From the IMG/VR virus record IMGVR_UViG_3300031521_000043, positions 1 through 64,000 of that record: DNA of 64,000 bases; one strand, written 5' to 3'. Positions 1 through 64,000 of the stretch are shown here, in pieces (the first letter of the stretch is position 1; each line of letters starts with the position of its first letter). Origin of the DNA: a virus. The notes under the pieces were generated by a model, which was not told where the DNA came from, did no database searches, and saw only the letters and a program-made list of their open reading frames with translations. The position numbers were made by a program, and so were the translations under genes.

Positions 1-947
1 TCTTTCCAGTTAGGACGTTTGACATAAACCTTATGTTCATTTAAGATTTCCAATCCCATTTTCATTAAACGAACTAGGTGTGATGCGTGTTTCGTATCAT
101 AACCTGACTTTACTTCAAGTTCATGTCTGGCAGGATTACGATTCTTTTTCCAATTTAACCAAGATTGATATGTTTCCAGTTCTTTCTTATACAATCTTTC
201 TCTATGCAGAATGTCAACAACTTCTTCTTTCCAATTGTATTCTTTGGCCAAACGTTCGATTACACCTGCTTCATAAACTTTTGGCCAATTACCTTCGTTA
301 ACGTTTACCTTGGAAACATTGAAAATGAGTTCCCACATTGTCGATTTTAGTTCATCACGTTCTTCTTCGTTTAATGGAAACTGTGAAAGATTCCAACGTT
401 CGACTTCGGACTTTATTAAACCGAAAATTTCTGTCATTTGTGACGCACGTTCCTCCGGCAAACCAAAATTGGTTCTATCAGGTTTTTCAATATCACCACG
501 AATAATCCATTTACGATGACGTTCAATTTTTGCTGCTTGAGCAAAGGCATATCCTGAAAATGTAAATTTAGCTTTTGAAGACAAAAACATTTCTTTATTT
601 GCCAGAAGTTCGTCCATCGGAGATTTTTCAATAAAGTGGTCGGTAGGGTCAGTCCATAAAACTTCGATGATGTTAGGGTTGACATTAGCTGCCAAGACCA
701 TAAACTTTTTCAAAGAAAAGACGGTAGATTCAAACTTTGGATTCTTTGGATTCTTCAAATGCGACAATGAAGTTTCAAGGTCAATGTTGTTTTCTGCTTG
801 TTCAAACTTGTGAAAAAGGTTGTTTTCTACCTCTTTTGGAGGGATGACAATGCCTTTAACGTCCACGTCAGATAGTTCGTTATTCAAACCATAAGCCTGT
901 GAACCGTGTAGAGTTACATAGATTGTATTTGGTAAAAGCCAATTCAT
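1..947 (-). CDS. Predicted nucleotidyltransferase (RlaP/Nuc-transf-like), 3' end truncated by the window edge
   Basis: Not in the ORF track because it runs off the edge. Manual translation gives MNWLLPNTIYVTLHGSQAYGLNNELSDVDVKG (GSxAYG...DxD Pol-beta motif), NPNIIEVLW and GYDTKHASHLVRL. Confidence 0.85.
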   Translation of the reverse strand, partial: MNWLLPNTIYVTLHGSQAYGLNNELSDVDVKGIVIPPKEVENNLFHKFEQAENNIDLETSLSHLKNPKNPKFESTVFSLKKFMVLAANVNPNIIEVLWTDPTDHFIEKSPMDELLANKEMFLSSKAKFTFSGYAFAQAAKIERHRKWIIRGDIEKPDRTNFGLPEERASQMTEIFGLIKSEVERWNLSQFPLNEEERDELKSTMWELIFNVSKVNVNEGNWPKVYEAGVIERLAKEYNWKEEVVDILHRERLYKKELETYQSWLNWKKNRNPARHELEVKSGYDTKHASHLVRLMKMGLEILNEHKVYVKRPNWK

Positions 948-956
948 AATAAACAA

Positions 957-984
957 AGTATATCAGTCATTTTATAAATGTCAA
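957..984 (-). promoter_or_regulatory. Sigma70-type early promoter
   Basis: TTGACA-16 nt-TATACT with an extended -10 TG, just upstream of the ATG at 947. Confidence 0.7.
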
Positions 985-1253
985 GCGTAACGTGTCGAAA
1001 TCCATCGGCGTAATTGTTCGTCGGATAGATGACTATTATTTTTAATAAATTGAATCATATCACATACGAACGATTGCCTTATAAGATTTTGACAGTCGGC
1101 AAGATGAATATCGAATTTATCACCACAATGACGTTCGTTATATTTCTGTGATTCAATGCCAAATCGTATTACACGTTCTTGAAAATATGATGACTCCCAC
1201 CGTGGAATATATTTTTCAAGATTATATTTTTTTATGATTTCTAAATCGGTCAT
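981..1253 (-). CDS. Hypothetical protein
   Basis: 90 aa ORF tightly packed in the minus-strand operon. Confidence 0.6.
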   Translation of the reverse strand: MTDLEIIKKYNLEKYIPRWESSYFQERVIRFGIESQKYNERHCGDKFDIHLADCQNLIRQSFVCDMIQFIKNNSHLSDEQLRRWISTRYA

Positions 1254-1254
1254 A

Positions 1255-1710
1255 TTAATCTTTGAAACATTTCCAAACCACTTGACTGACGGGGTTTATC
1301 CAATAGAAGTCAATTTTCTTTTCAATCAATTGCTGGAAAACGTTGTGTGTTCCACCTTTATTTCCGTCAAATACAACAATGGCAACATCACAATTTTCAA
1401 CCATCCAAGAATTTTTAACTTTCTTAATTTCTTTGGCATATCCAAGAAATTCGTCTCTAAGAAGAGCATCATTTGGTGTCATTGTATTTTCTTGACCATC
1501 AAACGGAACACATGCTATATATGGTAATTTATGATAAAAACAGGCATTACAAAATATTATATCTACCCCGCTTGCCATTCCTGAATATGCTAAAGATATT
1601 CCATGAGTTTTAATACATTCAAGAACTGTTTGTTCAACGGTTCGTTCAATCCAATTGTAATTATACTCTTCTAATTTATGTCTTCTATGACCTGTGATTA
1701 TAAGTCTCAT
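1255..1710 (-). CDS. SLOG-superfamily protein (YspA/DUF1273-like)
   Basis: ITGHR, SGMASGVD, CVPF and VFDGNKGGT motifs. Confidence 0.8.
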   Translation of the reverse strand: MRLIITGHRRHKLEEYNYNWIERTVEQTVLECIKTHGISLAYSGMASGVDIIFCNACFYHKLPYIACVPFDGQENTMTPNDALLRDEFLGYAKEIKKVKNSWMVENCDVAIVVFDGNKGGTHNVFQQLIEKKIDFYWINPVSQVVWKCFKD

Positions 1711-2225
1711 TTAATTTGTTCAAATGATTTTTGACAGAGCATATCAACATATTTTATAATTTCTTTGTAAATATCATCTTCTTTTGTGAAACCAAATCTT
1801 TTGGTTGCCGCTTCATCAATCCATTCTCTTAATGATGTTCCGAATTCCTCTGACCGAGCCTTCCAGTCTGCGACCATTTCCGCAACAAAAACACTTGGCA
1901 TATTCTTTATGCCCTGCCAATGTTCCGGATGATGTTCGTTGGTTTGATTATGATGGATTATTGCCATCTTTAATTTCAACTTCGTTTCTTCTTCCTTGGT
2001 CGGCAAGATTGATAGAAAATCCCACTCTATTCCGAAAAATTTCGAAGAATCGTGAACAAACCCATTGGCAATAAGATGATGTCCTAATTCTACTTCGCCA
2101 TTTAGAATTAATTTTTCACCAAGTAATAGGCAATTATCTTCAACATTTCGTATATGTCTTGTCAATGCCCTAACTTTAGCCATCGTATGTTCTGCTTCTT
2201 TACGAAGTCTGTCTATTTTTTTCAT
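1707..2225 (-). CDS. HD-like phosphohydrolase (DUF5662-like)
   Basis: HDSSKF, HHNQTNEHHPEHW and EMVADW motifs. Confidence 0.75.
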   Translation of the reverse strand: MKKIDRLRKEAEHTMAKVRALTRHIRNVEDNCLLLGEKLILNGEVELGHHLIANGFVHDSSKFFGIEWDFLSILPTKEEETKLKLKMAIIHHNQTNEHHPEHWQGIKNMPSVFVAEMVADWKARSEEFGTSLREWIDEAATKRFGFTKEDDIYKEIIKYVDMLCQKSFEQIK

Positions 2226-2278
2226 GATATCGTCACGATTTTTGTCACTTTAAATAATTTCAACTCTATTTATATCAT

Positions 2279-3223
2279 ATGAACAGTGAAATGTCAACAA
2301 CGAAAGGTGTTATATGGGAAGAAAGAAACTTAATAGAACCGAAGAGGAAATTAGAGAACAGTGGAGAATCCGACGTATGCGGTATTACAACAAGCATAAA
2401 CGAATCGAAAGAAAACGTTCCCTTAATAGATACTATAAAAACAAAGAAGAAAATATCGGGAATCTACAAGATAATAAACAAAATTAATGGAAAATATTAT
2501 ATTGGGTCATCCGATAACATTTATAAAAGGCAAATGACTCACAAAAACTTTTTAAATAAAAATAAACACATAAATGTTATATTGCAAAATTCTTGGAATT
2601 GTCACGGTGAAAATAATTTTAATTTTATAATAATTGAAACGGTTTTAAAAGAAAATCTTTTATTTGTTGAACAAAAACATCTTGACATTGCCAAGACAGA
2701 ACGAGATAAGTGTTATAACATTTGTTTTGATGCGGCGTCTCCAATGAAAGGAAGAAGACATAATGAAAAAACAAAAGAACAAATGTCAATAAAAAGAAAA
2801 TTACAAATAAGACCTCCATGTTCACAAGAGACAAAAGAAAAAATAAGAGCATCTAACACTCGACCATATGAAGAAATATATGGAATTGAAAAATCTAAAG
2901 AAAAGAGGAAATTTCAATCTATTTTATGGAAAGGTAGTAATAATCCAATGTATAATAAACATCATACATTAGAAACCAGATTGAAAATGTCAAATTGTAA
3001 AGTTGGCAAAAAACATTCTGATACAACAAAAGAAAAAATTGGGAAGTATTCAATAGATAAAACTATATTTTCATTAAAAAATACTAAAACTCATGAAATG
3101 TTCATAGGAACAAAACATGAGTTTATAGTAAAATACAATAATGGTAAACGAAATTATAGTATATATTGTATCTTTAATAAGAATAAACCATATAAGGGAT
3201 GGATATTAAATACGTCAATGTAG
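2279..3223 (+). CDS. GIY-YIG homing endonuclease with NUMOD3 repeats
   Basis: SGIYKIINKINGKYYIGSS plus HxxETKxKMS repeats; opposite strand to its neighbours; true start uncertain. Confidence 0.9.
   Translation: MNSEMSTTKGVIWEERNLIEPKRKLENSGESDVCGITTSINESKENVPLIDTIKTKKKISGIYKIINKINGKYYIGSSDNIYKRQMTHKNFLNKNKHINVILQNSWNCHGENNFNFIIIETVLKENLLFVEQKHLDIAKTERDKCYNICFDAASPMKGRRHNEKTKEQMSIKRKLQIRPPCSQETKEKIRASNTRPYEEIYGIEKSKEKRKFQSILWKGSNNPMYNKHHTLETRLKMSNCKVGKKHSDTTKEKIGKYSIDKTIFSLKNTKTHEMFIGTKHEFIVKYNNGKRNYSIYCIFNKNKPYKGWILNTSM
2314..2487 (+). CDS. Small basic MGRK protein overlapping the endonuclease 5' end out of frame
   Basis: Manual translation MGRKKLNRTEEEIREQWRIRRMRYYNKHKR... (57 aa); paralog at 17803-17958. 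Confidence 0.65.
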   Translation: MGRKKLNRTEEEIREQWRIRRMRYYNKHKRIERKRSLNRYYKNKEENIGNLQDNKQN

Positions 3224-3697
3224 TTTTCCATCGCTGATGACACACCGGGTTAAATCCTTCGTTTTTATTTTCAACTTCTTTGGAGTCAACCATTTAGATT
3301 TCAACGACTCAAACGCTTCTGTCAAATTGGTCATCGAATGTTTCTTTCTCTTGGCGCCTGCGTTTTGGTCTTTAACGGCATCAGAAATTCTTGAAACAAT
3401 CAATCCCGCGTCGGCGTTTTCTTCTTGTTGAACCACCCAGCCAGCAATCTCCTTATCTTTCAAGTAGCCTTCCTTGTCGTTCAGAACGATGACATATTCA
3501 TATTTTACCTTTGGCAAATCTTCTGAACCATCGGTCAAATCATCATTCGTTGGTTGGTCATCGATTTCTTCAACTTCAGGTTGAATTTCTTCCTCCGCAA
3601 TTTCAGATTTTAATTGTGTAATTACGGCTGCAATGATTGCTTCATCTACGCCATTTTCACTCATTGCTGTTTCAATTTTTTCAAGTTCGATTTTCAT
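3215..3697 (-). CDS. Acidic hypothetical protein
   Basis: 160 aa ORF downstream of a sigma70-type promoter. Confidence 0.7.
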   Translation of the reverse strand: MKIELEKIETAMSENGVDEAIIAAVITQLKSEIAEEEIQPEVEEIDDQPTNDDLTDGSEDLPKVKYEYVIVLNDKEGYLKDKEIAGWVVQQEENADAGLIVSRISDAVKDQNAGAKRKKHSMTNLTEAFESLKSKWLTPKKLKIKTKDLTRCVISDGKLH

Positions 3698-3722
3698 GTT
3701 TTTTATATTTTGTTACATCACA

Positions 3723-3751
3723 ACTATACTATACTATCCGTTTAATGTCAA
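3723..3751 (-). promoter_or_regulatory. Sigma70-type promoter
   Basis: TTGACA-17 nt-TATAGT. Confidence 0.7.
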
Positions 3752-4731
3752 TGAAAAGGTAAAATACGTCCCCATTTTACCATTCTGAATGCCGATAAAT
3801 CATTGCCGCCGGCGTAAGATATGGAAGATTGGATTGATTCTTTTATTTCTATTAATCGTTGTTCATATGTGGTTCCTTCCACAAGTTCGATTTGTTTTCC
3901 TTCGATATGCTTTCTATGACCTTTTGATTCGTAAGAAGTTGACCCTCTATATACTTTTTTACCATCTATAATTTTTGCAGGAGAGTCAATACAAGAAGCA
4001 AACCAACCTCCACTCATGACCATAGTGGCGCCAAATGTAAGGGCCTTGGCAACGTCACCATAGTGTTTTGCCCCGCCATCCGCTATGATAGGAATAGCAT
4101 AACCAATTGATTCCATCGCATATTTTATAGACTGAAGAGTAGGTATATGAAATCCTGTCATATAACGTGTAGTACATATTGACCCTCCACCAATTCCTAC
4201 TTTTATAACATCTACTTTTAGTTTGGCCAAATATTCAACTCCTTCACAGGTTGCTACATTTCCAACAATAAGTCTTGTGTTTGGAAAGTTTTGTTTAATG
4301 TAGTTGATTGTAGATTTAACGTTTTCGTGATGCGCGTGCGCAATATCAATAGTGATAAAGTTAACTCTCATTCGTAATGCTTTAATTGTCATCAACTCTT
4401 TCATTGATGTTTCACTTACACCAGTCGATATGCTAATCAGCTTCCATTTTTCACTATTTGCTTTTTTAACGAAATATACGGTGTTTAAATCTGAATCAAC
4501 ATCTTCGTATGAAGATTGTCCAAATCTGTGATAGATATAAAAATAATCATTCTCTGAGAAAAACTTTGCCATAACAGGATTTATAACATCCTTCATATTA
4601 GCAGGAACCACTGGTATTTTAAATTTATATCCGCACAAAGTAACGGTGGTGTCAGCCTGACTTCTACTTGATAGAGAAGAATAATTTGGAAGTAGTGTTA
4701 CTGTATCGTAGGATAATAAAAAATCGTTCAT
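3748..4731 (-). CDS. guaC: GMP reductase (IMPDH/GMPR family)
   Basis: IDIAHAH, GNVAT, KVGIGGGSICTTR (catalytic Cys), IIADGG and SSISYAG motifs; no CBS domains. Confidence 0.85.
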   Translation of the reverse strand: MNDFLLSYDTVTLLPNYSSLSSRSQADTTVTLCGYKFKIPVVPANMKDVINPVMAKFFSENDYFYIYHRFGQSSYEDVDSDLNTVYFVKKANSEKWKLISISTGVSETSMKELMTIKALRMRVNFITIDIAHAHHENVKSTINYIKQNFPNTRLIVGNVATCEGVEYLAKLKVDVIKVGIGGGSICTTRYMTGFHIPTLQSIKYAMESIGYAIPIIADGGAKHYGDVAKALTFGATMVMSGGWFASCIDSPAKIIDGKKVYRGSTSYESKGHRKHIEGKQIELVEGTTYEQRLIEIKESIQSSISYAGGNDLSAFRMVKWGRILPFH

Positions 4732-4778
4732 AAGAGTGAATATTATCACGCATATGAACGATTTTCAAGATTTTATAT

Positions 4779-5102
4779 TTACTTTGGAGGCAAATATTTA
4801 GTAACAAATGGCTTTAATTGAGTTGCTAGTTTGTCATTTCTATCGGAGTATTTTGTTGCTAAATCAGCAGCAGTCATGTTCGTTTCGTCAGGTAATACTT
4901 GATTTGGATTTTGAAATTTTCTATGAGATATTACTTGAGTCCACAATTGATTAGCTTTTTCTTTTGTACGTTGTATTTGTGGAATACGAGCCCAAGTTTG
5001 TTTAACAGTATTCACCATCCTCTGACCTTCTGGTGTGTGCATTAAACCTTTAACTACAGGAGTATTAAATCCAATCGTTCCTAACATTAAAGCGGCAACC
5101 AA
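4779..5102 (-). CDS. Hypothetical; probably the frameshifted C-terminal continuation of 5126-5911
   Basis: Weak TTG start; its frame is open back to the A9 run at 5132-5140. Confidence 0.5.
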   Translation of the reverse strand: MVAALMLGTIGFNTPVVKGLMHTPEGQRMVNTVKQTWARIPQIQRTKEKANQLWTQVISHRKFQNPNQVLPDETNMTAADLATKYSDRNDKLATQLKPFVTKYLPPK

Positions 5103-5125
5103 AGATTGAAGTTTCCCCTCAGTTT

Positions 5126-5911
5126 TTAACGTTTTTTTTTACTCTCTTGAATATTAAATAATTTTCTAAAATGGTCATAACTATATACCATATCTCCACG
5201 AAATGCATAAACTCCAATATCAATTTTACCTGATGGATATTTAGCATTAACATATTCAAACTTTTCTAGTCCGTTGCCCGTTTTCATTGTAAATGGTTCT
5301 TCACCTTGTCTTTGAGATACATATTCAACGTAATCAACATCTTTATCAGACGCACTATTCTCTCTCAATGTTCCTTTATCAATTCTATTTTTAATTCCAC
5401 TCCAATCGAAGTTCTGAACTGATAATTTTTTCTTTGGTGTAGGTTTACCAAAAAGTGTTTTTGATTTTTGTTTATTGATAGGTGAAGTCACAGAATCGTC
5501 ATCGGAATCTGCCCACATATCATTCGCAGCATCGGCTTCATCTCCCTCATTCGTTGAGTTATGTTTCTTTTGAATTTCAATAGCTTCTTCCGATTTAGGC
5601 GCAAAGTGAAGAACTAAATCTTCATACATCATCTCTTCCGATGATTGTGGTTCTGGCCCTTTGGCTATAGGGCCTGGATGGAATCTTGATGTACTTAAAA
5701 TCGAATAAAGATTACTAGATTGTCCACCATGAAAAAAATTGGCAAACCAATAAATAGCAACCTCAGCATCGTCTCTAAATCCTTCTTCATTGCCATACAT
5801 CTGATGAAGATAATTAAACATCTCATCCTTTGATGGGTCGCCTATAGTTTCAAGAAGAATTGATTCTTTAACAATTTTCTTTATTATTAATTTTAATTGT
5901 GAACGTTTCAT
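5126..5911 (-). CDS. Putative internal head protein
   Basis: N-terminus MKRSQLKLIIKKIVKE is shared with 8382-8969; adjacent to the prohead protease. Confidence 0.55.
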   Translation of the reverse strand: MKRSQLKLIIKKIVKESILLETIGDPSKDEMFNYLHQMYGNEEGFRDDAEVAIYWFANFFHGGQSSNLYSILSTSRFHPGPIAKGPEPQSSEEMMYEDLVLHFAPKSEEAIEIQKKHNSTNEGDEADAANDMWADSDDDSVTSPINKQKSKTLFGKPTPKKKLSVQNFDWSGIKNRIDKGTLRENSASDKDVDYVEYVSQRQGEEPFTMKTGNGLEKFEYVNAKYPSGKIDIGVYAFRGDMVYSYDHFRKLFNIQESKKKR

Positions 5912-5914
5912 GAT

Positions 5915-6547
5915 TTAACCAATTTCAGTTAGAATATCTCTTACAATGTCTTCGACTCTTTCCCACTTTTGATTGATGGGATTTTTTACTAAATTTTTAT
6001 TTACACCTTCTTGAAGATTTCCTGATGGGAACATGAACGCTCCCCTTGTACTTGGATTTGATACAAAATCAAAAGCAATCAATTCAAAATCGTCTTGAAC
6101 TACATCTGCTTCTTCATTCATACTCTTATTGACAGTTCCAAGACCACGGCTAGAAATACCAAGCCTTATGTTTGATTTAAACAATTCTTTTAAAATGTTT
6201 CCATTAGGAGTTGTCAACACTTCTATAGTTCCAATCAAATCATCACCATCCCAATGCATCTCTACAACGTTATGTGATACGTTTTGAAGATTTACAACGG
6301 ATGATTCTGGATGGTCTAGCTCGCCCAACGCACGTCTTTCTTTAATAAAATTTTCTTCGTATTTTTTGGATTCACGAAATAACGTGTCTTTTGGATATAT
6401 ACGTCCATTTTGATTTTTAATTTTTGCACGTTGTAAAATACCTTTAACAACCAAACGTCTATTTTGGTCACGGACGGCTTCTTCGAATAAGTTATCTTTT
6501 ACGAATTCAAAAGATATACAATTTTCTAACAGTTGTTTTTGATTCAT
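5915..6547 (-). CDS. Prohead protease (T4 gp21-like)
   Basis: KNQNGRIYP, ALGELDHP, GISSRGLG and FDFVSNPS motifs. Confidence 0.95.
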   Translation of the reverse strand: MNQKQLLENCISFEFVKDNLFEEAVRDQNRRLVVKGILQRAKIKNQNGRIYPKDTLFRESKKYEENFIKERRALGELDHPESSVVNLQNVSHNVVEMHWDGDDLIGTIEVLTTPNGNILKELFKSNIRLGISSRGLGTVNKSMNEEADVVQDDFELIAFDFVSNPSTRGAFMFPSGNLQEGVNKNLVKNPINQKWERVEDIVRDILTEIG

Positions 6548-6548
6548 A

Positions 6549-7679
6549 TTAATTGTTCCATCCAATCTCTTTAACATACTCTAAAAGATAATATCTTCCA
6601 GTTTTGTTAATTTCAATAGACCCCTTAGAATATTTACCAAAATATGAATTTTGTCTCATAACATCAACGGCAGCTAACTTAATGTCTCTGGTATCAAATC
6701 GAATCATATGATTTTCAGGAATTAATAGTTTAACTTTCGTTTTTGTTACATTTACACCTTCGGATAACATTTTAACGGAATCTTGTATGTATGTAACAAA
6801 GTTAACATTTCCATTTTGATTTTTTACGTCATCGGACATAAATTCCAAAAGGAACTTACTTAAATCTTTTTGAACCCACTCTGCGACTGGTTGTGGTTGT
6901 ACCTTTTTCTTCTTTTTAGGAGGGACTGGAGCGGTCTGAGGAACCTCAGGTTGTGTTTGATTAGGAACGGCAGGTTTTGATGTCTGAGTTGAAGTGGCCT
7001 GAGCAGGTTCTGTCTCAGGAGGTTGTGGTGTTACTCCCTGTGGTTCTCCTGCCGGTTCTTCTGACTCTTCTCCTGCTGGTGGAGGTGTCCCGTTTGGAGA
7101 TTCTTGTCCGCCTGGCTGGTTATCTGACTTAGCTTGGTCTGCTTTAGGTTGTTCCTCTGTTCCTCCTGCCACAGGCGGCTGTTCGCTTCCTGGGGCTGGT
7201 TGAGAACCTTCACTATCAATTTTAATGTTAATTCCTGGGGTTAAAAAATATTTCTTATCGTTTTCGTCTGAAACTATGACTACATAATCTTTATACCAAA
7301 ATTCGACACTAACCTTTTTTACTGCTTTAATTGTATAATCCGTCTTTGGCTGTCCATATCCACGGGAAGCATTTGCGACGATGGTTTTATCCAAGAGTCG
7401 TTCATTCATCTTATCCAAAAGAACTTTTTTCGCTTCTGATTCCGCTTTGTTCTTTTTATCTTCAAATGCTCTGAAATCTTTTGTAAAATCATATTCCCCT
7501 GGGTCTTCTGGTTCAGGAGAAGTGTTAGGAGTCGTTGGTGGTTGTTGACCATCAGGCTGACCGGCATTCATACCTGCTGGTGGCGCAACTGGAGCAGGTG
7601 CAGGGGCCAATGGGTCGGCCATCGGAGCCGAGGGGGCTTGTTCTGTCAGATTCAATAGATTACGTAATTTTATTCTCAT
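6549..7679 (-). CDS. Pro/Gln/Glu-rich hypothetical head-module protein
   Basis: 376 aa with two low-complexity linkers. Confidence 0.65.
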   Translation of the reverse strand: MRIKLRNLLNLTEQAPSAPMADPLAPAPAPVAPPAGMNAGQPDGQQPPTTPNTSPEPEDPGEYDFTKDFRAFEDKKNKAESEAKKVLLDKMNERLLDKTIVANASRGYGQPKTDYTIKAVKKVSVEFWYKDYVVIVSDENDKKYFLTPGINIKIDSEGSQPAPGSEQPPVAGGTEEQPKADQAKSDNQPGGQESPNGTPPPAGEESEEPAGEPQGVTPQPPETEPAQATSTQTSKPAVPNQTQPEVPQTAPVPPKKKKKVQPQPVAEWVQKDLSKFLLEFMSDDVKNQNGNVNFVTYIQDSVKMLSEGVNVTKTKVKLLIPENHMIRFDTRDIKLAAVDVMRQNSYFGKYSKGSIEINKTGRYYLLEYVKEIGWNN

Positions 7680-7680
7680 A

Positions 7681-8385
7681 TCATTTTACCGTTTCTGAAA
7701 TTATACTGTCGGTAATAACATCATATAATTTATTATTTCTTTTATCATATCTGATAAATGAATTGGGTTTAATCTCATTTATAAGTATATCTTGACGAAT
7801 TTTATCTTTACGTCTTAATTTTCCATCTATTTGATAGTGATGTGGTTCATCATATTCAAATATGACATTCTTCTCTTTATCATACCCATCAACAAAGTAT
7901 CCACAAACTTCTATTTCTCCGCCGTTTAATGCGTGTTGAAAATTATAACCACTTTTCTTTCCAAATTCTTCAATGAATTTACAAGCATTTAAATTAAATG
8001 AACGAATAACCCCTTGTCTTTTAATTCTATCTATTGCCAACAATCTAAGTTTTAATTTAGTTTCGGATGATAATTTTTTTCCTTTAATAGATAGAGAAAT
8101 CTTTTTTCTTACTTTTCTTGAAATTTTTTCTCCTTTATTCCAAGGAACATTTCCATTTAGAAATCGATTCCGGTTTTTATCTCCGGATAAACTTTTTGAT
8201 AATTTTTGTTTAATTTCTTCCGTTGTAATTTTTCCAAAATTTGGATTATTTTCTCCCTTATTAGCACACTTTTTACAAACCCTACCAAATTTTATAGCAC
8301 GCATCAGTCCATCTCTAGTCGCAAATGATTGAAAACTCCCACAATCAGGACAATTTCTATTCCATGATGCATTTTTTATACTCAT
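7681..8385 (-). CDS. Putative homing endonuclease (Zn-ribbon, NUMOD3, Vsr/DUF559-like nuclease)
   Basis: CPDC..CKKC, PWNKG, and C-terminal YFVDGYD..IFEYDEPHH. Confidence 0.8.
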   Translation of the reverse strand: MSIKNASWNRNCPDCGSFQSFATRDGLMRAIKFGRVCKKCANKGENNPNFGKITTEEIKQKLSKSLSGDKNRNRFLNGNVPWNKGEKISRKVRKKISLSIKGKKLSSETKLKLRLLAIDRIKRQGVIRSFNLNACKFIEEFGKKSGYNFQHALNGGEIEVCGYFVDGYDKEKNVIFEYDEPHHYQIDGKLRRKDKIRQDILINEIKPNSFIRYDKRNNKLYDVITDSIISETVK

Positions 8386-8969
8386 TTCTTTTCAGATATA
8401 CTTTTTACTACAGTTCCGTATTTCTTAGCAGAGGCGATTGCCTTTGCACTACCATCTTTTTTCTTAGAAAAGGCATAAGGTGTTTGGTATCCAGCTACTG
8501 CGCCGGTTCCGGTTTCTTCATTAACTGTGGAATTTTCTTTATCTACTTGTTTTTTCATTAAAACAAAAGTAGTATATGCGTCTTTAATATCACTGGTAAA
8601 ATATGATTTATCTTCATTCAATTTACCGTTCTCATACCATAATACAATAAATTCATCAGTTGCTGTGTTTTTAGATAAACGAATATAGTTTTTAAATGAT
8701 TTAAAGTTTTGTGGATATATAACACCTCTTTTATAAGATTCCACTTCATCTAAATTATGTAATTTCTTAACTGCTACGCCACTTTGCATATCATCAACAT
8801 ATTTTCCATCAAATCCTACCTTTTCACCGATATTGACTGCTTTCATTACACTACTTCTACCAGCGTCAAATTCGTGGTCATTTTTAACGCCACCAACAGC
8901 CTGTCCTTCGGAAGATAAAGACTCTTGAATAATTCTCTTAATTAGAGATTTTAGCTGTGATTTTTTCAT
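8382..8969 (-). CDS. Putative internal head protein
   Basis: MKKSQLKSLIKRIIQE leader; C-terminal NEETGTGAVAGYQTPYAF. Confidence 0.55.
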   Translation of the reverse strand: MKKSQLKSLIKRIIQESLSSEGQAVGGVKNDHEFDAGRSSVMKAVNIGEKVGFDGKYVDDMQSGVAVKKLHNLDEVESYKRGVIYPQNFKSFKNYIRLSKNTATDEFIVLWYENGKLNEDKSYFTSDIKDAYTTFVLMKKQVDKENSTVNEETGTGAVAGYQTPYAFSKKKDGSAKAIASAKKYGTVVKSISEKK

Positions 8970-9847
8970 TTTTTTATACTATTACGTATCTCTTTCAATA
9001 ATTCATAAGACAAAAGAACGACCATAACTTGATTATCTTTAACGACTTTTCCTGTTAATGGTTTTACTTTGTCCAATTGTCTAACTACTTCATTGATTTT
9101 GATTTTGATGACATCGTTATCGTTGATGCTTACGGATAGTTCATTTAATTGCTTTTTAACACCATCTACTTGACTTATCAAAAATGCTCCTAGTGAGTTT
9201 GTGTTTGAAATATTGTTAATGTATTCACGAAGAACATTTTTTTGATTTTCATCCAAATCTTTATATTTCTTGTTCATTCCTTCGACTAAAATTCGATATG
9301 ACAATAGACGAATATCTTCGTTTTGTTGTGCGTAGAAATTAAGAATGTCTTCTTCTTCGTTAATTTTCTTAGGTTTATCTACTATGTTTTCGATTATGCA
9401 TGTTTTAGCTTGATAAACTTCTTTTGCGTCGAATTTTAAATCTTTTGAAGATGCGTCCTCGAAGAGTTTGAATATAGAGGCCAAGCTTCGATAATTTTTA
9501 ATACTCGCTTTTAGAAAATCATCAATGGGATAAAGTTCTTTAATTTCTTTAATTAGTTCGTATTTTTCTTTAGAAAGTTTTAAGTTACTTAACTTTTTAC
9601 GTTGTTCGACAATAACAGATAAAAATCTGTCAGCATGTGATTCATCTTTTATCTTTTCAGACAAAAGAAAATTGTATAGTCTCCACTCTTTGCCTAATTC
9701 GGTATTTTCTTTGAAATACTTAAAGAGCAAATCTTTGGCTTCTGAATTTTCTTTTCCAGCGATGATGTCCGCCGTTATCTGTCTAGTTAACAGTTCAAAC
9801 AAAATCCCGGTGTTTTTAAACTTTGAATGGCGCAATTTTTTAAGCAT
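8966..9847 (-). CDS. Helical phage protein adjacent to the portal
   Basis: RHSKFKNTGILFELL N-terminus; position in the head module. Confidence 0.7.
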   Translation of the reverse strand: MLKKLRHSKFKNTGILFELLTRQITADIIAGKENSEAKDLLFKYFKENTELGKEWRLYNFLLSEKIKDESHADRFLSVIVEQRKKLSNLKLSKEKYELIKEIKELYPIDDFLKASIKNYRSLASIFKLFEDASSKDLKFDAKEVYQAKTCIIENIVDKPKKINEEEDILNFYAQQNEDIRLLSYRILVEGMNKKYKDLDENQKNVLREYINNISNTNSLGAFLISQVDGVKKQLNELSVSINDNDVIKIKINEVVRQLDKVKPLTGKVVKDNQVMVVLLSYELLKEIRNSIKK

Positions 9848-9910
9848 ATATTCAACTCTTCCCACTTAATTTATAAATATGTACACAATACGTGAAAATG
9901 TATTATTTCA

Positions 9911-11974
9911 CTATTCACTGATTATGTTTCCTTCGTCGAGAAGAGATGGTTTGCCACGTTCTTCCGATTCTTTAATTAATTCTTTTTTTTCTGATTTAGA
10001 TTTTAAATAGGAACCCAAACTCTGAAGTAAGGTTCCACGTTCCATTGTTTCCAGACTTAATGGCGAATTTTTTGCCCATTTTGGTGTTAAAGAATCGTGT
10101 CCTTTTCTAGGCGTTCTATTATTTTCTAAATTCCCCAATGGGTCTTCACCGAACGGATGTTGGCTGCGAGCATCATGTTCTCCTTTTTGAGATGGTCTTT
10201 CGTAATCATCAGCATATTCTCCTTGTTCTTCATCTATACTTCCACTATCTTGATTCTTAGTCATTTGATTCCACTTTATATGGTTTACACTGCCTTTTAT
10301 TTTAGCCTCTTGTAATGGAGGCAATCCGCCACCTCCACCTAAATCAGGTAATTCGCTTCCGCCCGCACCACCTAAATCAGGCAAACCACCACCTAAGTCT
10401 GACATTCCTCCGCCTTCGCCGGCTCCACCTTCTGCATTAGGGTTAATTTTCTGGAATGGCTTTGCTGGGTCGTTTCCCTCTTCTTCAATAGATTTAAATC
10501 TCCACATCTGTTTAGAATCTTCAACAATTTGGTCAAGCAATTCATCGGAATCGTCTTTTGAAAGATTAAACACGTTTTTATAAATCCAACTTTTAGAAAA
10601 TAACTTATTTTCCATCATGTTTTTTGCTAACTCGGTTTTATTACTCCACACTTCAATTTTTTCTTTTTCAAAAATAGTTGAAGGATTTGTCAATTCTAGT
10701 TTAAAATTTACCAAACTCTCATCACGATATCCTTGTGAATATAAATGAACTATTGCAATCTTTTCTAATTCGGAAATAATTACTTTCTGAATACGTTGAA
10801 TTGTTCGTGCAAATCTTACATCTTCTGATGCCAACGTAGCCTTGCCGGAAAGTTCTTCTTCATATCCCAAAAATGCTTTTGGAATTTTTAATGCTGCCAT
10901 TAATTTGTTACGAAGATATTGAATATCGTCAATGCCAGTAAACTCCATGCCTGATAGAGTTTCAATAGATGTTCCACTATCACTGCCACGAACAGGAAGA
11001 TAGAAGTCTTCTACCATGTTTTGAAGATTGAATCTAAGATTGTAATCGCCCGTTTGTGGGTCAATATATGGAACCTTTTTCATCTTAGAGATGGCTTTCT
11101 CCATAAAAGTATCAACATCTTGTGGAGGGATATTACCAACATCCAATTTAAATATACGTTTTTCAGGCGCACGCATGATACGATGAATTAACATAGCATC
11201 TTCCATCAATGACAATTGTTTCCACACACGACGTGCGCCTTCAATCATGGCTTTACCATATGGAAGAAAGTTAGAATCTGAAAGTAACCTAAAATGCGCA
11301 CATTCAAAGAATTCCAACGTTTCTACTTGAGATGTATCCGTAGGACGAATTTGAAACTTTACATAATTCTTGTTAAGTGGGTCTGTATTTTCAAGACGTT
11401 CGACATTATATGCTGAAATAGGTTCTATTTGATAAACTCCGTATTCAGGCGAGACATACAATCTCATAAAAAAATCGCCGTATTTACATAAATTTCTTGT
11501 CCACGACCACAAATTATGTTCTACGTTTAAGATGTCATAAAATAAATTAGTAAGAATTCCTTTGATGTTATCGTCCTCGGCATGAACAACTAACATCTTA
11601 CCCAACTCGTTTGTAGTTAACGATTCATCAGCATAGATGTCTAATGCTGAAGCAAGAATCGGGTCCATATCCATCGTATCGTAATCTCTAAATAAATCGA
11701 TACGAGCGGCTTGATAGGCTAGTGAAAAGTCCCTTGTGTAAGCATTATATGAAGTAGAACGAACTCTATTAAAACGGTCACGAAGACTGTTTCTATCCGT
11801 CGCATACATCAAATCACTAGTATCTTTAACTTTTAGTTTTTTACCACCAACGTTTCTAACTACAACACCCGCAGAAAACAACTTCTTTAAACGAGCGAAT
11901 AACGATTTTTGCTTTATATCAATCTCGTCATTATCTACGTTTACTTCTGGTCGTATTGGTGTGTTAGATGGCAT
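9911..11974 (-). CDS. Portal protein (T4 gp20-like)
   Basis: LMEDAMLIHRIMRAPEKRIF, EDFYLPVRG and LKIPKAFL motifs. Confidence 0.95.
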   Translation of the reverse strand: MPSNTPIRPEVNVDNDEIDIKQKSLFARLKKLFSAGVVVRNVGGKKLKVKDTSDLMYATDRNSLRDRFNRVRSTSYNAYTRDFSLAYQAARIDLFRDYDTMDMDPILASALDIYADESLTTNELGKMLVVHAEDDNIKGILTNLFYDILNVEHNLWSWTRNLCKYGDFFMRLYVSPEYGVYQIEPISAYNVERLENTDPLNKNYVKFQIRPTDTSQVETLEFFECAHFRLLSDSNFLPYGKAMIEGARRVWKQLSLMEDAMLIHRIMRAPEKRIFKLDVGNIPPQDVDTFMEKAISKMKKVPYIDPQTGDYNLRFNLQNMVEDFYLPVRGSDSGTSIETLSGMEFTGIDDIQYLRNKLMAALKIPKAFLGYEEELSGKATLASEDVRFARTIQRIQKVIISELEKIAIVHLYSQGYRDESLVNFKLELTNPSTIFEKEKIEVWSNKTELAKNMMENKLFSKSWIYKNVFNLSKDDSDELLDQIVEDSKQMWRFKSIEEEGNDPAKPFQKINPNAEGGAGEGGGMSDLGGGLPDLGGAGGSELPDLGGGGGLPPLQEAKIKGSVNHIKWNQMTKNQDSGSIDEEQGEYADDYERPSQKGEHDARSQHPFGEDPLGNLENNRTPRKGHDSLTPKWAKNSPLSLETMERGTLLQSLGSYLKSKSEKKELIKESEERGKPSLLDEGNIISE

Positions 11975-12028
11975 ATATTGTCCTTTTTACGCTGTGTGTA
12001 TATTTAATCAAGTATAAATATATGTAAA

Positions 12029-13639
12029 TTATCGTAACAACCATGTTAGTGAAGTTACATCACCAGGTTTTCCGCCTGTTTTCATTTGCCATGAATCTTT
12101 ACCACTAGAAACCATACCGGCTCTATAAATTGGAGTTTTATCATTGTTTTGATTTACGTGAATTTTATCTAACATAGCTTTTGACAAAAGAATACCATCC
12201 GACCTCAATCTTAATGCTGTATCTCTGACCCACAATCCGATAGCCAAAGACATCACTAAATCGTCGTTATAATTTTCTGCGGCTTGCGCTTTTCCATTTT
12301 CCCAAATAAATGTTTTTAGTTCGTTTATCAATCTTACTGAATGGATTGTGACGGATTTTTCTCTAAAATATGCTTCCATCTTTGAAATGATTACTGGTCT
12401 TGTACTTATTGTTGTAGTAAATCCTGGTTTTAGTTTCTTTTCTTCGGAATTATATCTGTTGCTAAGTTGTCTATGAACTTCGATTACTTTCAAATCCAAA
12501 CTACTATAAAATGTATTTTTATATTCGCGGTCTATTATTTGTTGTAACACTGCCGGCCCAAGACCGTTATATTCAACAATCAATAATGCGTCATTATATT
12601 TTGTTGACATAAAAACAAGTTCGTTACCAAAATCTTTCATAGACAACTGTCCGTGATATTCTGCCACTTGTTCCAAAGTATCTACGTCAATAATATGTGC
12701 GGCGGAATAGTCTAATCCATCACCACGAGCAGGGTCTGCGGAAGTAATATAACTATGACCTTCTTCAGGTTGTTTAAAAATCCACCATTCTTCACCTCGA
12801 TATTGTTCTATTCTATCAAAAATCATCTTTTGGTCGTCTTCATATTCTTTTAGAATCATTAAATCGACAACGTTAGTTCCTGATGATAGGAAGTCACAAT
12901 CACACTCCTGATTTGCTCCTTTTATTCCTAGTTGTTTTGTTTGTTCATCTCTCCAGTTTTGGTCACGTTCTGGATGTAATTGCCATGGCAGTTTAAGAGT
13001 TTTAAAATCATTCTTTTTCTTATCTGCATTTACCCACATCTTATGGAACCAATTACCTACACCATTAGGAGTAGAAAGAACAATAGCTCTACCACCGGTT
13101 GACAATGTGTTGTAGCAAGATGTCCAAATATCTTCCGCTTCGTCGATGAATGCGGCTTCGTCGATAATCAACAAACTCAATGCTTTTGAACGTCCGGCAT
13201 CTCTTGATGATGACGTAGCAGCAACTTGCGAACCATTTTCAAATCGAAGTGACATGTGGTTATTTGTCGTTTCTTTAACTTTTAACCATGATGGTAAATG
13301 TTCATTTGCAAAACGAACCTTTGTAACAATTTCCTTTGATACTTCTTGTTTAATTGAAATAATCAAAATACTTTTATCACTGTTAAAAATTGATAACCAA
13401 AGAGAATACGCAGCTACCAATGTAGTAATACCTAACTGACGTGACTTAAGAATCAAAAGAAATCGGTCATCATGAAAATGTTGTAAAGCATCTTCCTGAA
13501 AAGGAAACAAGTTAAATGGGATTGTTCCCTTATTTGGATGTTGAATTTTTACATATTTACGCATGAAATAAATCGGGTCTTCCATGCATTTTCGTGTTTC
13601 TTCACGAATGACGTCTCTTAAGTTTGGTACTGCTGCCAT
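12029..13639 (-). CDS. Terminase large subunit (T4 gp17-like)
   Basis: KSRQLGITT (Walker A), LLIIDEAAF, STPNG, and nuclease motifs DPARGDGLDYS and NDDLVMS. Confidence 0.95.
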   Translation of the reverse strand: MAAVPNLRDVIREETRKCMEDPIYFMRKYVKIQHPNKGTIPFNLFPFQEDALQHFHDDRFLLILKSRQLGITTLVAAYSLWLSIFNSDKSILIISIKQEVSKEIVTKVRFANEHLPSWLKVKETTNNHMSLRFENGSQVAATSSSRDAGRSKALSLLIIDEAAFIDEAEDIWTSCYNTLSTGGRAIVLSTPNGVGNWFHKMWVNADKKKNDFKTLKLPWQLHPERDQNWRDEQTKQLGIKGANQECDCDFLSSGTNVVDLMILKEYEDDQKMIFDRIEQYRGEEWWIFKQPEEGHSYITSADPARGDGLDYSAAHIIDVDTLEQVAEYHGQLSMKDFGNELVFMSTKYNDALLIVEYNGLGPAVLQQIIDREYKNTFYSSLDLKVIEVHRQLSNRYNSEEKKLKPGFTTTISTRPVIISKMEAYFREKSVTIHSVRLINELKTFIWENGKAQAAENYNDDLVMSLAIGLWVRDTALRLRSDGILLSKAMLDKIHVNQNNDKTPIYRAGMVSSGKDSWQMKTGGKPGDVTSLTWLLR

Positions 13640-13640
13640 A

Positions 13641-14255
13641 TTATTTTACTATTGTTGATTCGATACCTTCTATCTCTTTATTAATTCTGTCTAATTCTGT
13701 ATTAACTTTTTCCAAGTCAAGTTTAGCATCGATTAACCATTTTGGATTTGATGTACCAGAGAAGGTTAATTCTTGACCGTCCGGCATAGTTTCTTTTATT
13801 TTACCTGTCTCTTTACTTAAAAATTCAATCGATTCTAAAACCTTATCTTTAAAATCTTTCAATGCTCCACGGTGATTTTTTAAGATTTTCATTTGTTGAT
13901 ATTCTTCCCATTTACCAGTTACTCTATAAATCATCTCTTCAGCTTCTAGGCATTCGTAACACATCTGCGTTTTTGGAAAAATCTTTTTGTCCAATCTATC
14001 TCCATAAAGTCTTACATTCATTCCACATTTAGAACATTTAGAAACAGAATTGATGGCATCAAGAACCGGAGTATCTGATGAATTTAATGACACATTTCTT
14101 CCGTCTTTTCTTTGCCATTTCTTTCCTTTAGAGTCTTCCCACGTTTCTCCGTCTTTTCTAGTAGAAGATGCAGGCGTATATCCAATCTGTATAAACGGAT
14201 TTTCTCCGTCTAACACTTGTTCAATTATTTTTAAATTCCATTTTCGTCTAGCCAT
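13641..14255 (-). CDS. Hypothetical protein with Zn-finger (CxxC...CxxC)
   Basis: CSKC and CYEC motifs. Confidence 0.7.
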   Translation of the reverse strand: MARRKWNLKIIEQVLDGENPFIQIGYTPASSTRKDGETWEDSKGKKWQRKDGRNVSLNSSDTPVLDAINSVSKCSKCGMNVRLYGDRLDKKIFPKTQMCYECLEAEEMIYRVTGKWEEYQQMKILKNHRGALKDFKDKVLESIEFLSKETGKIKETMPDGQELTFSGTSNPKWLIDAKLDLEKVNTELDRINKEIEGIESTIVK

Positions 14256-14320
14256 AGATTAATCCTTTGTATTATATAGGTCACAGAAAATTGTCATTAT
14301 ATTTATAAACAACATGATTA

Positions 14321-16567
14321 TCAACTTGTTTCTATAACTTTAGACCCTGTAACCCAGTATATTTTTCTTCCGGCCAAAACTCCATATTCAGATGAAAGTG
14401 ATTTTTTTGTAGTAATTGTAGTATCTAATCGATTACTTGCATTTCCAAGTGATAGATACAAATATTCATTATCTCCATTAATATCAACAATTGGGTCAAA
14501 TACTAATGCTCCGTCAGCTCTAACAGATACTACTCTACTTTGACTTATTGCTGGCTGCCCAGGCCTAGCTACAATGTTTGGTATATAAATGTCTCCCGTT
14601 TGAACAATTATACTTTGTGATACATATAAACTTCCTGATATGTATAAGTCGTTATAACTGCTACCACTACCAGGAATATATGGAATTAACGTACTTCCAG
14701 ATGGGTCAAAGTTTTGAAAGGCATTTAAGCCAGAATATATAAGATTGTTATTAATATCAAATAATTCAGCCTTTATTTGAAATGTTTCATTTGCTACACT
14801 TATAGGCCAAGGAATTTTTGTGGCATAAATGTCAGGAGAAAATCCATCATCTCCATATACACTTATTGAAATATCTTTTATATAAGCAGTACATAAAGTA
14901 GGAACTATTACCAACGTTCCAAACAAATCATTCTGAGGTGTGTAGAAGGTGTATGAATCAGTAAAATCCGAAATTGACCCACTGTTATTTGCTTTAAGTT
15001 CTGCAATCTTTACACCAAATTTGTTGTTATAATTAGATTCCTTTTGTGCGTTAGGATATGAACTTGTAATGTAAAAAGTTAACTTAGCTCCTGTTTCGGA
15101 TTGATTTTTTAACAATACCGCCGAAATATCAAGTGTATATTGAACATTTTTATAAAATGCCATGAAATTGGAATCATATGCCGAACCAGATTCCGATAAA
15201 TTTTCATCTGAGTTAAATGGAACGTATGTAGCGTTTCTATTAATTGGAGATGAATCATTTTTTACAATAAAATAATCCGCGTCTGAGGTGGGAGTGACAG
15301 ATGAAACATACATACTGTCTATAGCATAACTCGGAGTATGAGTTAATAAAATATTGTTTGAACTTGTAAACCAATATCGGTTTATATGTTCTTGATTATA
15401 AAACTTACCAAGTAAATCATAATATTTATTCTGTGTTAAACTATCAATCAATACTTGATTTGAGTGAATTGGTTCATCAGCAATAACTGAAAAATCAGCA
15501 TTAGATAATAAACTTTTTCTATAGATTTTGTGTCTTGCCACATATCCAGAAAATGTTCTGATATTTTTATAAACTATATCTGCATATGATTCTTTTACAA
15601 TATATGATACACCGCCGATGTTAGTAGTCTGATAACTGGCCGATGTATCATTGTAGTTTATAAACGAATATGGTATTGAAAAGTCCGCATCTAAAATGTT
15701 TGTTATAGATGTATTTCCCAATCCATCCAAATAATAGTAAGGTTGGTCTATTTGAATGGTATTATTATTTAAAACGTTCTTTATGGTATATGAAGCTGTT
15801 TGTGATACGGAAATCTCATCAGCCGATATTGGAGATTGAATCTTGTTTATATTAAGAAATATGGTAGCTCCGACCATTTGAGAATTGAAAGCATTGACTT
15901 CAGGAGTCGAATTTACAACTAAAGGAGTGTTTAAAGTTAATCTATAATCTATATCGATGTTTGATTTGTTAATAGTAGCTTGATTTACACTTTTTTTAGG
16001 ACTTACTGCCAAACCATTTATTTTCCCTGTAAAATCTTGGTTGCTGACCAAATTCATAGAAATGTTAGAACTAAGAACAGGCAGTTCTGCGGAAGTAATT
16101 TCTAAAGCCGGAGTCTGATAAAATCTTACTCTCGAATGATTTGTTAAAGTTTTGTTGATAACTACATTTTGCATCCATTTTACAGAACGACCATCAATTA
16201 AAGTTCCATAAAGTATCAACTTACCCACTCCATCGGCGGTATCATCATAAACATGAATTGAAACTATAGTGGCAACGCCTTCTTTATATGTGTTGTTTAT
16301 AGTTCCGTCGTCCGAATACTTAGCCATCTCTATGAAGAGATAATTTCCTTGAGCATCCAAGCATTCAATATAAATTTCACCATCTGTAGTTAAAAACGGA
16401 GAACCATTAATAGCAATAGGATTTTTACCCGCAGTGAACGTGGAGTCAAATTCCGACACTACAAAGTATCGTGAAAGATACTCAGTATCAGTTACATCTG
16501 CTTGTTTTTTGTAAAGCCCGTAATTAACGCCGGATGCGCCAAAACTGTCAATTAAATTCAATACCAT
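14321..16567 (-). CDS. Putative virion structural protein
   Basis: 748 aa, S/T/N-rich beta-type composition; TATTTATA 3 nt before the ATG. Confidence 0.6.
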   Translation of the reverse strand: MVLNLIDSFGASGVNYGLYKKQADVTDTEYLSRYFVVSEFDSTFTAGKNPIAINGSPFLTTDGEIYIECLDAQGNYLFIEMAKYSDDGTINNTYKEGVATIVSIHVYDDTADGVGKLILYGTLIDGRSVKWMQNVVINKTLTNHSRVRFYQTPALEITSAELPVLSSNISMNLVSNQDFTGKINGLAVSPKKSVNQATINKSNIDIDYRLTLNTPLVVNSTPEVNAFNSQMVGATIFLNINKIQSPISADEISVSQTASYTIKNVLNNNTIQIDQPYYYLDGLGNTSITNILDADFSIPYSFINYNDTSASYQTTNIGGVSYIVKESYADIVYKNIRTFSGYVARHKIYRKSLLSNADFSVIADEPIHSNQVLIDSLTQNKYYDLLGKFYNQEHINRYWFTSSNNILLTHTPSYAIDSMYVSSVTPTSDADYFIVKNDSSPINRNATYVPFNSDENLSESGSAYDSNFMAFYKNVQYTLDISAVLLKNQSETGAKLTFYITSSYPNAQKESNYNNKFGVKIAELKANNSGSISDFTDSYTFYTPQNDLFGTLVIVPTLCTAYIKDISISVYGDDGFSPDIYATKIPWPISVANETFQIKAELFDINNNLIYSGLNAFQNFDPSGSTLIPYIPGSGSSYNDLYISGSLYVSQSIIVQTGDIYIPNIVARPGQPAISQSRVVSVRADGALVFDPIVDINGDNEYLYLSLGNASNRLDTTITTKKSLSSEYGVLAGRKIYWVTGSKVIETS

Positions 16568-16597
16568 GCCTATAAATAGGCAATAATATCATATTTA

Positions 16598-17245
16598 TTA
16601 AGTTAATCCGTTGATATAATTCTTATGAATCCAAAAAGATTCTATTTGAATATCTCCCAATCTACAAAATAATACTTCTATAAAATTGTTATTTTGTAAA
16701 AATAATTTTACATCCGAATATAGAGATTGACCTTCCCACACAGTTTTTATTTCAGATTCTAATTGAATAGATTTAACAATATCAATTTTTTCTCCAAATG
16801 ATTTAAGAACATCTAAGGTTGTTCCTTCTGTATCTATTTTACAAATATCAATGTGAGTTAAATTCAAATTCGATATTACAGATTTCATATCAATACAATC
16901 AACTTTTATTGAATTTTGTGTAGAATCCGTCTTTTTAAGTAAACTGCAGTTACCTATATTATTTTCGTTAATATATAACTCTTTTGTCAATACAGTCGAT
17001 GATATAGCATTGTTAAATGTTTGAAATTGTGGATAATTTTGTATAATTTCTTGACAAGAGTTCGGATTTGGTTCAAAAATTATACAATTTTTAGATGGTA
17101 TATGAAAATGATTAGATATAAAGTTTGTATCATATCCATCTCTTGACCCTATTTCAACACAATTTATAGGTTTTATCGACGATAAATTTTGAATGCCCAA
17201 AATTATAAAAGTTAAATCAAATCGACACGGTGGAGTATTATTCAT
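16598..17245 (-). CDS. FkbM-family SAM-dependent methyltransferase
   Basis: VEIGSRDG, FEPNP and IDICKIDTEG motifs. Confidence 0.85.
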   Translation of the reverse strand: MNNTPPCRFDLTFIILGIQNLSSIKPINCVEIGSRDGYDTNFISNHFHIPSKNCIIFEPNPNSCQEIIQNYPQFQTFNNAISSTVLTKELYINENNIGNCSLLKKTDSTQNSIKVDCIDMKSVISNLNLTHIDICKIDTEGTTLDVLKSFGEKIDIVKSIQLESEIKTVWEGQSLYSDVKLFLQNNNFIEVLFCRLGDIQIESFWIHKNYINGLT

Positions 17246-17999
17246 ATTTCTTTAATTCTTTTGTGTATTCATTGTATCTTAAAAATTTACAATTTAAGAT
17301 TAATTTTATTTCATTCATTCTTTTAATATCTTTTTCTTTTAAATTTCCATATACATAATGTCTTGGTTCGTCATATTCAATTACAATGTTTAAACTGGGT
17401 TCGTAATAATCTACAAAATAACCGAGATTTTCTATCAAAAATTGTTGATTTGATTTTTTGTAATAGATACCATTCCATATATTTTCTTTTTCAATTGTAT
17501 CAAAATAATTACCTTCTTTCATTCCAACATTATTTATTCGACCATCTTTACTATTTCTTTGCAATTTTAAAATTCGTTTACATGCGGCAATTCTCATTTT
17601 TCTTCTGGATTCTTCTGTATGATGTTTTCCGTGGAATGGATTCAGGTTATCATATCTATGAGTTCCATACATACCATTATTTTTTCCTGACATCTTTTCT
17701 TTAGTTTTATTTGTGTGCGTTCTACACCGTTTGCATATAGAATTACTATCAATACCATATTGTAATGTATACTTTGTTGAATAATAGATTTCTCTATTAC
17801 ATTTAGGACAATGTTTCGTCCATTTCTTTTCTTTTGTAATACTTTTGCATACGTTCTTTGTTGATTTGTCTTTTGTTTCGTTGATAATATTCTCGTCTCC
17901 AACGTCGTTTTGCCTCAAGTTGTTCATCATATGTTCTATATTTAGATTTTCGTCCCATATGAATATAAGTATATTACTCCAATCAAAAAACTCCAACAA
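17238..17999 (-). CDS. Putative homing endonuclease (Zn-ribbon, NUMOD3, Vsr/DUF559-like); start uncertain
   Basis: CPKC..CKRC, GKHHTEESRRKM and YFVDYYE..IEYDEPRH; paralog of 7681-8385. Confidence 0.8.
   Translation of the reverse strand: MLEFFDWSNILIFIWDENLNIEHMMNNLRQNDVGDENIINETKDKSTKNVCKSITKEKKWTKHCPKCNREIYYSTKYTLQYGIDSNSICKRCRTHTNKTKEKMSGKNNGMYGTHRYDNLNPFHGKHHTEESRRKMRIAACKRILKLQRNSKDGRINNVGMKEGNYFDTIEKENIWNGIYYKKSNQQFLIENLGYFVDYYEPSLNIVIEYDEPRHYVYGNLKEKDIKRMNEIKLILNCKFLRYNEYTKELKKYE
17803..17958 (-). CDS. Small basic MGRK protein overlapping the endonuclease out of frame
   Basis: MGRKSKYRTYDEQLEAKRRWRREYYQRNKR... (51 aa); TACTTATA 5 nt upstream. Confidence 0.65.
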   Translation of the reverse strand: MGRKSKYRTYDEQLEAKRRWRREYYQRNKRQINKERMQKYYKRKEMDETLS

Positions 18000-18000
18000 A

Positions 18001-21000
18001 TTAAATATAATTTACATAAGAAAATCCGTCTTTTTTGGAGATTTCAAGATGACTATCTACCATATCACGTAATGCTTCCAGGTGTGACACAACCAATAAA
18101 AAATCAAAATTTGATTTTAAATATTCAAATAATATTGGTAATTTAGATAAATTTTCGGCATCCATTACGCCCATGCCTTCATCAATAATGAGAAAATTTG
18201 GCTTTGGTAAATTGGATATGTTAATCAATGCCACACGTATTGCCAGAGACAAGGCAAACTTCTCAAATCCACTTGTGAGGCTCATTAACCACTGTCTTCC
18301 ATTATAAACGATATATGGAACAATGTTATTACCGTCAGTTTCAAATAACGCGGTAAATTCACATATTTGACTCAAAATACTATTTACTTCATTTTGAACT
18401 TCAGGAACCGTTGCAGTGATAACATCAAATGGAATTCCGTCTCGACTCACGGACTGGCAGTAAAGTTCGTATAGTTTGTATTCCTTTTCAACAATTTGAA
18501 TTTTAGCAATTTTATTGTTAATTTCAGAAATCTGATTTTTACACACTGATATTTTACTGTTAATATCCATTACTGTTTTAGTTTTTGTCTTGTATGAATA
18601 TTCTACATTTTCTAGTTCTTGTTTAAATTCATTAATTTGACTTGTGATATTATCATTAAACGTCATCGATTCTATGTTTTTATTATAGAGTTCAACATTC
18701 TTTTCATGTGTTTTGATGTCGTCTTCAAACTTAGACAGGTCTTTTCTTAATGAGTTAATATCATCAGTTAATTTGATTCTATCGTCCTTTAAAGTATTAC
18801 GTTTTGATAGGAGTCCTGTCAATCTTATATTAGATTCATGTGACCATTGTATCTCTACAATCTTAGCTTCAACGATATCAAGTTTAGCCTTGATTTCAGA
18901 TGCTTCAGATTGAATTTTTTCCATCCGTTCTTTGGCTTCTTTGGCATCTTGAGCTATTGAACCAACATGTTTTACGCAAAATTCACAATCAGGGTCATAA
19001 TCAATATCTTTCGCTCTATCAAAAACCTTCATATCTCTAAGATAACTTAACTTCAACTGTTCTCGTTTATTTTCAATACTTCTTTTAGTTTCTTGAAACG
19101 TTCTTAATTGAGAAGCTAAATCAGAAACGTTTTTAGATTCAAGATTAGTTATTTCAAGTTCAACTTGTGTAAGTTGCCCCGCTACCGTCTCTATTTCCTT
19201 CTCTTTGTTTATTATGTTATCTTTTGATGTAATAGCCGACTTTTTAACTTTGTCTAACATCGATAAACTACGTTCTATTGATGGTATGTTGCCATCAATT
19301 TTAATTAGTTTTTTGGTTGTTTCAAGTATGGAGGACTGAAGTAATTCACGATGCTTACCAATACCAACCAATGTAGATTGTTCAGACTCATATAACAATT
19401 CGGCTTGTTCCAAGAAATTCTGATATTCAAGTAGTTTAGTCGTATAATCATCATTACGATACGTCTTAATCAACACAAACAACTCTTTTAACCGTTCATT
19501 TCCTTCTGTATAAAGTCTATCAAATACTGTAAGACCCATGAATTGAGCAAACAAATCCTTTCTATCTGCGTCTCCCATATCAATGACCGACGCATTATTT
19601 TTACCGTTTTGAACGCTTAAGGATGTTAAAGCGAAGTCGTCATATGACCCCAAGTATTCTCTAATAACCTCATTAGTATTACGTCTCTGTTCTCCGTTTA
19701 AGTCTACTTTTTCACCGTTTTCCAATTTCCAAAACTTGACGTCTACCTTGACTTTTCCCTTTTTGTCAGTCGTAGCATTACGAGAGATAAAGTATCTTTT
19801 TCCATCCAACTCGAACTCAAATTTACAACTAAAAGTTGTTTTTTTATCATTCATTATGTTTTTAGCCGTGGATGTACGTTCACATTTATCAAACAAACAG
19901 AACGTTAAAGCAGAAAAAATACTTGATTTTCCAGAAGCATTAGCGGCAAACAAACCAACCAAATCTTTGGTTTTAGTAAAGTCGATTACATTACCTTCAC
20001 CATATGAAAACATGTTTTCCCACTCAAATTTGATAGGCATCCAACGAATATTCCTTGCAAAATCATCTTTTTTAACTAGGTCATTAACCTCGTTATTTAT
20101 TTTGATTATACCATCTATCAAGGATTGGTCGGTGATTTTTAACTTAGTTTTTAAGTAATCAGTAATAAGTGTGACTTGATAGTTTTTATCATCAATGTTA
20201 CCCAAAACTACATTTCCACTGGATGACGGAATTCTAATTAACGACGTTCCGGTGTCTAATTTATCATAAGATATATCGACGACTTCGGTTGCCTGTTTCG
20301 CCAATGATATGGCGGCTTTAATTTCAGATGGAGTTGAATTTTTATGTTGAATACGAATTCTGGCTTTTTTTGGTATATTAGTAAAATCCGTCGTTACTGT
20401 ACCATTATCAACTACCACACTAAAAAATCCATATTCGTTCGGGACTTCGATGTGTGAATAATCTCTACGTTGTAGATTCCAAAATGAATAACCATGACCT
20501 GTTAATGGTTCATCGTGTTTTTGTTGAATAAGAGAACCGCAATAATGAATTATTGGTTTGAATGCGTCGTAATCGTATTCTTGAAGGTCTTGAATTTTAT
20601 GAATATCGCCCATTAATACGATATCGTGGTTATCAAATAAATCAACAGAAACTTGTGGAAACACAAACTTGAACCCCAAATCACTAACCGCACCATCCAT
20701 CTGTCCATGATATGTGGCAATAAAGTATTCAAATTGATTTTTGTAAATCGATGGAATGTCGGCCCCTTTTAAATATTTGTCAGGTGTATCAAACACACTA
20801 TAATTGTTTATACAAATGTTGCCAAGACCATACAATCCAGATTCTTTTAAATAAAACAGATTGGGATGATTTAATGCATCAACTATCGGACTCAAACTAT
20901 CCATTCGATTTCGATTGGTCAAGTTAGTATCATGATTTCCGGTAATAAGGACGGTTGGCCGTAGATTTGCCGCCTCACGTAAAAATTCCGCTGCAACATC

Positions 21001-21210
21001 TACACATTCAGGACTTAAATCCAATTTACTATTAACAACATCACCAAGAATAAAAATGGCTGTAGTTGGTGGGGTCTTATAAATATCCTCAAATAGTTTA
21101 TGAAATACTGTTCGATATTCTTCATGGCGTCGTGTAAGTCGAATGTGAATATCTGCGACGTGGACGATATGACTGAATTGTATGTTAGTTGGTAATTGTG
21201 TAATTGGCAT
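18001..21210 (-). CDS. Fused Mre11/SbcD nuclease and Rad50/SbcC ATPase (gp47-gp46-like)
   Basis: DIH, GD, GNHD and GDIH phosphoesterase motifs; NASGKSS Walker A; CEFC Zn-hook; SGFE signature; IIDEG. Confidence 0.93.
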   Translation of the reverse strand: MPITQLPTNIQFSHIVHVADIHIRLTRRHEEYRTVFHKLFEDIYKTPPTTAIFILGDVVNSKLDLSPECVDVAAEFLREAANLRPTVLITGNHDTNLTNRNRMDSLSPIVDALNHPNLFYLKESGLYGLGNICINNYSVFDTPDKYLKGADIPSIYKNQFEYFIATYHGQMDGAVSDLGFKFVFPQVSVDLFDNHDIVLMGDIHKIQDLQEYDYDAFKPIIHYCGSLIQQKHDEPLTGHGYSFWNLQRRDYSHIEVPNEYGFFSVVVDNGTVTTDFTNIPKKARIRIQHKNSTPSEIKAAISLAKQATEVVDISYDKLDTGTSLIRIPSSSGNVVLGNIDDKNYQVTLITDYLKTKLKITDQSLIDGIIKINNEVNDLVKKDDFARNIRWMPIKFEWENMFSYGEGNVIDFTKTKDLVGLFAANASGKSSIFSALTFCLFDKCERTSTAKNIMNDKKTTFSCKFEFELDGKRYFISRNATTDKKGKVKVDVKFWKLENGEKVDLNGEQRRNTNEVIREYLGSYDDFALTSLSVQNGKNNASVIDMGDADRKDLFAQFMGLTVFDRLYTEGNERLKELFVLIKTYRNDDYTTKLLEYQNFLEQAELLYESEQSTLVGIGKHRELLQSSILETTKKLIKIDGNIPSIERSLSMLDKVKKSAITSKDNIINKEKEIETVAGQLTQVELEITNLESKNVSDLASQLRTFQETKRSIENKREQLKLSYLRDMKVFDRAKDIDYDPDCEFCVKHVGSIAQDAKEAKERMEKIQSEASEIKAKLDIVEAKIVEIQWSHESNIRLTGLLSKRNTLKDDRIKLTDDINSLRKDLSKFEDDIKTHEKNVELYNKNIESMTFNDNITSQINEFKQELENVEYSYKTKTKTVMDINSKISVCKNQISEINNKIAKIQIVEKEYKLYELYCQSVSRDGIPFDVITATVPEVQNEVNSILSQICEFTALFETDGNNIVPYIVYNGRQWLMSLTSGFEKFALSLAIRVALINISNLPKPNFLIIDEGMGVMDAENLSKLPILFEYLKSNFDFLLVVSHLEALRDMVDSHLEISKKDGFSYVNYI

Positions 21211-21679
21211 AACTGAAAATTGGTTTGACGTGTAAATCTTCTACAAAATCGTAAAATAATTTTTCCCACGGTTTATATTTTCCTAAAAATCCTACATGTT
21301 TATATTGAAATCTTAAAGCATCCATTTCTGATGCTGACGTCCCAAAATATTTTCTTGCAACCTTATCATATTCATCTCCATCTGCCTCATACGATTTACA
21401 GTGCGGTTCGTCATATTTTACTCCACGGTAATACTGCATGTGATGTCGCCATTCATGTGCAATAATTCCAGCCTTAACATCATCTTCAAATTCATTACCT
21501 ACAACAATTACTCCATATTTCATAGATAGTGGCTTTCCTGTAATAGTGAATATTTCAGTTTCTTCATTGGGTGAATAATAAAGTCCGCCGCTTCCAGTTA
21601 AGGGATATTCCATGACTTCAGGAATAGGCAGAGTTTTGTCGGTTTTATTTCTAATCCAATTTGTTTCTAATGATTTCAT
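21185..21679 (-). CDS. Putative zincin metallopeptidase
   Basis: IIAHEWRHHMQ plus a downstream SEMDA motif. Confidence 0.65.
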   Translation of the reverse strand: MKSLETNWIRNKTDKTLPIPEVMEYPLTGSGGLYYSPNEETEIFTITGKPLSMKYGVIVVGNEFEDDVKAGIIAHEWRHHMQYYRGVKYDEPHCKSYEADGDEYDKVARKYFGTSASEMDALRFQYKHVGFLGKYKPWEKLFYDFVEDLHVKPIFSYANYTITN

Positions 21680-22608
21680 GAGTTAAGTTTCGCTTTAATT
21701 ATGTCGCAGAAGTCAAATGCTTTTGAGTTGTTAATAAGTTCTTGCATCGCATCAAATCCAAGAACAGACGGGTCTTTCTTTCCCAATTCTATCAAATGAA
21801 TGTCAATTTTATTGACTTGTAAATCTTCAATTCTATCAAAAATGTTTATAGCTTGTTTTAAAGCGTCGTTATCCAATACAATGTTTACACGTTTTACTTT
21901 ATTAGTTACTATTGCAAGTTTTAATGCAAAATTAATGGTAGTTCCAAATAACGGTATTACATTATTCTTAACTGCCATACCGTCAAATGTTCCTTCCACC
22001 AAAGTAATCGGCTCGGCCCAATTTATGAATAGTTCAAAACCTATAACATCTTTTGGCCAAGGAGGCAACATGTATTTGTAAGAATTTCCTTCGTGGTATG
22101 CTCGAGCGGCAAAGAAATTTATGTCACCATTTTTATCGTAAGATGGAACTACTACACGATGCTGATAATTGCCTTGTTCACAAAATCCTATATTATATCT
22201 AATAATATCATCCATTGTAACATTTCTGTTTTGAAGATACGACATGGCATGACCATATCCAAAATTATTGGACGGTTCCCATAAAGGTATGAATTCGTCA
22301 GGCAAAGACAAATTAACCGTTGGTTTACTGTCTACATCAGATTTAACCCAATTTTGACCTATGATTTTATATAACTCATCAAAGTATTTTTCTTTTGTTT
22401 TGAGTTTATAAAATAACGAACGAATTGATTTTCCACATGCATTACAAATCCAACAATGCCATTCTTGAGTTCTAACGTTAACTTCTAGTTTTTTCTTGTA
22501 ATGTGAACAAAAAGGACAATAATAAACTGCTTCTTCACCCTTACGAATGAATGAAGTTTGGTTTAATACTTTATCAAGCAGAGAAAATAATTGTGACTCT
22601 TTTAGCAT
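21676..22608 (-). CDS. DNA primase (Zn finger plus TOPRIM)
   Basis: CPFC..CWIC, LVEGTFD and VLDNDA motifs. Confidence 0.9.
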   Translation of the reverse strand: MLKESQLFSLLDKVLNQTSFIRKGEEAVYYCPFCSHYKKKLEVNVRTQEWHCWICNACGKSIRSLFYKLKTKEKYFDELYKIIGQNWVKSDVDSKPTVNLSLPDEFIPLWEPSNNFGYGHAMSYLQNRNVTMDDIIRYNIGFCEQGNYQHRVVVPSYDKNGDINFFAARAYHEGNSYKYMLPPWPKDVIGFELFINWAEPITLVEGTFDGMAVKNNVIPLFGTTINFALKLAIVTNKVKRVNIVLDNDALKQAINIFDRIEDLQVNKIDIHLIELGKKDPSVLGFDAMQELINNSKAFDFCDIIKAKLNS

Positions 22609-22649
22609 TTTGAGAGATGCTAATGTATAAAAAGTCGACAGTCAACTTA

Positions 22650-23003
22650 TTATGAAATGATACCGGAACTTCTTAAATATGACAATAACGTGTTAAATTG
22701 TTGAAGTGACGAAGAAACGGACGTTATAAAATTGTTAAATTCTGTAGGTGAACTAAACCCATATCCAGATGCCGAAACTGAACCTGTAAGAGAACCAGCA
22801 TCAGTTACTGCGCCTTTCGATGGATAAAAGTATGATGCGCTTAATGATTGACTTGCAAAAGAAGATGATGCACAATTTAACTGTAAATAGGTAATTTGGT
22901 TTCCAAGTCCATCGGCTATAATAGACCCGGACGTAACCACAGATGCAGTATAAGTTATAACAGGGTTTTGGTTTGTTAAAGTTAATGAAGATATGATAGG
23001 CAT
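22650..23003 (-). CDS. Small S/T-rich putative virion protein
   Basis: Shares DGLGxxIT with the neighbouring ORF 23012-23293. Confidence 0.55.
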   Translation of the reverse strand: MPIISSLTLTNQNPVITYTASVVTSGSIIADGLGNQITYLQLNCASSSFASQSLSASYFYPSKGAVTDAGSLTGSVSASGYGFSSPTEFNNFITSVSSSLQQFNTLLSYLRSSGIIS

Positions 23004-23011
23004 ATATTAAA

Positions 23012-23293
23012 TTATGGGGCAACTGACCAACTTATAATTAGACCGTTATTCACGTATACAGATTGAGTAGTGTGTGTTCCAGTATCAACCCACGATTTGG
23101 TTGTTGTCAACCCTACTGTAGACGTATAAGATGAAGATAGAGAATATGATGATGTAATGTTAACTGATGTTATCTCGTATCCAAGGCCATCTACAAAAGA
23201 TGATGATGCCGTATTCGATTGTAGTAAATCATTATAGGTCGCTGCTGGAGTTTTACCTGTTAGGTCAAATGTTGGATAGTGTGTTGCTGGCAT
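23012..23293 (-). CDS. Small S/T-rich putative virion protein
   Basis: 93 aa; TATTTATA motif upstream at 23318-23325. Confidence 0.55.
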   Translation of the reverse strand: MPATHYPTFDLTGKTPAATYNDLLQSNTASSSFVDGLGYEITSVNITSSYSLSSSYTSTVGLTTTKSWVDTGTHTTQSVYVNNGLIISWSVAP

Positions 23294-23352
23294 AGTTTTA
23301 TGATTTTATGGTTCTTTTATAAATATGTAAATTTCCACCCTTTATATCATTT

Positions 23353-23847
23353 TTAACCAAATAATGCCAAGGTCACGGCATCATACATATCTCCGTTATG
23401 CATATCCCAATCTCCATTTCTATTAAGTTTTTCAAATTCTTTTATATTTGGAACATAGAGAGGAACTTGAGATTTAACGTATTCTTTTGGTTTTATTCCT
23501 TTAATTCTTGATTTACCAAACACTTTCTTCCTTACTGTATTAACATTCAAACTGATTATTGGTTTTTTCCAAGTTTCTTCTAAAATATAACAAATTACCG
23601 ATTTATTTTTTACCAATTTAATTAATGTTTGTTGTGATGTAAAGCCAGAAGAAAATCCTGATAAAGTTTCTTCTACATTAATTTTATCAAATTCTTTACC
23701 GTCTAAACCCTCTATAATCATTTTTGATTTTTCTTTATATGTTTCAACTTTTTCTATTCGAAAAAATCCGGCATCTACTATAATGCCGCTGTCGGATATT
23801 GCCCAGCCGCAAGTAGAGGTTGATAAATCTAATCCAAGTATTTTCAT
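23353..23847 (-). CDS. RuvC-like Holliday junction resolvase
   Basis: ILGLDLSTSTCGW, VEE and DMYDA acidic motifs. Confidence 0.8.
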   Translation of the reverse strand: MKILGLDLSTSTCGWAISDSGIIVDAGFFRIEKVETYKEKSKMIIEGLDGKEFDKINVEETLSGFSSGFTSQQTLIKLVKNKSVICYILEETWKKPIISLNVNTVRKKVFGKSRIKGIKPKEYVKSQVPLYVPNIKEFEKLNRNGDWDMHNGDMYDAVTLALFG

Positions 23848-24407
23848 ATAGGTTTATTAAATCTTTTCTTTTGAGAAATAGACATTTTTAATTTGGTTTC
23901 TTCACTAATAGGTTTTCGAGTTTTCCACGCCAATGACATTTTTTGTTTTGCCTCATTTGAATGTATTTTTCCAAACATAGAATTTCTATTTCCTACTCTT
24001 AATTTTGCCGATTGACTCATTTTCTTCTTTGTTTCTTCTGAAAATGTTAGTCCTTTACTCCAACTTACTTGGACGCCTATTTTTCCTTTATTCCACGGAA
24101 TTTTATTTTTCATTGGAGATAATGCGTCGTATGCTATATTGTAATATAGAGTTGGGTTAACTTTACAAACATCTAAATATTTTTGTTCATATTCTATAAG
24201 TTTATCTTTAATAGTTTCTTCAATTATACAAAACTCAAAATTATCAGCGCCATATTTATTCCATGAAGATTGTAAATGGTTATTATCATGTCGATTTTCT
24301 TTGAGTAATCGTTGATGATATCTCCACCTATGAAAAATGTCATTGGAACTTCCAATATAACACTTTCCATTTACTTTATTGATTATTTTATAAATTCCAC
24401 AAGGCAT
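23844..24407 (-). CDS. GIY-YIG homing endonuclease with NUMOD3 repeats
   Basis: CGIYKIINKVNGKCYIGSS and SEETKKKMS repeats. Confidence 0.9.
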   Translation of the reverse strand: MPCGIYKIINKVNGKCYIGSSNDIFHRWRYHQRLLKENRHDNNHLQSSWNKYGADNFEFCIIEETIKDKLIEYEQKYLDVCKVNPTLYYNIAYDALSPMKNKIPWNKGKIGVQVSWSKGLTFSEETKKKMSQSAKLRVGNRNSMFGKIHSNEAKQKMSLAWKTRKPISEETKLKMSISQKKRFNKPI

Positions 24408-24409
24408 AC

Positions 24410-24457
24410 TAAACACAAAAGAACTTTCTATTTATATGGGAAGTTCTTTTGTGTTTA
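24410..24457. terminator. 17-bp perfect inverted repeat (terminator or translational-control hairpin)
   Basis: taaacacaaaagaactt / aagttcttttgtgttta flanking a 14-nt loop. Confidence 0.6.
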
Positions 24458-24472
24458 TTTTTTTATATCGTA

Positions 24473-24748
24473 TTAACTTGGAAATGAAGAATCATATTTT
24501 TTAGTGTTAAGTCCCTTGACATATATGGATAAATCGCCGCCATCATTTTTAAAATCGGATACTTCTAGTTTTTGAGCGGTTAGGAATCCGTTTTTAATTT
24601 GAAATTGTGAACTCTGAAAACTTGCAAATAATGCATCAACACCGCTTTCGATGATGTTTTTAGCGTCATATGCTCCACCGGCTTTCTGTGTGGCATATCT
24701 TGTTGCCAAGTCGGTTGTCAATGATGGTCTTGGTGATGGTGTTGGCAT
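24473..24748 (-). CDS. Hypothetical protein
   Basis: 91 aa; TATTTATA motif upstream. Confidence 0.65.
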   Translation of the reverse strand: MPTPSPRPSLTTDLATRYATQKAGGAYDAKNIIESGVDALFASFQSSQFQIKNGFLTAQKLEVSDFKNDGGDLSIYVKGLNTKKYDSSFPS

Positions 24749-24778
24749 AATACTTTATTCCTTTAATTATAAATATAG

Positions 24779-27469
24779 TTAAAAATCTATTTTCACTACA
24801 AAATTGATTGGAAAGTCTGGAGTTATTTTAATAGGAGAACCTAATTTCGCAATTGCAACCAAATCTGTTCCATTATAAAGGCCAATTGATGTCACTGTTG
24901 GGGCCAGGTACGAGCCTGTTGGGTCGGCCGTACTTAATCGACTATAATCTAAGAAATTTTGATTTATCACAGGAGGTTGACCTCTAAGGGTTTTTCCGTC
25001 CATATAATCGAGAATACTGCTTAGATACTTGTTTTGAGAATTTGGTGTAATATATGACTCATAGTTTTTTTGGGTCAATCTATAAATAAAATATTTCCAT
25101 AAAATGTTCATGTCGTTGGAATTGATTTTATTATCATCGTTAAAATCCAAATCTTCAAACATGGTATTATTGATATAAGAATAACTTGAAGAAAACAAAC
25201 TATCTGTACTTACCCAAGACGAAGAATACATGTTATACACGGATGTTTCTTCGTCTGTTGTAATGTCAAGAACTGAAGAAGTCCAATCGGTATTTGGTCT
25301 ACCTGTAGTTTCTGTGTTTTTATATGCCATATATCTCAATAAAACATCAGCGTCTTGGAAATCAAACCTCCCGTTTTTGTTGACATCAAATTTAGCATTA
25401 GGTAACACTATAGCCGAAGGATTTGTACTAACATTAAACTCACCAGGTTCTACAGGACATACAACTTGTTTTTCAAATACTGTCTGTTTTGATTTGAAAT
25501 CAATTTCATACTCATATTCATTGGTAGCAACACTATTCAATTGCAATCCTTCAAAGTTTGAACCTGAGGTCATGATTACAACTTTTCCATTTCTATAAAA
25601 TACATTTCCTACATAGAATTGTTCACGTAGATTTTTAAGATTATAGATATAAGCCTTGCCACTCAAATCGGCTATATCACTAACACTTCCAGTAAAACTT
25701 CCTGTAAGACTGTTTAAATCCATTTGTGTAGTAGAACCTGACATTAACATTGGAGCGCCAATAATAATAAATTGATTTGATATATCTACATCCCATCCAT
25801 ACGCTCTATATGGAGATAATAGTCGTTTTTTTGTTTGATAAACATTAGTAATGTTCCAATCCACATTAGTTGTATCAGAGACGGATGATGTTATTTTATT
25901 GTATAACACAAACTGACCGTTAAGAGAATTTTCACTGGCATCTCCACAGTAATTTTCTTGAAATAATGACCCTCTAAGATAACAAATAGAAGATGATAAT
26001 GCGTTTACTTTTGGTACACCGGCAACCGCATATTTATCAAAAATACTAACTGACCAGCCCAACAAATTATTATCCATTATTTTTTCGTTGCCATATGATT
26101 TGCGTGCGAGATAATATCCGTAGTCTCTATTACTACAACGGTCAAAGAAATACACAGCGCCTTGCTGATATAATGATGACCCAGTATATTCATGAATAAT
26201 TCTATCGTATGGTGCGCCGACCATTACACTATCACCATACATTGATACGGCGTATCCAAAAGAATCTTGATTGTTTGGATAATTTTCAACGATTGGTAAT
26301 GTCGGATAAAATGGCAATGGATAGATTGAACTGCTATCAGGTTTTAATGTAAATGTATTTTTCCATTGATTCCCATCAAATTCATAAATATATGCCTTGG
26401 AACTGCTGACTTTAGAGCTACCAACCACCATACTCCAACTAAACGATGATGACGCCTTGTTCATTCCAATGTCAGAACCAAATTTGTCTCCGGTTCCTAT
26501 ATCTGATGGCAATGGTAAGGTTTGAACAAATGACCAACTTAGGTTGTTTCCATTATATTTTCTGAACATGAATACCGAACCAAAACTACTGGATTCATAA
26601 GGAGAACCTACAGCCAACCATTCATCGTTTAATGATACTGAATATCCAAATGAAGATGTAGTTAATGTGTTTGGGTTGTATAAGGTTGTTAAATATGGAT
26701 TTGTTCCAACGACACCAACGGCTCTTTGAGATAATCCTACTATGCTTGACGTAGTATAATATGTTGGAATAGTAATATCCCCGCCGCTGTTAGATGTGAC
26801 CCCTACTGCTACGTTTAACCATGTAGAGGTTGGAGATGAGTCTTTTGTTTGAAAAATTACATATGAATAATTTTGTAATGATGGTACATCGACAGTCACG
26901 GTTATATAACCACCAATTGAGCCGGTTCCTATAATTGTTGGAGATGTTCTGTTTGCATAAGGGTCGATATCCAAAACAGACAAATCAAATAAATCCACAT
27001 ATCCAGAACCAGAAAACACTAACGATTGTGATGAAAATGTAAATACATTTCTGTAATATGGATTGCCAACAGCTAATAATGTATTGCGTATGTCTATGGC
27101 CCAACCATAACCATCTTCCGATGATGTATAATATTGAGCAGAATCCACCATCAAATCCTTATCAGCAGTATATGGAATAGAGCCCGTGTATTCTGTATGG
27201 ATAATGTCGTATGGGCCAGTCGAACCTGTATTGTTCAGCTCTGTGGATAAAAGAACTTGTTCTGTAGATGTTGCTGGTCTATAAAGAATTGTTTTAACAT
27301 CATGAACGTCGGTGTTAATATTATATTTATAAACTTCTACTGACCCTGTTCGGTTTATACTTGATGTTAATGGGTTAAATCGAAATGGGTTTGGATTTCC
27401 AACCGCCGCCCACACGTTATCGCAAGCCACAGAAAATCCAAAATTTTGATTATAAACTTGTGCAATCAT
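24779..27469 (-). CDS. Virion protein with FG-GAP-like repeats and dockerin/EF-hand motifs
   Basis: FGYSVS...VGSP/VGAP repeats; DVNKNGRFDFQD and DFNDDNKINSND; C-terminal TSIGLYN..LVAIAKL. Confidence 0.75.
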   Translation of the reverse strand: MIAQVYNQNFGFSVACDNVWAAVGNPNPFRFNPLTSSINRTGSVEVYKYNINTDVHDVKTILYRPATSTEQVLLSTELNNTGSTGPYDIIHTEYTGSIPYTADKDLMVDSAQYYTSSEDGYGWAIDIRNTLLAVGNPYYRNVFTFSSQSLVFSGSGYVDLFDLSVLDIDPYANRTSPTIIGTGSIGGYITVTVDVPSLQNYSYVIFQTKDSSPTSTWLNVAVGVTSNSGGDITIPTYYTTSSIVGLSQRAVGVVGTNPYLTTLYNPNTLTTSSFGYSVSLNDEWLAVGSPYESSSFGSVFMFRKYNGNNLSWSFVQTLPLPSDIGTGDKFGSDIGMNKASSSFSWSMVVGSSKVSSSKAYIYEFDGNQWKNTFTLKPDSSSIYPLPFYPTLPIVENYPNNQDSFGYAVSMYGDSVMVGAPYDRIIHEYTGSSLYQQGAVYFFDRCSNRDYGYYLARKSYGNEKIMDNNLLGWSVSIFDKYAVAGVPKVNALSSSICYLRGSLFQENYCGDASENSLNGQFVLYNKITSSVSDTTNVDWNITNVYQTKKRLLSPYRAYGWDVDISNQFIIIGAPMLMSGSTTQMDLNSLTGSFTGSVSDIADLSGKAYIYNLKNLREQFYVGNVFYRNGKVVIMTSGSNFEGLQLNSVATNEYEYEIDFKSKQTVFEKQVVCPVEPGEFNVSTNPSAIVLPNAKFDVNKNGRFDFQDADVLLRYMAYKNTETTGRPNTDWTSSVLDITTDEETSVYNMYSSSWVSTDSLFSSSYSYINNTMFEDLDFNDDNKINSNDMNILWKYFIYRLTQKNYESYITPNSQNKYLSSILDYMDGKTLRGQPPVINQNFLDYSRLSTADPTGSYLAPTVTSIGLYNGTDLVAIAKLGSPIKITPDFPINFVVKIDF

Positions 27470-27496
27470 AACTATAAATAGACTGACGTTACAAGT

Positions 27497-28735
27497 TTAG
27501 GACAATGTACGTCCCCAGTTCCACACATAAGTTAACGACAATGTTTGAATGTTTGACTTTGTTTGTGGTTGGTTAAATACACATGCAAATCCACAATAAA
27601 ATCCTTGATGTCCGTTAAAAGAGCTTCCTACGCCTATACAACGAATGTTATTAACGTTCGCGTTAGCAACAGCAAAAGTAGCAGTTTTATATGCCGTAAA
27701 CGATAATGGAACATATGCATCTTGAGTAAACGTGTCAGCAGCATACGAAACTCCATTAATTTCTCTATTTACACCTGAATTATAATTTGCGCAAGATTGT
27801 GAGTTTGTTGAAACAAATGCGCCCATAGTTGTTGCCGCCGGCTCACATACTCTTCCATCGGAGCCACCAGTATCATCTACCACAGAAACCCAACCAATGG
27901 TTGGCCCACCCAACTGTAAATTGTAAAAAAATCCAGTATCAGTTGAAGGAGAAACCGGCCATCCGGATACAGAGGCTGTTGCAGGATATCCAGGAGAACT
28001 TCCTGTTGGATATACTGCTATATCCAACTCATACATCAACCTAAGTTTTTGTCCTGCTAAAATGGATTGTGTTTGTGGTAATAATACTCTACTAAACACA
28101 TTGGCATTAGAAGTTCCTGACCCAACACCAACTTCTGTAAACACGATTGATGCCGTTTCATAAACAAAATCCCAAGTTCTTTTATTTTTTTGAACGTTTC
28201 CAACTATAGTAGTTCCACAATATGTTCCGTCCGAATTACCTACAAACATGTTGTTAGTAGAATGTACTAATGATTGTAATCCTGTTTGAGATGTTTTATA
28301 TATTGTAAATGGTTGTACACTTATTGTAGAGGTTGGTGTAATTGATGCGCTTATTCCTGATACGGCTAGTACTCGTACTTCTGATAAATCATTAAACTTA
28401 ATCATATCTCCTACTGACAATGCAGAAGAGTGACCTGAATTTGAACTGGTTAAGTTTTGTAGTCCTGTAGACCCAGTTACTAGTGTAAAAACAGAAGAGG
28501 CTACCGAACCAGAAGAATTTCCTGATGAAATGTTGTTAGTTCTTGTTCCTGTACCTACAAATCCATATGACATTACATCTGCATACAAAATAGTAGGTAT
28601 CTGGTCCATACCTTGGTTTAAAATTAAGTTTTTTTGCCATGGTAGTTCTGATACTACTTGTTCTTGTTGGTCAATAACAAACAGTTTATAACGTCCACTT
28701 AACGATTGTCCAATTTCGGCTTTTACATTATTCAT
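27497..28735 (-). CDS. Putative tail/baseplate protein
   Basis: KNLILNQG, EVGVG and FSRVLL motifs; tail-module context. Confidence 0.65.
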   Translation of the reverse strand: MNNVKAEIGQSLSGRYKLFVIDQQEQVVSELPWQKNLILNQGMDQIPTILYADVMSYGFVGTGTRTNNISSGNSSGSVASSVFTLVTGSTGLQNLTSSNSGHSSALSVGDMIKFNDLSEVRVLAVSGISASITPTSTISVQPFTIYKTSQTGLQSLVHSTNNMFVGNSDGTYCGTTIVGNVQKNKRTWDFVYETASIVFTEVGVGSGTSNANVFSRVLLPQTQSILAGQKLRLMYELDIAVYPTGSSPGYPATASVSGWPVSPSTDTGFFYNLQLGGPTIGWVSVVDDTGGSDGRVCEPAATTMGAFVSTNSQSCANYNSGVNREINGVSYAADTFTQDAYVPLSFTAYKTATFAVANANVNNIRCIGVGSSFNGHQGFYCGFACVFNQPQTKSNIQTLSLTYVWNWGRTLS

Positions 28736-28760
28736 AAATTATCACCTCATACATAGTTTA

Positions 28761-29870
28761 TTATATTACATTTCCACTGACAAATCCCGTCATCATTCTA
28801 GTATTGTCAAAGCTCATAGTTACAGTAAATGTCGTAACCAAACAAGAACCGGTGAAAAATGTTGTATAAAATTGGGATGTTTCAGGAAAACTTCCAGATA
28901 TAGGACTTGCCACGACGGGCAACACGGTAGTTAAAAGTGACCCTGTCAATAAGTTAGTAGTGATATAAGGATAATCAATTGAACTACTATCAGTAATAAC
29001 CAAGTCTACTACAGAACCGGAAAATAGTCCAACTACATATGATGAATTTTCAAAAGAACTACTATTAGTTACTACAGTATCTATTAATTGTCCAGAAACA
29101 AATGACATTATAGGGCCGGTAATATAATCCGTAATAGGTGGGGCTAGGTCTAAACTGCCACGAAAGAACGACGTTTCCATGCTAGGATAGTCTGTGATTG
29201 GCGATGTGTTATCATGCCAGTAATAATCACAGTATGATGATGACATATTTGCAATGAATTCATTGACGTATTCGCCCAACTCTTGTTGATGTGAAAACAG
29301 ATTTGTACCAGCAAAAAGATTACCATTACCATCATCTTTAATTTGATATGAATTATCTAAAGTATTATCATAAGCCACAAACGTTTTTGGAGTAATTTTT
29401 TCACCATAAACTGTTCTAGGAATATCAATCAACCGAAATCTATCCGATAAAATTCTTTTTGTTTGAGAAATTTGAAAATCTATATTTTCAATGCCCCAAA
29501 TTTTTGACGGGTCGAGATACATGTTATAAAACATCGTCTCTATTTGATGATATATGGAACGTTGGTATGTACCGTCATCGTTTGTTGGGTCTGTATCAGG
29601 ATAAAAAATTCCTTTAACATTTAATCCAATTTCTGTAGTAGCTAAATCGTTTGCTTGTTGTTCTAATGCTATGTCACACAAACTATTATCGATTGGATAT
29701 TCAGTTCCGTCTCCATAATCGATAAATTCTAATGCAAATGGGGTTCCATCATCTGAACCTGTAGATTCAGATAACAAAAGGTTTTCATTGTCACTATTGT
29801 TCAATCTCCAATCCTTCACCGCTGCGAACGGTGTAGTTTGAATTTGATATTTTTTCAATAGTTTTATCAT
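28761..29870 (-). CDS. Putative structural protein (paralog of 29877-30884)
   Basis: Shared N-terminal ~210 aa: QTTPF, GIFYPD, DGTYQR, YGEK, DDGNxNLFAG. Confidence 0.7.
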   Translation of the reverse strand: MIKLLKKYQIQTTPFAAVKDWRLNNSDNENLLLSESTGSDDGTPFALEFIDYGDGTEYPIDNSLCDIALEQQANDLATTEIGLNVKGIFYPDTDPTNDDGTYQRSIYHQIETMFYNMYLDPSKIWGIENIDFQISQTKRILSDRFRLIDIPRTVYGEKITPKTFVAYDNTLDNSYQIKDDGNGNLFAGTNLFSHQQELGEYVNEFIANMSSSYCDYYWHDNTSPITDYPSMETSFFRGSLDLAPPITDYITGPIMSFVSGQLIDTVVTNSSSFENSSYVVGLFSGSVVDLVITDSSSIDYPYITTNLLTGSLLTTVLPVVASPISGSFPETSQFYTTFFTGSCLVTTFTVTMSFDNTRMMTGFVSGNVI

Positions 29871-29876
29871 AATAAG

Positions 29877-30884
29877 TTATATAGGACTGGAATCCCAATA
29901 TGTAGGCCCACATGTTATTATACTTGCATCCCAGTTATTTATATCTGTATCCCAATAAACAGATGATGCTGCTGTAATCGTTATTGCCGGTGTATACGAA
30001 GATGTACCAGCAGGATTTACTGCAAACATTCGATACCAATAAGTTACACTATGAGAAATGTTTGAGTCTGTGTAACTATATGACATACCATTAAATAATT
30101 GGTTGTATAACACTCCATCAGTAGACTTTTCTATTACATAACTTGTTACCAACCAATTGTTTACATTCCAACTAATTATTGAAGATGTAGCGCAAACGTT
30201 ATACAATACTGACATAATTGGCATATCAGGACGGTTAATTGCATCATAGAAATCACAATAATTTAAACTTCCTGTTACAAAGCCATTTACAAATTCTCCT
30301 ATTTCCTGTTGATGTGCAAAAATATTTTTTCCGGCGAATAAGTTACAATTTCCATCATCAGTTATTAAATAATCATTGTCTGTGGTTTTATCATATATTA
30401 CAATTGTATTTGGAATCATTTTTTCCCCATATACTAATTGTGGTATTTCAAACATTTTAAATTTATCTGCGAGAAATCTTTTTGTTTGAGACTTATCAAA
30501 ATCTATTTGTTCAAGTCCCCATATCTTGGTAGGGTCGCGATAGTTGTTATAAAACATATTAACAACTTGAGAGTATACAACTCGTTGATATGTTCCATCA
30601 TTATTTTTTGGGTCGGAGTCAGGATAGAAGATTCCTGACAGTTTTAATCCATCACGATAACGAGCTAAATCATTGGTTTGATTTTCCAATGCAACATTAC
30701 AATTGCTTGCAGTCACAGGAAAATTAGGCCCAAAAATAAGATACTCTATCCCAACAGGCAAACCATCACTGCCACTATGTTCCATGAGGATAACATCCTC
30801 GTTTGTTACATTTGACAGTTCCCAATTTTTTGTAACAACGAACGGTGTGGTTTGTGTGTCATCTTTATGGAGTAACTTGAGCAT
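29877..30884 (-). CDS. Putative structural protein with C-terminal FN3-like domain
   Basis: YVIEKSTDG..YTDS..YWYRMFAVNPAGTS. Confidence 0.7.
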   Translation of the reverse strand: MLKLLHKDDTQTTPFVVTKNWELSNVTNEDVILMEHSGSDGLPVGIEYLIFGPNFPVTASNCNVALENQTNDLARYRDGLKLSGIFYPDSDPKNNDGTYQRVVYSQVVNMFYNNYRDPTKIWGLEQIDFDKSQTKRFLADKFKMFEIPQLVYGEKMIPNTIVIYDKTTDNDYLITDDGNCNLFAGKNIFAHQQEIGEFVNGFVTGSLNYCDFYDAINRPDMPIMSVLYNVCATSSIISWNVNNWLVTSYVIEKSTDGVLYNQLFNGMSYSYTDSNISHSVTYWYRMFAVNPAGTSSYTPAITITAASSVYWDTDINNWDASIITCGPTYWDSSPI

Positions 30885-30893
30885 TTCATTCTA

Positions 30894-32075
30894 TTAGAAA
30901 TCTAGTCTAACTTTGATAAGTAATTCGTTATCGAACGTTTTCACAGCTGGACGGCTCAATTTAGCAACGGCGACAAGTTCATTAGTATCATTATATAGAC
31001 CGACAGTTGTAATGTATGTAGTCGGATTTGAAATAAAATCTTGATTGTAAATCAATCCTGCGGAATGTACTCCATCCGTTCCATCATAAACATATGTTGG
31101 ATTGTTTGAATAGTTAAAATCACGATTCATAACTCTGATAAAATAGTTCAATGAAGGAACATATTCAGATTTACGAACTTTGATGGTGGCATTTGCGTTT
31201 TGTATTGCCCAAGCAAACACTTCATGGTTCCATGTGGTAGGAATTAAAGAACCGGAACTTTGTCCTGGTATTGCAATTCCGTCTATACTGTTTGTTGTAT
31301 AATTAGCCGGACATACTTTGCCATTTGGAGCAGTAGAACCTGATACACCATTTAGACCAATTAAATTATTAATTGTAGATGCATTAAATACAACAACACC
31401 ATCATCTGGATAGAACAATCCTATACCCTGATATGGTGGCAATGTTGTTGTGGAATCATTAATCGAACCTTGTATCAAATTGTACACAGATGATGCTTGA
31501 GATAAGAAAGGCGAATCATCACGAAGAGTGATAGACCCATTTGAACCTGATAATGTGATTTCAAAAACACCCTCGTCAATTTTATCTTTCATCTTATAAG
31601 AAGAAAAATTAATTACAAAAATATCTCTCGATTTAATCATCGTTGGATTTGCTGCGCTTCCTGATGCAAATTGAAATAGTCCAGATTCTCCTTCGCCCAA
31701 AAGTAAGTTTTGATATTGTGTATAAATTGCTTTTGGCGCAAAAGCTTTAATACTTGCAGTATCAAGATTAAAAGTTCCACTGCCAGATGCTTCGCAGTCA
31801 TAATTTCCATATGCAACAGACATATATGGGTCATTATTAGATAACGTAGTTGAATCTGGAAACATATCAACATAGTACATTGTTCTACGAATATCATAAA
31901 TTGATGTTCCATATGATGGTGATGGTGTAACAGATGATTGCGTCAAAGCATAAAAATTGTCTGTTAATCCGCTTTGGCTGATAAATGTGATTCCATCAGG
32001 CCAAAATCCACTATCGATACGATTCGTTCTTCCTGCAACGATGTCTGTATTTGCGTTTAATTGATTAAATATCAT
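30894..32075 (-). CDS. Putative baseplate structural protein
   Basis: FNYSNNPT and YITTVGLYND..LVAVAKLSRP; C-terminus shared with 24779-27469. Confidence 0.7.
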   Translation of the reverse strand: MIFNQLNANTDIVAGRTNRIDSGFWPDGITFISQSGLTDNFYALTQSSVTPSPSYGTSIYDIRRTMYYVDMFPDSTTLSNNDPYMSVAYGNYDCEASGSGTFNLDTASIKAFAPKAIYTQYQNLLLGEGESGLFQFASGSAANPTMIKSRDIFVINFSSYKMKDKIDEGVFEITLSGSNGSITLRDDSPFLSQASSVYNLIQGSINDSTTTLPPYQGIGLFYPDDGVVVFNASTINNLIGLNGVSGSTAPNGKVCPANYTTNSIDGIAIPGQSSGSLIPTTWNHEVFAWAIQNANATIKVRKSEYVPSLNYFIRVMNRDFNYSNNPTYVYDGTDGVHSAGLIYNQDFISNPTTYITTVGLYNDTNELVAVAKLSRPAVKTFDNELLIKVRLDF

Positions 32076-32089
32076 ATGCTATGTTTCTG

Positions 32090-32731
32090 TTATACTGTGG
32101 TTGGAACAGTCACCGTGACTTCAATACTCAAACTTCCTCCGGATTCATTTCCGATGATTGTTAAAGTTGTAGAAGTAGTCTGTCCCAAACTACTGTTTGG
32201 AATAAATCTGAACGTTTGACCGACAACGACCTGTGCGCTGGTCGTATTAATATCTCCTGCAAATGTTGGAATTGTACTAGATACAGAGTTGATAGAATTT
32301 GCTTGGTCTACAATTAACACTCCGACGTTTTTATTTCCTAAAATTGCCGTATAACCTAATGTCAAATTGTATGCCGGATTTGTTGATGGAGAAATTGAAA
32401 TAGTTCCTGTATAACTACTTGGAACGGAAATTTTATCTTGTGCAATGCTAATTACAGGAATTGTTGTTACACCTTGATTCAAACTAACCAATTTGTATTT
32501 CATTACCTGAGTTTCGTCGGACACAGGTTCGAATACAGGAGTATTTCTTATAGCGATATCATAAAACGCACTACCGTTTGGATGATTTGGCTGATAAAGT
32601 GTATAATCAATTTCATCATCGGCTAATCCAAAACTGGTGATGCTAAGATTGCCATTTTGCGCTAAAAGTTGACGACCTTTGGTTGTCAAAATTGCATCTA
32701 CTGTTATTGTTGTATTGTCTACGTATGCCAT
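32090..32731 (-). CDS. Putative virion structural protein
   Basis: MAYVDNTTITVDAILTTKGRQLLA..FGLADDEIDY; tail-module context. Confidence 0.7.
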   Translation of the reverse strand: MAYVDNTTITVDAILTTKGRQLLAQNGNLSITSFGLADDEIDYTLYQPNHPNGSAFYDIAIRNTPVFEPVSDETQVMKYKLVSLNQGVTTIPVISIAQDKISVPSSYTGTISISPSTNPAYNLTLGYTAILGNKNVGVLIVDQANSINSVSSTIPTFAGDINTTSAQVVVGQTFRFIPNSSLGQTTSTTLTIIGNESGGSLSIEVTVTVPTTV

Positions 32732-32813
32732 ATCGTTTATTCCTAAGTTTTAATTCACACTATTACATAAATAGAATGATTTCACCATTTCGTGTCCGTT
32801 TTTATGGTTTTGT

Positions 32814-35800
32814 TTATGTTAGATAATGTTTATCTTTTATATTTTTACCCTGTTTTGACTTATTTCCGATGTTAAGCTGTCCTGTAGTTGGGGTGACGGT
32901 ACCTGCCACAGAAGATGGAATGTTCTGAATCACGTTGGTCGTATTGATTATGTTTACATTACTTGTATCGGACGTTTGTACAGGATAACTACCATCATTA
33001 ATACCTTGTTCGTTGATAGTTGTATTGATTGTCTGTCTTCCTTTTATAAAAATACCTTGACTAATTGTTCCATATTTCGTTTTAGAAAACTGTTGCGCTT
33101 TATGAATATAATGATTTCTAGGATATCCTGTCACTAATTCAAAATATTGTGCGACCGAGTTCAAATTTAATGAAAAGTTTGTTTTTAATATTGGTGTAAG
33201 ACTGTTAGCTATTGCAAATATATTACTTACTTTTTGGTCAGGAGTGTTTAAGAACGTATTAACTGCATGTAAGTATGAGTTATTCACAGCATCGTAGTTA
33301 TATGATAAACTAGACGAATTATAGACGGACAAATATATTTGGTCTGTAAAATATACCAAATTTCTCATATAATACTCATCAACAACAATATATTTATAAA
33401 GATATATAGATGCCGATGCGTATGTATTTTCCAAAGGATTTGTAGTATGGGTATAATTTCCGGTCTTTGTATAGTAATAATACTTATCCCACACTTTTAA
33501 CATATAATAAACTATAGGATGATTTCCGTGATTTGACCCTGAGAAAAATTTATTAGAATAGTTTACACCTTGGTCTGGTCCAATTAAAAATCTACCATTA
33601 TCTCCTGGTTGGTTTGTTACCGAACCATTAATTGGTCGAGTATATCCTACTGGTAAAGTTCCAGTAGAAGATGTCTCCCACAATCTAGGGAGAGTTTCAA
33701 AATTTGGATAAAATCCTTGTTGAACGTTATCCATACAGTCAGTGTAATATCCGTCATTAAAGTTACATTGCCAACTGCGGACTGGATTGCCTGTATATCT
33801 TAAATCAAAGACTGTGTTGTAGTTTGGAGGCATCGAATTTGACATAGATATTTGCAAACTTGGATTTGAGTCGTTGATTTTAGAAAAATCCGTATTGAAA
33901 TTTATCCATAGAGGAACGGTATCAAATTTATAAATGTTGTTTATAATAGACTGTCTAGTCGATTGATATGATATTTGCGCACTGGATGTCAAAGGTCTGT
34001 TTTGATATTTTGGTCTTTCTAATAACGTTGGTTCTACCACAACGCCCATATACGCATTGGCTCTTGCTGGAATGATATTTTTTATTGCTTGAAAAATCGA
34101 CTTATCAAAATAGAACTTATAAACTGTCAATAATTCATTGAAATATGTTCTTTTGTTTCCGTTTAAGTTGTATTGATAATTTTTATTTCTTAAATCATAA
34201 TATCTATCACTATAAAGATTTGATGGGTCGCCTAAAAACTCCATGATACCAGTTTTACCAACATATCTCAAAATATCTTTGTTCTTCGAATCTTGGGGGT
34301 CAATAAAAAATCCTAGTTGATTGGATTCTCCTGAAACAGACGAATCAGGTTCACTAGTAGACCTATTAAATGAATCTAATCTAGCATCTAATGTATAACT
34401 CAATCTGTTAATTTTTAGATTTTTGTATTTGTTTGGGCCATATTTTGATGCGTTTATGTTTTGTTCATAAGTTAATTCATCGAATTGATATGGATATACC
34501 GATTGTGACACCCAACTACACACAGGCGCACCTACGAATGATGCTGAGAATGCATTTCCTATTGCGGCTGGAAAGTTATAAGCAATAATATCTACCGAGC
34601 CTGTCGGATAATACGCTCTCCATACATTGTTTATAATGTTAACTGACGCAGAATATAATGTAGGATTGACTGTTGTAAATGTATTATTTGTATAATAATT
34701 TGGAATATTGTAGTATGCGGAATCATTACTTACCCAAACTTTACCTGTATTTGAATACATATTTTGTGGATAATCCCAATTAAGTCTTATCCATAAATTT
34801 TGGTCTGCCACAGACCCGCTATAACCATACGAATTTAAATCGTTTACGTGTTCTTCGAAATCTGCGTTGTCAATTGGAACATCCCAAATTGATAACTTAT
34901 CCAACGTCCCTTTTAAATTTCCGTTTGTTAACCTAAACCTCCCCCATTGAGAGAAGATTTTGTTATCATCATTGTAAAGTATGGCGCTGGACGTTGAATA
35001 GAAAATTCTATTTCCACGTTCGTTTCTTTGAACGGTCAAATCATATTCTAATGGAATTTCGTTAATGTCTAATGCCGGCTCAAATAACGAATCCGGCTGA
35101 TTTCTTCTAACCATTACACTAAAAATATCTCCATTAAATATTGGTAATGCGCTACTTGTTATTGAAGTTCCAGAAGAACCAGAACCCATTTGAAATATCA
35201 CTTTACCTGTAGATTGGCCAGGAACTTTATAGAATCCAACAGTCCAATTAAAGTTCGCTGAACTGGTGAATTGATATGGGATGCTTGTAAATAATGGAAC
35301 ATATGTGAAATCTTCATATACATCCGATGTTAGTTTATCTATAGAAAACTTAAATTCTACAGTATTAGTTGAATATGGAATTGGGCCTTCAATGTAATCT
35401 CCTATACCAGAAAAATTTAACATGTAAGTTTTTTCATCCAACGCATAAGTTGGAGATGTATCGTCGGCATAATCGGTTCCGCCGTATTCCCGAACAGTTA
35501 TCATCGATGATGGCAATCCATAACATGACATCAAATAATTAACACACTCCAAAGTTCCTTTGGTCTTATACAATCCAGGCAAACTTACTAAAATACGATT
35601 CCAAATAGTTTGTAATCTTTGTTGTCCTGACAACGCATTATAAGATGCTGAATCCATGCTGTTCAGATACACTTCGTCAATATCCAATGAACCAATAATA
35701 TCATCAACATTCCACCCAAATGAATACAACATTTCTTTTAAAGTATTGTTTGGAATGCTTGATGTTAATTCGTTTCTTACTTGCCTTTCTATAGGCATAG

Positions 35801-37661
35801 CAGAAATATATGTATAGATGTTATCGAAATGATGACCTGCCATGTTTAAGAACGTCAAATAATCGGAATTGTTTGAATCGGTTCTGATATAATCAGGAAC
35901 ATTTGTATATAAACTATCTCTGTTATTTCTGTCGTATAAATTAGCTCTTAAATCTTCATCTGATACATAACTTGCGCTATAAAATGTACTAGATACTGCG
36001 TTATATTTATACTTTCCATTGTTAAAAAGATAAGAATCAAATCCATCAAAAGAGTTTACAATTTGCGTTGTTTGTAAAGTTAAGTCTGCATATTCTTTTG
36101 AATAGTATGGGTATGATACTGATGATGATAATGAAACATCATACCGTCTGTTTAATTCAGATATAGACGAACTTAAAATAGTCCATTGAATCATCTTATT
36201 TTTGAAAATACTAAGACGATTTTGCGCAGATGAAAAAACAATAAAGTTAGAATAATCGCTGTAATCCGTATTTAATTCGGCAATTTTTTTGTTAACTTGA
36301 ACATTATCATTTGTATTGGCATTACTTGTTAAATCATCGGACGAATACAATTGGTTTGTATTTTCTTTATTAATTAAATTTTGTGGCGAACCAAAATTTG
36401 GCGGAGAAATTTTTATAGTCTGATATTTTACCGGATTCTGAATGATTACCGTAAAGATATAAGGCGTCATACCGAAGTTTGATACCCAACATGTATCTTT
36501 AACAGAAATATCATAAGGCAATGCCTCAGATAACTTTATAATTAACGTTAATGGGTCGGTTGGAGATGTCTTCTCATCAATATACGCCGTATTTAATATT
36601 GAAAAATATCTGTTATTTCCAAAATTTAAAACATTTTTAAACTGTCCAAAATATTTTGTTTCATAACTTTGTTTCAATGGAGTAACTGAAACATCATAAA
36701 AATATGTAACAAAATAATCATAACAAAATTGACGCATGTCACTATAATTTTTGTCTTGAGAATTCAAAAATTGATTAAATACTTCATCTAATCTGGTGTT
36801 TACAAAGTTAATGTAAAGATTACGTATATCATCAAAATCGGCAATCTGTTCATAATTTTGTAATAAAAAGTTGTTATAATACGTTTTTATACCTTGTATT
36901 CTTGTAAGAGTTGACGAAGATGTACTAATATTCGTTATAGTTGGAGATGAATATTTTATAAAATCCTCATACAAATTTCTTAAGAAAGTTATTATAGAAC
37001 CATCATCAGTAAGAAAGAAAACGAATTTTAAATATGATATACCGGCTTGATAAGTGTTTAACGAACTCATCTTCTTATAAACACTATCATATGAAAAATT
37101 TTTAGATATTGACAATAATACCGAAGCAACATCTTTTATTGGAAACTTTTTTATACAAAAAGAATTATATTGTATATCAGATTTTTGAGATGGTATCAAC
37201 TTGATTTCAGTTCTTGACGTTGATATATCTTTAATTGTTAATGATGAAGATATGCTTCCTGCTATATTTCTTACAAAATTATAACCGACTACATAGTTTC
37301 CTTCTGTAATTCCTATTTGATTTAAATCGGACGAAGGTTGAATTAATATTTTATCATTCTTGTAAAACGTAAAAGGATTTACAAGTTGATTGTATGAATA
37401 GGTCGTCGGCGTATTTAAACTATTCAAATATGTTAATGTAATAGTTTGAAAATTTTTATCTTGGTCTAAAATTCCCCAAGCTACTTGAGTTTGGTCATCT
37501 GTAGAATATGAAGAAACTTCAATTGCGTCATTTGAAGACAATCCAAACCATATATCTGAACTCTGAGAGACATAAAACAAAGAAGTATCATTACTGTCCA
37601 GATATGAGCCGGATTTAATGCTTCCTGTGTATTCTCCTAAAACTGGGTATGGTAATGACAT
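32814..37661 (-). CDS. Large baseplate/tail protein (wedge-like domain plus LamG-like region)
   Basis: 1615 aa; LYKTKGT..LMSCYG..VREYGG and IKNIIPARA motifs. Confidence 0.7.
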   Translation of the reverse strand: MSLPYPVLGEYTGSIKSGSYLDSNDTSLFYVSQSSDIWFGLSSNDAIEVSSYSTDDQTQVAWGILDQDKNFQTITLTYLNSLNTPTTYSYNQLVNPFTFYKNDKILIQPSSDLNQIGITEGNYVVGYNFVRNIAGSISSSLTIKDISTSRTEIKLIPSQKSDIQYNSFCIKKFPIKDVASVLLSISKNFSYDSVYKKMSSLNTYQAGISYLKFVFFLTDDGSIITFLRNLYEDFIKYSSPTITNISTSSSTLTRIQGIKTYYNNFLLQNYEQIADFDDIRNLYINFVNTRLDEVFNQFLNSQDKNYSDMRQFCYDYFVTYFYDVSVTPLKQSYETKYFGQFKNVLNFGNNRYFSILNTAYIDEKTSPTDPLTLIIKLSEALPYDISVKDTCWVSNFGMTPYIFTVIIQNPVKYQTIKISPPNFGSPQNLINKENTNQLYSSDDLTSNANTNDNVQVNKKIAELNTDYSDYSNFIVFSSAQNRLSIFKNKMIQWTILSSSISELNRRYDVSLSSSVSYPYYSKEYADLTLQTTQIVNSFDGFDSYLFNNGKYKYNAVSSTFYSASYVSDEDLRANLYDRNNRDSLYTNVPDYIRTDSNNSDYLTFLNMAGHHFDNIYTYISAMPIERQVRNELTSSIPNNTLKEMLYSFGWNVDDIIGSLDIDEVYLNSMDSASYNALSGQQRLQTIWNRILVSLPGLYKTKGTLECVNYLMSCYGLPSSMITVREYGGTDYADDTSPTYALDEKTYMLNFSGIGDYIEGPIPYSTNTVEFKFSIDKLTSDVYEDFTYVPLFTSIPYQFTSSANFNWTVGFYKVPGQSTGKVIFQMGSGSSGTSITSSALPIFNGDIFSVMVRRNQPDSLFEPALDINEIPLEYDLTVQRNERGNRIFYSTSSAILYNDDNKIFSQWGRFRLTNGNLKGTLDKLSIWDVPIDNADFEEHVNDLNSYGYSGSVADQNLWIRLNWDYPQNMYSNTGKVWVSNDSAYYNIPNYYTNNTFTTVNPTLYSASVNIINNVWRAYYPTGSVDIIAYNFPAAIGNAFSASFVGAPVCSWVSQSVYPYQFDELTYEQNINASKYGPNKYKNLKINRLSYTLDARLDSFNRSTSEPDSSVSGESNQLGFFIDPQDSKNKDILRYVGKTGIMEFLGDPSNLYSDRYYDLRNKNYQYNLNGNKRTYFNELLTVYKFYFDKSIFQAIKNIIPARANAYMGVVVEPTLLERPKYQNRPLTSSAQISYQSTRQSIINNIYKFDTVPLWINFNTDFSKINDSNPSLQISMSNSMPPNYNTVFDLRYTGNPVRSWQCNFNDGYYTDCMDNVQQGFYPNFETLPRLWETSSTGTLPVGYTRPINGSVTNQPGDNGRFLIGPDQGVNYSNKFFSGSNHGNHPIVYYMLKVWDKYYYYTKTGNYTHTTNPLENTYASASIYLYKYIVVDEYYMRNLVYFTDQIYLSVYNSSSLSYNYDAVNNSYLHAVNTFLNTPDQKVSNIFAIANSLTPILKTNFSLNLNSVAQYFELVTGYPRNHYIHKAQQFSKTKYGTISQGIFIKGRQTINTTINEQGINDGSYPVQTSDTSNVNIINTTNVIQNIPSSVAGTVTPTTGQLNIGNKSKQGKNIKDKHYLT

Positions 37662-37664
37662 ATT

Positions 37665-38150
37665 TTATCCTAATGTTGGGGTTTGTGATTCCAATGGAAT
37701 TGGGAGATACGGATAAACATCTTGAAAATCACTTGTTAACGACCCTTGACCTAATTGAATTCTCAAATTTATAATTGTATTTTTTATAGATTGTGCATCA
37801 GCTGACCCGCTGTTCATTTCACTGGAAATAATCAAATTTTGTAATTGGTTTTGTAACTGGACATTCTGATAAGTTACCGCATTAATTTGGTCAATCGCAT
37901 CTTGTGGAAATATAGACGCAGTCAATGTTGAACTGGTTATAGTTGTTGGAATAAATTCAGTAAAAGTAGAGTCATAAAATGATTCTATTCTTGATGTGTT
38001 GTAAATGTAATTTCTCAATGGAATTGAGAAATATACCTGTTGAAATACAGATGATGATGGATTTACAATTTCGTTGCCAACAACATCAAAAATGTATGTG
38101 TAGGTTCCGTTTGTCGTAAAATCTGCTATCTGTTGGCTAAAATCTGTCAT
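37665..38150 (-). CDS. Hypothetical structural protein
   Basis: 161 aa, within the operon. Confidence 0.6.
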   Translation of the reverse strand: MTDFSQQIADFTTNGTYTYIFDVVGNEIVNPSSSVFQQVYFSIPLRNYIYNTSRIESFYDSTFTEFIPTTITSSTLTASIFPQDAIDQINAVTYQNVQLQNQLQNLIISSEMNSGSADAQSIKNTIINLRIQLGQGSLTSDFQDVYPYLPIPLESQTPTLG

Positions 38151-38152
38151 TT

Positions 38153-40225
38153 TTATCTCACAATCTTGAATATGTTACCTTTATCAAAAGTATATATCGT
38201 TCCGTTCTCTTCAACCCTGATTAAAAGTTTAAAATACCTCTCTTGTGGGTAACTTGTGGTGTCTAATAGGAAATAATTTCCATTTTGGTCACAACTTATC
38301 TGGGTATAATTATCGAAATCAAGTATTATTTGCTCAGTTTCGTTATCTTTAATCGCGTAGTATGATGATGATGGTAAGTATTGTGGTGTTAAAAATTGTG
38401 TAAATTGAGTTTGACGATTGAAATTTTTCAATGGAAATTGTTGACGACCAAATACGTTTATCTTAATAACATCACCTGACTTTACAGAAGATGGGATGTT
38501 TTGTAATACTGTTGTAAAAGGTTTTTGAACATTTACAGGCGATAAACTAGATGATGTTATGTTTAAACTACTTGTATAAAAATAACTAGAACTCAAAATA
38601 CTTCCTGAAAATGGCGCATATATTTGTGTTCCTTTTAATGGGCCTGTAGTAAATACACCACTAAAGGTTCCATAATTATATAATCCATAACTAGCCGAAA
38701 GATTTGTAATAGAACCAAATGCAGTTCCGTTAACATAATCTCCATAGAACGATACAAATAAAGCGGTAGGATATAATGGTTTAAATGGATAACTTGAACT
38801 CATATGAGTTCCTATTATCATAGATTCTTTCCAACTACCAATTAGTGTTCCATATCCAAGTATATATCCATTGATTAAACTTGAAGTAAATGTACTTCCG
38901 CTGAAATTTCCATCTATAATTATTCCCATCAAATATGAAGAAGTTACTTGGTATTCACTACAATTCGAACCTGAGAATCCTGGGCCAAATTCTTGTTGAT
39001 ACAAATGGTCGCTTGTCCAATCGTATTGGTTAAATGTATTAAATTCATGACCCCAACCGTAAATGTCATGTCCTTCATATTGTGTTTGATTTTGTCCTGG
39101 ACCAGGATAATTAAATCCTGCGCCAAACTGTGGTGTACAAGCTTGACAAGTGTGTGTTATAGTATCAATTGAGTGACTTATTGACCCTGAAAAATTGCCC
39201 ACTATAGACATACTAACTATTAATCCGTTTACTCCTGTAGCTATCATCAACCCACTAGCGTTTTCAAAAAAGAATGACGATGTTGTCATTGAAGAAGTAT
39301 CATAACTAGATGAGAAACTTGAACTGAATGTTATGTTTGCAAAACCCGTAAATCCTCCATATAACGAACCGCTTATAGAAGCGCTGTCAGATACCGTGGC
39401 CAAAAGTCCGGCATCAATAGATGAAATATTTGCGCTGGCTGTTATTATACTTCCTGTTGACCAAGAAAAATCATTAGACCAACCAACATCTAAAACTGGT
39501 TCATAAATTGTATTTGTATCTTTACTAAAGAAATACAATCCAAAACCTGAGCCCGTTGATTGAAATTCATCACTACTAATTAAAACTATACCGTTATTTT
39601 GGACAGTTCCATTTATCCAAGCATTTACGATTGGTGTAACGTCCATATTAATATCACCGACCTGATAATCGAATGATTGTGTCACGGAAATAGATTGGAT
39701 ATAAGATGAACCGGTAGTCGTCCAAGGAGTTCCGTTTTTAAAATCTCTATAAATCCAGCTTGCGCCGGCCGTAGACCCATTATCAGAAATATATCCGTCC
39801 CCCATCACCCAACTTTGTGAAATTGGAAACGCATAAATATTATATCTAATAGGTAATTCCATCTCTCTTGCTACGTTTAATTTAAGTTTAAATTTAGGAT
39901 TTGTTATATCTCCGTCTGCAATAGATTTTGAAATTGATGTTACATCAAACTGAACCAATACTCTTTGAATATATGTGTTTACTACTGTTTTTTTAGAGTA
40001 ACTTCCAGTAGGATTATCACCCCAAGGAGTTATCCAATTATCCCAAGACGAAGATGGACAATATATATTTTCCCAATTTACTCCTATTTCTGTAGGTACC
40101 TGTATTGCTACTGTCGCAGCAGTTGTTCCTACTCGTAGAATTTCATCTATTCCAAAGTTTAAATCGGTGAATCCGGCGACATTAGTTATGAATGTGTCTT
40201 GTGATGGATAAATGAAATGATGCAT
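38153..40225 (-). CDS. Structural protein with DNRLRE-like domain
   Basis: RVLVQFDV, DVTPIVNAW..NNGIVL and FFSKDTNTIYEP motifs. Confidence 0.65.
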   Translation of the reverse strand: MHHFIYPSQDTFITNVAGFTDLNFGIDEILRVGTTAATVAIQVPTEIGVNWENIYCPSSSWDNWITPWGDNPTGSYSKKTVVNTYIQRVLVQFDVTSISKSIADGDITNPKFKLKLNVAREMELPIRYNIYAFPISQSWVMGDGYISDNGSTAGASWIYRDFKNGTPWTTTGSSYIQSISVTQSFDYQVGDINMDVTPIVNAWINGTVQNNGIVLISSDEFQSTGSGFGLYFFSKDTNTIYEPVLDVGWSNDFSWSTGSIITASANISSIDAGLLATVSDSASISGSLYGGFTGFANITFSSSFSSSYDTSSMTTSSFFFENASGLMIATGVNGLIVSMSIVGNFSGSISHSIDTITHTCQACTPQFGAGFNYPGPGQNQTQYEGHDIYGWGHEFNTFNQYDWTSDHLYQQEFGPGFSGSNCSEYQVTSSYLMGIIIDGNFSGSTFTSSLINGYILGYGTLIGSWKESMIIGTHMSSSYPFKPLYPTALFVSFYGDYVNGTAFGSITNLSASYGLYNYGTFSGVFTTGPLKGTQIYAPFSGSILSSSYFYTSSLNITSSSLSPVNVQKPFTTVLQNIPSSVKSGDVIKINVFGRQQFPLKNFNRQTQFTQFLTPQYLPSSSYYAIKDNETEQIILDFDNYTQISCDQNGNYFLLDTTSYPQERYFKLLIRVEENGTIYTFDKGNIFKIVR

Positions 40226-40226
40226 A

Positions 40227-42215
40227 TTACAATACGGTTCCTTGAATATCGCTGTTTGGATATTTAACTTCAAATATTGATGGGTCTAATGAAGGATAAA
40301 TCATATCGTTTTGTGTCGCAGAGGCAATATCATACTCCACTGGTGAATAATTACCACCATTAGTAGTCAATGGCGTTTTATTTATAATATCCAAAGATAC
40401 TACGGTCTGTACTCCATCAACTTTAGCTATTTCCAACTTTAAACTACTGAGATTGATTGCTTGCGAAAATTCCCATTTATCGATAGCAAAAAAGTTTTGA
40501 ACAGCAGAAATACAGTTTGATAACACATCTTTCTTGTTATAGCCCTTAAACGTTGTAATCACAAACTCTACACCAATGTTAATAATATATCCATCTATAA
40601 CGTTAATACCATCAGTAAGCATTCTATAACGTCTTAGATAGGTCAGTAGATTTGTGACCAATGCTTCATTGGATTGTGTTAAATTTCCATTTTCATCAAA
40701 TGATAACATGTACAAATTCACAGAAAATGGATTACTTCTATCAAAAGCTATTTTTCTAAAATAGTTTTGGGTATTAGAATTATTAACTGTCGCTACGTTA
40801 TTTGAATCGACCGTTCCTGTTAAAATTTGATTTTGATTTACGTCCAAACTATTATAGGTTATAATTTGCGCCTTTGCAATGGAACCATATTTTGCTGGTA
40901 TAGCATATACTCTTGCTAGATAATCACTCTGAGTGACTATACGATTTTGAGAAGCAAATGATGCTATTGCATTTTGACGAATCATATCGTTACTCTCAGG
41001 GCCTGCGCCGCCTACGGTCGCCACGGAGTTATTTACTCGTAATGAGGTCTTGACAGTATTAAGCAAAGAAACTTGTTCAGGCGTCAATCCATCTAAATTG
41101 TTATTAATAGTTGATGCGTCAATGTTAATTATTGAATTTGAAGGTGAGTTTGATTCAAATCCACCGCCTACCGTATAGGTAACTGTTAAAGTTGTATTCG
41201 ATGGAGCCAAACCATATGTGTCGTTCTTTAAAAAGTTAGAAGGGTCTAATGACAAATTTAAATTATTGATATTTGACAAGCCAACTCCTACTTGTTGAGA
41301 ACTTAAGTTAATAATTTCATCAGCAAATCCGTCTGTTCCTGCTCCAAACTCTAAGAATGTTCTGTTGTTTTCGTCTACATTTACTGTAAATCTTTTTGAT
41401 GTTTTAAGATAATTCAAAATGTATGGAACTGTTCCTTGATATTGTGAAAGAATTCCTTGGTTGGCTTCATCATTTGGTACATCAGTTAATATCATTTCTT
41501 GAGATAAGAAATCTACTTGATGCCAGTTATTGTTATCAGCGTCAACGACGCTTATAATTTCCAACACATTATCTTCGTCAAGATACAAATCCAAATAAGA
41601 TTGCATATCCCCAACAGTAAATGTTTTTGTAACAACTCTTCCTGAACGAACATTGACCGTTTTTTGAAGTAAAAAGAATGTTGGAATGCCTGTAGAATCT
41701 CTCTGATATACAGATGATGTAAGTGGAGATAGGTTTGTATTAACCGAAAAATCCAATGATGTAGAAGTTAAAAATGAAGACCCTACGTTATTAGATACTT
41801 GCATGTTTTCTTGAATACTCAATGCATAGTTATTGTCAGGAATATAACTTCCATTATTATTTGTAGTAGCAGGACAAATTTGAAATACGTCTACTGTTCC
41901 TGTTGCGCCTTTTGCTGGAGAAGTGGTATAACCCAAATATCTAGCCAATGCAATAATATTTTTTCTTTCTGTCGTATTATATAAAAGACCTTCTTTAAAA
42001 GTATAATCGGTATAATATGACAAAACATCTCCAACATAAGATGCCATGTCTATAAACATCATTCCTGGTGCAGCATCATTAAAATCTGCGTAGGTATTAG
42101 GATAGTAATATTTAGCAAAATTAATTAAATTCTCACGAAAAGCCGAGAAATCTTTGTTAAGATATCTTACATCTTTGCTGCCCGGCTGAAATGATTTTTG
42201 TATTGTTGTGGACAT
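40227..42215 (-). CDS. Baseplate wedge protein (T4 gp6-like)
   Basis: YLNKDF, YVGDVLSYY, LEFGAG, GGAGPES and QNRIVTQSDY motifs. Confidence 0.9.
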   Translation of the reverse strand: MSTTIQKSFQPGSKDVRYLNKDFSAFRENLINFAKYYYPNTYADFNDAAPGMMFIDMASYVGDVLSYYTDYTFKEGLLYNTTERKNIIALARYLGYTTSPAKGATGTVDVFQICPATTNNNGSYIPDNNYALSIQENMQVSNNVGSSFLTSTSLDFSVNTNLSPLTSSVYQRDSTGIPTFFLLQKTVNVRSGRVVTKTFTVGDMQSYLDLYLDEDNVLEIISVVDADNNNWHQVDFLSQEMILTDVPNDEANQGILSQYQGTVPYILNYLKTSKRFTVNVDENNRTFLEFGAGTDGFADEIINLSSQQVGVGLSNINNLNLSLDPSNFLKNDTYGLAPSNTTLTVTYTVGGGFESNSPSNSIINIDASTINNNLDGLTPEQVSLLNTVKTSLRVNNSVATVGGAGPESNDMIRQNAIASFASQNRIVTQSDYLARVYAIPAKYGSIAKAQIITYNSLDVNQNQILTGTVDSNNVATVNNSNTQNYFRKIAFDRSNPFSVNLYMLSFDENGNLTQSNEALVTNLLTYLRRYRMLTDGINVIDGYIINIGVEFVITTFKGYNKKDVLSNCISAVQNFFAIDKWEFSQAINLSSLKLEIAKVDGVQTVVSLDIINKTPLTTNGGNYSPVEYDIASATQNDMIYPSLDPSIFEVKYPNSDIQGTVL

Positions 42216-42216
42216 A

Positions 42217-42657
42217 TTACATCGTTGCATTGTTGATTGTTACTATCACAGTATCCGTCTGTTTTGTCAAATTTACAGTGAATGTTACAACAATCTTTAA
42301 CATATAAATATCAACATTATTTGATATTTCGTTACTTGTTAATAGATTTGCTGTAATATCGTTAACTGTGACATTTGGTATCCACGCCGAAATGTCTTCA
42401 CTTACTACGTTTATCGCTTGTTCTTTTAGTGTTTCTTGATTTTGTTCAAACACCAAATTCCATAAACGAGTTCCAAATGTTGGTTGGAATCGTCTTTCCC
42501 CCTGACGAGTATTAAGTAAATTTACTATATTTGTCTTGATTTGAGTCAACGTATCGAAAGATTGAGCAAAATATCCTGTATTTCCGTCTTGAATTGGAAT
42601 AGTAATTCCAATCGGTTTTGCGGAAACCGTTTTCGATTGTGTAGTTGTTCTTGCCAT
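42217..42657 (-). CDS. Baseplate protein (gp25/GPW-like)
   Basis: NLLNTRQGERRFQPTFGTRL. Confidence 0.92.
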   Translation of the reverse strand: MARTTTQSKTVSAKPIGITIPIQDGNTGYFAQSFDTLTQIKTNIVNLLNTRQGERRFQPTFGTRLWNLVFEQNQETLKEQAINVVSEDISAWIPNVTVNDITANLLTSNEISNNVDIYMLKIVVTFTVNLTKQTDTVIVTINNATM

Positions 42658-42662
42658 AATAA

Positions 42663-43211
42663 TTATCCCATTGATACCCTACTTGGGTCGATACATCCAC
42701 CGGTTTTTTTACTTTCGTCAATTTTCTTCAAAACTGCCCTAAAATCTTTTTTAAATACGTTCTTCAATACATCAGGAATTTCATTTCCTGAATCTAATAC
42801 GGATTTTTGTTGTGGAATCATAGGAGAACTCCCGACCATTTGTTTTATAAATGCCATATTTGTTTTAGGCTGTACAACTCCAACATCTTCAGTATTACCT
42901 ACTTTATCAAATTCTCCGCCCATTAATTCGGCTAAATTAGATGATAAATCTTGTCTTGGTAATGGTCGAGAGTATCTTGCCGTCTCAGATAATACAGAGT
43001 TTAGTTTTGGATTCTTGGTATGAATTACTTCCGGAATAACTTCCTCTTCTTCGACTTGTTCTTCTAGTTTTGGTTTATCATTAGATTTTATTTCTTTAAC
43101 CATTTCAACCAACACCTTTCCCATTGCTTTACTTACTTCTTCAGCAACGGCCTTTCTAACTTCCTCTCTTACGAGTCCTCTTATAGCTTTTTTTAAATCA
43201 TCTATTTTCAT
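42663..43211 (-). CDS. Hypothetical protein
   Basis: MKIDDLKKAIRGLVREEV leader. Confidence 0.65.
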   Translation of the reverse strand: MKIDDLKKAIRGLVREEVRKAVAEEVSKAMGKVLVEMVKEIKSNDKPKLEEQVEEEEVIPEVIHTKNPKLNSVLSETARYSRPLPRQDLSSNLAELMGGEFDKVGNTEDVGVVQPKTNMAFIKQMVGSSPMIPQQKSVLDSGNEIPDVLKNVFKKDFRAVLKKIDESKKTGGCIDPSRVSMG

Positions 43212-43229
43212 AATTTTGTGTGTGTTTTA

Positions 43230-45335
43230 TTATACAAATCTAGTTACATTTCCTCTGGATGTTGTTAATAATTTATTTTGTTTTTCTACTTTAGTTACTT
43301 CTGTTTGTGCAACTGACACTGACGATTGAGCTGCTTTCTTTTGAGAATCTGCCAAGTTTGCATAATATTTTGATTTATCAGCTGCATCTTTAGCTTGTTC
43401 CTCTACTTTTATTCTCAAAAGTTCATTGTCTGTTGATGATGCGGTATCAGATGCAATTTTTGCAGTCTTTGCATATTGTTCAGCTAACATTGCATTTGTG
43501 TTTGCTAAACTTGATTGTTGTTTAACCACAATCAAAGCATTTGATACTATAGAATCATTTACTCTTTTAGATAAATTAGTCACATCAGTAACCGCTTTTA
43601 CAGCATCAGCCGCAGACGACTTTGCTGCTGCCGCTGAATCGGCCGCAGACTTTGCTGCTGCCGCCGTATCAATAATTTCGGTTTGCATCTGTTGTTTTTC
43701 AGATGAACTATATTTTCTGTTTACACCATTCCATCCTCCAGGAATGCCAGTTCCAGATGGAATAGTTATAGATACTGGCGGAACTCCATTCGGAATACTT
43801 CCTCCATTCTGACCTGGAGCATATCCGCCGCCGACCACAAATACTCGTCTACTCATTAACAAATTCAATTTATCTCTTAATACAGTTAAAGATGCAGCTT
43901 CAACTGTCATTTGTGTTGATGGTGGGTCGGATTGACCTACATTTGGATGTGTATGTTTATACCAGTGGGTATGAATTAACAGCCAGTTACACAAATCATA
44001 TAACCAATTAACTGACGTCTGTCCTAACAATACAGGCTCATTAGTTTGATTATACTCTCCTAAATAAATAGCCGGGGAATTTAAGACCGTTTTGTTATTT
44101 GTAGTAATAACTATCTGATTTTGGGCGTCAACAGTATACTCATCATCGGTTACAAAAGACATTCTTTTCTTTGAATATTGAAACATTTCATTCTTTTTAG
44201 CAGAAATTATGATTCTATCACTGTTCATTACCATCTGGTCACCAATGAGTTTTGGATAAATAAAGGAAGTTATTCCATTAAATTGTGGTTGTTCTTCAGA
44301 CCCAACTCCCCACATTTTCTTAATACATGTGGTCTGAAATTGACTAAATGTTACGCCTGATGTAAGATGTATAGATGAACCATCATTGTTTATATCTTCC
44401 AACATATATCCACCAACATTTTTCTCTTCTTCAGTAGTCTTACTCAATGGTCTTTGTCGATTTCTTATCAAAAACATTGGATTTCCGCCGCCACACTCAG
44501 TCTTTGGAGAATTTGCAGAACCAGTCCACGGATTCATAATTCCATTGCCTTTATAATCAGTATAACCACTAAAATCAAAATTATAACCTCTATCGTTATT
44601 TCTATCATCGTCGTAAGCAGCGAACCTTATTGACTGACCAAAGCGGCTTTCAAATATTAAATCTCCTTCTCTTCGTTTAAGTGAACGAATACGTGGATTG
44701 TAGTAAAAATATCTTCCTAATACTCCAGAATATCCTATACTTCCTATTAGATTTAGTTTGGAATTAGGACCGGAATAAGGAATGCTTGGGTCGGTAGTTT
44801 TTAAAATTAATTCACGATTACCATGAACAGCCTGAGATGCTAAATTATTAGACCTAAATCCACCTGCGTTTATTTCTACATTAAAATCGGCATCTGCATT
44901 TACTGTATTGAATGTATTAATTTTTCTGGTGTAATAATATTGACCAAGATAAAACACAACTCCAACCATTTCGTTTAACAGCGGATACTCTGAAATGTTT
45001 GATTCTAAAGGCATTGCCCAAATCAAATTTTCTTTTTCTACATTAGACTGATTATAAATTAATCTTACCAATGCACGACCGACCCACGTATAATCTTTAT
45101 CATCTTTTGATGCAGGCCTACCATTTATATCAACTGGCCATTGGTCTGGATTTAATTTAAAACTCTTACTTGTGAAGTAGGAATGATTTTTATCGAGGAT
45201 AATATCAAGAACCACGGCGGGTTCTATTTCATAAAATTCGTCAGATAGGGACGATTTTGTTCCATATCTTGAAGACAATGAGGTGGAGTCTAAAGATGGA
45301 GAAGATGTACTAGATTTTCTATTCCAATATGACAT
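43230..45335 (-). CDS. Baseplate hub/central spike (gp5/gpV-like) with Ala-rich C-terminal extension
   Basis: EGDLIFESRFGQSIRF, NSDRIII, EPVLLG and HTHWYKHTH motifs. Confidence 0.7.
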   Translation of the reverse strand: MSYWNRKSSTSSPSLDSTSLSSRYGTKSSLSDEFYEIEPAVVLDIILDKNHSYFTSKSFKLNPDQWPVDINGRPASKDDKDYTWVGRALVRLIYNQSNVEKENLIWAMPLESNISEYPLLNEMVGVVFYLGQYYYTRKINTFNTVNADADFNVEINAGGFRSNNLASQAVHGNRELILKTTDPSIPYSGPNSKLNLIGSIGYSGVLGRYFYYNPRIRSLKRREGDLIFESRFGQSIRFAAYDDDRNNDRGYNFDFSGYTDYKGNGIMNPWTGSANSPKTECGGGNPMFLIRNRQRPLSKTTEEEKNVGGYMLEDINNDGSSIHLTSGVTFSQFQTTCIKKMWGVGSEEQPQFNGITSFIYPKLIGDQMVMNSDRIIISAKKNEMFQYSKKRMSFVTDDEYTVDAQNQIVITTNNKTVLNSPAIYLGEYNQTNEPVLLGQTSVNWLYDLCNWLLIHTHWYKHTHPNVGQSDPPSTQMTVEAASLTVLRDKLNLLMSRRVFVVGGGYAPGQNGGSIPNGVPPVSITIPSGTGIPGGWNGVNRKYSSSEKQQMQTEIIDTAAAAKSAADSAAAAKSSAADAVKAVTDVTNLSKRVNDSIVSNALIVVKQQSSLANTNAMLAEQYAKTAKIASDTASSTDNELLRIKVEEQAKDAADKSKYYANLADSQKKAAQSSVSVAQTEVTKVEKQNKLLTTSRGNVTRFV

Positions 45336-45337
45336 AG

Positions 45338-45712
45338 TTATTCTTTAGATATCTTTTTTATTTCTACTGGAGCGCAATTTGCTATATCATTAATAGATGA
45401 CATCAAAGCTTTCTTTTCTTCTTCTGATAGTCCCATAGAACCTCCGCCTGCCTCTGATGTAGCTTGTGCGGACATAATTCTTTGACAAATTTGCGCCAAT
45501 TTAACTAAATGTTCATCGTTGGAAATTCCTGCGTCAATATATTGTTTGATTAGTGGGACTACCTGCATTGCATCGTTAATGGTTTTAATCATTGGACGCA
45601 AATCAGATATAAAGATTTCAATCTGTTCTTTTCGATTAGATTGATTTGTTACAATATCTTTACATAAATCCTTGAAGGATTTGCCATCATATAAGTCTAA
45701 GTCTATATCCAT
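45338..45712 (-). CDS. Helical hypothetical protein
   Basis: 124 aa; TATTTATA 6 nt upstream. Confidence 0.65.
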   Translation of the reverse strand: MDIDLDLYDGKSFKDLCKDIVTNQSNRKEQIEIFISDLRPMIKTINDAMQVVPLIKQYIDAGISNDEHLVKLAQICQRIMSAQATSEAGGGSMGLSEEEKKALMSSINDIANCAPVEIKKISKE

Positions 45713-45744
45713 ACGCCCTATAAATAGAAACGTATGGATGTTTA

Positions 45745-46692
45745 TTAGACCTTTATGTAATTTTCAGTATTTATAGAACCTTTATTCGTATAAGAACGAG
45801 AAATATTACTCTGATATTGTTTCATTTTGTTAATTACTTTTGTAATTTGTTGCGTTTTACAAGATGAAATTTCTCTAATATACAAATATAATGCTTTTTT
45901 ATTAAAGGCATCGATTCTATCTGAACTACGAAACAACTCAATTACTGCGTTAGCAATGTCCAAATCACGTTGTTTTGTAAAAATTTTACCTACATTATTT
46001 TCCCAAAACTTTATCATCAGCCTAATAAATTCACGCATTTCTTCATCTTTATGATGAGAATCTTCAGTCTGTAATTGAACTGTATGTTCATCATGTTCTT
46101 CCCCAATTTCTACATGTTGGTTTCGTCTTTTATATGTAGAATTATTTAAAGCTATTAAATAATGTTTTGCAATAATAGAAAAATATGAAAACGCTTTACC
46201 TTTGCCTGCCTCGAATTTATGCATATTTGACACCAAATGTGATACAGTTTCTTTTTGAACATCTAGTGGGCCTGTTTCAAAATAACTAAATTTAAACGTA
46301 TTGAATATATTTTCCACTAATTTTTCAAATGGATATTTGATTTTTGTATTATAAATTTCTTCCCTTACTTGCAAATCATCAGTTGCGTTGTATTTAATAA
46401 TATAATCTTCAGTATCTTGGGTAAAATACATTTTATCTGTAGTGATTCCACTTTTACTTTTTCTACCACGTTTTTTTGGTAGGATTGGAGGTAAAATGCT
46501 CGGAGGTACAATAATTGGAGGCAAAGTTAATGTTAACGGTATGCTTTCTGTGACATTTGTTATAGGAGTAGTTTTTACTCTTTTTTTGTATTGTTTTGTA
46601 ACTCTTTTTTTATGTTTGATTGTAACTTTCTTTTGTTTTTTAACAATAGATTTATGTACACGACGAACCTTTAGAATTTTCTTTTTTTTCAT
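45745..46692 (-). CDS. Putative late-transcription sigma factor (gp55-like) with basic N-terminal extension
   Basis: MYFTQDTE and KFEAGKGKAFSYFSIIAKHYLI (sigma region 2-like). Confidence 0.65.
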   Translation of the reverse strand: MKKKKILKVRRVHKSIVKKQKKVTIKHKKRVTKQYKKRVKTTPITNVTESIPLTLTLPPIIVPPSILPPILPKKRGRKSKSGITTDKMYFTQDTEDYIIKYNATDDLQVREEIYNTKIKYPFEKLVENIFNTFKFSYFETGPLDVQKETVSHLVSNMHKFEAGKGKAFSYFSIIAKHYLIALNNSTYKRRNQHVEIGEEHDEHTVQLQTEDSHHKDEEMREFIRLMIKFWENNVGKIFTKQRDLDIANAVIELFRSSDRIDAFNKKALYLYIREISSCKTQQITKVINKMKQYQSNISRSYTNKGSINTENYIKV

Positions 46693-46698
46693 AGAGAC

Positions 46699-46995
46699 TT
46701 ATTCCTCTTCAATTTCTTCTGTCGTTTCCTCGGTTCTATCGTTTAGACTCTTAATAAGAATCTTCATGTCTTGAAACACAATACCAACATCGTCATCTTT
46801 TTCAAACATTTGTTTGTCGTCAAGCATCTTCATGTGAGCCCAAACCTTAAAGACTTGTTCTCTCCAATCAGATATCCAATCGACATAAAGTTCGTTTATA
46901 GCCAATTGACGCTCGCCGGCTTTCCAAAGAAAGACGTTAGCAACGATAGACCCAATCAACAACACCGTTAATAATATAACCAAAAAAATTAGCAT
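46699..46995 (-). CDS. Small membrane-anchored protein
   Basis: N-terminal hydrophobic helix. Confidence 0.65.
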   Translation of the reverse strand: MLIFLVILLTVLLIGSIVANVFLWKAGERQLAINELYVDWISDWREQVFKVWAHMKMLDDKQMFEKDDDVGIVFQDMKILIKSLNDRTEETTEEIEEE

Positions 46996-47000
46996 GATGC

Positions 47001-47135
47001 TTATTCTTCTTCATATTGGGGTTCGTCTTGGAATTCTTGAACATATTCAAAAACTTCCATTACTAAATCCCAATCGTTTCTTTTTATGGCCTTTGTTAAG
47101 GACTCAACTATGTAATTTATATCTGTTTGATTCAT
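47001..47135 (-). CDS. Small acidic hypothetical protein (44 aa)
   Basis: Manual translation MNQTDINYIVESLTKAIKRNDWDLVMEVFEYVQEFQDEPQYEEE. Confidence 0.55.
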   Translation of the reverse strand: MNQTDINYIVESLTKAIKRNDWDLVMEVFEYVQEFQDEPQYEEE

Positions 47136-47253
47136 CGTAGATTGCTAATGATTATAGCAATCGTGACATACATAGTTTAGTAATTAATCAAATGCTTAAA
47201 AATTTTAACTTTCTAAGTTTAGTATGTATTATTATTTTTGGCAAGTACCAAGT

Positions 47254-48240
47254 TTAGTTAATCTTAAACATCTGTTTAAAAAAATCACTCATTTCATTTT
47301 TTTTATGATGTGATTCTTCTATTTTTTGCTCGATTGGAAGTGGAGTCGAAGGTTCTGGTAAGATTGTCGGTTGGACTACTGTCTGTATTGATTGTATTGG
47401 TTCCGAAGGAATTTGTGGTAATTTATCATATACCGATTCATCTTCTTTTTTATATACAGCTACGTTATATGCTAAAATTAAACAAATAGCAAGAGGGTCA
47501 AATACAAATATAATACCTAAAATAAACCATTTTACTACAGTATCTAATGGCAATTTCAATGCATCTGCAACAAATTTAAAAGTTTGAATATCTTTTTTGT
47601 TTGCGGTTCCTAATTTTAATTCGTTAACTTGATTGTCAATTTTAGAAATACCATCTATTGAATCTTGTATTTTTGTATTTTCGTCTTTAATATTTTTATC
47701 CGTATCATTTATTAAATCGACATTCTGTTGTTGAAGTTGTTTTAATTGTACAGGATTTCGTGCAATATATTCATTAGTTAACACTTGTGACATCCTAGAT
47801 TCTTCAGACGAACGAAGAACAGTCAAATCGGCTATTCTTTTTTTAGATGCATCAATCTTATCATGAAAATACGATTTTTGATTTTCTATGGATGTAATTT
47901 TTTCTTGTGTAACATTAAACTCGATAGACGATTTTTGATATGCGGCTGATAAATATCCAAAAATTCCCAATGATGTAATAACCATTAACACTATTATGGC
48001 GATGACTAAGTAAGTCTTTAAAAATCCTGTACATTTTGTCCAGTATCTATATAAAAATGTCGTTCCTACTAACTTGCCGATTTCTAATGATGATGCCATT
48101 ACCATTGCGGATATAGAAGCTCCTGCAAATAACGTAGCAATACCGTATACACTAAAAAACGCCGCACACAGAGCTATTAACAATGCGGAAACTCCTAATA
48201 TTAACGGAAATTTAGAATGAGGCAATAGTTTGTCTTTCAT
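47254..48240 (-). CDS. Membrane protein with TM helices and coiled coil
   Basis: SLEIGKLV, ITSLGIFGYLS and IIFVFDPLA motifs. Confidence 0.75.
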   Translation of the reverse strand: MKDKLLPHSKFPLILGVSALLIALCAAFFSVYGIATLFAGASISAMVMASSLEIGKLVGTTFLYRYWTKCTGFLKTYLVIAIIVLMVITSLGIFGYLSAAYQKSSIEFNVTQEKITSIENQKSYFHDKIDASKKRIADLTVLRSSEESRMSQVLTNEYIARNPVQLKQLQQQNVDLINDTDKNIKDENTKIQDSIDGISKIDNQVNELKLGTANKKDIQTFKFVADALKLPLDTVVKWFILGIIFVFDPLAICLILAYNVAVYKKEDESVYDKLPQIPSEPIQSIQTVVQPTILPEPSTPLPIEQKIEESHHKKNEMSDFFKQMFKIN

Positions 48241-48241
48241 T

Positions 48242-49258
48242 TTATAATTGATATCCTACCATAGCAACAGCCCAACCATTGTTAAAATTTGAACCTTGCC
48301 TATTAAAGAAAATAGTACCATCGGTATTTAATGGAAAAATTCCTTGTGATGCTCCAATGCCAGCTCCAGAACCTCCGCCTTGGCCGCCAGTCATTAACAA
48401 AAATTTACTAGATGAATTCGTCAATTGGATGTAGACGTATCCAGCAACACCTCCGTTTTGACTGTCAGAATGGGAACCAATTAAAATAACAGTTGAAGCA
48501 TTTATTGGAGTTGTTGTATTTGATACCACATTCCAAGCTCCACTTATTGGAGTCGTTATTGCGGCGGTATATACCGCATTTGAATAATTTGCTCCAGGGA
48601 ATGATTGTGATACATGTTGGCCTACAAAATTTGGATTTGTATATGGATATGCGCATCCATAAGCAATAACATACGGAGTATTAAAAAACACTATACTACT
48701 TTTTGAACTTACGGCATATGATGCAGTTAAAGCGTTAGATGAACTTATGGCATATGATGCAGTAGTAGCGACGGAGGCATTCGTAGAATTTGATGAGTTT
48801 GAGGAATACGATGATGTTACGGCATATGATGCAGTTAAAGCGTTAGATGAACTTAATGAACTACTTGCATATGATGAAGATTTAGCAAATAGCGATTGTG
48901 ACGCCCAAGATGATGACACAGAAGTAGAAGTTCCACCCAATACAGATAATGCAAAAGACGATGTTATTGCAAAGCTGGAGGTTATAGACATCGATGCAGT
49001 TGAATTGTTAGGATATATCAAATAACTAGAACTTTTTGATGTATTGCTATTGGCAGACAAACTACTTGAAATTGAATATGATGATGATATAGATGAAAAT
49101 GATGCATTAGATGTCACCGAGGATGAAATCCAATTAGCTATCGTCTGTAATGGTGTATTGAATGTTGTAGTTGTAGATTGTTGAACAATCGGTATATAAT
49201 CACTTGACGATACTACATTTAAAGGATTTAGTTGACTAATTGGTATGCTTGTTGCCAT
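48242..49258 (-). CDS. Tail fibre-like protein with TASYA repeats
   Basis: ISQL N-terminus; Ser/Ala-rich repeats. Confidence 0.65.
   Translation of the reverse strand: MATSIPISQLNPLNVVSSSDYIPIVQQSTTTTFNTPLQTIANWISSSVTSNASFSSISSSYSISSSLSANSNTSKSSSYLIYPNNSTASMSITSSFAITSSFALSVLGGTSTSVSSSWASQSLFAKSSSYASSSLSSSNALTASYAVTSSYSSNSSNSTNASVATTASYAISSSNALTASYAVSSKSSIVFFNTPYVIAYGCAYPYTNPNFVGQHVSQSFPGANYSNAVYTAAITTPISGAWNVVSNTTTPINASTVILIGSHSDSQNGGVAGYVYIQLTNSSSKFLLMTGGQGGGSGAGIGASQGIFPLNTDGTIFFNRQGSNFNNGWAVAMVGYQL
48709..48855. repeat. 39-bp exact direct repeat within a fibre gene
   Basis: ttacggcatatgatgcagttaaagcgttagatgaactta at 48709-48747 and 48817-48855. Confidence 0.85.
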
Positions 49259-49262
49259 ATTT

Positions 49263-51266
49263 TTATATATCGTATAATGTTGTCCACGCAAATGTATTAT
49301 TTAAAGTCGTAACATTTGTTAATGATGTAAGACTTAAAGTTCCATTGCCTCTTATATCAAGAGTTCCACTTACCATTCCATTTGATACTAAATTTGATGT
49401 TATATTATCTATGGCAACTGTAGAAAAACTACAACTATATGCTGATAAATATGACATACTAAGTGGTAGTGACGGTAAAAGTTGTATAGGGTTGTTATTT
49501 ATTGACAAATAACTTAACGATATAGGAAGTATAACAGATGTTAAATTATTATTGGTAAATGACATAGTCGTTACCGTGATTGGCATGCTGGATATATTAC
49601 TAATAGTGTTAAAACTTCCATTTATACTAATCATTCCATATGGTAAACTTATAGGCAATGATGATAGATTATTATGAGAACAATCCAAATATGACAACGT
49701 CACAGGTAAATTTAACGAAGTTAAAACATTACTTGAACAATCCAAATATGACATTGAATTTGGAAAATTTGGCAATGAAGTCAACATATTGTGACTACAA
49801 TTAAGAAAATTCAATGATGATGATTCAAATGTATAAAAAGACGATATCAAACAATTTGAACAAGATAAATAAGTCAAAGAATTAGGTACACCGCTAATGT
49901 AAGATAATAATGTGTTATTTGAAAATGTTGAAGCCGTCACATTTTGTAATAACCAAAAATACTTTATAGAATAGAAGTTTTGATTTGATGCATTTATTGT
50001 GTATATCTGTTTTCCTAAAGACATTGAATATTGTAATCCAACGGTATTATCAGTGAATGGGCCTCCATCTGTAGATGTAAAAGTAAACGTGGCAGTATTT
50101 GATGGATATACATCAAAACTAATAGGTTCGTTTGAATATTCAGAAAAGTTATCACTCTCACTTTGAATATTAAACCTAGATGTTCTTGTTGAATCTATTT
50201 CTAAATTATTTGATGCGCTAATAAATACCATATAAGACCCATACAATGATGCTTGACCCATTAATGAGAATGGTTGTTTTATCGAACCACTATCATAATT
50301 TCCCCAAGTTCCCAGCGTAGGACTTAATTTAAAATCTATAGAAGTAGAATCTAACACAGTTTGCATACCTGTGTTTCTATCCAACACGGCCATATATAAT
50401 ATACCTGTGGTTGGAGCTGATGAAGTAAATGGAATTTTTAAAGTTCCCATTGATTCAATTGGTGTTCTTGCGCTTCCTGATGTTGACCAGAAAATATCTA
50501 CAGTATCCAATTGAGATTTTGTTGCAGATTGTGTATTTGCTAAGAATACGCCTTGACAACTTATAATATTAGCAAATGATTTTGCCTTCAAAGCGTATGA
50601 TGCAGTACCATTGTTTGGCGATGATATCAAATAACTGGAAGAATTAGAAAATCCCGAATTTGCTACTTGAGCAACAAATGCGTATGATGCGGTAGCAATT
50701 GACGCTCCCGTTGTGTTGTTTAAATATGATGCGGTGTCTGCATTAACTGCATTATTTACTTGGCCTGTTTTAATTGCATATGATGCGGTTCCATTGTCTC
50801 CGCCGAAATATAACAATTTAGATGTAACATTCGATGTTACAGAATTTGCTGCAATTAAAGCATATGATGCCGTTCCGTTTGGAACGCCTGAATATATCAA
50901 AAATGATGATGAGTTAGAACTATTATTTAAAGCGAATGACGCCGTTTGTGCGAAGTCTGCGAATGACGCACTTGTTGCGTTTGTTGCTGTATTTGCCTGG
51001 TTTGCGTTTAATGCTACTAATGCCGTGTTGGCATTATATGAGTTAAGTACATACCCATCTACGTTACTACCTAAAACATATGATGCTGTTCCTGCGTTTA
51101 CGACTACGCTGCCTGTACCACGAATCCAAATATCTAACTCCGAGGCTTTAATTCGTTTTGATTCTCTAGCAGTAACATCAATTATTAGAAATAAGTCATT
51201 GGGTTGAACTTCCGCTGACGTCAATTCTACTAACTGTGATACTCTTTTATTTCCTGTTGTTGGCAT
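49263..51266 (-). CDS. Tail fibre-like protein with NGTASYA repeats and C-terminal LRR domain
   Basis: RVSQL N-terminus; LxxLDCSxNxLTSLP repeats. Confidence 0.75.
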   Translation of the reverse strand: MPTTGNKRVSQLVELTSAEVQPNDLFLIIDVTARESKRIKASELDIWIRGTGSVVVNAGTASYVLGSNVDGYVLNSYNANTALVALNANQANTATNATSASFADFAQTASFALNNSSNSSSFLIYSGVPNGTASYALIAANSVTSNVTSKLLYFGGDNGTASYAIKTGQVNNAVNADTASYLNNTTGASIATASYAFVAQVANSGFSNSSSYLISSPNNGTASYALKAKSFANIISCQGVFLANTQSATKSQLDTVDIFWSTSGSARTPIESMGTLKIPFTSSAPTTGILYMAVLDRNTGMQTVLDSTSIDFKLSPTLGTWGNYDSGSIKQPFSLMGQASLYGSYMVFISASNNLEIDSTRTSRFNIQSESDNFSEYSNEPISFDVYPSNTATFTFTSTDGGPFTDNTVGLQYSMSLGKQIYTINASNQNFYSIKYFWLLQNVTASTFSNNTLLSYISGVPNSLTYLSCSNCLISSFYTFESSSLNFLNCSHNMLTSLPNFPNSMSYLDCSSNVLTSLNLPVTLSYLDCSHNNLSSLPISLPYGMISINGSFNTISNISSMPITVTTMSFTNNNLTSVILPISLSYLSINNNPIQLLPSLPLSMSYLSAYSCSFSTVAIDNITSNLVSNGMVSGTLDIRGNGTLSLTSLTNVTTLNNTFAWTTLYDI

Positions 51267-51269
51267 AAA

Positions 51270-52295
51270 TTAGTAATATCCTATTATATCTATAGTCGTT
51301 GTTCTGGAAGAACCTACGGATGTTAGAAAAAATGACGCAGACCCATTTAAGTCAATTGTTACCGGATACATTCCTTGACCAGAACAATCCGTTCCAGAAT
51401 CATCATTTCGTATAGCTCCCAGCCTATATGCTCCAGAACTACTCGTTACATATGATTGATATGCGGTTGAATTAAATCCAGAGGTAATCCAATATTGCAA
51501 TATAACTACTTTAGTAAATAATGGTATAGATACAACGGAACATGTTATAAATTTTCCTGCTGGAGACACAGGCAATGTAGTTGAGTTTACTAAATTTATT
51601 GGTGTTATGAATTTTGGCCCAAGGTTTTGACTTACAAAACTAGCAGTTTCAGATAAAACACTATAATTTGATGAGTTTGCTGTATTAGAATTATTTGCTT
51701 GATATGCGTATGATGATGTCAATGTCATCGACGATGATACGGAGTATGATGCCGATATAGAGTATGATGCGGCGTTTGCGTTTGAAGAGGTTATTGCATA
51801 TGACGCCGTTCCATTGGACGTTCCGTTATAAATTAAATTACTAGAAGACGTGGAAGTGTCAGATAATAATGACCGTAAGGCGTATGACGCCGTTCCGTTT
51901 GGAAATCCAGAATATATTAAATATGAAGCCGTATCAGCGTTACTTGTAGACGTTACACAAAAATTTGAATATGATGCTGAGTTTGAAAGTAACGCATACG
52001 AACTAGAAGTTGCTGTGTTAGCGTATGAGCTTGAGATTGATGTTGTTGATAATGATGATGTTAATGCTGCTGTTACTGTTCCGTGTACATTGTTACCATT
52101 GACATAAGAAGCCGTATCAGCCGTCGTCGCATGATAAGCGGAAAAACTTCCACTTCCTTCTATAAATAAAAGTAATTGACCAATTTCCAACTTCTTTGAC
52201 TCCCGTTGACTCATATCAGTCACAAGGAGTAAGTCGTTCGACTGTAAATCAGTTGCAAAAAGGTCGATTAGTTGCGATACTCGTTCATTAGCCAT
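51270..52295 (-). CDS. Tail fibre-like protein with TASY repeats
   Basis: RVSQL..DLLLVTD..RESKK N-terminus shared with 49263-51266. Confidence 0.65.
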   Translation of the reverse strand: MANERVSQLIDLFATDLQSNDLLLVTDMSQRESKKLEIGQLLLFIEGSGSFSAYHATTADTASYVNGNNVHGTVTAALTSSLSTTSISSSYANTATSSSYALLSNSASYSNFCVTSTSNADTASYLIYSGFPNGTASYALRSLLSDTSTSSSNLIYNGTSNGTASYAITSSNANAASYSISASYSVSSSMTLTSSYAYQANNSNTANSSNYSVLSETASFVSQNLGPKFITPINLVNSTTLPVSPAGKFITCSVVSIPLFTKVVILQYWITSGFNSTAYQSYVTSSSGAYRLGAIRNDDSGTDCSGQGMYPVTIDLNGSASFFLTSVGSSRTTTIDIIGYY

Positions 52296-52321
52296 AAATT
52301 GTATAACCTATAAATAGACGG

Positions 52322-53053
52322 TTATATGCTTTTCTTGACTTTTTTAATGATGAACTTAACTAAAGCGCTACGTACAATGTCATCTTCCGTGAATTTAAAC
52401 ACATGAATACCTTGCGCCCTCGATTCGTCGTCATCAAAATGAGATATCATTTTAACAAATCCACTTTTTCCATTGATATCCGATTGGTCTGGGTCACCTA
52501 AAACAAATACTTTGCTAAATTCACCGGTTCTAGTAATCAGAGTAAATAATTCTTTAACGGTCATGTTTTGAGATTCATCTGAAATAATTACTTTAGCATT
52601 CCAGTTTAATCCTCTTAAGAATCCAACCGGAACAGACGAAATACGTTCTTCTTTTTTAAGATATTCAACGTCAGTAGATGGAAGTAATTCCATTAATTTA
52701 TCTACCAATGGAGCCAAATATGGAGCCATTTTATCATCTGCTTCACCTGGTAAAAATCCAAGTTTGGCATCGGATGATTCTACAGCAGAACGAATATAAA
52801 TGATATCGCTCATTCGTCTTTCATTTAATAGTTGAAGAGCAGAATAAACTGCCATGTAAGTTTTTGATGTTCCTGCTGGCCCTGTTACAAATATAATTTT
52901 TGTATTTTTATCCATAGCAACTTCTAAAAATTGCTTTTGTTTATCATTCAATTCTCTTTTACGAATTGACAATTTGATTTTGATTTTATCACGTTGTGGA
53001 ATACTAGGGCTATTGTCCTGAACTTTAGTTTGGTCGATGCGTTTTGTTTTCAT
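52322..53053 (-). CDS. phoH: PhoH-family ATPase
   Basis: GPAGTSKT, LGFLPG, FLRG, DESQN, TRTGE and GDPDQSD motifs. Confidence 0.92.
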   Translation of the reverse strand: MKTKRIDQTKVQDNSPSIPQRDKIKIKLSIRKRELNDKQKQFLEVAMDKNTKIIFVTGPAGTSKTYMAVYSALQLLNERRMSDIIYIRSAVESSDAKLGFLPGEADDKMAPYLAPLVDKLMELLPSTDVEYLKKEERISSVPVGFLRGLNWNAKVIISDESQNMTVKELFTLITRTGEFSKVFVLGDPDQSDINGKSGFVKMISHFDDDESRAQGIHVFKFTEDDIVRSALVKFIIKKVKKSI

Positions 53054-53384
53054 CAGTAGGTTTAACGGACGTTTCCTTTATTGTTTTTTGTAACCTAACT
53101 ACTCTTGGGCAATTTTCATATTCTTCATTTCTCATATAGTAAGAATATATGTTGTCAAGATTAGTTAAATAATCTTTTTCTGATAATGTGATTACAAAAT
53201 CAGAATTCTTGAATTGAAATACTTCAATGAGGGGGAGTTTATGTTCAATAGCATATTCAATTATGCCCACCACTTGTTCCATCATGTCAACTTTGAATTT
53301 TTGAGAAAATGATTGTAAGTCCTTGTTCTCGGACGGAAGAACGTATATAGGCGGTATGTCAATGGTATTCTTTTTTTCTGCCAT
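53025..53384 (-). CDS. Hypothetical protein
   Basis: ORF ending with a EEYENC motif; overlaps the phoH start. Confidence 0.6.
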   Translation of the reverse strand: MAEKKNTIDIPPIYVLPSENKDLQSFSQKFKVDMMEQVVGIIEYAIEHKLPLIEVFQFKNSDFVITLSEKDYLTNLDNIYSYYMRNEEYENCPRVVRLQKTIKETSVKPTDENKTHRPN

Positions 53385-53424
53385 AATCTTCAACGAATAA
53401 ATATCAGGTAACAATTGCAAAAAG

Positions 53425-53458
53425 AAAAAACGTAGCAGATTTCTCTACTACGTTTTTT
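53425..53458. terminator. Intrinsic terminator, likely bidirectional
   Basis: aaaaaacgtag...ctacgtttttt. Confidence 0.7.
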
Positions 53459-53479
53459 ATTTATCTATATGCGAGTATT

Positions 53480-53788
53480 TTATTTTTTTAACTCATTAAT
53501 GCGATTTTGTGCGATTTTTTGCCACTTCCGAACTGTTTTTGAACTAACGTTTTTATAATCTAACATTCCTTTTTTTAGAAGATTTTGAACTTCATTTTCT
53601 GTCATGGCGTTTTCGATTAGATTTGATAGTCCTGGGTCTGGAACAGATTTGAGTGAACCTACATGAGTAGTACGAATGATTGGAGTGTCACCATACTTCA
53701 TAATTTCTCTTACCGCAGTTTTCTTCTCTTCAAAAGAACTGGAAGAGTTTGCTTGTGTCCGAATTTGTTGAATCTGAGTTTTATTCAT
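53480..53788 (-). CDS. Hypothetical protein
   Basis: ORF within the operon. Confidence 0.6.
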   Translation of the reverse strand: MNKTQIQQIRTQANSSSSFEEKKTAVREIMKYGDTPIIRTTHVGSLKSVPDPGLSNLIENAMTENEVQNLLKKGMLDYKNVSSKTVRKWQKIAQNRINELKK

Positions 53789-53790
53789 AA

Positions 53791-54078
53791 TTACCAAATA
53801 CGGTGTTTCTTTTTATCATACTGAACGATTTCAACTTTCGTTCCATCTGGCCATCGTTTTACAACTCTTTGCCAAAACGACTTTTCTGTGATTGCTCTTT
53901 CTTCGTCAGGGTTTTCATAGTCTTTATCTGAAACTCTCAATCCACCACGAACAACCACATATTTTATGGCTGCCTGACCTGGTGTCCAAGTTTCTTGTTC
54001 CACGTATTCGTTAATGGGAACTTCCAGATTAGGAACTGCGTCTGGTTGTGTCCGGTTTTTTGTCTTTTTATTTTCCAT
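53791..54078 (-). CDS. Hypothetical protein
   Basis: 95 aa; TTGACT-type promoter upstream. Confidence 0.6.
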   Translation of the reverse strand: MENKKTKNRTQPDAVPNLEVPINEYVEQETWTPGQAAIKYVVVRGGLRVSDKDYENPDEERAITEKSFWQRVVKRWPDGTKVEIVQYDKKKHRIW

Positions 54079-54305
54079 TACGGTTTTATTATGTCATAGT
54101 TTAACTAAAAGTCAAATAGATTTTGGTATTTATAAAATGTATTTATAATCATATGTATAGATGTGGATTGACTCGGTTTGATAATATTAAATTTCACCTA
54201 CGATGTTTGATTCGCATCCAAGGTTTGCTTTTACGCAAAAAAATACGACTTTCAGAATATTTCCGAAAGTCGAAATTTTTTATTGATGGTATTTTTAGAG
54301 CTATA

Positions 54306-54497
54306 TCATTCAAATTCCCATAATTCCCATTTAGTCATTCCGATGGTTCCGGCAATCATTCCTATTAAGAATCCAAGAACTGCTGCAAGAATGATAGAAA
54401 TATTAAATAAGAATGATACCAATCCCCACATAGCAGAAACCACTATCATCGTAAATGACCATTTTAATATATTATTCCATTTCCAAATAGTTTTCAT
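54306..54497 (-). CDS. Small two-TM membrane protein
   Basis: Two hydrophobic helices. Confidence 0.55.
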   Translation of the reverse strand: MKTIWKWNNILKWSFTMIVVSAMWGLVSFLFNISIILAAVLGFLIGMIAGTIGMTKWELWEFE

Positions 54498-55177
54498 AAA
54501 TTTTCTTCTGTTTTTCTGAAGAACCACTTATCATATTCGCCACGACATGCGGCGTAATCTGCGCTGTGAATAATTCTTGGTAAGTTTGTTTTCAAATACA
54601 ATTCTTGATTATATTGTTTGAGATATTTTTCAGTTCCTTCGTTAAATAATCCGTCTGCCAATTTAATACCCAGATATTCTTTCCAATCGTAGACAACTCC
54701 ATATTTTTGTAGAAGATAAATTGCTCGGTCTGTGACTTCCATATAAGGAAGATTTGGATTCATTTTGTAGAATTCTCCCTTCTTATACTTCCAATCTTGG
54801 TCTTGTGGAGCATAGTATTCACCAAATTCAGGGTCACCTAATTTACCTAAATCGTGATGCATTGCAGCAAACACCATTTGTTCATCATTAAAATCTATTT
54901 TACATCCTGCAAGTTCAAAAAGTTTTTTAGAAGCGAATGACATTTTAATGACATTCATAATGTGTTGAAGATATCCGCCTGGATGGCATAAATGATAATG
55001 TTCACACATTGCAGCGGGAGCAGTAGCAAGTGATAGTCCTAATGCTCCGTCATCATCAGAATACATTTTAAGTAGTTTTGTTTTTCGTTCTCCTTTGAAG
55101 GTACTTCCGACAAACGATAGAAATTCTTGATAATTTTCTTGAATCTCTCCATCAGTTAAATTTGGCTTTTCAATCAT
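54494..55177 (-). CDS. HD-domain phosphohydrolase
   Basis: H..GGYLQH, HHDLGK and IIHSAD motifs. Confidence 0.85.
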   Translation of the reverse strand: MIEKPNLTDGEIQENYQEFLSFVGSTFKGERKTKLLKMYSDDDGALGLSLATAPAAMCEHYHLCHPGGYLQHIMNVIKMSFASKKLFELAGCKIDFNDEQMVFAAMHHDLGKLGDPEFGEYYAPQDQDWKYKKGEFYKMNPNLPYMEVTDRAIYLLQKYGVVYDWKEYLGIKLADGLFNEGTEKYLKQYNQELYLKTNLPRIIHSADYAACRGEYDKWFFRKTEENL

Positions 55178-55215
55178 ATAACACGAATATTAACAGAGAA
55201 TTAAGAATAATCAAT

Positions 55216-55359
55216 TTATTTTAAAAGAACAAGTTCTATCTCTTTTAAAATTTTACAACGATGTAATTTGGTTAATTTGTCTTCGTTTGGCCAAGGATGG
55301 TTGTAATCCATTTTTATTTTTTCTAATAATGTCCTTGTTTTTTTATTGAATAGTTTCAT
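55216..55359 (-). CDS. Small hypothetical protein (47 aa)
   Basis: Manual translation MKLFNKKTRTLLEKIKMDYNHPWPNEDK... Confidence 0.4.
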   Translation of the reverse strand: MKLFNKKTRTLLEKIKMDYNHPWPNEDKLTKLHRCKILKEIELVLLK

Positions 55360-55396
55360 ATCGAAGTTACTGAAGGAAGTCAAGAAGAATATAAAA

Positions 55397-55487
55397 TGGC
55401 GGATGACAAGAGAATCGAACTCTCACCGGCTTTTGACCGGAACTGTTTTCGAGACAGCCGCAACAAACCAATATTTGCCTATCATCC
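55397..55487 (-). tRNA. tRNA-Ser(CGA)
   Basis: Anticodon arm GCUGU-CUCGAAA-ACAGU; long variable arm; GCCA end. Confidence 0.9.
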
Positions 55488-55490
55488 AAA

Positions 55491-55658
55491 TTAACTTTTT
55501 AATCGTTTACGTCCATTACGACGGTGACATACAGAACACCTTTTCCAGGGACGAACGGCATCCATATCACAAATACAATAAAATAATTTTCGTCTAGGTG
55601 TTAAAACTTTATCACGATTAGTTTGAGGATAGTCATCATCATAATAACTTTGATTCAT
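55491..55658 (-). CDS. Small Cys-containing protein (55 aa)
   Basis: Manual translation ...FYCICDMDAVRPWKRCSVCHRRNGRKRLKS. Confidence 0.55.
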   Translation of the reverse strand: MNQSYYDDDYPQTNRDKVLTPRRKLFYCICDMDAVRPWKRCSVCHRRNGRKRLKS

Positions 55659-55659
55659 A

Positions 55660-55899
55660 TTAAAATCGTGAAAATCTCATTCGCTGATAATGATATTCCC
55701 AACAACCATTACAATTTTGTTTTGGTGGTTTTAAACCATTAAAATCTGGATGTAACTTACAATGTAAGTTTTCAATTCTATGACTTAAATCTAATGTTTC
55801 TATGTTAAATTGTTTACCATCTGGTAAAATAAAAGATACCGAACCTGTCTCTGGTTCCGTAATTTCTTTTACGAAAAATCTTTTTAACCAATTGAACAT
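55660..55899 (-). CDS. Hypothetical protein (start moved downstream of the tRNA)
   Basis: MFNWLKRFF...CKLHP..CNGCW. Confidence 0.55.
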   Translation of the reverse strand: MFNWLKRFFVKEITEPETGSVSFILPDGKQFNIETLDLSHRIENLHCKLHPDFNGLKPPKQNCNGCWEYHYQRMRFSRF

Positions 55900-55906
55900 A
55901 ATAAAT

Positions 55907-55998
55907 TGGCGGTTGCGATAGGATTTGAACCTACGGGCCGCCTTTCGACGACCTCCTGATTTCCAATCAAGTGCGATAGACCACTCTGCCACACAACC
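55907..55998 (-). tRNA. tRNA-Ser(GGA)
   Basis: CUUGA-UUGGAAA-UCAGG; long variable arm; GCCA end. Confidence 0.92.
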
Positions 55999-56002
55999 GA
56001 AG

Positions 56003-56165
56003 CAACGAATTTTATGAACCTTCAAGAATCTCGTCTTGATTACAAAGTCACGACTTGTGAATGTGACATCCTATCATGGTCTTCGGTGAAACTTAATCAC
56101 CTACTTATTTTTCATGATTTTCTTGAGTATAAAATACGTCAAGATTAAAATTTAGGTATTCGTTG
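56003..56165 (-). ncRNA. Candidate structured ncRNA of unknown family
   Basis: Closing stem CAACGAAU/AUUCGUUG with four internal hairpins; TTGACA-17-TATATT promoter upstream. Confidence 0.5.
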
Positions 56166-56203
56166 TTATGATATAAATATACCACACATTAGTAAGAATG
56201 TCA

Positions 56204-56242
56204 AAAAGAAAACGCTCATCGAAAATTATTTTTCAATGAGCG
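56204..56242 (-). terminator. Intrinsic terminator
   Basis: cgcucauugaaaa...uuuucgaugagcg followed by UUUUCUUUU. Confidence 0.7.
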
Positions 56243-56254
56243 AATTTGTTAACT

Positions 56255-56328
56255 TGGCTGAATCGGATGGAATCGAACCATCACCAGAACTTTCAGAGAG
56301 TCCTGCGCTACCACTACGCCACGATTCA
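56255..56328 (-). tRNA. tRNA-Gln(CUG)
   Basis: GGACU-CUCUGAA-AGUUC; GCCA end. Confidence 0.92.
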
Positions 56329-56334
56329 ATACAA

Positions 56335-56478
56335 TTAAAGCTTTACGCCGGCTTTTTCAGCAGCAGCTTTAACAGCGGTCAATTCTTTTTCGACAATTGC
56401 TTTGTTCTTACGACCAAAGAGTACGCCGAAAACGAAAGCGCCGACACCTACAACTGCCACAACTACGATAGTAATCAT
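56335..56478 (-). CDS. Small single-TM protein (47 aa)
   Basis: MITIVVVAVVGVGAFVFGVLFGRKNK...; TATTTATA upstream. Confidence 0.6.
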   Translation of the reverse strand: MITIVVVAVVGVGAFVFGVLFGRKNKAIVEKELTAVKAAAEKAGVKL

Positions 56479-56572
56479 ATATTTTCCTTTTTTATTTCGT
56501 TAATTTTATTTCAACTAACCACTGTGGTCAGTATCTATAAATATATGACTGAGAATGTAAAAACACTAAAAT

Positions 56573-56646
56573 TGGTGGAGCCACTGAGAATCGAACTCAG
56601 GCCTTTTCATTGCGAGTGAAACGTATTTCCACTTTACCATGACCCC
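56573..56646 (-). tRNA. tRNA-Ala(CGC)
   Basis: UUUCA-CUCGCAA-UGAAA; G3:U70; ACCA end. Confidence 0.92.
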
Positions 56647-56670
56647 AAAGTCTTCCAAAAAAGGAAGACA

Positions 56671-56825
56671 CTAGATACAGAATTTAAGGTTATCTCCTAA
56701 GCCCTTTTTACAACTTACTTCTGTTGAGCGTTTTTAACGTAGCCACTGCTACGACCTGTCATCGACAGGATTTATCCCTTACGGGTTGTTTTTTAGTATA
56801 ATTTTTATTGCTGTGACCGTATCTA
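56671..56825 (-). ncRNA. ACAGCAA-stem ncRNA, long form
   Basis: UAGAUACGG-UC-ACAGCAA...CUGUAUCUAG enclosing several hairpins; motif repeated at 60578-60640. Confidence 0.6.
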
Positions 56826-56829
56826 AAAT

Positions 56830-56904
56830 TGGTGGAGCCACCGGGAATCGAACCCGAATCCTATCACTGCCAGCGATATGTCCTACCGTTGAACGATGAC
56901 CCCC
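56830..56904 (-). tRNA. tRNA-Ala(GGC)
   Basis: UAUCG-CUGGCAG-UGAUA; G3:U70; ACCA end. Confidence 0.92.
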
Positions 56905-56907
56905 ATT

Positions 56908-57173
56908 AATAACGTAGCCGTAGCCGCGGTTCTGTTTTTATCTTTACATTTATCTCAGACTTCTTTCGAAGTAAGTCCCTTACGGGATGCCTCAACCCGG
57001 ACTTTTACAACGGGAAACATTACCCTTTGTCCTGTTTGAGTTGCTCCTAATTTGTGGTGTTAACGGGCGTCTTGTTCTCCAGACTCTACCCTCCCAATCA
57101 TCTGTTTTGGAGCCGCGAACTTCCTCTAATAGTGTTTGTTAACAAGTATCAGCGTAAAGTCGCTTGCGTCATT
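56908..57173 (-). ncRNA. rnpB: RNase P RNA, compact, with reduced specificity domain
   Basis: CR-I GAGGAAGUUCGCGGCUCC, CR-IV AGAUAAAU and CR-V ACAGAACCGCGGCUA. P2 CUUUACG/UGUAAAG, P4 with bulged U, P5 CUCC/GGAG and P15 CUCAA/UUGAG all pair. Confidence 0.9.
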
Positions 57174-57194
57174 AAATCTCAAAGAACTGTAATA

Positions 57195-57222
57195 ACTATA
57201 CTTCAAAATTCTCAAATGTCAA
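57195..57222 (-). promoter_or_regulatory. Sigma70-type promoter for the RNase P RNA/tRNA transcript
   Basis: TTGACA-16 nt-TATAGT. Confidence 0.7.
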
Positions 57223-57228
57223 GCGTGA

Positions 57229-57615
57229 TTACTTTTCACCAAATCTTTGAACGGTTTTAATGCCTACAATACCTATCAAAATTTCTACTATTTCTTGTGG
57301 TAAAGATGGAATCGTATAAACTCCATGACATATACCAACAATATATGCTAGTAACCAAATAATAAATACTCCACATCCCCACAATAACATTAAAATACGA
57401 ATAGATGAAACTCCGCCTGTATTATCTTGAATCATACTTGAAAATACGTTTACTTTATTATCATTTCCATTTATTACTGTTGTAGAAGAAATATTAGTTC
57501 CAGAATTTACGACGGGCATTTGAACTGTTTGTGTTGGTTGAGTTACAACATTACCATCGGAATTTGGCTGAACAAATCCAGCTTGTGTCATCTCATCCTG
57601 TGAAATATTTATCAT
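57229..57615 (-). CDS. Two-TM membrane protein (holin-like)
   Basis: SSIR followed by two TM segments and a QRFGEK end; TATTTATA 3 nt before the ATG. Confidence 0.55.
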   Translation of the reverse strand: MINISQDEMTQAGFVQPNSDGNVVTQPTQTVQMPVVNSGTNISSTTVINGNDNKVNVFSSMIQDNTGGVSSIRILMLLWGCGVFIIWLLAYIVGICHGVYTIPSLPQEIVEILIGIVGIKTVQRFGEK

Positions 57616-57630
57616 ATTTATAAATATATA

Positions 57631-57663
57631 AAAAAACGTATCAATAATTTATCATTGATACGT
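57631..57663 (-). terminator. Intrinsic terminator after the tRNA run
   Basis: acguaucaau/auugauacgu stem followed by a U tract. Confidence 0.75.
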
Positions 57664-57671
57664 CTTAAATT

Positions 57672-57748
57672 TGGTGGCGCCTATGAGATTCGAACTCATA
57701 CATTCTACTTTCTCAGAGTAGCGACTCCTACCGTTGGTCTAAAGCGCC
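57672..57748 (-). tRNA. tRNA-Leu(GAG), short variable loop
   Basis: CUACU-CUGAGAA-AGUAG; ACCA end. Confidence 0.85.
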
Positions 57749-57752
57749 GAAA

Positions 57753-57830
57753 TGGTATGCGTGACAGGACTCGAACCTGTGATAAATCTCGGTGTAAACG
57801 AGACGCCGTTGCCGCTGGAGCCACACGCAC
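57753..57830 (-). tRNA. tRNA-Val(UAC)
   Basis: UCUCG-UUUACAC-CGAGA; ACCA end. Confidence 0.9.
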
Positions 57831-57839
57831 ATTAAAAAC

Positions 57840-57917
57840 TGGTCGGAATGGTGGGATTCGAACCCACGACCCCCTGCGCCCAAGGCAGGTGCGCTAGCCA
57901 AGCTGCGCTACATTCCG
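57840..57917 (-). tRNA. tRNA-Pro(UGG)
   Basis: CCUGC-CUUGGGC-GCAGG; C1:G72; ACCA end. Confidence 0.95.
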
Positions 57918-57926
57918 AAATAAAAT

Positions 57927-58018
57927 TGGCGGAGTAGAAGGGATTTGAACCCTCATTGCTTTTTAGGGCAAACAAGTTTAGCAAACTTGCGCTACCAGCC
58001 GTATTAGCCTCTAACTCC
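57927..58018 (-). tRNA. tRNA-Ser(GCU)
   Basis: CAAGU-UUGCUAA-ACUUG; long variable arm; GCCA end. Confidence 0.9.
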
Positions 58019-58181
58019 ATTATAACATTGATATTTTATAGTGATTCAAGGTCTAACCACTGCCGAATTAGCAATTTTCGGTTTCCCTTTATAAGGGCAA
58101 ATTGGCCGCTCTATTTTACCCTCACTCACAGTCGTAAATCGCTGTATAGAGTTAAAGGATTGATACGGAATTACGATAAAT

Positions 58182-58274
58182 TGGCGGTTGGAGAGGGATT
58201 CGAACCCCCGGCACGTTTTTAGGGTGCTATAGTTTTCAAGACTATCGCCATAAGCCGGACTCGGCCACCCAACC
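58182..58274 (-). tRNA. tRNA-Ser(UGA)
   Basis: AUAGU-CUUGAAA-ACUAU; long variable arm; GCCA end. Confidence 0.93.
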
Positions 58275-58323
58275 GTATGTCAATAACTATATCATCAATT
58301 ACAAAATAGTCAATAATAAAATG

Positions 58324-58425
58324 TGAATAATTAGAAAAGGATTCGAACCTTCGGTCAATCCACTTAAGGATTCGACATGACGTTCAATCGCCAATACAAT
58401 AAACCACTCTGACACCTAATCATTC
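58324..58425 (-). ncRNA. Atypical class-II tRNA-like RNA or pseudo-tRNA
   Basis: Good D-loop and GUUCGAAU T-loop, but a 6-nt anticodon loop, an 11-bp acceptor-like stem and no CCA. Confidence 0.6.
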
Positions 58426-58453
58426 GTTTGTTTGTTAACAATCAAACATTTAT

Positions 58454-58696
58454 TCATATAGACAAATGTGTTTTAGACCATATTCTTAATTTAATATACC
58501 ATATTATCATGTTCAATTTAAATTTTGAATAATAACGTGGTATAAAATATCTAACTTCGTATTTTAAATAACTTTTTATCGTGATTGGATAATAATAAGT
58601 TAATATATGTTTATAAAAATGATATCTTGATTTATGATGTTCTTTATGTTCATCATACCTTACTACAAACTGATTTTTAAAACATGTATTAAACAT
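58454..58696 (-). CDS. Hypothetical Tyr/Lys-rich protein
   Basis: 80 aa ORF. Confidence 0.4.
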   Translation of the reverse strand: MFNTCFKNQFVVRYDEHKEHHKSRYHFYKHILTYYYPITIKSYLKYEVRYFIPRYYSKFKLNMIIWYIKLRIWSKTHLSI

Positions 58697-58714
58697 AAAT
58701 TATTTTAAGGTCTA

Positions 58715-58865
58715 TTAACAATCAAATATTTGTTGATATTTTCCAATGGTCATATGAAAACACTTTATATGACCTGAAGGTGGTAATGTATACTTACTAT
58801 AAATCGACATACCAAGTTCTTCTCTAATTTTTTCTAATCTTTTCTTGATGTCAAAGGTCGATTCA
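58715..58865 (-). pseudogene. C-terminal remnant of a 2H phosphoesterase
   Basis: KRLEKIREELGMS...CFHMTIGK resembles ERIEDVREELGL...WHLTIGN of 59671-60051; in-frame TAG upstream and no first His motif. Confidence 0.6.
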
Positions 58866-59028
58866 ATCTACCTTCAAGAGTTGGCCATTTTGGAGTCAAT
58901 TTTACAACATTTTTTCCATGTCTCCCACATTCATAACATATTGCGTCGGGATACTTTTCTAATTCTTCTGGTGTCACGTTATCACACCATTTACAATCGT
59001 CGTATTTTTCCATGTCTGATATTATCAC
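58834..59028 (-). CDS. Small Zn-finger protein
   Basis: CKWC..CYEC motifs. Confidence 0.5.
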   Translation of the reverse strand: MIISDMEKYDDCKWCDNVTPEELEKYPDAICYECGRHGKNVVKLTPKWPTLEGRLNRPLTSRKD

Positions 59029-59058
59029 ACTTTATAAATATGTCAAGCGTTCAAATTA

Positions 59059-59134
59059 TGGCGGGATGAAGGAGATTCGAACTCCCGGTCTGTTGCGGGA
59101 CAGGCAACCGCTTTAGCCACTAAGCTACCATCCC
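59059..59134 (-). tRNA. tRNA-Asp(GUC)
   Basis: GUUGC-CUGUCCC-GCAAC; GCCA end. Confidence 0.93.
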
Positions 59135-59674
59135 AAAATTTACTTTATAGATTTCTCTAATGGCATCTTTACCATTTTCTTGTAATTCTCTAGTTCCGAT
59201 GCCGGCAAAATTCTGTGTCAATTTTGGAACATAATCAATTACTTCAAATTCTTCTTTTTCATAATTGAATTTATTCCAATTATTATTTTCTTGGTCAAAA
59301 AAGAAGATTGGTTTTTTATTATCAATCCCCATTTGAACGGCCCAACCCGTTCCTCCTGATACAATTTTTCGATTAATAAATTTACCGACGGCAAATATTG
59401 CATCCGAATTTTTAACCTGAAACCAATTCCTACAAATTAAATTTTTTACATAGGGCCAACGAACATTTGGATTTCTACCAATACCTTTTGAGGCAATTTT
59501 AACGGCTTCAAAACCTTCATCTAATTCTGGACGTTCAAGAATTTTTCTATTCTTACCTTGTTGAGTATGACCGTAAAAAGAATAAGCGATGGTGGTTACT
59601 CCATAATTATTGGCTTCATTTTCCCAGAACATATCGGAGCCAGGGCATCCGCCGCTATGACAAGTGTAATTCAT
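59120..59674 (-). CDS. SLOG/DprA-like nucleotide-binding protein
   Basis: HSGGCPGSD, RNWFQV..SDAIFAV, GGTGWAV and AGIGTR motifs. Confidence 0.7.
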   Translation of the reverse strand: MNYTCHSGGCPGSDMFWENEANNYGVTTIAYSFYGHTQQGKNRKILERPELDEGFEAVKIASKGIGRNPNVRWPYVKNLICRNWFQVKNSDAIFAVGKFINRKIVSGGTGWAVQMGIDNKKPIFFFDQENNNWNKFNYEKEEFEVIDYVPKLTQNFAGIGTRELQENGKDAIREIYKVNFGMVA

Positions 59675-60051
59675 AAATTTTTTAAGTTTCCTATGGTTAA
59701 GTGCCATGGAATTGGAATTCTTCTTGGTAATCCAAGTTCTTCACGAACATCTTCGATTCGTTCACATTTCACAGGCAACCAGAAATATTCTCCATCATTT
59801 TCTACTTCCTGACAATACTGAAAATCAATTTGGCTGTCTTGGTATTTATTCCAAAATTGTTTATGGTATTCGTCTATTATTTCATATTTTCCTGCAATAA
59901 CAGAGATATGGGCACCATGCATAGGAGGATTCAAATTCATATGACGACAATGCATATTGAGTAAATGACTGTAATATTCACAGATATCACTCTCAACATA
60001 TATCATTAACCATGTTTTGTGGTAATGCAATTTTCCTTTGCAATGGAACAT
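59671..60051 (-). CDS. 2H phosphoesterase
   Basis: Two Hx[S/T] motifs, HISV and HLTI; start corrected to MFHCKG. Confidence 0.75.
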   Translation of the reverse strand: MFHCKGKLHYHKTWLMIYVESDICEYYSHLLNMHCRHMNLNPPMHGAHISVIAGKYEIIDEYHKQFWNKYQDSQIDFQYCQEVENDGEYFWLPVKCERIEDVREELGLPRRIPIPWHLTIGNLKNL

Positions 60052-60057
60052 AAAAAT

Positions 60058-60184
60058 TGGTGGGGAAGGTTCGACTTGAACGAACAAATAGATATGCGAC
60101 TTACTGGATATGCGTCTTTATCTACAATTTTAGCACACTATGTATCCAACCGTGCGCTGCGTTTACCTATTTCGCCACTTCCCC
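60058..60184 (-). ncRNA. CCA-ended tRNA-like RNA with an expanded anticodon/variable domain
   Basis: Acceptor GGGGAAG/CUUCCCC-ACCA, Leu-type D arm, T arm GUUCG-UUCAAGU-CGAAC and a 13-nt anticodon loop. Confidence 0.75.
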
Positions 60185-60209
60185 AAATTGTCGTATTGTA
60201 TAAAATTAA

Positions 60210-60327
60210 AGAGGATTTCACTACAAGTTCCATTCAAGTTGACCGTGATGCCGTTTCACGCACCTGCCCATATGGTGGGCAAGCCTGGATTTGAACCAAG
60301 AACGTCGTTATCAATGTCTATCTCTCT
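60210..60327 (-). ncRNA. Circularly permuted tRNA-like RNA (scaffold unit B)
   Basis: Order is T arm, CUUGCCC-ACCA-UAU-GGGCAGG, D arm, enclosed by GAUAGACAUU...GAAUGGAA..GUGAAAUCC. Confidence 0.75.
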
Positions 60328-60328
60328 T

Positions 60329-60449
60329 CAGGGGATTTCACGAATCGTCTCCGTCGAGACACATTCCATTCTTTTATGATTTGAACATAACTTCCAGCCT
60401 TCACGGCTAGCGTGCTACCAGATTACACCATTTAGAATGTCTATCCCTG
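60329..60449 (-). ncRNA. tRNA-like RNA lacking an acceptor end (scaffold unit A)
   Basis: D arm, anticodon-like arm and T arm (UUAUG-UUCAAAU-CAUAA) inside the same scaffold as unit B. Confidence 0.7.
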
Positions 60450-60499
60450 TTTAGCTAAAATTAACTATTTGTACTGTCTTCAAATGCCTTTTCATAAAT

Positions 60500-60573
60500 T
60501 GGTGCATCCACCCGGAATCGAACCGAGATTAATAGGGTAAAAGCCTATCAGCTTACCATTGACTTATGGATGC
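60500..60573 (-). tRNA. tRNA-Lys(UUU)
   Basis: AUAGG-CUUUUAC-CCUAU; ACCA end. Confidence 0.92.
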
Positions 60574-60577
60574 TTTA

Positions 60578-60640
60578 CAAGATACCATCTTTTTAGTTCT
60601 GCGTATTAGGCGGATTTATTTTGATTGCTGTTGGTATCTT
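60578..60640 (-). ncRNA. ACAGCAA-stem ncRNA, short form
   Basis: AAGAUACCA-ACAGCAA...UGGUAUCUUG. Confidence 0.55.
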
Positions 60641-60645
60641 AAAAT

Positions 60646-60719
60646 TGGCGGACGATGTATACTCGTCATTATTATCATCCTATGGTGCTAACTCCACCAG
60701 CAGATTCAGACGACCATCC
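60646..60719 (-). ncRNA. CCA-ended tRNA-sized RNA without canonical D/T loops
   Basis: GGAUGGU/AUCGUCC-GCCA acceptor; UGGUG-7 nt-CACCA hairpin. Confidence 0.5.
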
Positions 60720-60725
60720 GTAAAG

Positions 60726-60809
60726 CTCCGGCCGAGGGACTTGAACCCCCATAGACCTTTTGGGTCACTGATTAACAATCAGTTGCATTACCTATTATGC
60801 TAAACCGGA
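60726..60809 (-). tRNA. tRNA-Asn(GUU) with long variable arm and no encoded CCA
   Basis: ACUGA-UUGUUAA-UCAGU; variable arm GACC-CAAAA-GGUC; U1:A72 and G73. Confidence 0.85.
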
Positions 60810-60810
60810 A

Positions 60811-61242
60811 TTAAAATCTTTCTGCTGCATGGATTTCTCCATGACAATTATGACACAACAGTTGACACTTATCAACTTCATTTTTTTGTCGTTCAAATGA
60901 CAACGTTGTTCCACTAATCTGAAAATCTTTTTCTTTTGGGTCTAAATGATGAAATGAAAGACAATTTATACATTTATTGTATCCACAAATTTCACATTTT
61001 CCACCTTTATATTCTACAAGTTTTTGTTTAACACGTGTTCTCCATGTTACAACTCGGTTTACTGCTCGATTTTTTCTTTCTTCGTTTGAAATATTTTTCG
61101 GTTGTCTAGTCTTTAAATATTTAATCAAACTTGGCCTTGACCAAGAAAATTTAATTTGAACTTGTCTTAATGAATTTCCTTCATCATAGAATTTCTGCAT
61201 CAATTCTATTTCTACTGACGTTGGTTTTGTATTCTTTACCAT
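60811..61242 (-). CDS. HNH endonuclease with N-terminal HTH
   Basis: CEICGY..FHHLDP..LLCHNCHGEIH. Confidence 0.88.
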   Translation of the reverse strand: MVKNTKPTSVEIELMQKFYDEGNSLRQVQIKFSWSRPSLIKYLKTRQPKNISNEERKNRAVNRVVTWRTRVKQKLVEYKGGKCEICGYNKCINCLSFHHLDPKEKDFQISGTTLSFERQKNEVDKCQLLCHNCHGEIHAAERF

Positions 61243-61294
61243 ATGGTTAATAACTATTATTAACCAATCGGTAAATGTAATTTTATTTTTTAAA

Positions 61295-61368
61295 TGGTAG
61301 CCCGAAGAGGACTTGAACCTCTAACTTCACGCCTATCAAGCATGCATTCTACCTTGAATTACCGGGCC
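61295..61368 (-). tRNA. tRNA-Ile(GAU)
   Basis: CAUGC-UUGAUAG-GCGUG; ACCA end. Confidence 0.9.
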
Positions 61369-61379
61369 ATTAAAATGTT

Positions 61380-61468
61380 GTTCCGTAACCACGGAATATA
61401 GTATTTGAAACTTATCGGGTTGACGATTGTGGAATCATCAACATGAACTTTGCGTTCACTTACGGAAC
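61380..61468 (-). ncRNA. Cloverleaf-like ncRNA of unknown family
   Basis: GUUCCGUAA/UUACGGAAC stem closing three hairpins, one with a UUCAAAU T-loop. Confidence 0.55.
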
Positions 61469-61534
61469 TGAAATTCATTCTTCAAATAACTGTCAATATA
61501 CTATCATGGATATTGAAGTTGTCAAGCGTGGAAA

Positions 61535-61614
61535 TGGTGGAACAGATGGGAGTTAAACCCATATAGTTCGTTTACTTCGTAACGCCATTATGCCTACGGA
61601 AGCTTTACTGTCCC
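61535..61614 (-). ncRNA. Mini alanine-acceptor (tmRNA TLD-like) RNA
   Basis: GGGACAG/CUGUUCC-ACCA with G3:U70; T arm present; no D stem. Confidence 0.6.
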
Positions 61615-61619
61615 TAAAA

Positions 61620-61689
61620 TGGTGGAGGTTTGAGGATTTTTACCCCACGTTCTATTGTCGCCCGAACAAGGCTTATCCTACATACTCCC
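61620..61689 (-). pseudogene. Degenerate tRNA-like element ending CUCCACCA
   Basis: T-like arm UGGGG-UAAAAAU-CCUCA; poorly paired acceptor. Confidence 0.4.
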
Positions 61690-61732
61690 GGCATAGGATA
61701 ATACTTTCTGAACATCACTCAATATTCATAAA

Positions 61733-61897
61733 TTATTTTAAAATCTTCAATACTAATCGAGCTTTCTTTAACTTTTGTTCGGTTTTAGAATACTCTTCTT
61801 TACTAACATTCTTTTTATAGTTTTCACTATTCAAACGTTTTTCAAGAAAGGCAATATAATCTATTTCTTGTTTAATTCGTTTTTCTTTTGCGTTCAT
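61733..61897 (-). CDS. Small basic helical protein (54 aa)
   Basis: Manual translation MNAKEKRIKQEIDYIAFLEKRLNSENYKK... Confidence 0.55.
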   Translation of the reverse strand: MNAKEKRIKQEIDYIAFLEKRLNSENYKKNVSKEEYSKTEQKLKKARLVLKILK

Positions 61898-61902
61898 AAA
61901 TT

Positions 61903-61976
61903 TGGTCGGTAAAATGAGGCTTTAACTCATATCTCATGTCCCAGTGACATGCGCTTTTCATTTTAGCTATTTACCG
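61903..61976 (-). tRNA. Atypical tRNA: Pro-type acceptor, anticodon loop CACUGGG
   Basis: All four stems pair; C1:G72 and ACCA; A at position 33; D-loop lacks GG. Confidence 0.6.
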
Positions 61977-61981
61977 AAATA

Positions 61982-62074
61982 TGGTCGGCGTGGAGGGAGT
62001 CGAACCCACGTTGTAGCATTACCATGTAATAGATTTTAAGTCTATCGCGTTTCAGCCAGCTTCGCCACACGCCG
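61982..62074 (-). tRNA. tRNA-Leu(UAA)
   Basis: AUAGA-CUUAAAA-UCUAU; long variable arm; ACCA end. Confidence 0.9.
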
Positions 62075-62081
62075 ATTAAAT

Positions 62082-62158
62082 TGGTAGTGGTAAAGAGAGT
62101 CGAACTCTTAAAATCATTATTTTGAGTAATGAATGTCTTCCAGTTGCATCATACCACC
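62082..62158 (-). tRNA. tRNA-Leu(CAA), short variable loop
   Basis: CAUUA-CUCAAAA-UAAUG; ACCA end. Confidence 0.85.
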
Positions 62159-62218
62159 ATTAAAATTTGTCTTCTTCTCCCTACACGGGCTACCGGCATA
62201 ACTGCCGCCGACTGAAAT

Positions 62219-62294
62219 TGGGGTGAGTAGGGGGAATCGAACCCGCCATAGGTAGCTTCACAGGCCACGACATTACCACTATGCTATACTCACC
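62219..62294 (-). tRNA. tRNA-His(GUG)
   Basis: GUGGC-CUGUGAA-GCUAC; G-1:C73; CCA end. Confidence 0.93.
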
Positions 62295-62349
62295 ATTAAA
62301 ATTGTTTATTTACTGTTTATTTACTGTTTATAATAAGCCCGTTCTACTT

Positions 62350-62586
62350 ATGCTCATGAATTTTACCGATGAACAATTAAAAAAAGAAAAACAAAATATT
62401 ATTATATTGATTATTTTGACTGTTATTTGGTTTGGTTTTTTTCTTCATAATTCGATTACTGTAAACAAACAGTACGTTCAAATGGAACAAATTTCACAAA
62501 CCATAGCAACTAACAGTCAACAAATTCTTAAAACTCAAGAACTTATCTTAGAAAAAGAATTGTTACTCATCGAACTTCAAAAATAA
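62350..62586 (+). CDS. Single-TM coiled-coil protein (start corrected to avoid the tRNA)
   Basis: IIILIILTVIWFGFFL followed by a Gln-rich coiled coil. Confidence 0.6.
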   Translation: MLMNFTDEQLKKEKQNIIILIILTVIWFGFFLHNSITVNKQYVQMEQISQTIATNSQQILKTQELILEKELLLIELQK

Positions 62587-62588
62587 AT

Positions 62589-62662
62589 TGGTAGCCCTAC
62601 GGAGAATCGAACTCCGGCTACATGCTTGAGAAGCATTTGTCCTTCCACTAGACGACAGGGCC
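62589..62662 (-). tRNA. tRNA-Glu(CUC)
   Basis: AAUGC-UUCUCAA-GCAUG; ACCA end. Confidence 0.9.
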
Positions 62663-62670
62663 ATTTTTAG

Positions 62671-62940
62671 AAAAGAATAATATGCTATTACGCCAAAAGA
62701 ACGGTTTCCCCAATTTTTATTATTGGTGACGACATACCAATGTTATTTCACTGGTTTTTACTGTCACAAAGTATTGTTGTCCTCCTGTCCTTCAACCGAA
62801 TACGTCGGCCTTCATATTTGTTATCAACCTTCACAATATTACAGTGGAAACTACTTTACGCCGATTCCACAAATAGACTAGGAGACTTGTTTCTACTTAT
62901 TATAGGATGGCTGCCTCTAAGCCCACCTTTTATTACTTTT
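62671..62940 (-). ncRNA. 23S rRNA L11-binding domain (H42-H44) mimic with a large insertion
   Basis: 5' GGUGGGCUUAGAGGCAGCCAUCC and 3' GGCGUAAUAGCA closed by AGUAAUA/UAUUAUU. Confidence 0.8.
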
Positions 62941-62941
62941 A

Positions 62942-63472
62942 CTAAATTGTTCCCACATACATACCCATGATAATCGCGGCACACGAACCGACGTTTAATG
63001 AACGAACTGTACCACGAGCAGGAATAGTAACTATTCTTTCTGAATTGTCAAGCATGTATTCTGATAATCCGAGTTGTTCTTCGCCGACCATAAAGATTGG
63101 TGGTAACTTTAAATTACTAAAAGGATTATCATATATTGATACCGTCTTAGATTCAAACTTAGGAATATTATTTTCTACGGAAACTAAAGAATACTTTCCA
63201 TTTATAAATTCCATAAAAGATTCTTCGGTTCTAATATAGACAGTCGGAATATAATGATGTGTTCCGACTGTACTTCGACGGTCATACTGTTTTGAACCAC
63301 CGACATAACAAAATTCACTAAATCCAAAAAAGTTGGCAGAACGTATACAATTTCCTAAATTAAAATCACCTGTCACGTGCGCCATACCAAATGCTGCCTT
63401 ATGAGAATGGTCAGAATAACTTTCCTTGATTTCTTCAACCGACAGTGACTTTAAGTAATCGTGAACATTCAT
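62942..63472 (-). CDS. SpoU/TrmH-family RNA 2'-O-methyltransferase
   Basis: NLGNCIRSA, VGEEQLGLS and IPARGTVRSLNVG SPOUT motifs. Confidence 0.92.
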   Translation of the reverse strand: MNVHDYLKSLSVEEIKESYSDHSHKAAFGMAHVTGDFNLGNCIRSANFFGFSEFCYVGGSKQYDRRSTVGTHHYIPTVYIRTEESFMEFINGKYSLVSVENNIPKFESKTVSIYDNPFSNLKLPPIFMVGEEQLGLSEYMLDNSERIVTIPARGTVRSLNVGSCAAIIMGMYVGTI

Positions 63473-63485
63473 AATTTTATTTTGT

Positions 63486-63764
63486 TTATCTAATTTTTTT
63501 CCATGACCCTAATTCATATTTTTCTAAATTTGATGTGATAAGATTATCATTACTGTCGGCCAAATAAAAATGGTCTTCCGGAATATATTTTCCTTTATAT
63601 AAATGAAATAATGTTACACGAAATGGCCAACTATTTGGATTGTCATTTGAATTAGAAATGGCCGGACTAAATATAGCTCGCCACACTTTACCATAGTTTG
63701 ACACACATTCAAATTCTTTTCCGTTTTCATAACGACCTTCTAATATCAATTTTAATTTAATCAT
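63486..63764 (-). CDS. Hypothetical protein
   Basis: 92 aa; MIKLKLILE leader. Confidence 0.55.
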   Translation of the reverse strand: MIKLKLILEGRYENGKEFECVSNYGKVWRAIFSPAISNSNDNPNSWPFRVTLFHLYKGKYIPEDHFYLADSNDNLITSNLEKYELGSWKKIR

Positions 63765-63793
63765 ATCAATAAATATTGAAGAATTTGTTTAAA

Positions 63794-63867
63794 TGGTATT
63801 CCGAAGGAGAATCGAACTCCTTTATTCGCATGGAAAGTGCGATGTATTACCATTATACGACCGGAAC
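63794..63867 (-). tRNA. tRNA-Glu(UUC)
   Basis: UCGCA-CUUUCCA-UGCGA; ACCA end. Confidence 0.88.
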
Positions 63868-63874
63868 ATAAAGT

Positions 63875-63950
63875 TGGCAGCCCTACTCGGAGTCGAACCG
63901 AGTTCGCCGGAATGAAAGTCCAGCATCCTTTCCTATTAGACGATAGGGCC
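63875..63950 (-). tRNA. tRNA-Glu(UUC), second copy
   Basis: CUGGA-CUUUCAU-UCCGG; GCCA end. Confidence 0.9.
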
Positions 63951-64000
63951 ATTCATGGATGTTTGATTGACGTCCTCACAGGGAACTTATCATTACTATA

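Follow-up and report, generated by a model that had tools for sequence, protein, structure and literature searches.

Large structured RNAs such as GOLLD occur among the co-oriented tRNA genes of phage-derived clusters, and phage T4 transcribes, along with the tRNAs of its cluster, two stable RNAs without a known function. Mimicry of rRNA is also known from ribosomal-protein leaders, the L10 leader being an example. GOLLD is placed in a '32 tRNA cluster' (PMC6582537), theta (HDV-like) ribozymes are described as small elements on the flanks of viral tRNA genes with a link to tRNA maturation (PMC10879173), T4 is described as having dimeric pre-tRNAs (PMC11143913), and archaeal type T RNase P RNA, a minimal form, is reported to have lost most of its specificity domain, as has the phage RNA described below (PMC7191817).

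We analyzed a window of 64,000 nucleotides (the whole stretch of DNA studied here) taken from a record of 73,489 bases, which is about 21% complete and belongs to a huge phage known from peat metagenomes and not from culture. The window contains a tRNA array with non-tRNA structured RNAs among its co-oriented tRNAs, as in the GOLLD-type clusters. However, GOLLD differs from the RNAs of the array in both sequence and structure, and no Rfam hit to GOLLD or ROOL was found in the window. The array elements are like theta ribozymes in being small structured RNAs next to phage tRNAs, but none of them belongs to a known family of self-cleaving motifs, and the HDV-like families of Rfam gave no match in the island at E values up to 10. 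The likeness to the T4 cluster would lie in stable RNAs other than tRNAs being transcribed and processed along with phage tRNAs, as we propose here; no identity has been assigned to those of T4, while in the array an RNase P RNA and a copy of an rRNA domain could be identified. The former retains the common core of type A RNase P RNA (RF00010), i.e., P1-P5, the P4 pseudoknot, CR-I/IV/V, P15-P18, and a GNRA loop. It differs from type A and type T RNAs in being phage-encoded inside tRNA arrays and in its CR-I, which is GAGGAAGUUC. The rRNA mimic shares with the GTPase-associated centre of 23S rRNA (thiostrepton loop) near-identical helix 43 and 44 loops, almost invariant among the phage copies, and a closing stem in the register of helix 42. 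In contrast with 23S rRNA and with ribosomal-protein leaders, the mimic forms a gene by itself within phage tRNA arrays and has an extra inserted helix.

The array is 14.4 kb long, of which positions 55397-63950 of the window represent the first 8.5 kb (the island; Table 1), and it runs past the window end to record position 69826. ARAGORN identified 38 tRNAs in the whole array. In the island it identified 22, every one on the minus strand. Twenty of these 22 reached the gathering score of Rfam RF00005, in agreement with the 20 ordinary tRNAs counted in a preliminary description of this DNA; the two that did not were 55397-55487 and 58327-58422. The other RNA elements are also on the minus strand, so that the co-orientation noted previously was confirmed, but the spacers, which had been called short, are in fact between 4 and about 640 nt long, and protein genes lie within them. 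CCA is encoded by 36 of the 38 array tRNAs, and in our own reading of the array 3' ends, an AUUU-type trailer comes next in 30 of these 36. NCCA-AUUU ends were also found on non-tRNA elements.

Table 1. Positions of the features of the tRNA array in the window (z, fold z-score)
Feature	Position	Strand	Remarks
tRNA array, window part	55397..63950	-	22 ARAGORN tRNAs, 20 at Rfam tRNA gathering score
Class-II tRNA-Ser(CGA)	55397-55487	-	best Rfam match tRNA-Sec, 36.3 bits, cut-off 47
Terminator-like hairpin 3' of tRNA-Gln	56213-56242	-	
Structured spacer RNA between tRNA-Ala(GGC) and tRNA-Ala(CGC), then hairpin	56647..56829	-	
Reduced type-A-like RNase P RNA, 268 nt	56905..57172	-	Rfam and covariation
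Sigma-70-type promoter-like site 5' of RNase P RNA	57195..57222	-	TTGACA, 16 nt, TATAGT; 11/12
Terminator-like hairpin 3' of tRNA-Leu(GAG)	57633..57666	-	
Degenerate tRNA, ARAGORN 'tRNA-???', without CCA	58327..58422	-	below Rfam score; z -0.71
DprA-like (SLOG-type Rossmann) protein, 195 aa	59120..59707	-	phrog_768, E 1.4e-17
2H phosphoesterase-like protein, two H-x-S/T motifs	59671..60052	-	
tRNA-like RNA, 127 nt: cloverleaf, oversized anticodon loop, 38-nt extra arm, ACCA	60058..60184	-	z -2.84
Tandem three-way-junction motif, two copies	60210..60449	-	
tRNA-Asn(GUU): long variable arm, U1-A72, G73, no encoded CCA in window copy	60725..60809	-	
HNH endonuclease	60811..61242	-	
tRNA-like RNA: 7-bp acceptor stem, one long central hairpin, T-arm, ACCA	61535..61614	-	z -2.74
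Mimic of 23S rRNA helices 42-44 (GTPase-associated centre, L11 stalk) with inserted arm of ~170 nt	62667..62943	-	
SpoU/TrmH-family 2'-O-methyltransferase, 176 aa	62942..63472	-	Pfam SpoU_methylase E 2.8e-20

At least five strong promoter-like sites and two terminator-like sites were found on the minus strand of the island. These sites divide the island, which indicates that it is not one single transcript. Several sigma-70-type promoters would rather drive the array and yield multi-gene precursors, which would be cut at the 5' and 3' ends of the tRNAs. Excision by tRNA-processing enzymes, also proposed previously, is plausible: the co-orientation, the NCCA-AUUU ends common to tRNAs and non-tRNA elements, and the abutment of the RNase P RNA on a tRNA make it reasonable to infer both this excision and the use of the phage RNase P RNA. 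A search of RNA runs for the array sequence gave no match.

The assignment of the RNase P RNA was supported by both Rfam and covariation. The RNaseP_bact_a model was matched end to end (positions 1-367) with a score of 45.3 bits (E 1.2e-11; gathering score 100). Of the specificity domain, about 60 nt remain, 110 model positions being represented by 22 nt. In an alignment of 16 phage homologues, 87.5% of the cells were paired (64.1% in shuffles), and the covariation score was 0.631, compared with 0.206 ± 0.022 in 500 shuffles, none of which reached 0.631; slid controls gave at most 0.19. Double-sided changes were observed in all pairs of P1 (9/9) and P5 (4/4), in 5 of the 6 pairs of P2, and in 4 of the 8 pairs of the P4 pseudoknot, which lies outside the structure scored by Rfam and was 99.2% paired. 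The bulged U of P4 is also kept. Rfam models fail on most phage members (7 of 8 loci of one set, the whole contig of L003, the closest syntenic relative, and the record behind locus L007). The distance from CR-I to CR-IV is 170 nt in the window copy and 119-326 nt in 25 fetched homologues.

CR-I of the window copy is GAGGAAGUUCG, while the Rfam consensus is GAGGAAAGUCC. This departure presumably hits universally conserved nucleotides, and catalysis is therefore not assured. When one genome of each of 185,579 prokaryote species was searched for this exact variant, none of the 14 pattern matches qualified as RNase P. The deviant CR-I, the loss of most of the specificity domain, and the score under the Rfam gathering threshold could fit a catalytically dead mimic that titrates the RNase P protein or the pre-tRNAs of the host, with slower maturation of host tRNAs, or regulation of the phage's own, as the outcome. 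We consider this unlikely, because compensatory changes in the 16 homologues preserve the entire catalytic core (P4 pseudoknot and bulged U included), because the P15/16 region retains a GGU matching the Rfam consensus, which we take to be the CCA-binding site, and because nearly all array tRNA genes (36/38) encode CCA. Furthermore, type T RNase P RNAs are active without an S-domain, according to PMC7191817.

The promoter-like site upstream of the RNase P RNA is also kept in L003, and the RNA ends 1 nt before tRNA-Ala(GGC). Among 26 non-redundant homologues, 17 have a co-oriented tRNA at 400 nt or less, and in 8 a tRNA begins 26-34 nt downstream of the CR-V motif. The active RNase P RNA that we favor would be transcribed from its own promoter, and its 3' end would arise when RNase P cuts the neighboring tRNA-Ala free at its 5' end. 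The 73-kb record (about 21% of the genome) showed no gene for an RNase P protein, and the RNA would most likely partner the host RNase P protein.

The best rRNA similarity in the island was found between positions 62900-62926 and nt 1059-1085 of E. coli 23S rRNA (23/27 identical, E 0.023). A covariance model (R1) built from 34 other phage copies fitted both the window copy (79.3 bits, E 1.5e-22) and nt 1042-1117 of E. coli 23S rRNA (54.2 bits), as expected for the rRNA-domain mimic that had been suspected. The window copy matched no Rfam family, L10_leader included, at E values up to 10. In the alignment of 34 sequences, 79.2% of the cells were paired (58.6% in shuffles), and the covariation score was 0.537, compared with 0.161 ± 0.014 in 500 shuffles, none of which reached it, and with at most 0.21 in slid controls. 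All pairs of the closing stem (14/14) and of the insert stem (4/4) showed double-sided changes. The extra helix, which bears a variable domain, is inserted at the point that corresponds to the junction of nt 1089 and 1090, and the helix 43 core is 73-378 nt from the helix 44 motif. Non-redundant copies numbered at least 100 and came from viral contigs as well as from cultured jumbo phages. Cultured phages of Cronobacter, Xanthomonas, Serratia, Erwinia, Pseudomonas, Aeromonas, and Paenibacillus carry the mimic without annotation; none of 120 matches fell within real rRNA genes. tRNAs were present at 75 of 100 non-redundant loci, and 601 of the 602 tRNAs were on the same strand as the mimic. One locus (L137) also contains GOLLD, at a separate place. 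Our literature search found no paper on the mimic as a class of phage RNA. L003 carries the RNase P RNA but not the mimic, which indicates that the latter is dispensable or mobile in this phage group.

In the window, the mimic extends from the SpoU stop codon to a point 5 nt upstream of tRNA-Glu(CUC). SpoU-family thiostrepton-resistance methylases target the mimicked rRNA loop, and in XacN1 the mimic comes after a gene annotated as 2'-5' RNA ligase. These observations would be compatible with a cis-regulatory, autoregulatory binding site for the neighboring gene (in the window, the SpoU methylase), similar to ribosomal-protein leaders. Such a role is very unlikely, however. No consistent protein neighbor, defence-related or other, was found next to the mimic, the largest cluster of neighboring ORFs being present at 5 of 100 loci, and the sole consistent neighbors are co-oriented tRNA genes. 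The adjacency with the SpoU gene is not conserved, the SpoU orthologue of L003 (81% identical) is not followed by a mimic, and the window SpoU protein has no domain besides the catalytic one (residues 31-169 of 176). We rather propose that the mimic is cut out of a precursor like those that yield the tRNAs, and that its action is most likely in trans, on a partner that normally recognises the helix 42-44 region of the ribosome. Candidate partners are uL11, uL10-bL12, a translational GTPase, a stringent factor, or an agent directed against this site. No L11 domain gene was found in five phage records; any L11 partner would therefore be host-derived.

The methylase had been taken for TrmH. It does belong to the SpoU family, but its scores were far under the cut-offs of the NCBIfam equivalogs TrmH, TrmL, and RlmB, so that the TrmH identity was not retained, and its substrate cannot be assigned from the sequence. 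The predicted 2H phosphoesterase indeed has the two expected motifs, with a Pfam 2H-SAK score of 24.3 bits for a cut-off of 27; its likely start is an ATG at 60052, the TTG listed by the program (60087) overlapping a tRNA-like RNA. The gene described as SLOG-like belongs to a DprA-like PHROG family, and its product gave no hit with Pfam. These three proteins would fit a theme of RNA modification or repair. The HNH gene is inside a segment (~60645-61617) that is missing from L003.

At least seven non-canonical tRNA-like RNAs had been announced. We could support six of them, i.e., three new elements with an acceptor stem and a T-arm (61535-61614, 60058-60184, and 60363-60439; z -2.7, -2.8, and -3.2, respectively) and three aberrant tRNAs (58327-58422, 60725-60809, and 55397-55487), while three more CCA-ended candidates (60646-60722, 61620-61732, and 58103-58181) were weak (z -1.5, -0.6, and -0.7). 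The further structured RNAs that had been mentioned were also found. The spacer RNA at 56647-56829 shows compensatory changes in 12 of 41 predicted pairs (4 sequences), and the tandem three-way-junction motif at 60210-60449 is conserved in other phages, with compensatory changes in its closing stem; the variable arm of its first copy is the element 60363-60439, and the arm of the second holds a T-arm-like hairpin. The covariation in homologues that was to be looked for was present in the RNase P RNA and the rRNA mimic, but the two best tRNA-like RNAs (61535-61614 and 60058-60184) had no homologue in the fetched loci, including L003 and L234.

This lack of homologues, the weak z-scores of the three CCA-ended candidates, and the properties of 58327-58422, which folds no better than shuffles and no longer has CCA or a normal anticodon loop, although the corresponding gene of L003 still qualifies as tRNA-Ser(UGA), suggest that the tRNA-like RNAs may mostly be decaying tRNA genes and chance hairpins without function. 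We regard this as a serious possibility, though somewhat short of an even chance. It does not account well for the long-arm tRNA-Asn, which is conserved with compensatory changes in 16 of 23 pairs (4 copies, 3 phages), for the location of 60363-60439 in a motif kept in other phages, or for the three elements with z below -2.7, two of which (61535-61614 and 60058-60184) have NCCA and the usual trailer of the array, 60363-60439 having no CCA. We would view the tRNA-like and other structured RNAs as co-processed passengers, at least one of which is probably a decaying tRNA.

It had also been suggested that the non-tRNA RNAs are decoys or effectors against host defences aimed at tRNAs or at the ribosome. 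According to PMC8661411, a bacterial toxin ADP-ribosylates helix 44 (bases 1095-1098) of the GTPase-associated centre, and thiopeptides bind helices 43 and 44, i.e., the centre that is mimicked and whose loops are almost invariant in the mimic; RNA repair-type genes (2H and SpoU) are also present in the island. Yet a literature search for defences hitting this rRNA site during phage infection found none, no anticodon-nuclease-related context was found, and the tRNA-like RNAs have no normal anticodon loops, which would make them poor mimics of anticodon-nuclease substrates. A decoy function therefore appears improbable to us.

The best overall explanation, which we consider probable, is a multi-promoter tRNA array equipped with a phage RNase P RNA and a trans-acting copy of an rRNA domain. 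The identities, structures, conservation, and genomic association of these RNAs can be read directly from the alignments and loci, and from these we infer the expression, processing, catalysis, and binding partners of the array RNAs. The phage RNase P RNA would most likely serve to raise or secure the 5' processing of the phage pre-tRNAs, nearly all of which encode CCA. On sequence evidence, the phage RNase P RNA and the rRNA mimic are both widespread, unannotated classes of RNA in phage genomes.

ARAGORN called 22 tRNA genes at 55397-63950 of the window, every one of them on the minus strand. Twenty reached the RF00005 gathering score, in agreement with the 20 ordinary tRNAs of the preliminary description; calls made in the intron mode of the program were implausible and were set aside. 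The array extends beyond the window to record position 69826 and totals 38 tRNAs, 36 of which encode CCA; by our reading, an AUUU-type trailer follows 30 of these 36. Because CheckV puts the completeness of the 73,489-base record at only 21%, the phage genome is probably several hundred kb long. A search of sequencing runs listed 24 DNA runs, all of peat metagenomes, and no RNA run; at least half of the sampled words of the sequence were present in 8 runs (DNA, peat metagenome), so that the sequence, or most of it, occurs in such runs. A syntenic relative, the 16.5-kb contig L003, carries a tRNA array along its entire length (36 tRNAs) and encodes a SpoU protein with 81% identity to that of the window, and four further related viral contigs (L048, L085, L041, and L097) cover window positions 54500-57200.

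A consensus scan of the island yielded 55 promoter-like sites (34.7 +/- 5.6 in shuffled sequences) and 15 terminator-like sites (5.1 +/- 2.3 in shuffles), the best of which are listed in the table. Since such sites occur inside the island, we consider it to be a series of multi-gene units rather than one polycistron.

Features of the island and its immediate surroundings (window positions, unless another sequence is named), with scores of the mimic covariance model R1
Feature	Position	Strand	Observation
Protein of 227 aa	54494-55177	minus	HHDLGK (HD-type) motif
Best promoter-like site	56204	minus	before tRNA-Ser(GGA)
Strong terminator-like hairpin	56242-56213	minus	after tRNA-Gln
RNase P RNA	56905-57172	minus	full RNaseP_bact_a (RF00010) model, E 1.2e-11
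Best promoter-like site	57222	minus	before RNase P RNA
Strong terminator-like hairpin	57666-57633	minus	after tRNA-Leu(GAG)
Best promoter-like site	58313	minus	before tRNA-Ser(UGA)
tRNA-Ser-like remnant (putative)	58327-58422		
Best promoter-like site	59046	minus	before small zinc-ribbon ORF
DprA-like protein	59120-59707		phrog_768 'DprA-like', E 1.4e-17
2H phosphoesterase-like protein	59671-60052		two H-x-S/T motifs, HISV and HLTI, in translation
tRNA-like RNA	60058-60184		cloverleaf, oversized anticodon loop, 38-nt extra arm, ACCA end; z -2.84
Tandem three-way-junction motifs	60210-60449		
tRNA-like element	60363-60439		without CCA; z -3.18
Segment with HNH gene	60645-61617		absent from L003
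CCA-ended element	60646-60722		
tRNA-Asn(GUU)	60725-60809		long variable arm, U1-A72, G73
HNH endonuclease	60811-61242		within segment missing from L003
Best promoter-like site	61525	minus	before tRNA-Ile
tRNA-like RNA	61535-61614		acceptor stem, one central hairpin, T-arm, ACCA; z -2.74
Small ORF	62281-62586	plus	between tRNA-His and tRNA-Glu(CUC)
rRNA mimic	62667-62943	minus	R1 79.3 bits, E 1.5e-22
SpoU-family methylase	62942-63472		Pfam SpoU_methylase, 73.3 bits
rRNA mimic	Xanthomonas phage XacN1		R1 90.7 bits
rRNA mimic	Cronobacter phage GAP32		R1 84.0 bits
23S rRNA	E. coli 23S nt 1042-1117		R1 54.2 bits

The match to the RNase P RNA model was obtained in a permissive Rfam search; its score, 45.3 bits, is below the RF00010 gathering threshold of 100 bits. 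In the Rfam alignment the specificity domain (P7-P14) is incomplete, 22 nt standing for 110 model positions, while CR-I, CR-IV, CR-V, a GNRA-capped P18, and a GGU that agrees with the P15/16 consensus are retained. About 60 nt lie between the two strands of P5, and tRNA-Ala(GGC) begins 1 nt past the 3' end. We looked for homologues in IMG/VR with pattern scans for CR-IV and CR-V, keeping candidates with an upstream GAGGAA whose next 8 nt paired with the 8 nt after ACAGAA (by our estimate, a seven-pair match has a chance of about 0.001 per candidate). This provided 25 further non-redundant RNase P RNAs, or 26 with the window copy. A co-oriented tRNA starts 26-34 nt after ACAGAA in 8 of the 26, and within 400 nt in 17.

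An alignment of 16 shorter homologues supported the structure, with 87.5% of cells paired (64.1% after shuffling) and a covariation score of 0.631, as compared to 0.206 +/- 0.022 in shuffles, none of 500 of which reached it; slid controls did not exceed 0.19. Changes on both sides of a pair were found in all 9 pairs of P1, 5 of 6 in P2, and all 4 in P5. The P4 pseudoknot formed by CR-I and CR-V, with its bulged U, comprises 8 pairs, for which 99.2% of cells were paired in the 16 sequences; 4 of these pairs showed double-sided changes, and P4 lies outside the structure that is scored by Rfam's model. The full-model match and the covariation of P4, P1, P2, and P5 bear out the RNase P RNA named from the sequence. 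We conclude that this RNase P RNA is genuine and reduced, and that its clade is specific to phages. It is probably catalytic. The 73-kb record, which represents about 21% of the genome, contains no RnpA gene (PF00825).

The homologue in L003 occupies the same place as the window RNase P RNA and is longer; a search of L003 with RF00010 gave no match despite its presence. When Rfam was run on 8 homologue loci, the only match was in L020 (58.8 bits, type B), and RF00010 gave no match in 5 phage records, including that of locus L007. We ascribe these blanks to an insensitive model, as one of the five blank records holds an RNA validated by P4 pairing. The L020 gene (IMGVR_UViG_3300028591_000212, 767-1056, minus strand) appears to be circularly permuted: its CR-IV and CR-V segment lies upstream of the 5' strand of P2, P3, and CR-I, and the CR-I strand further downstream is perfectly complementary to the 8 nt that follow ACAGAA. 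A second CR-IV, immediately at the beginning of a tRNA, closes the type B match (model positions 11-317), and tRNAs flank the whole unit. In another viral contig, L113 (77 kb), a type A RNase P RNA with a full score (263.7 bits) is found at 9376-9703 on the minus strand, within a dense phage tRNA array that also has the rRNA mimic. The L113 copy indicates that phage-borne RNase P RNAs range from full size to minimal.

The CR-I variant of the subfamily had 14 matches in prokaryotes (one genome per species, 185,579 species), a count close to the chance expectation; in none of the 14 was there a CR-IV/V further downstream or a tRNA in the vicinity. Searches of cultured phages, by megablast for the island and by blastn for the RNase P RNA, were negative. 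RNase P RNA is usually regarded as a hallmark of cells, and here there are at least 26 non-redundant, phage-borne and naturally minimised copies, which are natural experiments on the minimum of RNA that the ribozyme requires. Their occurrence suggests that phages make sure that the tRNAs they encode are matured. Excision of the array RNAs by tRNA-processing enzymes, with use of the phage's own RNase P, is in our opinion a sound inference of the preliminary description; the role as decoys that it also proposed for the released RNAs would be one possibility.

The second RNA is a copy of part of 23S rRNA. A short-word BLAST comparison of the island with the E. coli rrnH operon had as its best match 62900-62926 against 23S nt 1059-1085 (23 of 27 identical, E 0.023), a segment corresponding to helix 43. 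The 18-nt core of helix 43 was found at no fewer than 119 loci in IMG/VR, and among the matches listed a copy of the helix 44 loop followed 73-378 nt downstream in 70 of the 96 unique instances with enough flank. The order of elements is a long closing stem whose register is that of helix 42, the helix 43 copy, a junction, an inserted stem that carries a variable domain, the helix 44 hairpin, and the 3' strand of the closing stem. Across 34 sequences, 79.2% of cells were paired (58.6% after shuffling), and the covariation score was 0.537 versus 0.161 +/- 0.014, with none of 500 shuffles reaching it and slid controls at or below 0.21; all 14 pairs of the closing stem and all 4 of the insert stem showed double-sided changes. 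Model R1, built from these 34 sequences with the window copy left out, recognised both the window copy and E. coli 23S rRNA itself (table). Given these scores and the covarying stems, the mimic matches helices 42, 43, and 44 in sequence and in secondary structure, which substantiates the rRNA-domain mimic that had been proposed. The window copy fits the consensus, and it even has A-U in place of the invariant G-C pair (the equivalent of 1087-1102). A captured rRNA fragment or contamination was rejected as an explanation: none of 120 matches to the core lay in a long rRNA alignment, and the structure covaries across the 34 sequences. Rfam detected no rRNA family in the window and no family over the window mimic at E values up to 10; at gathering thresholds in 14 mimic loci, no family covered the mimic among the 150 of 158 matches listed.

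The mimic has at least 100 non-redundant members, some of them in well-known cultured jumbo phages. Among 100 such loci, tRNAs are present in 75 and lie within 1 kb in 66, and 601 of the 602 tRNAs share the strand of the mimic. In GenBank phages it occupies unannotated gaps; the carriers are jumbo phages that infect Cronobacter, Serratia, Erwinia, and Xanthomonas, together with phages of Pseudomonas, Aeromonas, and Paenibacillus. It is missing from L003 and from the remaining close relatives. No protein family recurs beside the mimic, the largest cluster of neighbouring genes covering 5 of 100 loci, and coupling to the SpoU gene was rejected because the pairing is not conserved. In Xanthomonas phage XacN1 (L233, 150244-150606) the gene directly before the mimic bears the annotation 2'-5' RNA ligase, which is an enzyme of the 2H family; a 2H gene is also present in the window island, but not adjoining the mimic. 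In 5 phage records, an L11 domain was encoded in none and an L12 domain in one. According to PMC8661411, the rRNA site copied by the mimic binds thiopeptides and is the target of a bacterial ADP-ribosyltransferase toxin, which acts on bases 1095-1098.

A scan for a T-arm joined to an acceptor stem recovered the ARAGORN tRNAs and three further window elements (the tRNA-like entries of the table). The one without CCA forms the variable arm in a three-way-junction motif, two copies of which lie in tandem. A tandem pair with a compensatory closing stem is also found in another viral locus (L234, 2340-2580), upstream of a 2H gene, and single copies occur in L044, L270, and L325, the last without insert. 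The motif has a covarying closing stem and conserved junction nucleotides, and one of its arms is absent, short, or grown into a tRNA-like domain. A pattern scan for it returned 117 loci; the upstream half was present in no more than 5 of them, and we regard 3 as convincing. Inspected by eye, the motif was incompatible with a hammerhead, nor did it match E. coli 5S rRNA with blastn. For the long-arm tRNA-Asn(GUU), 16 of 23 pairs were compensatory among 4 copies from 3 phages, CCA being missing from the window copy alone; the copies elsewhere are at 4186-4276 and 4405-4490 of L003 and at 620-710 of L234. Its amino-acid identity would be either Asn or, through the long arm, Ser. The element at 58327-58422 looks like a decaying tRNA-Ser, and three further CCA-ended elements in the window are weak tRNA-like candidates. 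The 183-nt spacer between two tRNA-Ala genes has a conserved structure, 12 of 41 predicted pairs being compensatory in 4 sequences. GOLLD, ROOL, HDV-like, and L10_leader were all absent from the 43 Rfam matches that 54500-64000 gave at E values of 10 or less. An 89-nt gene located past the end of the window (record 66638-66726; L002 3639-3727) and called tRNA-Lys(UUU) by ARAGORN had tmRNA as its best Rfam match, with 34 bits where the cut-off is 47 (E 9e-11). Other phage arrays (L144 and L152) contain full tmRNAs.

As for the proteins, the one described as TrmH does belong to the SpoU family, and the NCBIfam equivalogs scored far below their cut-offs (27.3 against 227 bits for TrmH, 48.5 against 160 for RlmB, 31.4 against 190.6 for TrmL), so that the name is valid only as a family-level label. 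The 2H phosphoesterase-like protein scored 24.3 bits with Pfam 2H-SAK, below the cut-off of 27, and matched PHROG 12204, whose function is not named there (E 6e-25). The DprA-like protein, a candidate SLOG-type Rossmann protein, had no Pfam or NCBIfam match. The segment missing from L003, where its flanks are contiguous, comprises a tRNA-like RNA, a promoter, tRNA-Ile, the HNH gene, the long-arm tRNA-Asn, and a CCA-ended element; this suggests that the segment was inserted in connection with the HNH gene. On the plus strand the island has a single sizeable ORF, also absent from L003, which fills the gap between two tRNA genes; its product is a small protein, about 77 aa if counted from an internal Met, that includes a hydrophobic stretch. 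Just outside the island and adjoining the array, the HD-motif protein matched no Pfam or NCBIfam entry, only an unnamed PHROG; its gene is conserved in L048, L085, and L041 (DNA identity about 79%) as well as in L097 (about 71%).

The observation in the preliminary description holds up unusually well and understated the case, since two of the passengers, the RNase P RNA and the mimic, represent widespread phage RNA classes. Neither class was found in Rfam 15, and the full-text literature searched, which included few subscription journals, yielded no report of an RNase P RNA encoded by a phage or of a phage-borne copy of the rRNA GTPase-associated centre. Both could join RNA family libraries. 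Both are also open to immediate study, the mimic with phages and hosts that can be cultured and the RNase P RNA through heterologous expression.

We tentatively propose, as a possibility that we favour less than its negation, that phages whose tRNA arrays are large encode a pair of RNA devices acting on the translation apparatus, namely a self-liberating minimal RNase P ribozyme and a trans-acting copy of the GTPase-associated centre. If this is true, the ribozyme would free the maturation of phage tRNAs from host rnpB, and the mimic would titrate a host factor that reads the GTPase-associated centre. Candidate targets are uL11 or uL10-bL12, hence stringent-response signalling or ribosomal-protein feedback, or alternatively a toxin or antibiotic directed against helices 43 and 44. 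The mimic would then represent a novel type of RNA, serving phage takeover or counter-defence. The mimic is a precise, strongly covarying copy of a functional site that ranks among the most conserved in the ribosome. Its partner could reveal a new phage manipulation of translation, the stringent response, or ribosomal-protein feedback.

What the first reader, a model, noticed from the sequence alone, without database searches (positions are those of the whole stretch)
56908..57173. Phage-encoded minimal RNase P ribozyme
Seen: a 266-nt RNA with the catalytic-domain hallmarks. These are P1 (AAUGACG/CGUUAUU), P2, P3, P4 with bulged U (G-U-UCGCGG/CCGCGGC), P5, a P6-like pseudoknot (AAAC/GUUU), P15 with nearby GGU, P16 GGAC/GUCC and two GNRA hairpins. 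Only about 55 nt lie where the specificity domain belongs. It has its own promoter and ends 3 nt before tRNA-Ala. Known: bacterial RNase P RNAs are typically ~350-400 nt, and S-domain-reduced forms occur in Thermoproteaceae (type T). Inference: the phage matures its own tRNAs and atypical tRNA-like RNAs with an enzyme less dependent on elbow recognition. No rnpA is seen in this window.
Basis: partly seen in the sequence, partly recalled or inferred. Interest (0 to 1): 0.92.

Follow-up and report, generated by a model that had tools for sequence, protein, structure and literature searches.

The report
Phage-encoded miniature RNase P RNA
A giant uncultured peat phage carries, inside its own tRNA gene cluster, a 266-base cut-down copy of RNase P RNA (the ribozyme that trims new tRNAs) that keeps the whole catalytic half and has almost lost the half that reads the tRNA elbow.

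Summary
Window 56908-57173 (minus strand) is a real homologue of bacterial class A RNase P RNA. Rfam RF00010 aligns end to end (45 bits, E about 1e-13, below the curated cut-off of 100). About 140 specificity-domain model positions are replaced by 43 nt.

I found 13 distinct relatives in phage and metagenome contigs, all in co-oriented tRNA arrays. On their alignment 96% of cells pair and 49 of 70 pairs show compensatory changes, including the P4 and P6 pseudoknots. The bulged U, J5/15 GCAA, L15 GGU, J18/2 and ACAGAA are conserved. No rnpA was found in two complete phage genomes with the RNA.

A peat metatranscriptome contig matches perfectly and joins the RNA's 3' end to its 5' end (267-nt unit).

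Best reading (about 0.6): an active, catalytic-domain-only RNase P RNA that works with host RnpA on phage pre-tRNAs. Nineteen of 20 of these encode CCA.

It is the minimal end of a wider trait I saw: jumbo-phage contigs with fuller RNase P RNAs wedged between tRNAs. Seven literature searches found no report of this.

This scan has noted similar miniature phage RNase P RNAs on other DNA before. Activity is untested.

The parts
57195..57222 (-). Promoter-like site TTGACA-16-TATAGT upstream of the RNA
   Evidence: 11 of 12 consensus matches, the best of 5 sites in the 1.2-kb scan (shuffles give 4.2 +/- 2.0 sites, so the count alone is not significant). A similar TTGACA...TGTATAGTTAT element lies upstream in L008, L127, L148 and L195.
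57174..57194 (-). Predicted 5' leader between promoter and P1, presumably removed
   Evidence: Inference. The -10 hexamer ends at 57195. The head-to-tail joint in an RNA-library contig places the 5' end at 57174-57177.
56908..57173 (-). RNase P RNA homologue, 266 nt (class A catalytic domain plus a vestigial S-domain)
   Evidence: RF00010 model 1-367 aligned at 45.3 bits, E 8.8e-13. Own family model R1 scores 277.6 bits. Covariation.
57161..57173 (-). P1 5' strand (RNA 1-13)
   Evidence: Pairs with 56908-56920. 10 of 12 pairs show changes on both sides across 13 sequences. RNAalifold recovers it independently.
56908..56920 (-). P1 3' strand (RNA 254-266)
57126..57159 (-). P2 5' strand (RNA 15-20) and the P3 hairpin (RNA 22-48)
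   Evidence: P2: 4 of 6 pairs covary. P3: 9 of 10 pairs covary. P3 is short in L127/L195 and expanded by about 60-75 nt in L148/L202.
57113..57127 (-). CR-I: AGAGGAA plus the P4 5' strand (RNA 47-61), with the bulged U at 57118
   Evidence: GAGGAA and the bulged U are invariant in 13 of 13 (the two bases before GAGGAA vary: AG in 11, GG and UG in one each). The P4 5' strand aligns to the Rfam consensus without indels.
56922..56935 (-). CR-V: ACAGAA plus the P4 3' strand (RNA 239-252)
   Evidence: P4 has 8 bp, 100% paired in the 11 sequences that have both strands. 3 pairs covary (L354 CGAUA/UAUCG, L195 CGUGG/CUACG). P4 was not part of the model that made the alignment.
57104..57112 (-). P5 5' strand (RNA 62-65) and P6 5' strand (RNA 67-70, AAAC)
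   Evidence: P5: 2 of 4 pairs covary (CAUC/GAUG, CUGC/GCAG, CUAC/GUAG in L352-L354). P6: 4 bp, 100% paired, 2 pairs covary, and it was not in the model.
57048..57101 (-). Vestigial S-domain (RNA 73-126): P7, GGGAG, one variable hairpin (57065-57091), and the GUUAACACCAC strand
   Evidence: 140 model positions are replaced by 43 nt. The hairpin varies from about 10 to about 120 nt among relatives. The P7 register is ambiguous (my P7 versus RNAalifold's).
57041..57047 (-). P5 3' strand and J5/15 GCAA (RNA 127-133)
   Evidence: GCAA is invariant in 13 of 13. It corresponds to the consensus GGAGCAA of RF00010.
56991..57040 (-). P15-P16-P17 arm (RNA 134-183) with L15 GGGU at 56995-56998 and the P6 3' strand (GUUU) at 57015-57018
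   Evidence: P15: 4 of 4 pairs covary. P16: 2 of 4. P17: 2 of 3. GGU is kept in 13 of 13 (GGGU, AGGU or UGGU).
56976..56987 (-). Extra GNRA hairpin (GUAA loop) between P15 and P18
   Evidence: 4 of 4 pairs covary where present. Absent in 6 of 13 (gap cells): L127, L148, L195, L352, the 3'-cut L202 and the partly aligned L004.
56956..56975 (-). P18-like hairpin with a GAAA loop
   Evidence: Aligned to P18 of RF00010. Lost in the same lineages.
56942..56956 (-). J18/2 GAGAUAAAUG (CR-IV) and the P2 3' strand
   Evidence: Matches the consensus AGAugAAUG. Conserved in 11 of the 12 sequences that reach it. The exception, L123, is misaligned there, and by eye it has AGAGGAAUG.
56904..56907 (-). 4-nt spacer AAUG
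56830..56903 (-). tRNA-Ala(GGC) with encoded CCA, the first likely substrate and a possible 3'-end maker for the RNA

Best explanation
**Shown.** The element is a phage gene for a miniature bacterial-type (class A) RNase P RNA. It has its own sigma-70-like promoter-like site inside a co-oriented array of 22 tRNA genes. It keeps the complete catalytic domain:
- P1-P5, the P4 pseudoknot with its bulged U, and P6.
- The P15-P17 arm with the GGU that pairs with 3'-RCCA.
- J5/15, J18/2 and J2/4.

In place of P8-P14 there is one short variable hairpin.

**Inferred mechanism.** The RNA is cut out of a precursor. Its 3' side lies 4 nt from tRNA-Ala. It folds through P4 and P6 into the usual active site and binds the host's RnpA protein, since the phages have no rnpA. 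It then cleaves the 5' leaders of the phage's own pre-tRNAs.

Substrate recognition would rest on the acceptor stem, U(-1), the encoded CCA and the leader, rather than on the T-loop/D-loop elbow. This would add RNase P capacity during infection and could also accept acceptor-stem-plus-CCA RNAs that lack a normal elbow.

**Status of the steps.**
- Shown: homology, structure, conservation, phage location, presence in RNA libraries.
- Inferred: catalysis, the protein partner and the substrates.
For: **Homology.** RF00010 aligns full length, E 8.8e-13 and 2.2e-14. It also recognises relatives L006 (40.6 bits) and L352 (44.1 bits).

**Family.** 13 distinct sequences come from 22 loci. All those with flanks lie in tRNA arrays with conserved gene order.

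**Structure.**
- 96.3% of 776 cells are paired and 49 of 70 pairs change on both sides.
- 0 of 500 shuffles reach any measure.
- Slid controls give 33-46% paired and at most 17 such pairs.
- P4 and P6 were not in the aligning model, yet both are 100% paired with compensatory changes.
- RNAalifold on an unfitted MAFFT alignment recovers P1, P2, P3, P5, P15, P16 and P17.

**Catalytic and substrate-binding nucleotides.** GAGGAA, the bulged U, GCAA and GGU are kept in 13 of 13. ACAGAA or ACAAAA is kept in all 11 sequences that reach it.

**Substrates fit.** 19 of 20 tRNAs encode CCA and 14 of 20 have U at -1.

**Published biochemistry.**
- The E. coli C-domain needs a P6-like contact but not P18 (PMC5839562, abstract). 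This family keeps P6 and loses P18 in several lineages.

**Not a misassembly.** The stretch is held by 10 runs at half or more of its words. The RNA lies at a syntenic place in 6 of 20 related phage records, including a complete 365-kb genome.

**RNA libraries.** A 220-nt contig of a peat metatranscriptome matches with 0 differences. It bridges 56908 to 57174 head to tail.
Against: - No activity, partner or substrate was tested.
- The Rfam score (45.3) is far below the curated cut-off (100). No RNase P hit appears at gathering threshold.
- The elbow-binding module is missing. The review says this lowers pre-tRNA affinity.
- No rnpA was found in the record or in the relatives (0 of 1, 0 of 3). 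The host is unknown, so a protein partner is assumed.
- A complete 297-kb relative (G006) and a 78%-complete one (G007) lack the RNA, so it is dispensable for part of the clade.
- Single-sequence folding energy is not unusual (z = -1.18).
- The expression evidence is contigs only. The perfect match is one contig at depth 5.4 in one run. Contigs cannot show level or strand.
- The alignment was fitted to the nested helices, so those counts lean towards the structure.
Confidence: 0.62

Rival explanations
1. RnpA hijacker or sponge. The RNA keeps the protein-binding and folding core of RNase P RNA mainly to capture the host's RnpA protein. It either starves host tRNA maturation or redirects the holoenzyme, and its own catalysis is weak or irrelevant.
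For: The phages carry no rnpA, so any protein partner must be the host's. The S-domain, which gives tRNA affinity, is gone. The RNA has its own strong promoter-like site.
Against: Nucleotides that serve substrate binding and chemistry rather than protein binding are kept in 13 of 13 across lineages diverged enough for Rfam to miss them. These are the bulged U in P4, the J5/15 A's and the L15 GGU. The phage tRNAs keep the matching CCA and U(-1). A sponge would not need P6 covariation.
Confidence: 0.14
2. Specialised processing ribozyme. It is catalytic, but its real substrates are the non-tRNA or tRNA-like RNAs of the island and its own precursor, not ordinary tRNAs, which host RNase P handles.
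For: In L127 and L195 the RNA is followed after 5-6 nt by an 87-89-nt RNA that ARAGORN does not call as a tRNA. That RNA has a 9-bp terminal stem and an A-CCA end. The window's island holds other unexplained RNAs, according to notes e1-6212312 and e1-6212320, which I did not check. Loss of the elbow reader would favour such substrates.
Against: In the window, L008, L352 and L353 the next gene is an ordinary tRNA. 19 of 20 ordinary tRNAs have the CCA and most have the leader features a type A enzyme uses. No data separate the two substrate sets.
Confidence: 0.15
3. Decaying relic. A host rnpB captured by an ancestral phage is being deleted piece by piece and no longer has a function.
For: Sizes form a series from 381 to 211 nt among phage-borne forms. 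Some relatives lack it.
Against: Compensatory changes in 49 of 70 pairs and invariant core nucleotides show purifying selection. A similar promoter-like element lies upstream in relatives. The RNA is present in RNA libraries. It occurs in two phage groups with unrelated terminases.
Confidence: 0.04
4. Host contamination or misassembly. The stretch is bacterial rnpB DNA wrongly joined to a phage contig.
For: The record is a metagenomic fragment, 21% complete by CheckV.
Against: The same RNA sits at the same place between the same tRNAs in independent contigs and runs. Its P4 core was found in 0 of the 58 genome-contig hits of the short-S pattern. No cellular rnpB has this form.
Confidence: 0.01

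Closest known systems
Bacterial class A (ancestral type) RNase P RNA, Rfam RF00010 (E. coli M1 RNA / rnpB, Thermotoga maritima P RNA)
   Same: P1-P5, the P4 pseudoknot with bulged U, P6, P15-P17 with the GGU that binds RCCA, a P18-like GNRA hairpin, and the consensus J3/4, J5/15, J18/2 and J2/4 sequences. The model aligns from position 1 to 367.
   Different: - 266 nt against the typical 340-420 nt (PMC4919922, passage).
- P8-P14, including the tRNA elbow-binding module, are replaced by one hairpin.
- Four P4 pairs are changed in a compensated way.
- There is an extra GNRA hairpin.
- The score is 45 bits, below the 100-bit cut-off.
- It is encoded by a phage inside a tRNA array, and no rnpA was found in the complete genomes of two relatives.
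Thermoproteaceae (Pyrobaculum) minimal RNase P RNA, 'type T' or 'type P' (Lai et al. 2010, not held here; described in PMC4919922 and PMC12974513)
   Same: [quoted passage not shown]
   Different: Archaeal lineage, cellular and the organism's only RNase P RNA, working with several archaeal proteins. The phage RNA is bacterial class A by its best clan match and has P6, P15-P17 and GGU. The reduction is convergent, not shared ancestry.
Engineered C-domain-only E. coli RNase P RNA (Eco CP RPR; Mao et al. 2018, PMC5839562)
   Same: A type A catalytic domain without the S-domain. It is active with and without C5 protein, depends on a P6-like contact, and does not need P18 (abstract). The phage family keeps P6 and can lose P18.
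   Different: A laboratory construct with reduced efficiency. The phage RNA is a natural, selected version that keeps P7, a hairpin and a conserved GUUAAYACCAC strand.
Diverged RNase P RNAs of CPR bacteria missing P12, P13, P14 and P18 (Lui et al. 2021, PMC8172020)
   Same: Bacterial-type RNAs with a strongly reduced S-domain, scoring below Rfam thresholds (passages).
   Different: They are cellular and the genome's only copy. 23 of 35 lack the UGG/CCA-binding motif, whereas the phage family keeps GGU in 13 of 13. I could not see their figures to compare how much of P7-P11 remains.
Fuller class A RNase P RNAs on large IMG/VR viral contigs
   Same: They lie between co-oriented tRNA genes, 0-10 nt away, on contigs of 100-463 kb, and they are class A.
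   Different: They have the canonical P4, 300-381 nt, 108-328 bits (above the cut-off), S-segments of 112-172 nt and high GC. The window's family has a changed P4, an S-segment of 40-61 nt and 39-55% GC. I verified their viral nature only in part (terminase hit in 2 of 5).
Theta (HDV-like) ribozymes next to tRNAs of gut phages (PMC10879173)
   Same: Phage-encoded ribozymes placed beside phage tRNA genes and linked to tRNA maturation (title and start of abstract only).
   Different: Small self-cleaving ribozymes acting in cis. They are unrelated in fold and chemistry to the trans-acting RNase P.

Membership tests
Bacterial class A RNase P RNA (RF00010) | P4 pseudoknot formed by CR-I and CR-V, with a bulged U and flanking GAGGAA / ACAGAA | tested here: met
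   Aligned without indels to the consensus. 8 bp, 100% paired, 3 pairs covary. GAGGAA and the bulged U are invariant in 13 of 13.
Bacterial class A RNase P RNA (RF00010) | Type A arm P15-P16-P17 with the P6 pseudoknot and the GGU motif in the P15/16 internal loop | tested here: met
   P15, P16, P17 and P6 are all supported by covariation. GGU is kept in 13 of 13.
Bacterial class A RNase P RNA (RF00010) | CR-IV in J18/2 and the nested helices P1, P2, P3 and P5 | tested here: met
Bacterial class A RNase P RNA (RF00010) | Specificity domain P7-P14 with the elbow (T-loop/D-loop) binding module (CR-II/CR-III) | tested here: not met
   140 model positions are replaced by 43 nt. Only P7, one hairpin and a GUUAACACCAC strand remain.
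Bacterial class A RNase P RNA (RF00010) | Score at or above Rfam's gathering cut-off (100 bits) | tested here: not met
   45.3 bits. Absent from the gathering-threshold scan.
Bacterial class A RNase P RNA (RF00010) | Catalyses 5'-leader removal from pre-tRNA and binds RnpA | not testable with these tools
   Needs a cleavage assay or complementation.
Thermoproteaceae minimal RNase P RNA (type T/P) | Catalytic domain only, with the S-domain nearly absent | tested here: met
   This is a functional likeness only.
Thermoproteaceae minimal RNase P RNA (type T/P) | Archaeal-type sequence, giving the best match within the RNase P clan | tested here: not met
   Among overlapping clan CL00002 matches the best kept is bacterial class A. 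Three lower-scoring clan matches were dropped by the tool.
Bacterial class B RNase P RNA (RF00011) | P5.1, P10.1, P15.1 and no P6/P16/P17 | tested here: not met
   P6, P16 and P17 are present with covariation. The best clan match is class A.

The most novel reading that the evidence does not exclude
The phage makes a covalently closed, circular, catalytic-domain-only RNase P ribozyme.

- After the ends are trimmed back to P1, a phage RNA ligase joins them. PF09414 genes are present in 3 of 4 records, one of them 3 kb from the RNA in G005.
- The product would be an exonuclease-resistant 267-nt circle. It would keep processing phage tRNAs and elbow-less tRNA-like RNAs while host RNA is being destroyed, perhaps without any protein.
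- It would be the first viral RNase P and the smallest natural bacterial-type one.
- It would be one end of a reduction series (381 to 211 nt) playing out in jumbo phages.
Probability: 0.2. Interest if true: 0.93.

Novelty: new variant of a known kind. Interest (0 to 1): 0.82.

Why it matters
RNase P is regarded as a universal cellular enzyme. A virus carrying its own RNase P RNA extends the list of translation-apparatus parts that giant phages bring along to the one ribozyme that matures tRNAs.

This family is also a natural experiment on a long-standing question: what is the minimal RNase P, and what is the specificity domain for in vivo? Until now that question rested on laboratory deletions, Mycoplasma, CPR bacteria and Pyrobaculum.

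Here selection has kept P4, P6, J5/15 and the CCA-binding GGU. It has discarded P8-P14 and, in some lineages, P18. This matches the biochemistry of the engineered E. coli C-domain.

The RNAs are small (211-285 nt without inserts), diverse and come with their own substrates next door. They are therefore directly testable and could serve as compact RNase P scaffolds.

The head-to-tail joint raises the further possibility of a circular ribozyme.

For annotation, such genes fall below Rfam's cut-off and are being missed.

Tried and rejected
**DNA similarity to GenBank phages.**
- The window's region gave nothing, in both near and distant modes.
- Canonical phage-borne RNase P queries gave 9 records and 1 record. 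None is a convincing phage case.
- The one cultured-phage hit (Microcystis phage MaAM05) lies among fabI, engB and mtgA and looks bacterial.

**Rfam scans.**
- At E <= 0.001 over six loci together (44 kb), Rfam missed the RNA. Narrow scans were needed.
- L004/L007, L353 and L354 are not seen by Rfam at all.

**Motif scans.**
- The motif GGAGCAANTCAAACAGG gave at least 116 stretches. Nearly all lacked the other hallmarks.
- L003, L005, L122, L193, L137 and L250 are chance matches in coding DNA. L138 is an ordinary rnpB.

**Other negatives.**
- The upstream 128-aa ORF is not an RnpA-like partner. It is acidic (pI 4.75) with a hydrophobic C-terminal part, and has no Pfam hit.
- RtcB was found in 0 of 4 records.
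- PMC6582537 concerns ordinary mycobacterial rnpB.
- Bcheck (PMC2996960) does not mention phages.

**RNA-library cover.** In the four runs, depth was seen only at 56648-56775, 56840-57223 and 57800-57991. There was none over the ORF at 57229-57615. Holes in contig cover prove nothing, so I draw no conclusion from them.

**Small-share runs.** X20, X22 and X23 also held only small shares, so no habitat is named from them.

**Inserts.** I considered whether the inserts of L006 and L352 are true S-domain remnants. Rfam skipped them, so this stays open.

**Supplements.** The supplements of PMC12974513 and PMC8172020 could not be read. They may list bacterial S-domain deletions that bear on novelty.
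Full report
**What is there.**

On the minus strand of the window, 56908-57173, lies a 266-nt sequence. Its ends pair as a 12-bp helix, and its interior carries the strings that define RNase P RNA.

Rfam at its curated thresholds reports only tRNAs in the window: 20 matches, all tRNA. A permissive scan of 56700-57400 gives bacterial class A RNase P RNA (RF00010) at 56905-57172 on the minus strand. The score is 45.3 bits against a cut-off of 100, with E 8.8e-13, and the model is aligned from position 1 to 367. On the whole 73,489-nt virus record the E-value is 2.2e-14 and this is the only match.

In that alignment the two P4 strands and the J5/15, J18/2 and J2/4 consensus sequences line up without indels. 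Three blocks of the specificity domain (15 + 15 + 110 model positions) are replaced by 14 + 7 + 22 nt.

The single-sequence folding energy is unremarkable: z = -1.18, and 25 of 200 shuffles fold as well. That is usual for a pseudoknotted RNA and counts neither for nor against.

**The genome.**

The window is part of an IMG/VR virus record that CheckV estimates at 21% complete. It has 33% G+C.

PHROGs name a portal, a large terminase, a baseplate wedge protein and an SbcC-like nuclease. Five of the 10 large proteins scanned have any hit.

ARAGORN finds 22 tRNA genes, all on the minus strand, between 55397 and 63950. The RNA lies among them.

The terminase has 538 related stretches in IMG/VR. 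The nearest cultured phages are only 48-50% identical: Microcystis phage Mel-JY01 and Flavobacterium phage immuto. The host is unknown.

The DNA stretch is held at half or more of its sampled words by 10 runs. All are labelled peat metagenome from 2019-2020. One may be the source, and they may belong to one campaign.

**Relatives.**

The exact P4 5' 18-mer occurs in six viral contigs. Four carry a related RNA and two are chance matches in GC-rich coding DNA.

I then used a pattern that demands CR-I and J5/15 only 35-65 nt apart, which ordinary rnpB genes do not have. It hit 4 viral, 87 metagenome and 58 genome contigs stretches.

My filter asked for a downstream strand complementary to each hit's own P4. 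It kept 29 of 147 pattern hits. Eleven of these had the window's P4 core, and L195 was added after inspection. None of the hits with that core came from genome contigs.

From five well-aligned members I built a covariance model: A2 and R1, 251 positions and 58 pairs. It recovers every member, including L123 (67 bits) and L004/L007/L187 (53 bits), which Rfam does not see even at E <= 1. It finds one copy only in the window and none in the rest of the record.

I searched 20 of the 80 terminase-related loci returned, choosing the contigs of 50 kb or more plus the two closest relatives. The model found the RNA in 6 of the 20 records.
- Positives include a complete 365-kb genome (G004, 282 nt) and a 74%-complete 251-kb one (G005, 285 nt).
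- Of the 14 negatives, 12 are fragments of 9-36% completeness.
- Two negatives are substantial: G006 (297 kb, complete) and G007 (185 kb, 78% complete).

The L004/L007 lineage sits in a complete 169-kb genome with terminal repeats and no detectable homologue of the window's terminase. The RNA therefore occurs in at least two phage groups.

All members with enough flank lie in co-oriented tRNA arrays. In the window's group the order is conserved: Leu-Val-Pro upstream, then Ala-Ala-Gln-Ser-Ser downstream.

**Structure.**

I analysed 13 distinct sequences. Duplicates L134, L199, L007, L187, L350, L351 and L355 and the 5'-cut L010 were left out. The 3'-cut L202 and the partly aligned L004 were kept with gaps.

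On this alignment the RNase P secondary structure gives the following:
- 96.3% of 776 cells form standard pairs.
- 49 of 70 pairs change on both sides.
- 0 of 500 shuffles reach any of the five measures.
- Sliding the 3' partners by 1-3 columns drops pairing to 33-46% and such pairs to at most 17.

The alignment was fitted to the nested helices, so those figures lean towards the structure. P4 and P6 were not in the model, yet both are 100% paired with compensatory changes:
- P4 reads CGCGG/CCGCG in the window, CGAUA/UAUCG in L354 and CGUGG/CUACG in L195, always with the bulged U.
- P6 reads AAAC/GUUU, AAGC/GCUU, CAGC/GCUG and UAAC/GUUA.

RNAalifold on the unfitted five-sequence MAFFT alignment independently predicts P1, P2, P3, P5, the S-hairpin, P15, P16, P17 and the first GNRA hairpin. 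It gives 59 pairs, 14 with double changes. It draws P7 in another register, so P7 is uncertain.

Single-stranded core elements are invariant or nearly so:
- GAGGAA, the bulged U and GCAA are kept in 13 of 13.
- GGU is kept in 13 of 13 (as GGGU, AGGU or UGGU).
- ACAGAA or ACAAAA, and the A after P4, are kept in all 11 sequences that reach them.

**What varies.**
- The hairpin that replaces P8-P14 runs from about 10 nt (L354, L123) to 27 nt (window). It carries inserts of about 50-120 nt in L353, L352 and L006. Rfam does not align the L006 and L352 inserts to the S-domain.
- P3 is a minimal hairpin in L127 and L195 and is expanded by about 60-75 nt in L148 and L202.
- L127, L148, L195 and L352 lack both 3' hairpins, the extra GNRA hairpin and P18. 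By eye L004 and L123 lack them too. This gives RNAs of 211-213 nt in L127 and L195.
- By eye, L004 and L123 carry a hairpin inserted in J2/4. The model misaligns that part.

**Substrate side and partners.**

Of the 20 tRNAs called by Rfam, 19 encode 3'-CCA and 14 have U at -1. Five share the leader UUUAAU.

U(-1) is the residue proposed to meet A248. GGU pairs with RCCA. Both points come from passages of PMC6582537 and PMC11143913.

No rnpA (PF00825) was found in the record (0 of 1). None was found in G004, G005 or G003 either (0 of 3, two of them complete). The control rang in 10 of 14 known genomes.

The ORF just upstream (57229-57615) is acidic with a hydrophobic C-terminal part and has no Pfam hit. 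It is syntenic in L202, L353 and L354 but is not RnpA-like.

**RNA libraries.**

Four metatranscriptome runs hold part of the stretch, and all are kept as contigs. In the peat run X19 one 220-nt contig (depth 5.4) matches with no differences. Its pieces lie at 56908-57061 and 57109-57174. The tool reports a joint from 57174 to 56908, 'goes back 267', with a shorter side of 66 nt and 3 ambiguous letters.

So the contig runs off the predicted 3' end of the RNA straight into its predicted 5' end. The phage DNA as assembled cannot give this.

My inference is that the RNA exists with termini at, or within 3 nt of, the ends of P1. Some molecules or cDNAs are joined head to tail. The cause would be circularisation in the cell or end-to-end template switching during reverse transcription.

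This rests on one contig in one run. Contigs cannot show level or strand, and I could not inspect raw reads or DNA runs.

Other contigs in X19, X20 and X22 match the flanks but carry 60, 113 or 121 other letters at the S-hairpin position. These are relatives with other inserts.

RNA-ligase-family genes (PF09414) are present in 3 of 4 records tested, including one about 3 kb from the RNA in G005. RtcB is present in 0 of 4.

A 2025 preprint reports native circular RNase P RNA isoforms in bacteria, fungi and human cells (10.1101/2025.06.30.662392). I saw only the search listing and the start of its abstract.

**How it most likely works.**

Published work supplies the missing biochemistry:
- C-domains of type A and B RNAs without the S-domain cleave pre-tRNAs with and without protein, with weaker binding (PMC11143913, passages).
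- The E. coli C-domain needs a 'P6-mimic' and gains nothing from P18 (PMC5839562, abstract).

The phage family shows the same pattern under natural selection: P6 is kept and covaries, P18 is dispensable, and the elbow reader is gone.

I therefore read the RNA as an active catalytic-domain-only RNase P RNA. It would borrow host RnpA and recognise phage precursors by acceptor stem, U(-1), CCA and leader.

The neighbouring tRNA-Ala lies 4 nt downstream. RNase P cleavage there would also free the RNA's own 3' side.

Catalysis, partner and substrates are inferred. I put this reading at about 0.6. The rivals are an RnpA sponge (0.14), a processing enzyme specialised for non-tRNA RNAs of the island (0.15), a relic (0.04) and an artefact (0.01).

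**Context found on the way.**

The canonical bacterial P4 18-mer occurs in 20 viral contigs, and 16 of them carry RF00010 matches above the cut-off (108-328 bits). The four without a match have the 18-mer within about 200 nt of the locus end.

In at least eight of them the RNase P RNA abuts co-oriented tRNAs on contigs of 31-463 kb: L358, L359, L361, L363, L365, L367, L373 and L374. In six of these the gap is 0-10 nt.

Their S-segments are 151-172 nt in most and 112-134 nt in four. The window's family has 40-61 nt.

A terminase-family hit was found in 2 of 5 of the large records tested, so their viral nature is only partly checked.

Separately, otherwise canonical class A RNAs of 279-281 nt (161-173 bits) have about 95 S-domain model positions deleted. 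Each is the only RF00010 hit in a bacterial MAG. L172 and L182 are similar, and none has tRNA neighbours.

**Novelty.**

Seven full-text searches found no description of a phage-encoded RNase P RNA. Passages of two reviews and two surveys also mention none.

For loss of the S-domain the record I saw is as follows:
- The 2026 survey names it only in Thermoproteaceae. For bacteria it lists losses of P6, AES8 and P19 (PMC12974513, section 12 and passages).
- Lui et al. 2021 describe CPR bacteria missing P12-P14 and P18 (PMC8172020, passages).

Lai et al. 2010 is not held and is cited through those papers. Supplements were closed. Subscription journals are not covered, so 'not in print' holds only for this library.

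Earlier notes of this scan describe similar miniature phage RNase P RNAs on at least five other genomes, including a circularly permuted type B form. I did not test those. They agree with what I found but are not independent evidence.

**Verdict.**

This is a real feature and a new variant of a known kind: a virus-encoded, catalytic-domain-only, bacterial-type RNase P RNA. It has strong comparative support for its structure, thin but pointed evidence for its existence as an RNA with P1-flush ends, and no functional test yet.

Noticed in passing
L359:4030-4350, L363:800-1149, L365:4462-4786, L367:8153-8517, L373:536-887, L374:65-392, L358:122-421, L361:875-1112: Class A RNase P RNAs above Rfam's cut-off (108-300 bits, 300-365 nt where complete) lie beside co-oriented tRNA genes (0-10 nt away in six of the eight) on IMG/VR contigs of 31-463 kb. 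Phage-borne RNase P RNA seems to be a wider jumbo-phage trait, with S-segments graded from 172 nt down to 112 nt.
   Followed up: partly
L268:1360-1640 and L269:1501-1779 (same loci as L248 and L233); also L172 and L182: GC-rich, otherwise canonical class A RNase P RNAs of about 280 nt (161-173 bits) have P11-P14 (about 95 model positions) deleted. Each is the only RF00010 hit in a 2.6-3.1 Mb bacterial MAG, and none has tRNAs nearby. It is unclear whether they are the cell's own rnpB or belong to a mobile element.
   Followed up: partly
L127, starting 6 nt after 11933; L195, starting 5 nt after the RNA's 3' end: An 87-89-nt RNA-like element directly follows the smallest RNase P-like RNAs. It has a 9-bp terminal stem and a 3' A-CCA tail, and ARAGORN does not call it as a tRNA. 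It could be an elbow-less RNase P substrate.
   Followed up: partly
L006:1484-1838 (about 105-120 nt inside the S-hairpin); L148:745-1024 and L202:864-1097 (P3 expanded by about 60-75 nt): Near-identical RNAs differ by large structured insertions at the tips of the S-hairpin or P3. RNA-library contigs show further variants with 60-121 other letters at the S-hairpin position.
   Followed up: partly
window 56648-56775: This stretch between tRNA-Ala(CGC) and tRNA-Ala(GGC) is covered by contigs of two wetland metatranscriptome runs at 90-95% likeness. Other first-stage notes describe a repeated stem element here.
   Followed up: no
window 58327-58422: ARAGORN calls a 'tRNA-???' with a two-base anticodon (tg), and Rfam's tRNA model does not report it. 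It is possibly one of the non-canonical tRNA-like RNAs of the island.
   Followed up: no
window 62942-63472 and 59671-60087: The tRNA island also encodes a SpoU-family RNA methyltransferase (73 bits) and a weak 2H-phosphoesterase match (24.3 bits, below the 27-bit cut-off).
   Followed up: no
L123:149-222: ARAGORN calls a tRNA with anticodon CTA (labelled Pyl), an amber-suppressor-like tRNA, in the phage contig that carries the divergent L123 form of the RNA.
   Followed up: no
L376 (MW495066.1 112823-117973): The GenBank record named Microcystis phage MaAM05 has an unannotated RNase P-like match flanked by fabI, engB and mtgA. That region looks bacterial rather than phage.
   Followed up: partly
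window, leaders of tRNAs at 57830, 60809, 61368, 62074, 62158: Five of 20 tRNAs share the identical 6-nt leader UUUAAU, and two more have UUAAUG. This may be a leader optimised for RNase P, or it may be a duplication trace.
   Followed up: no
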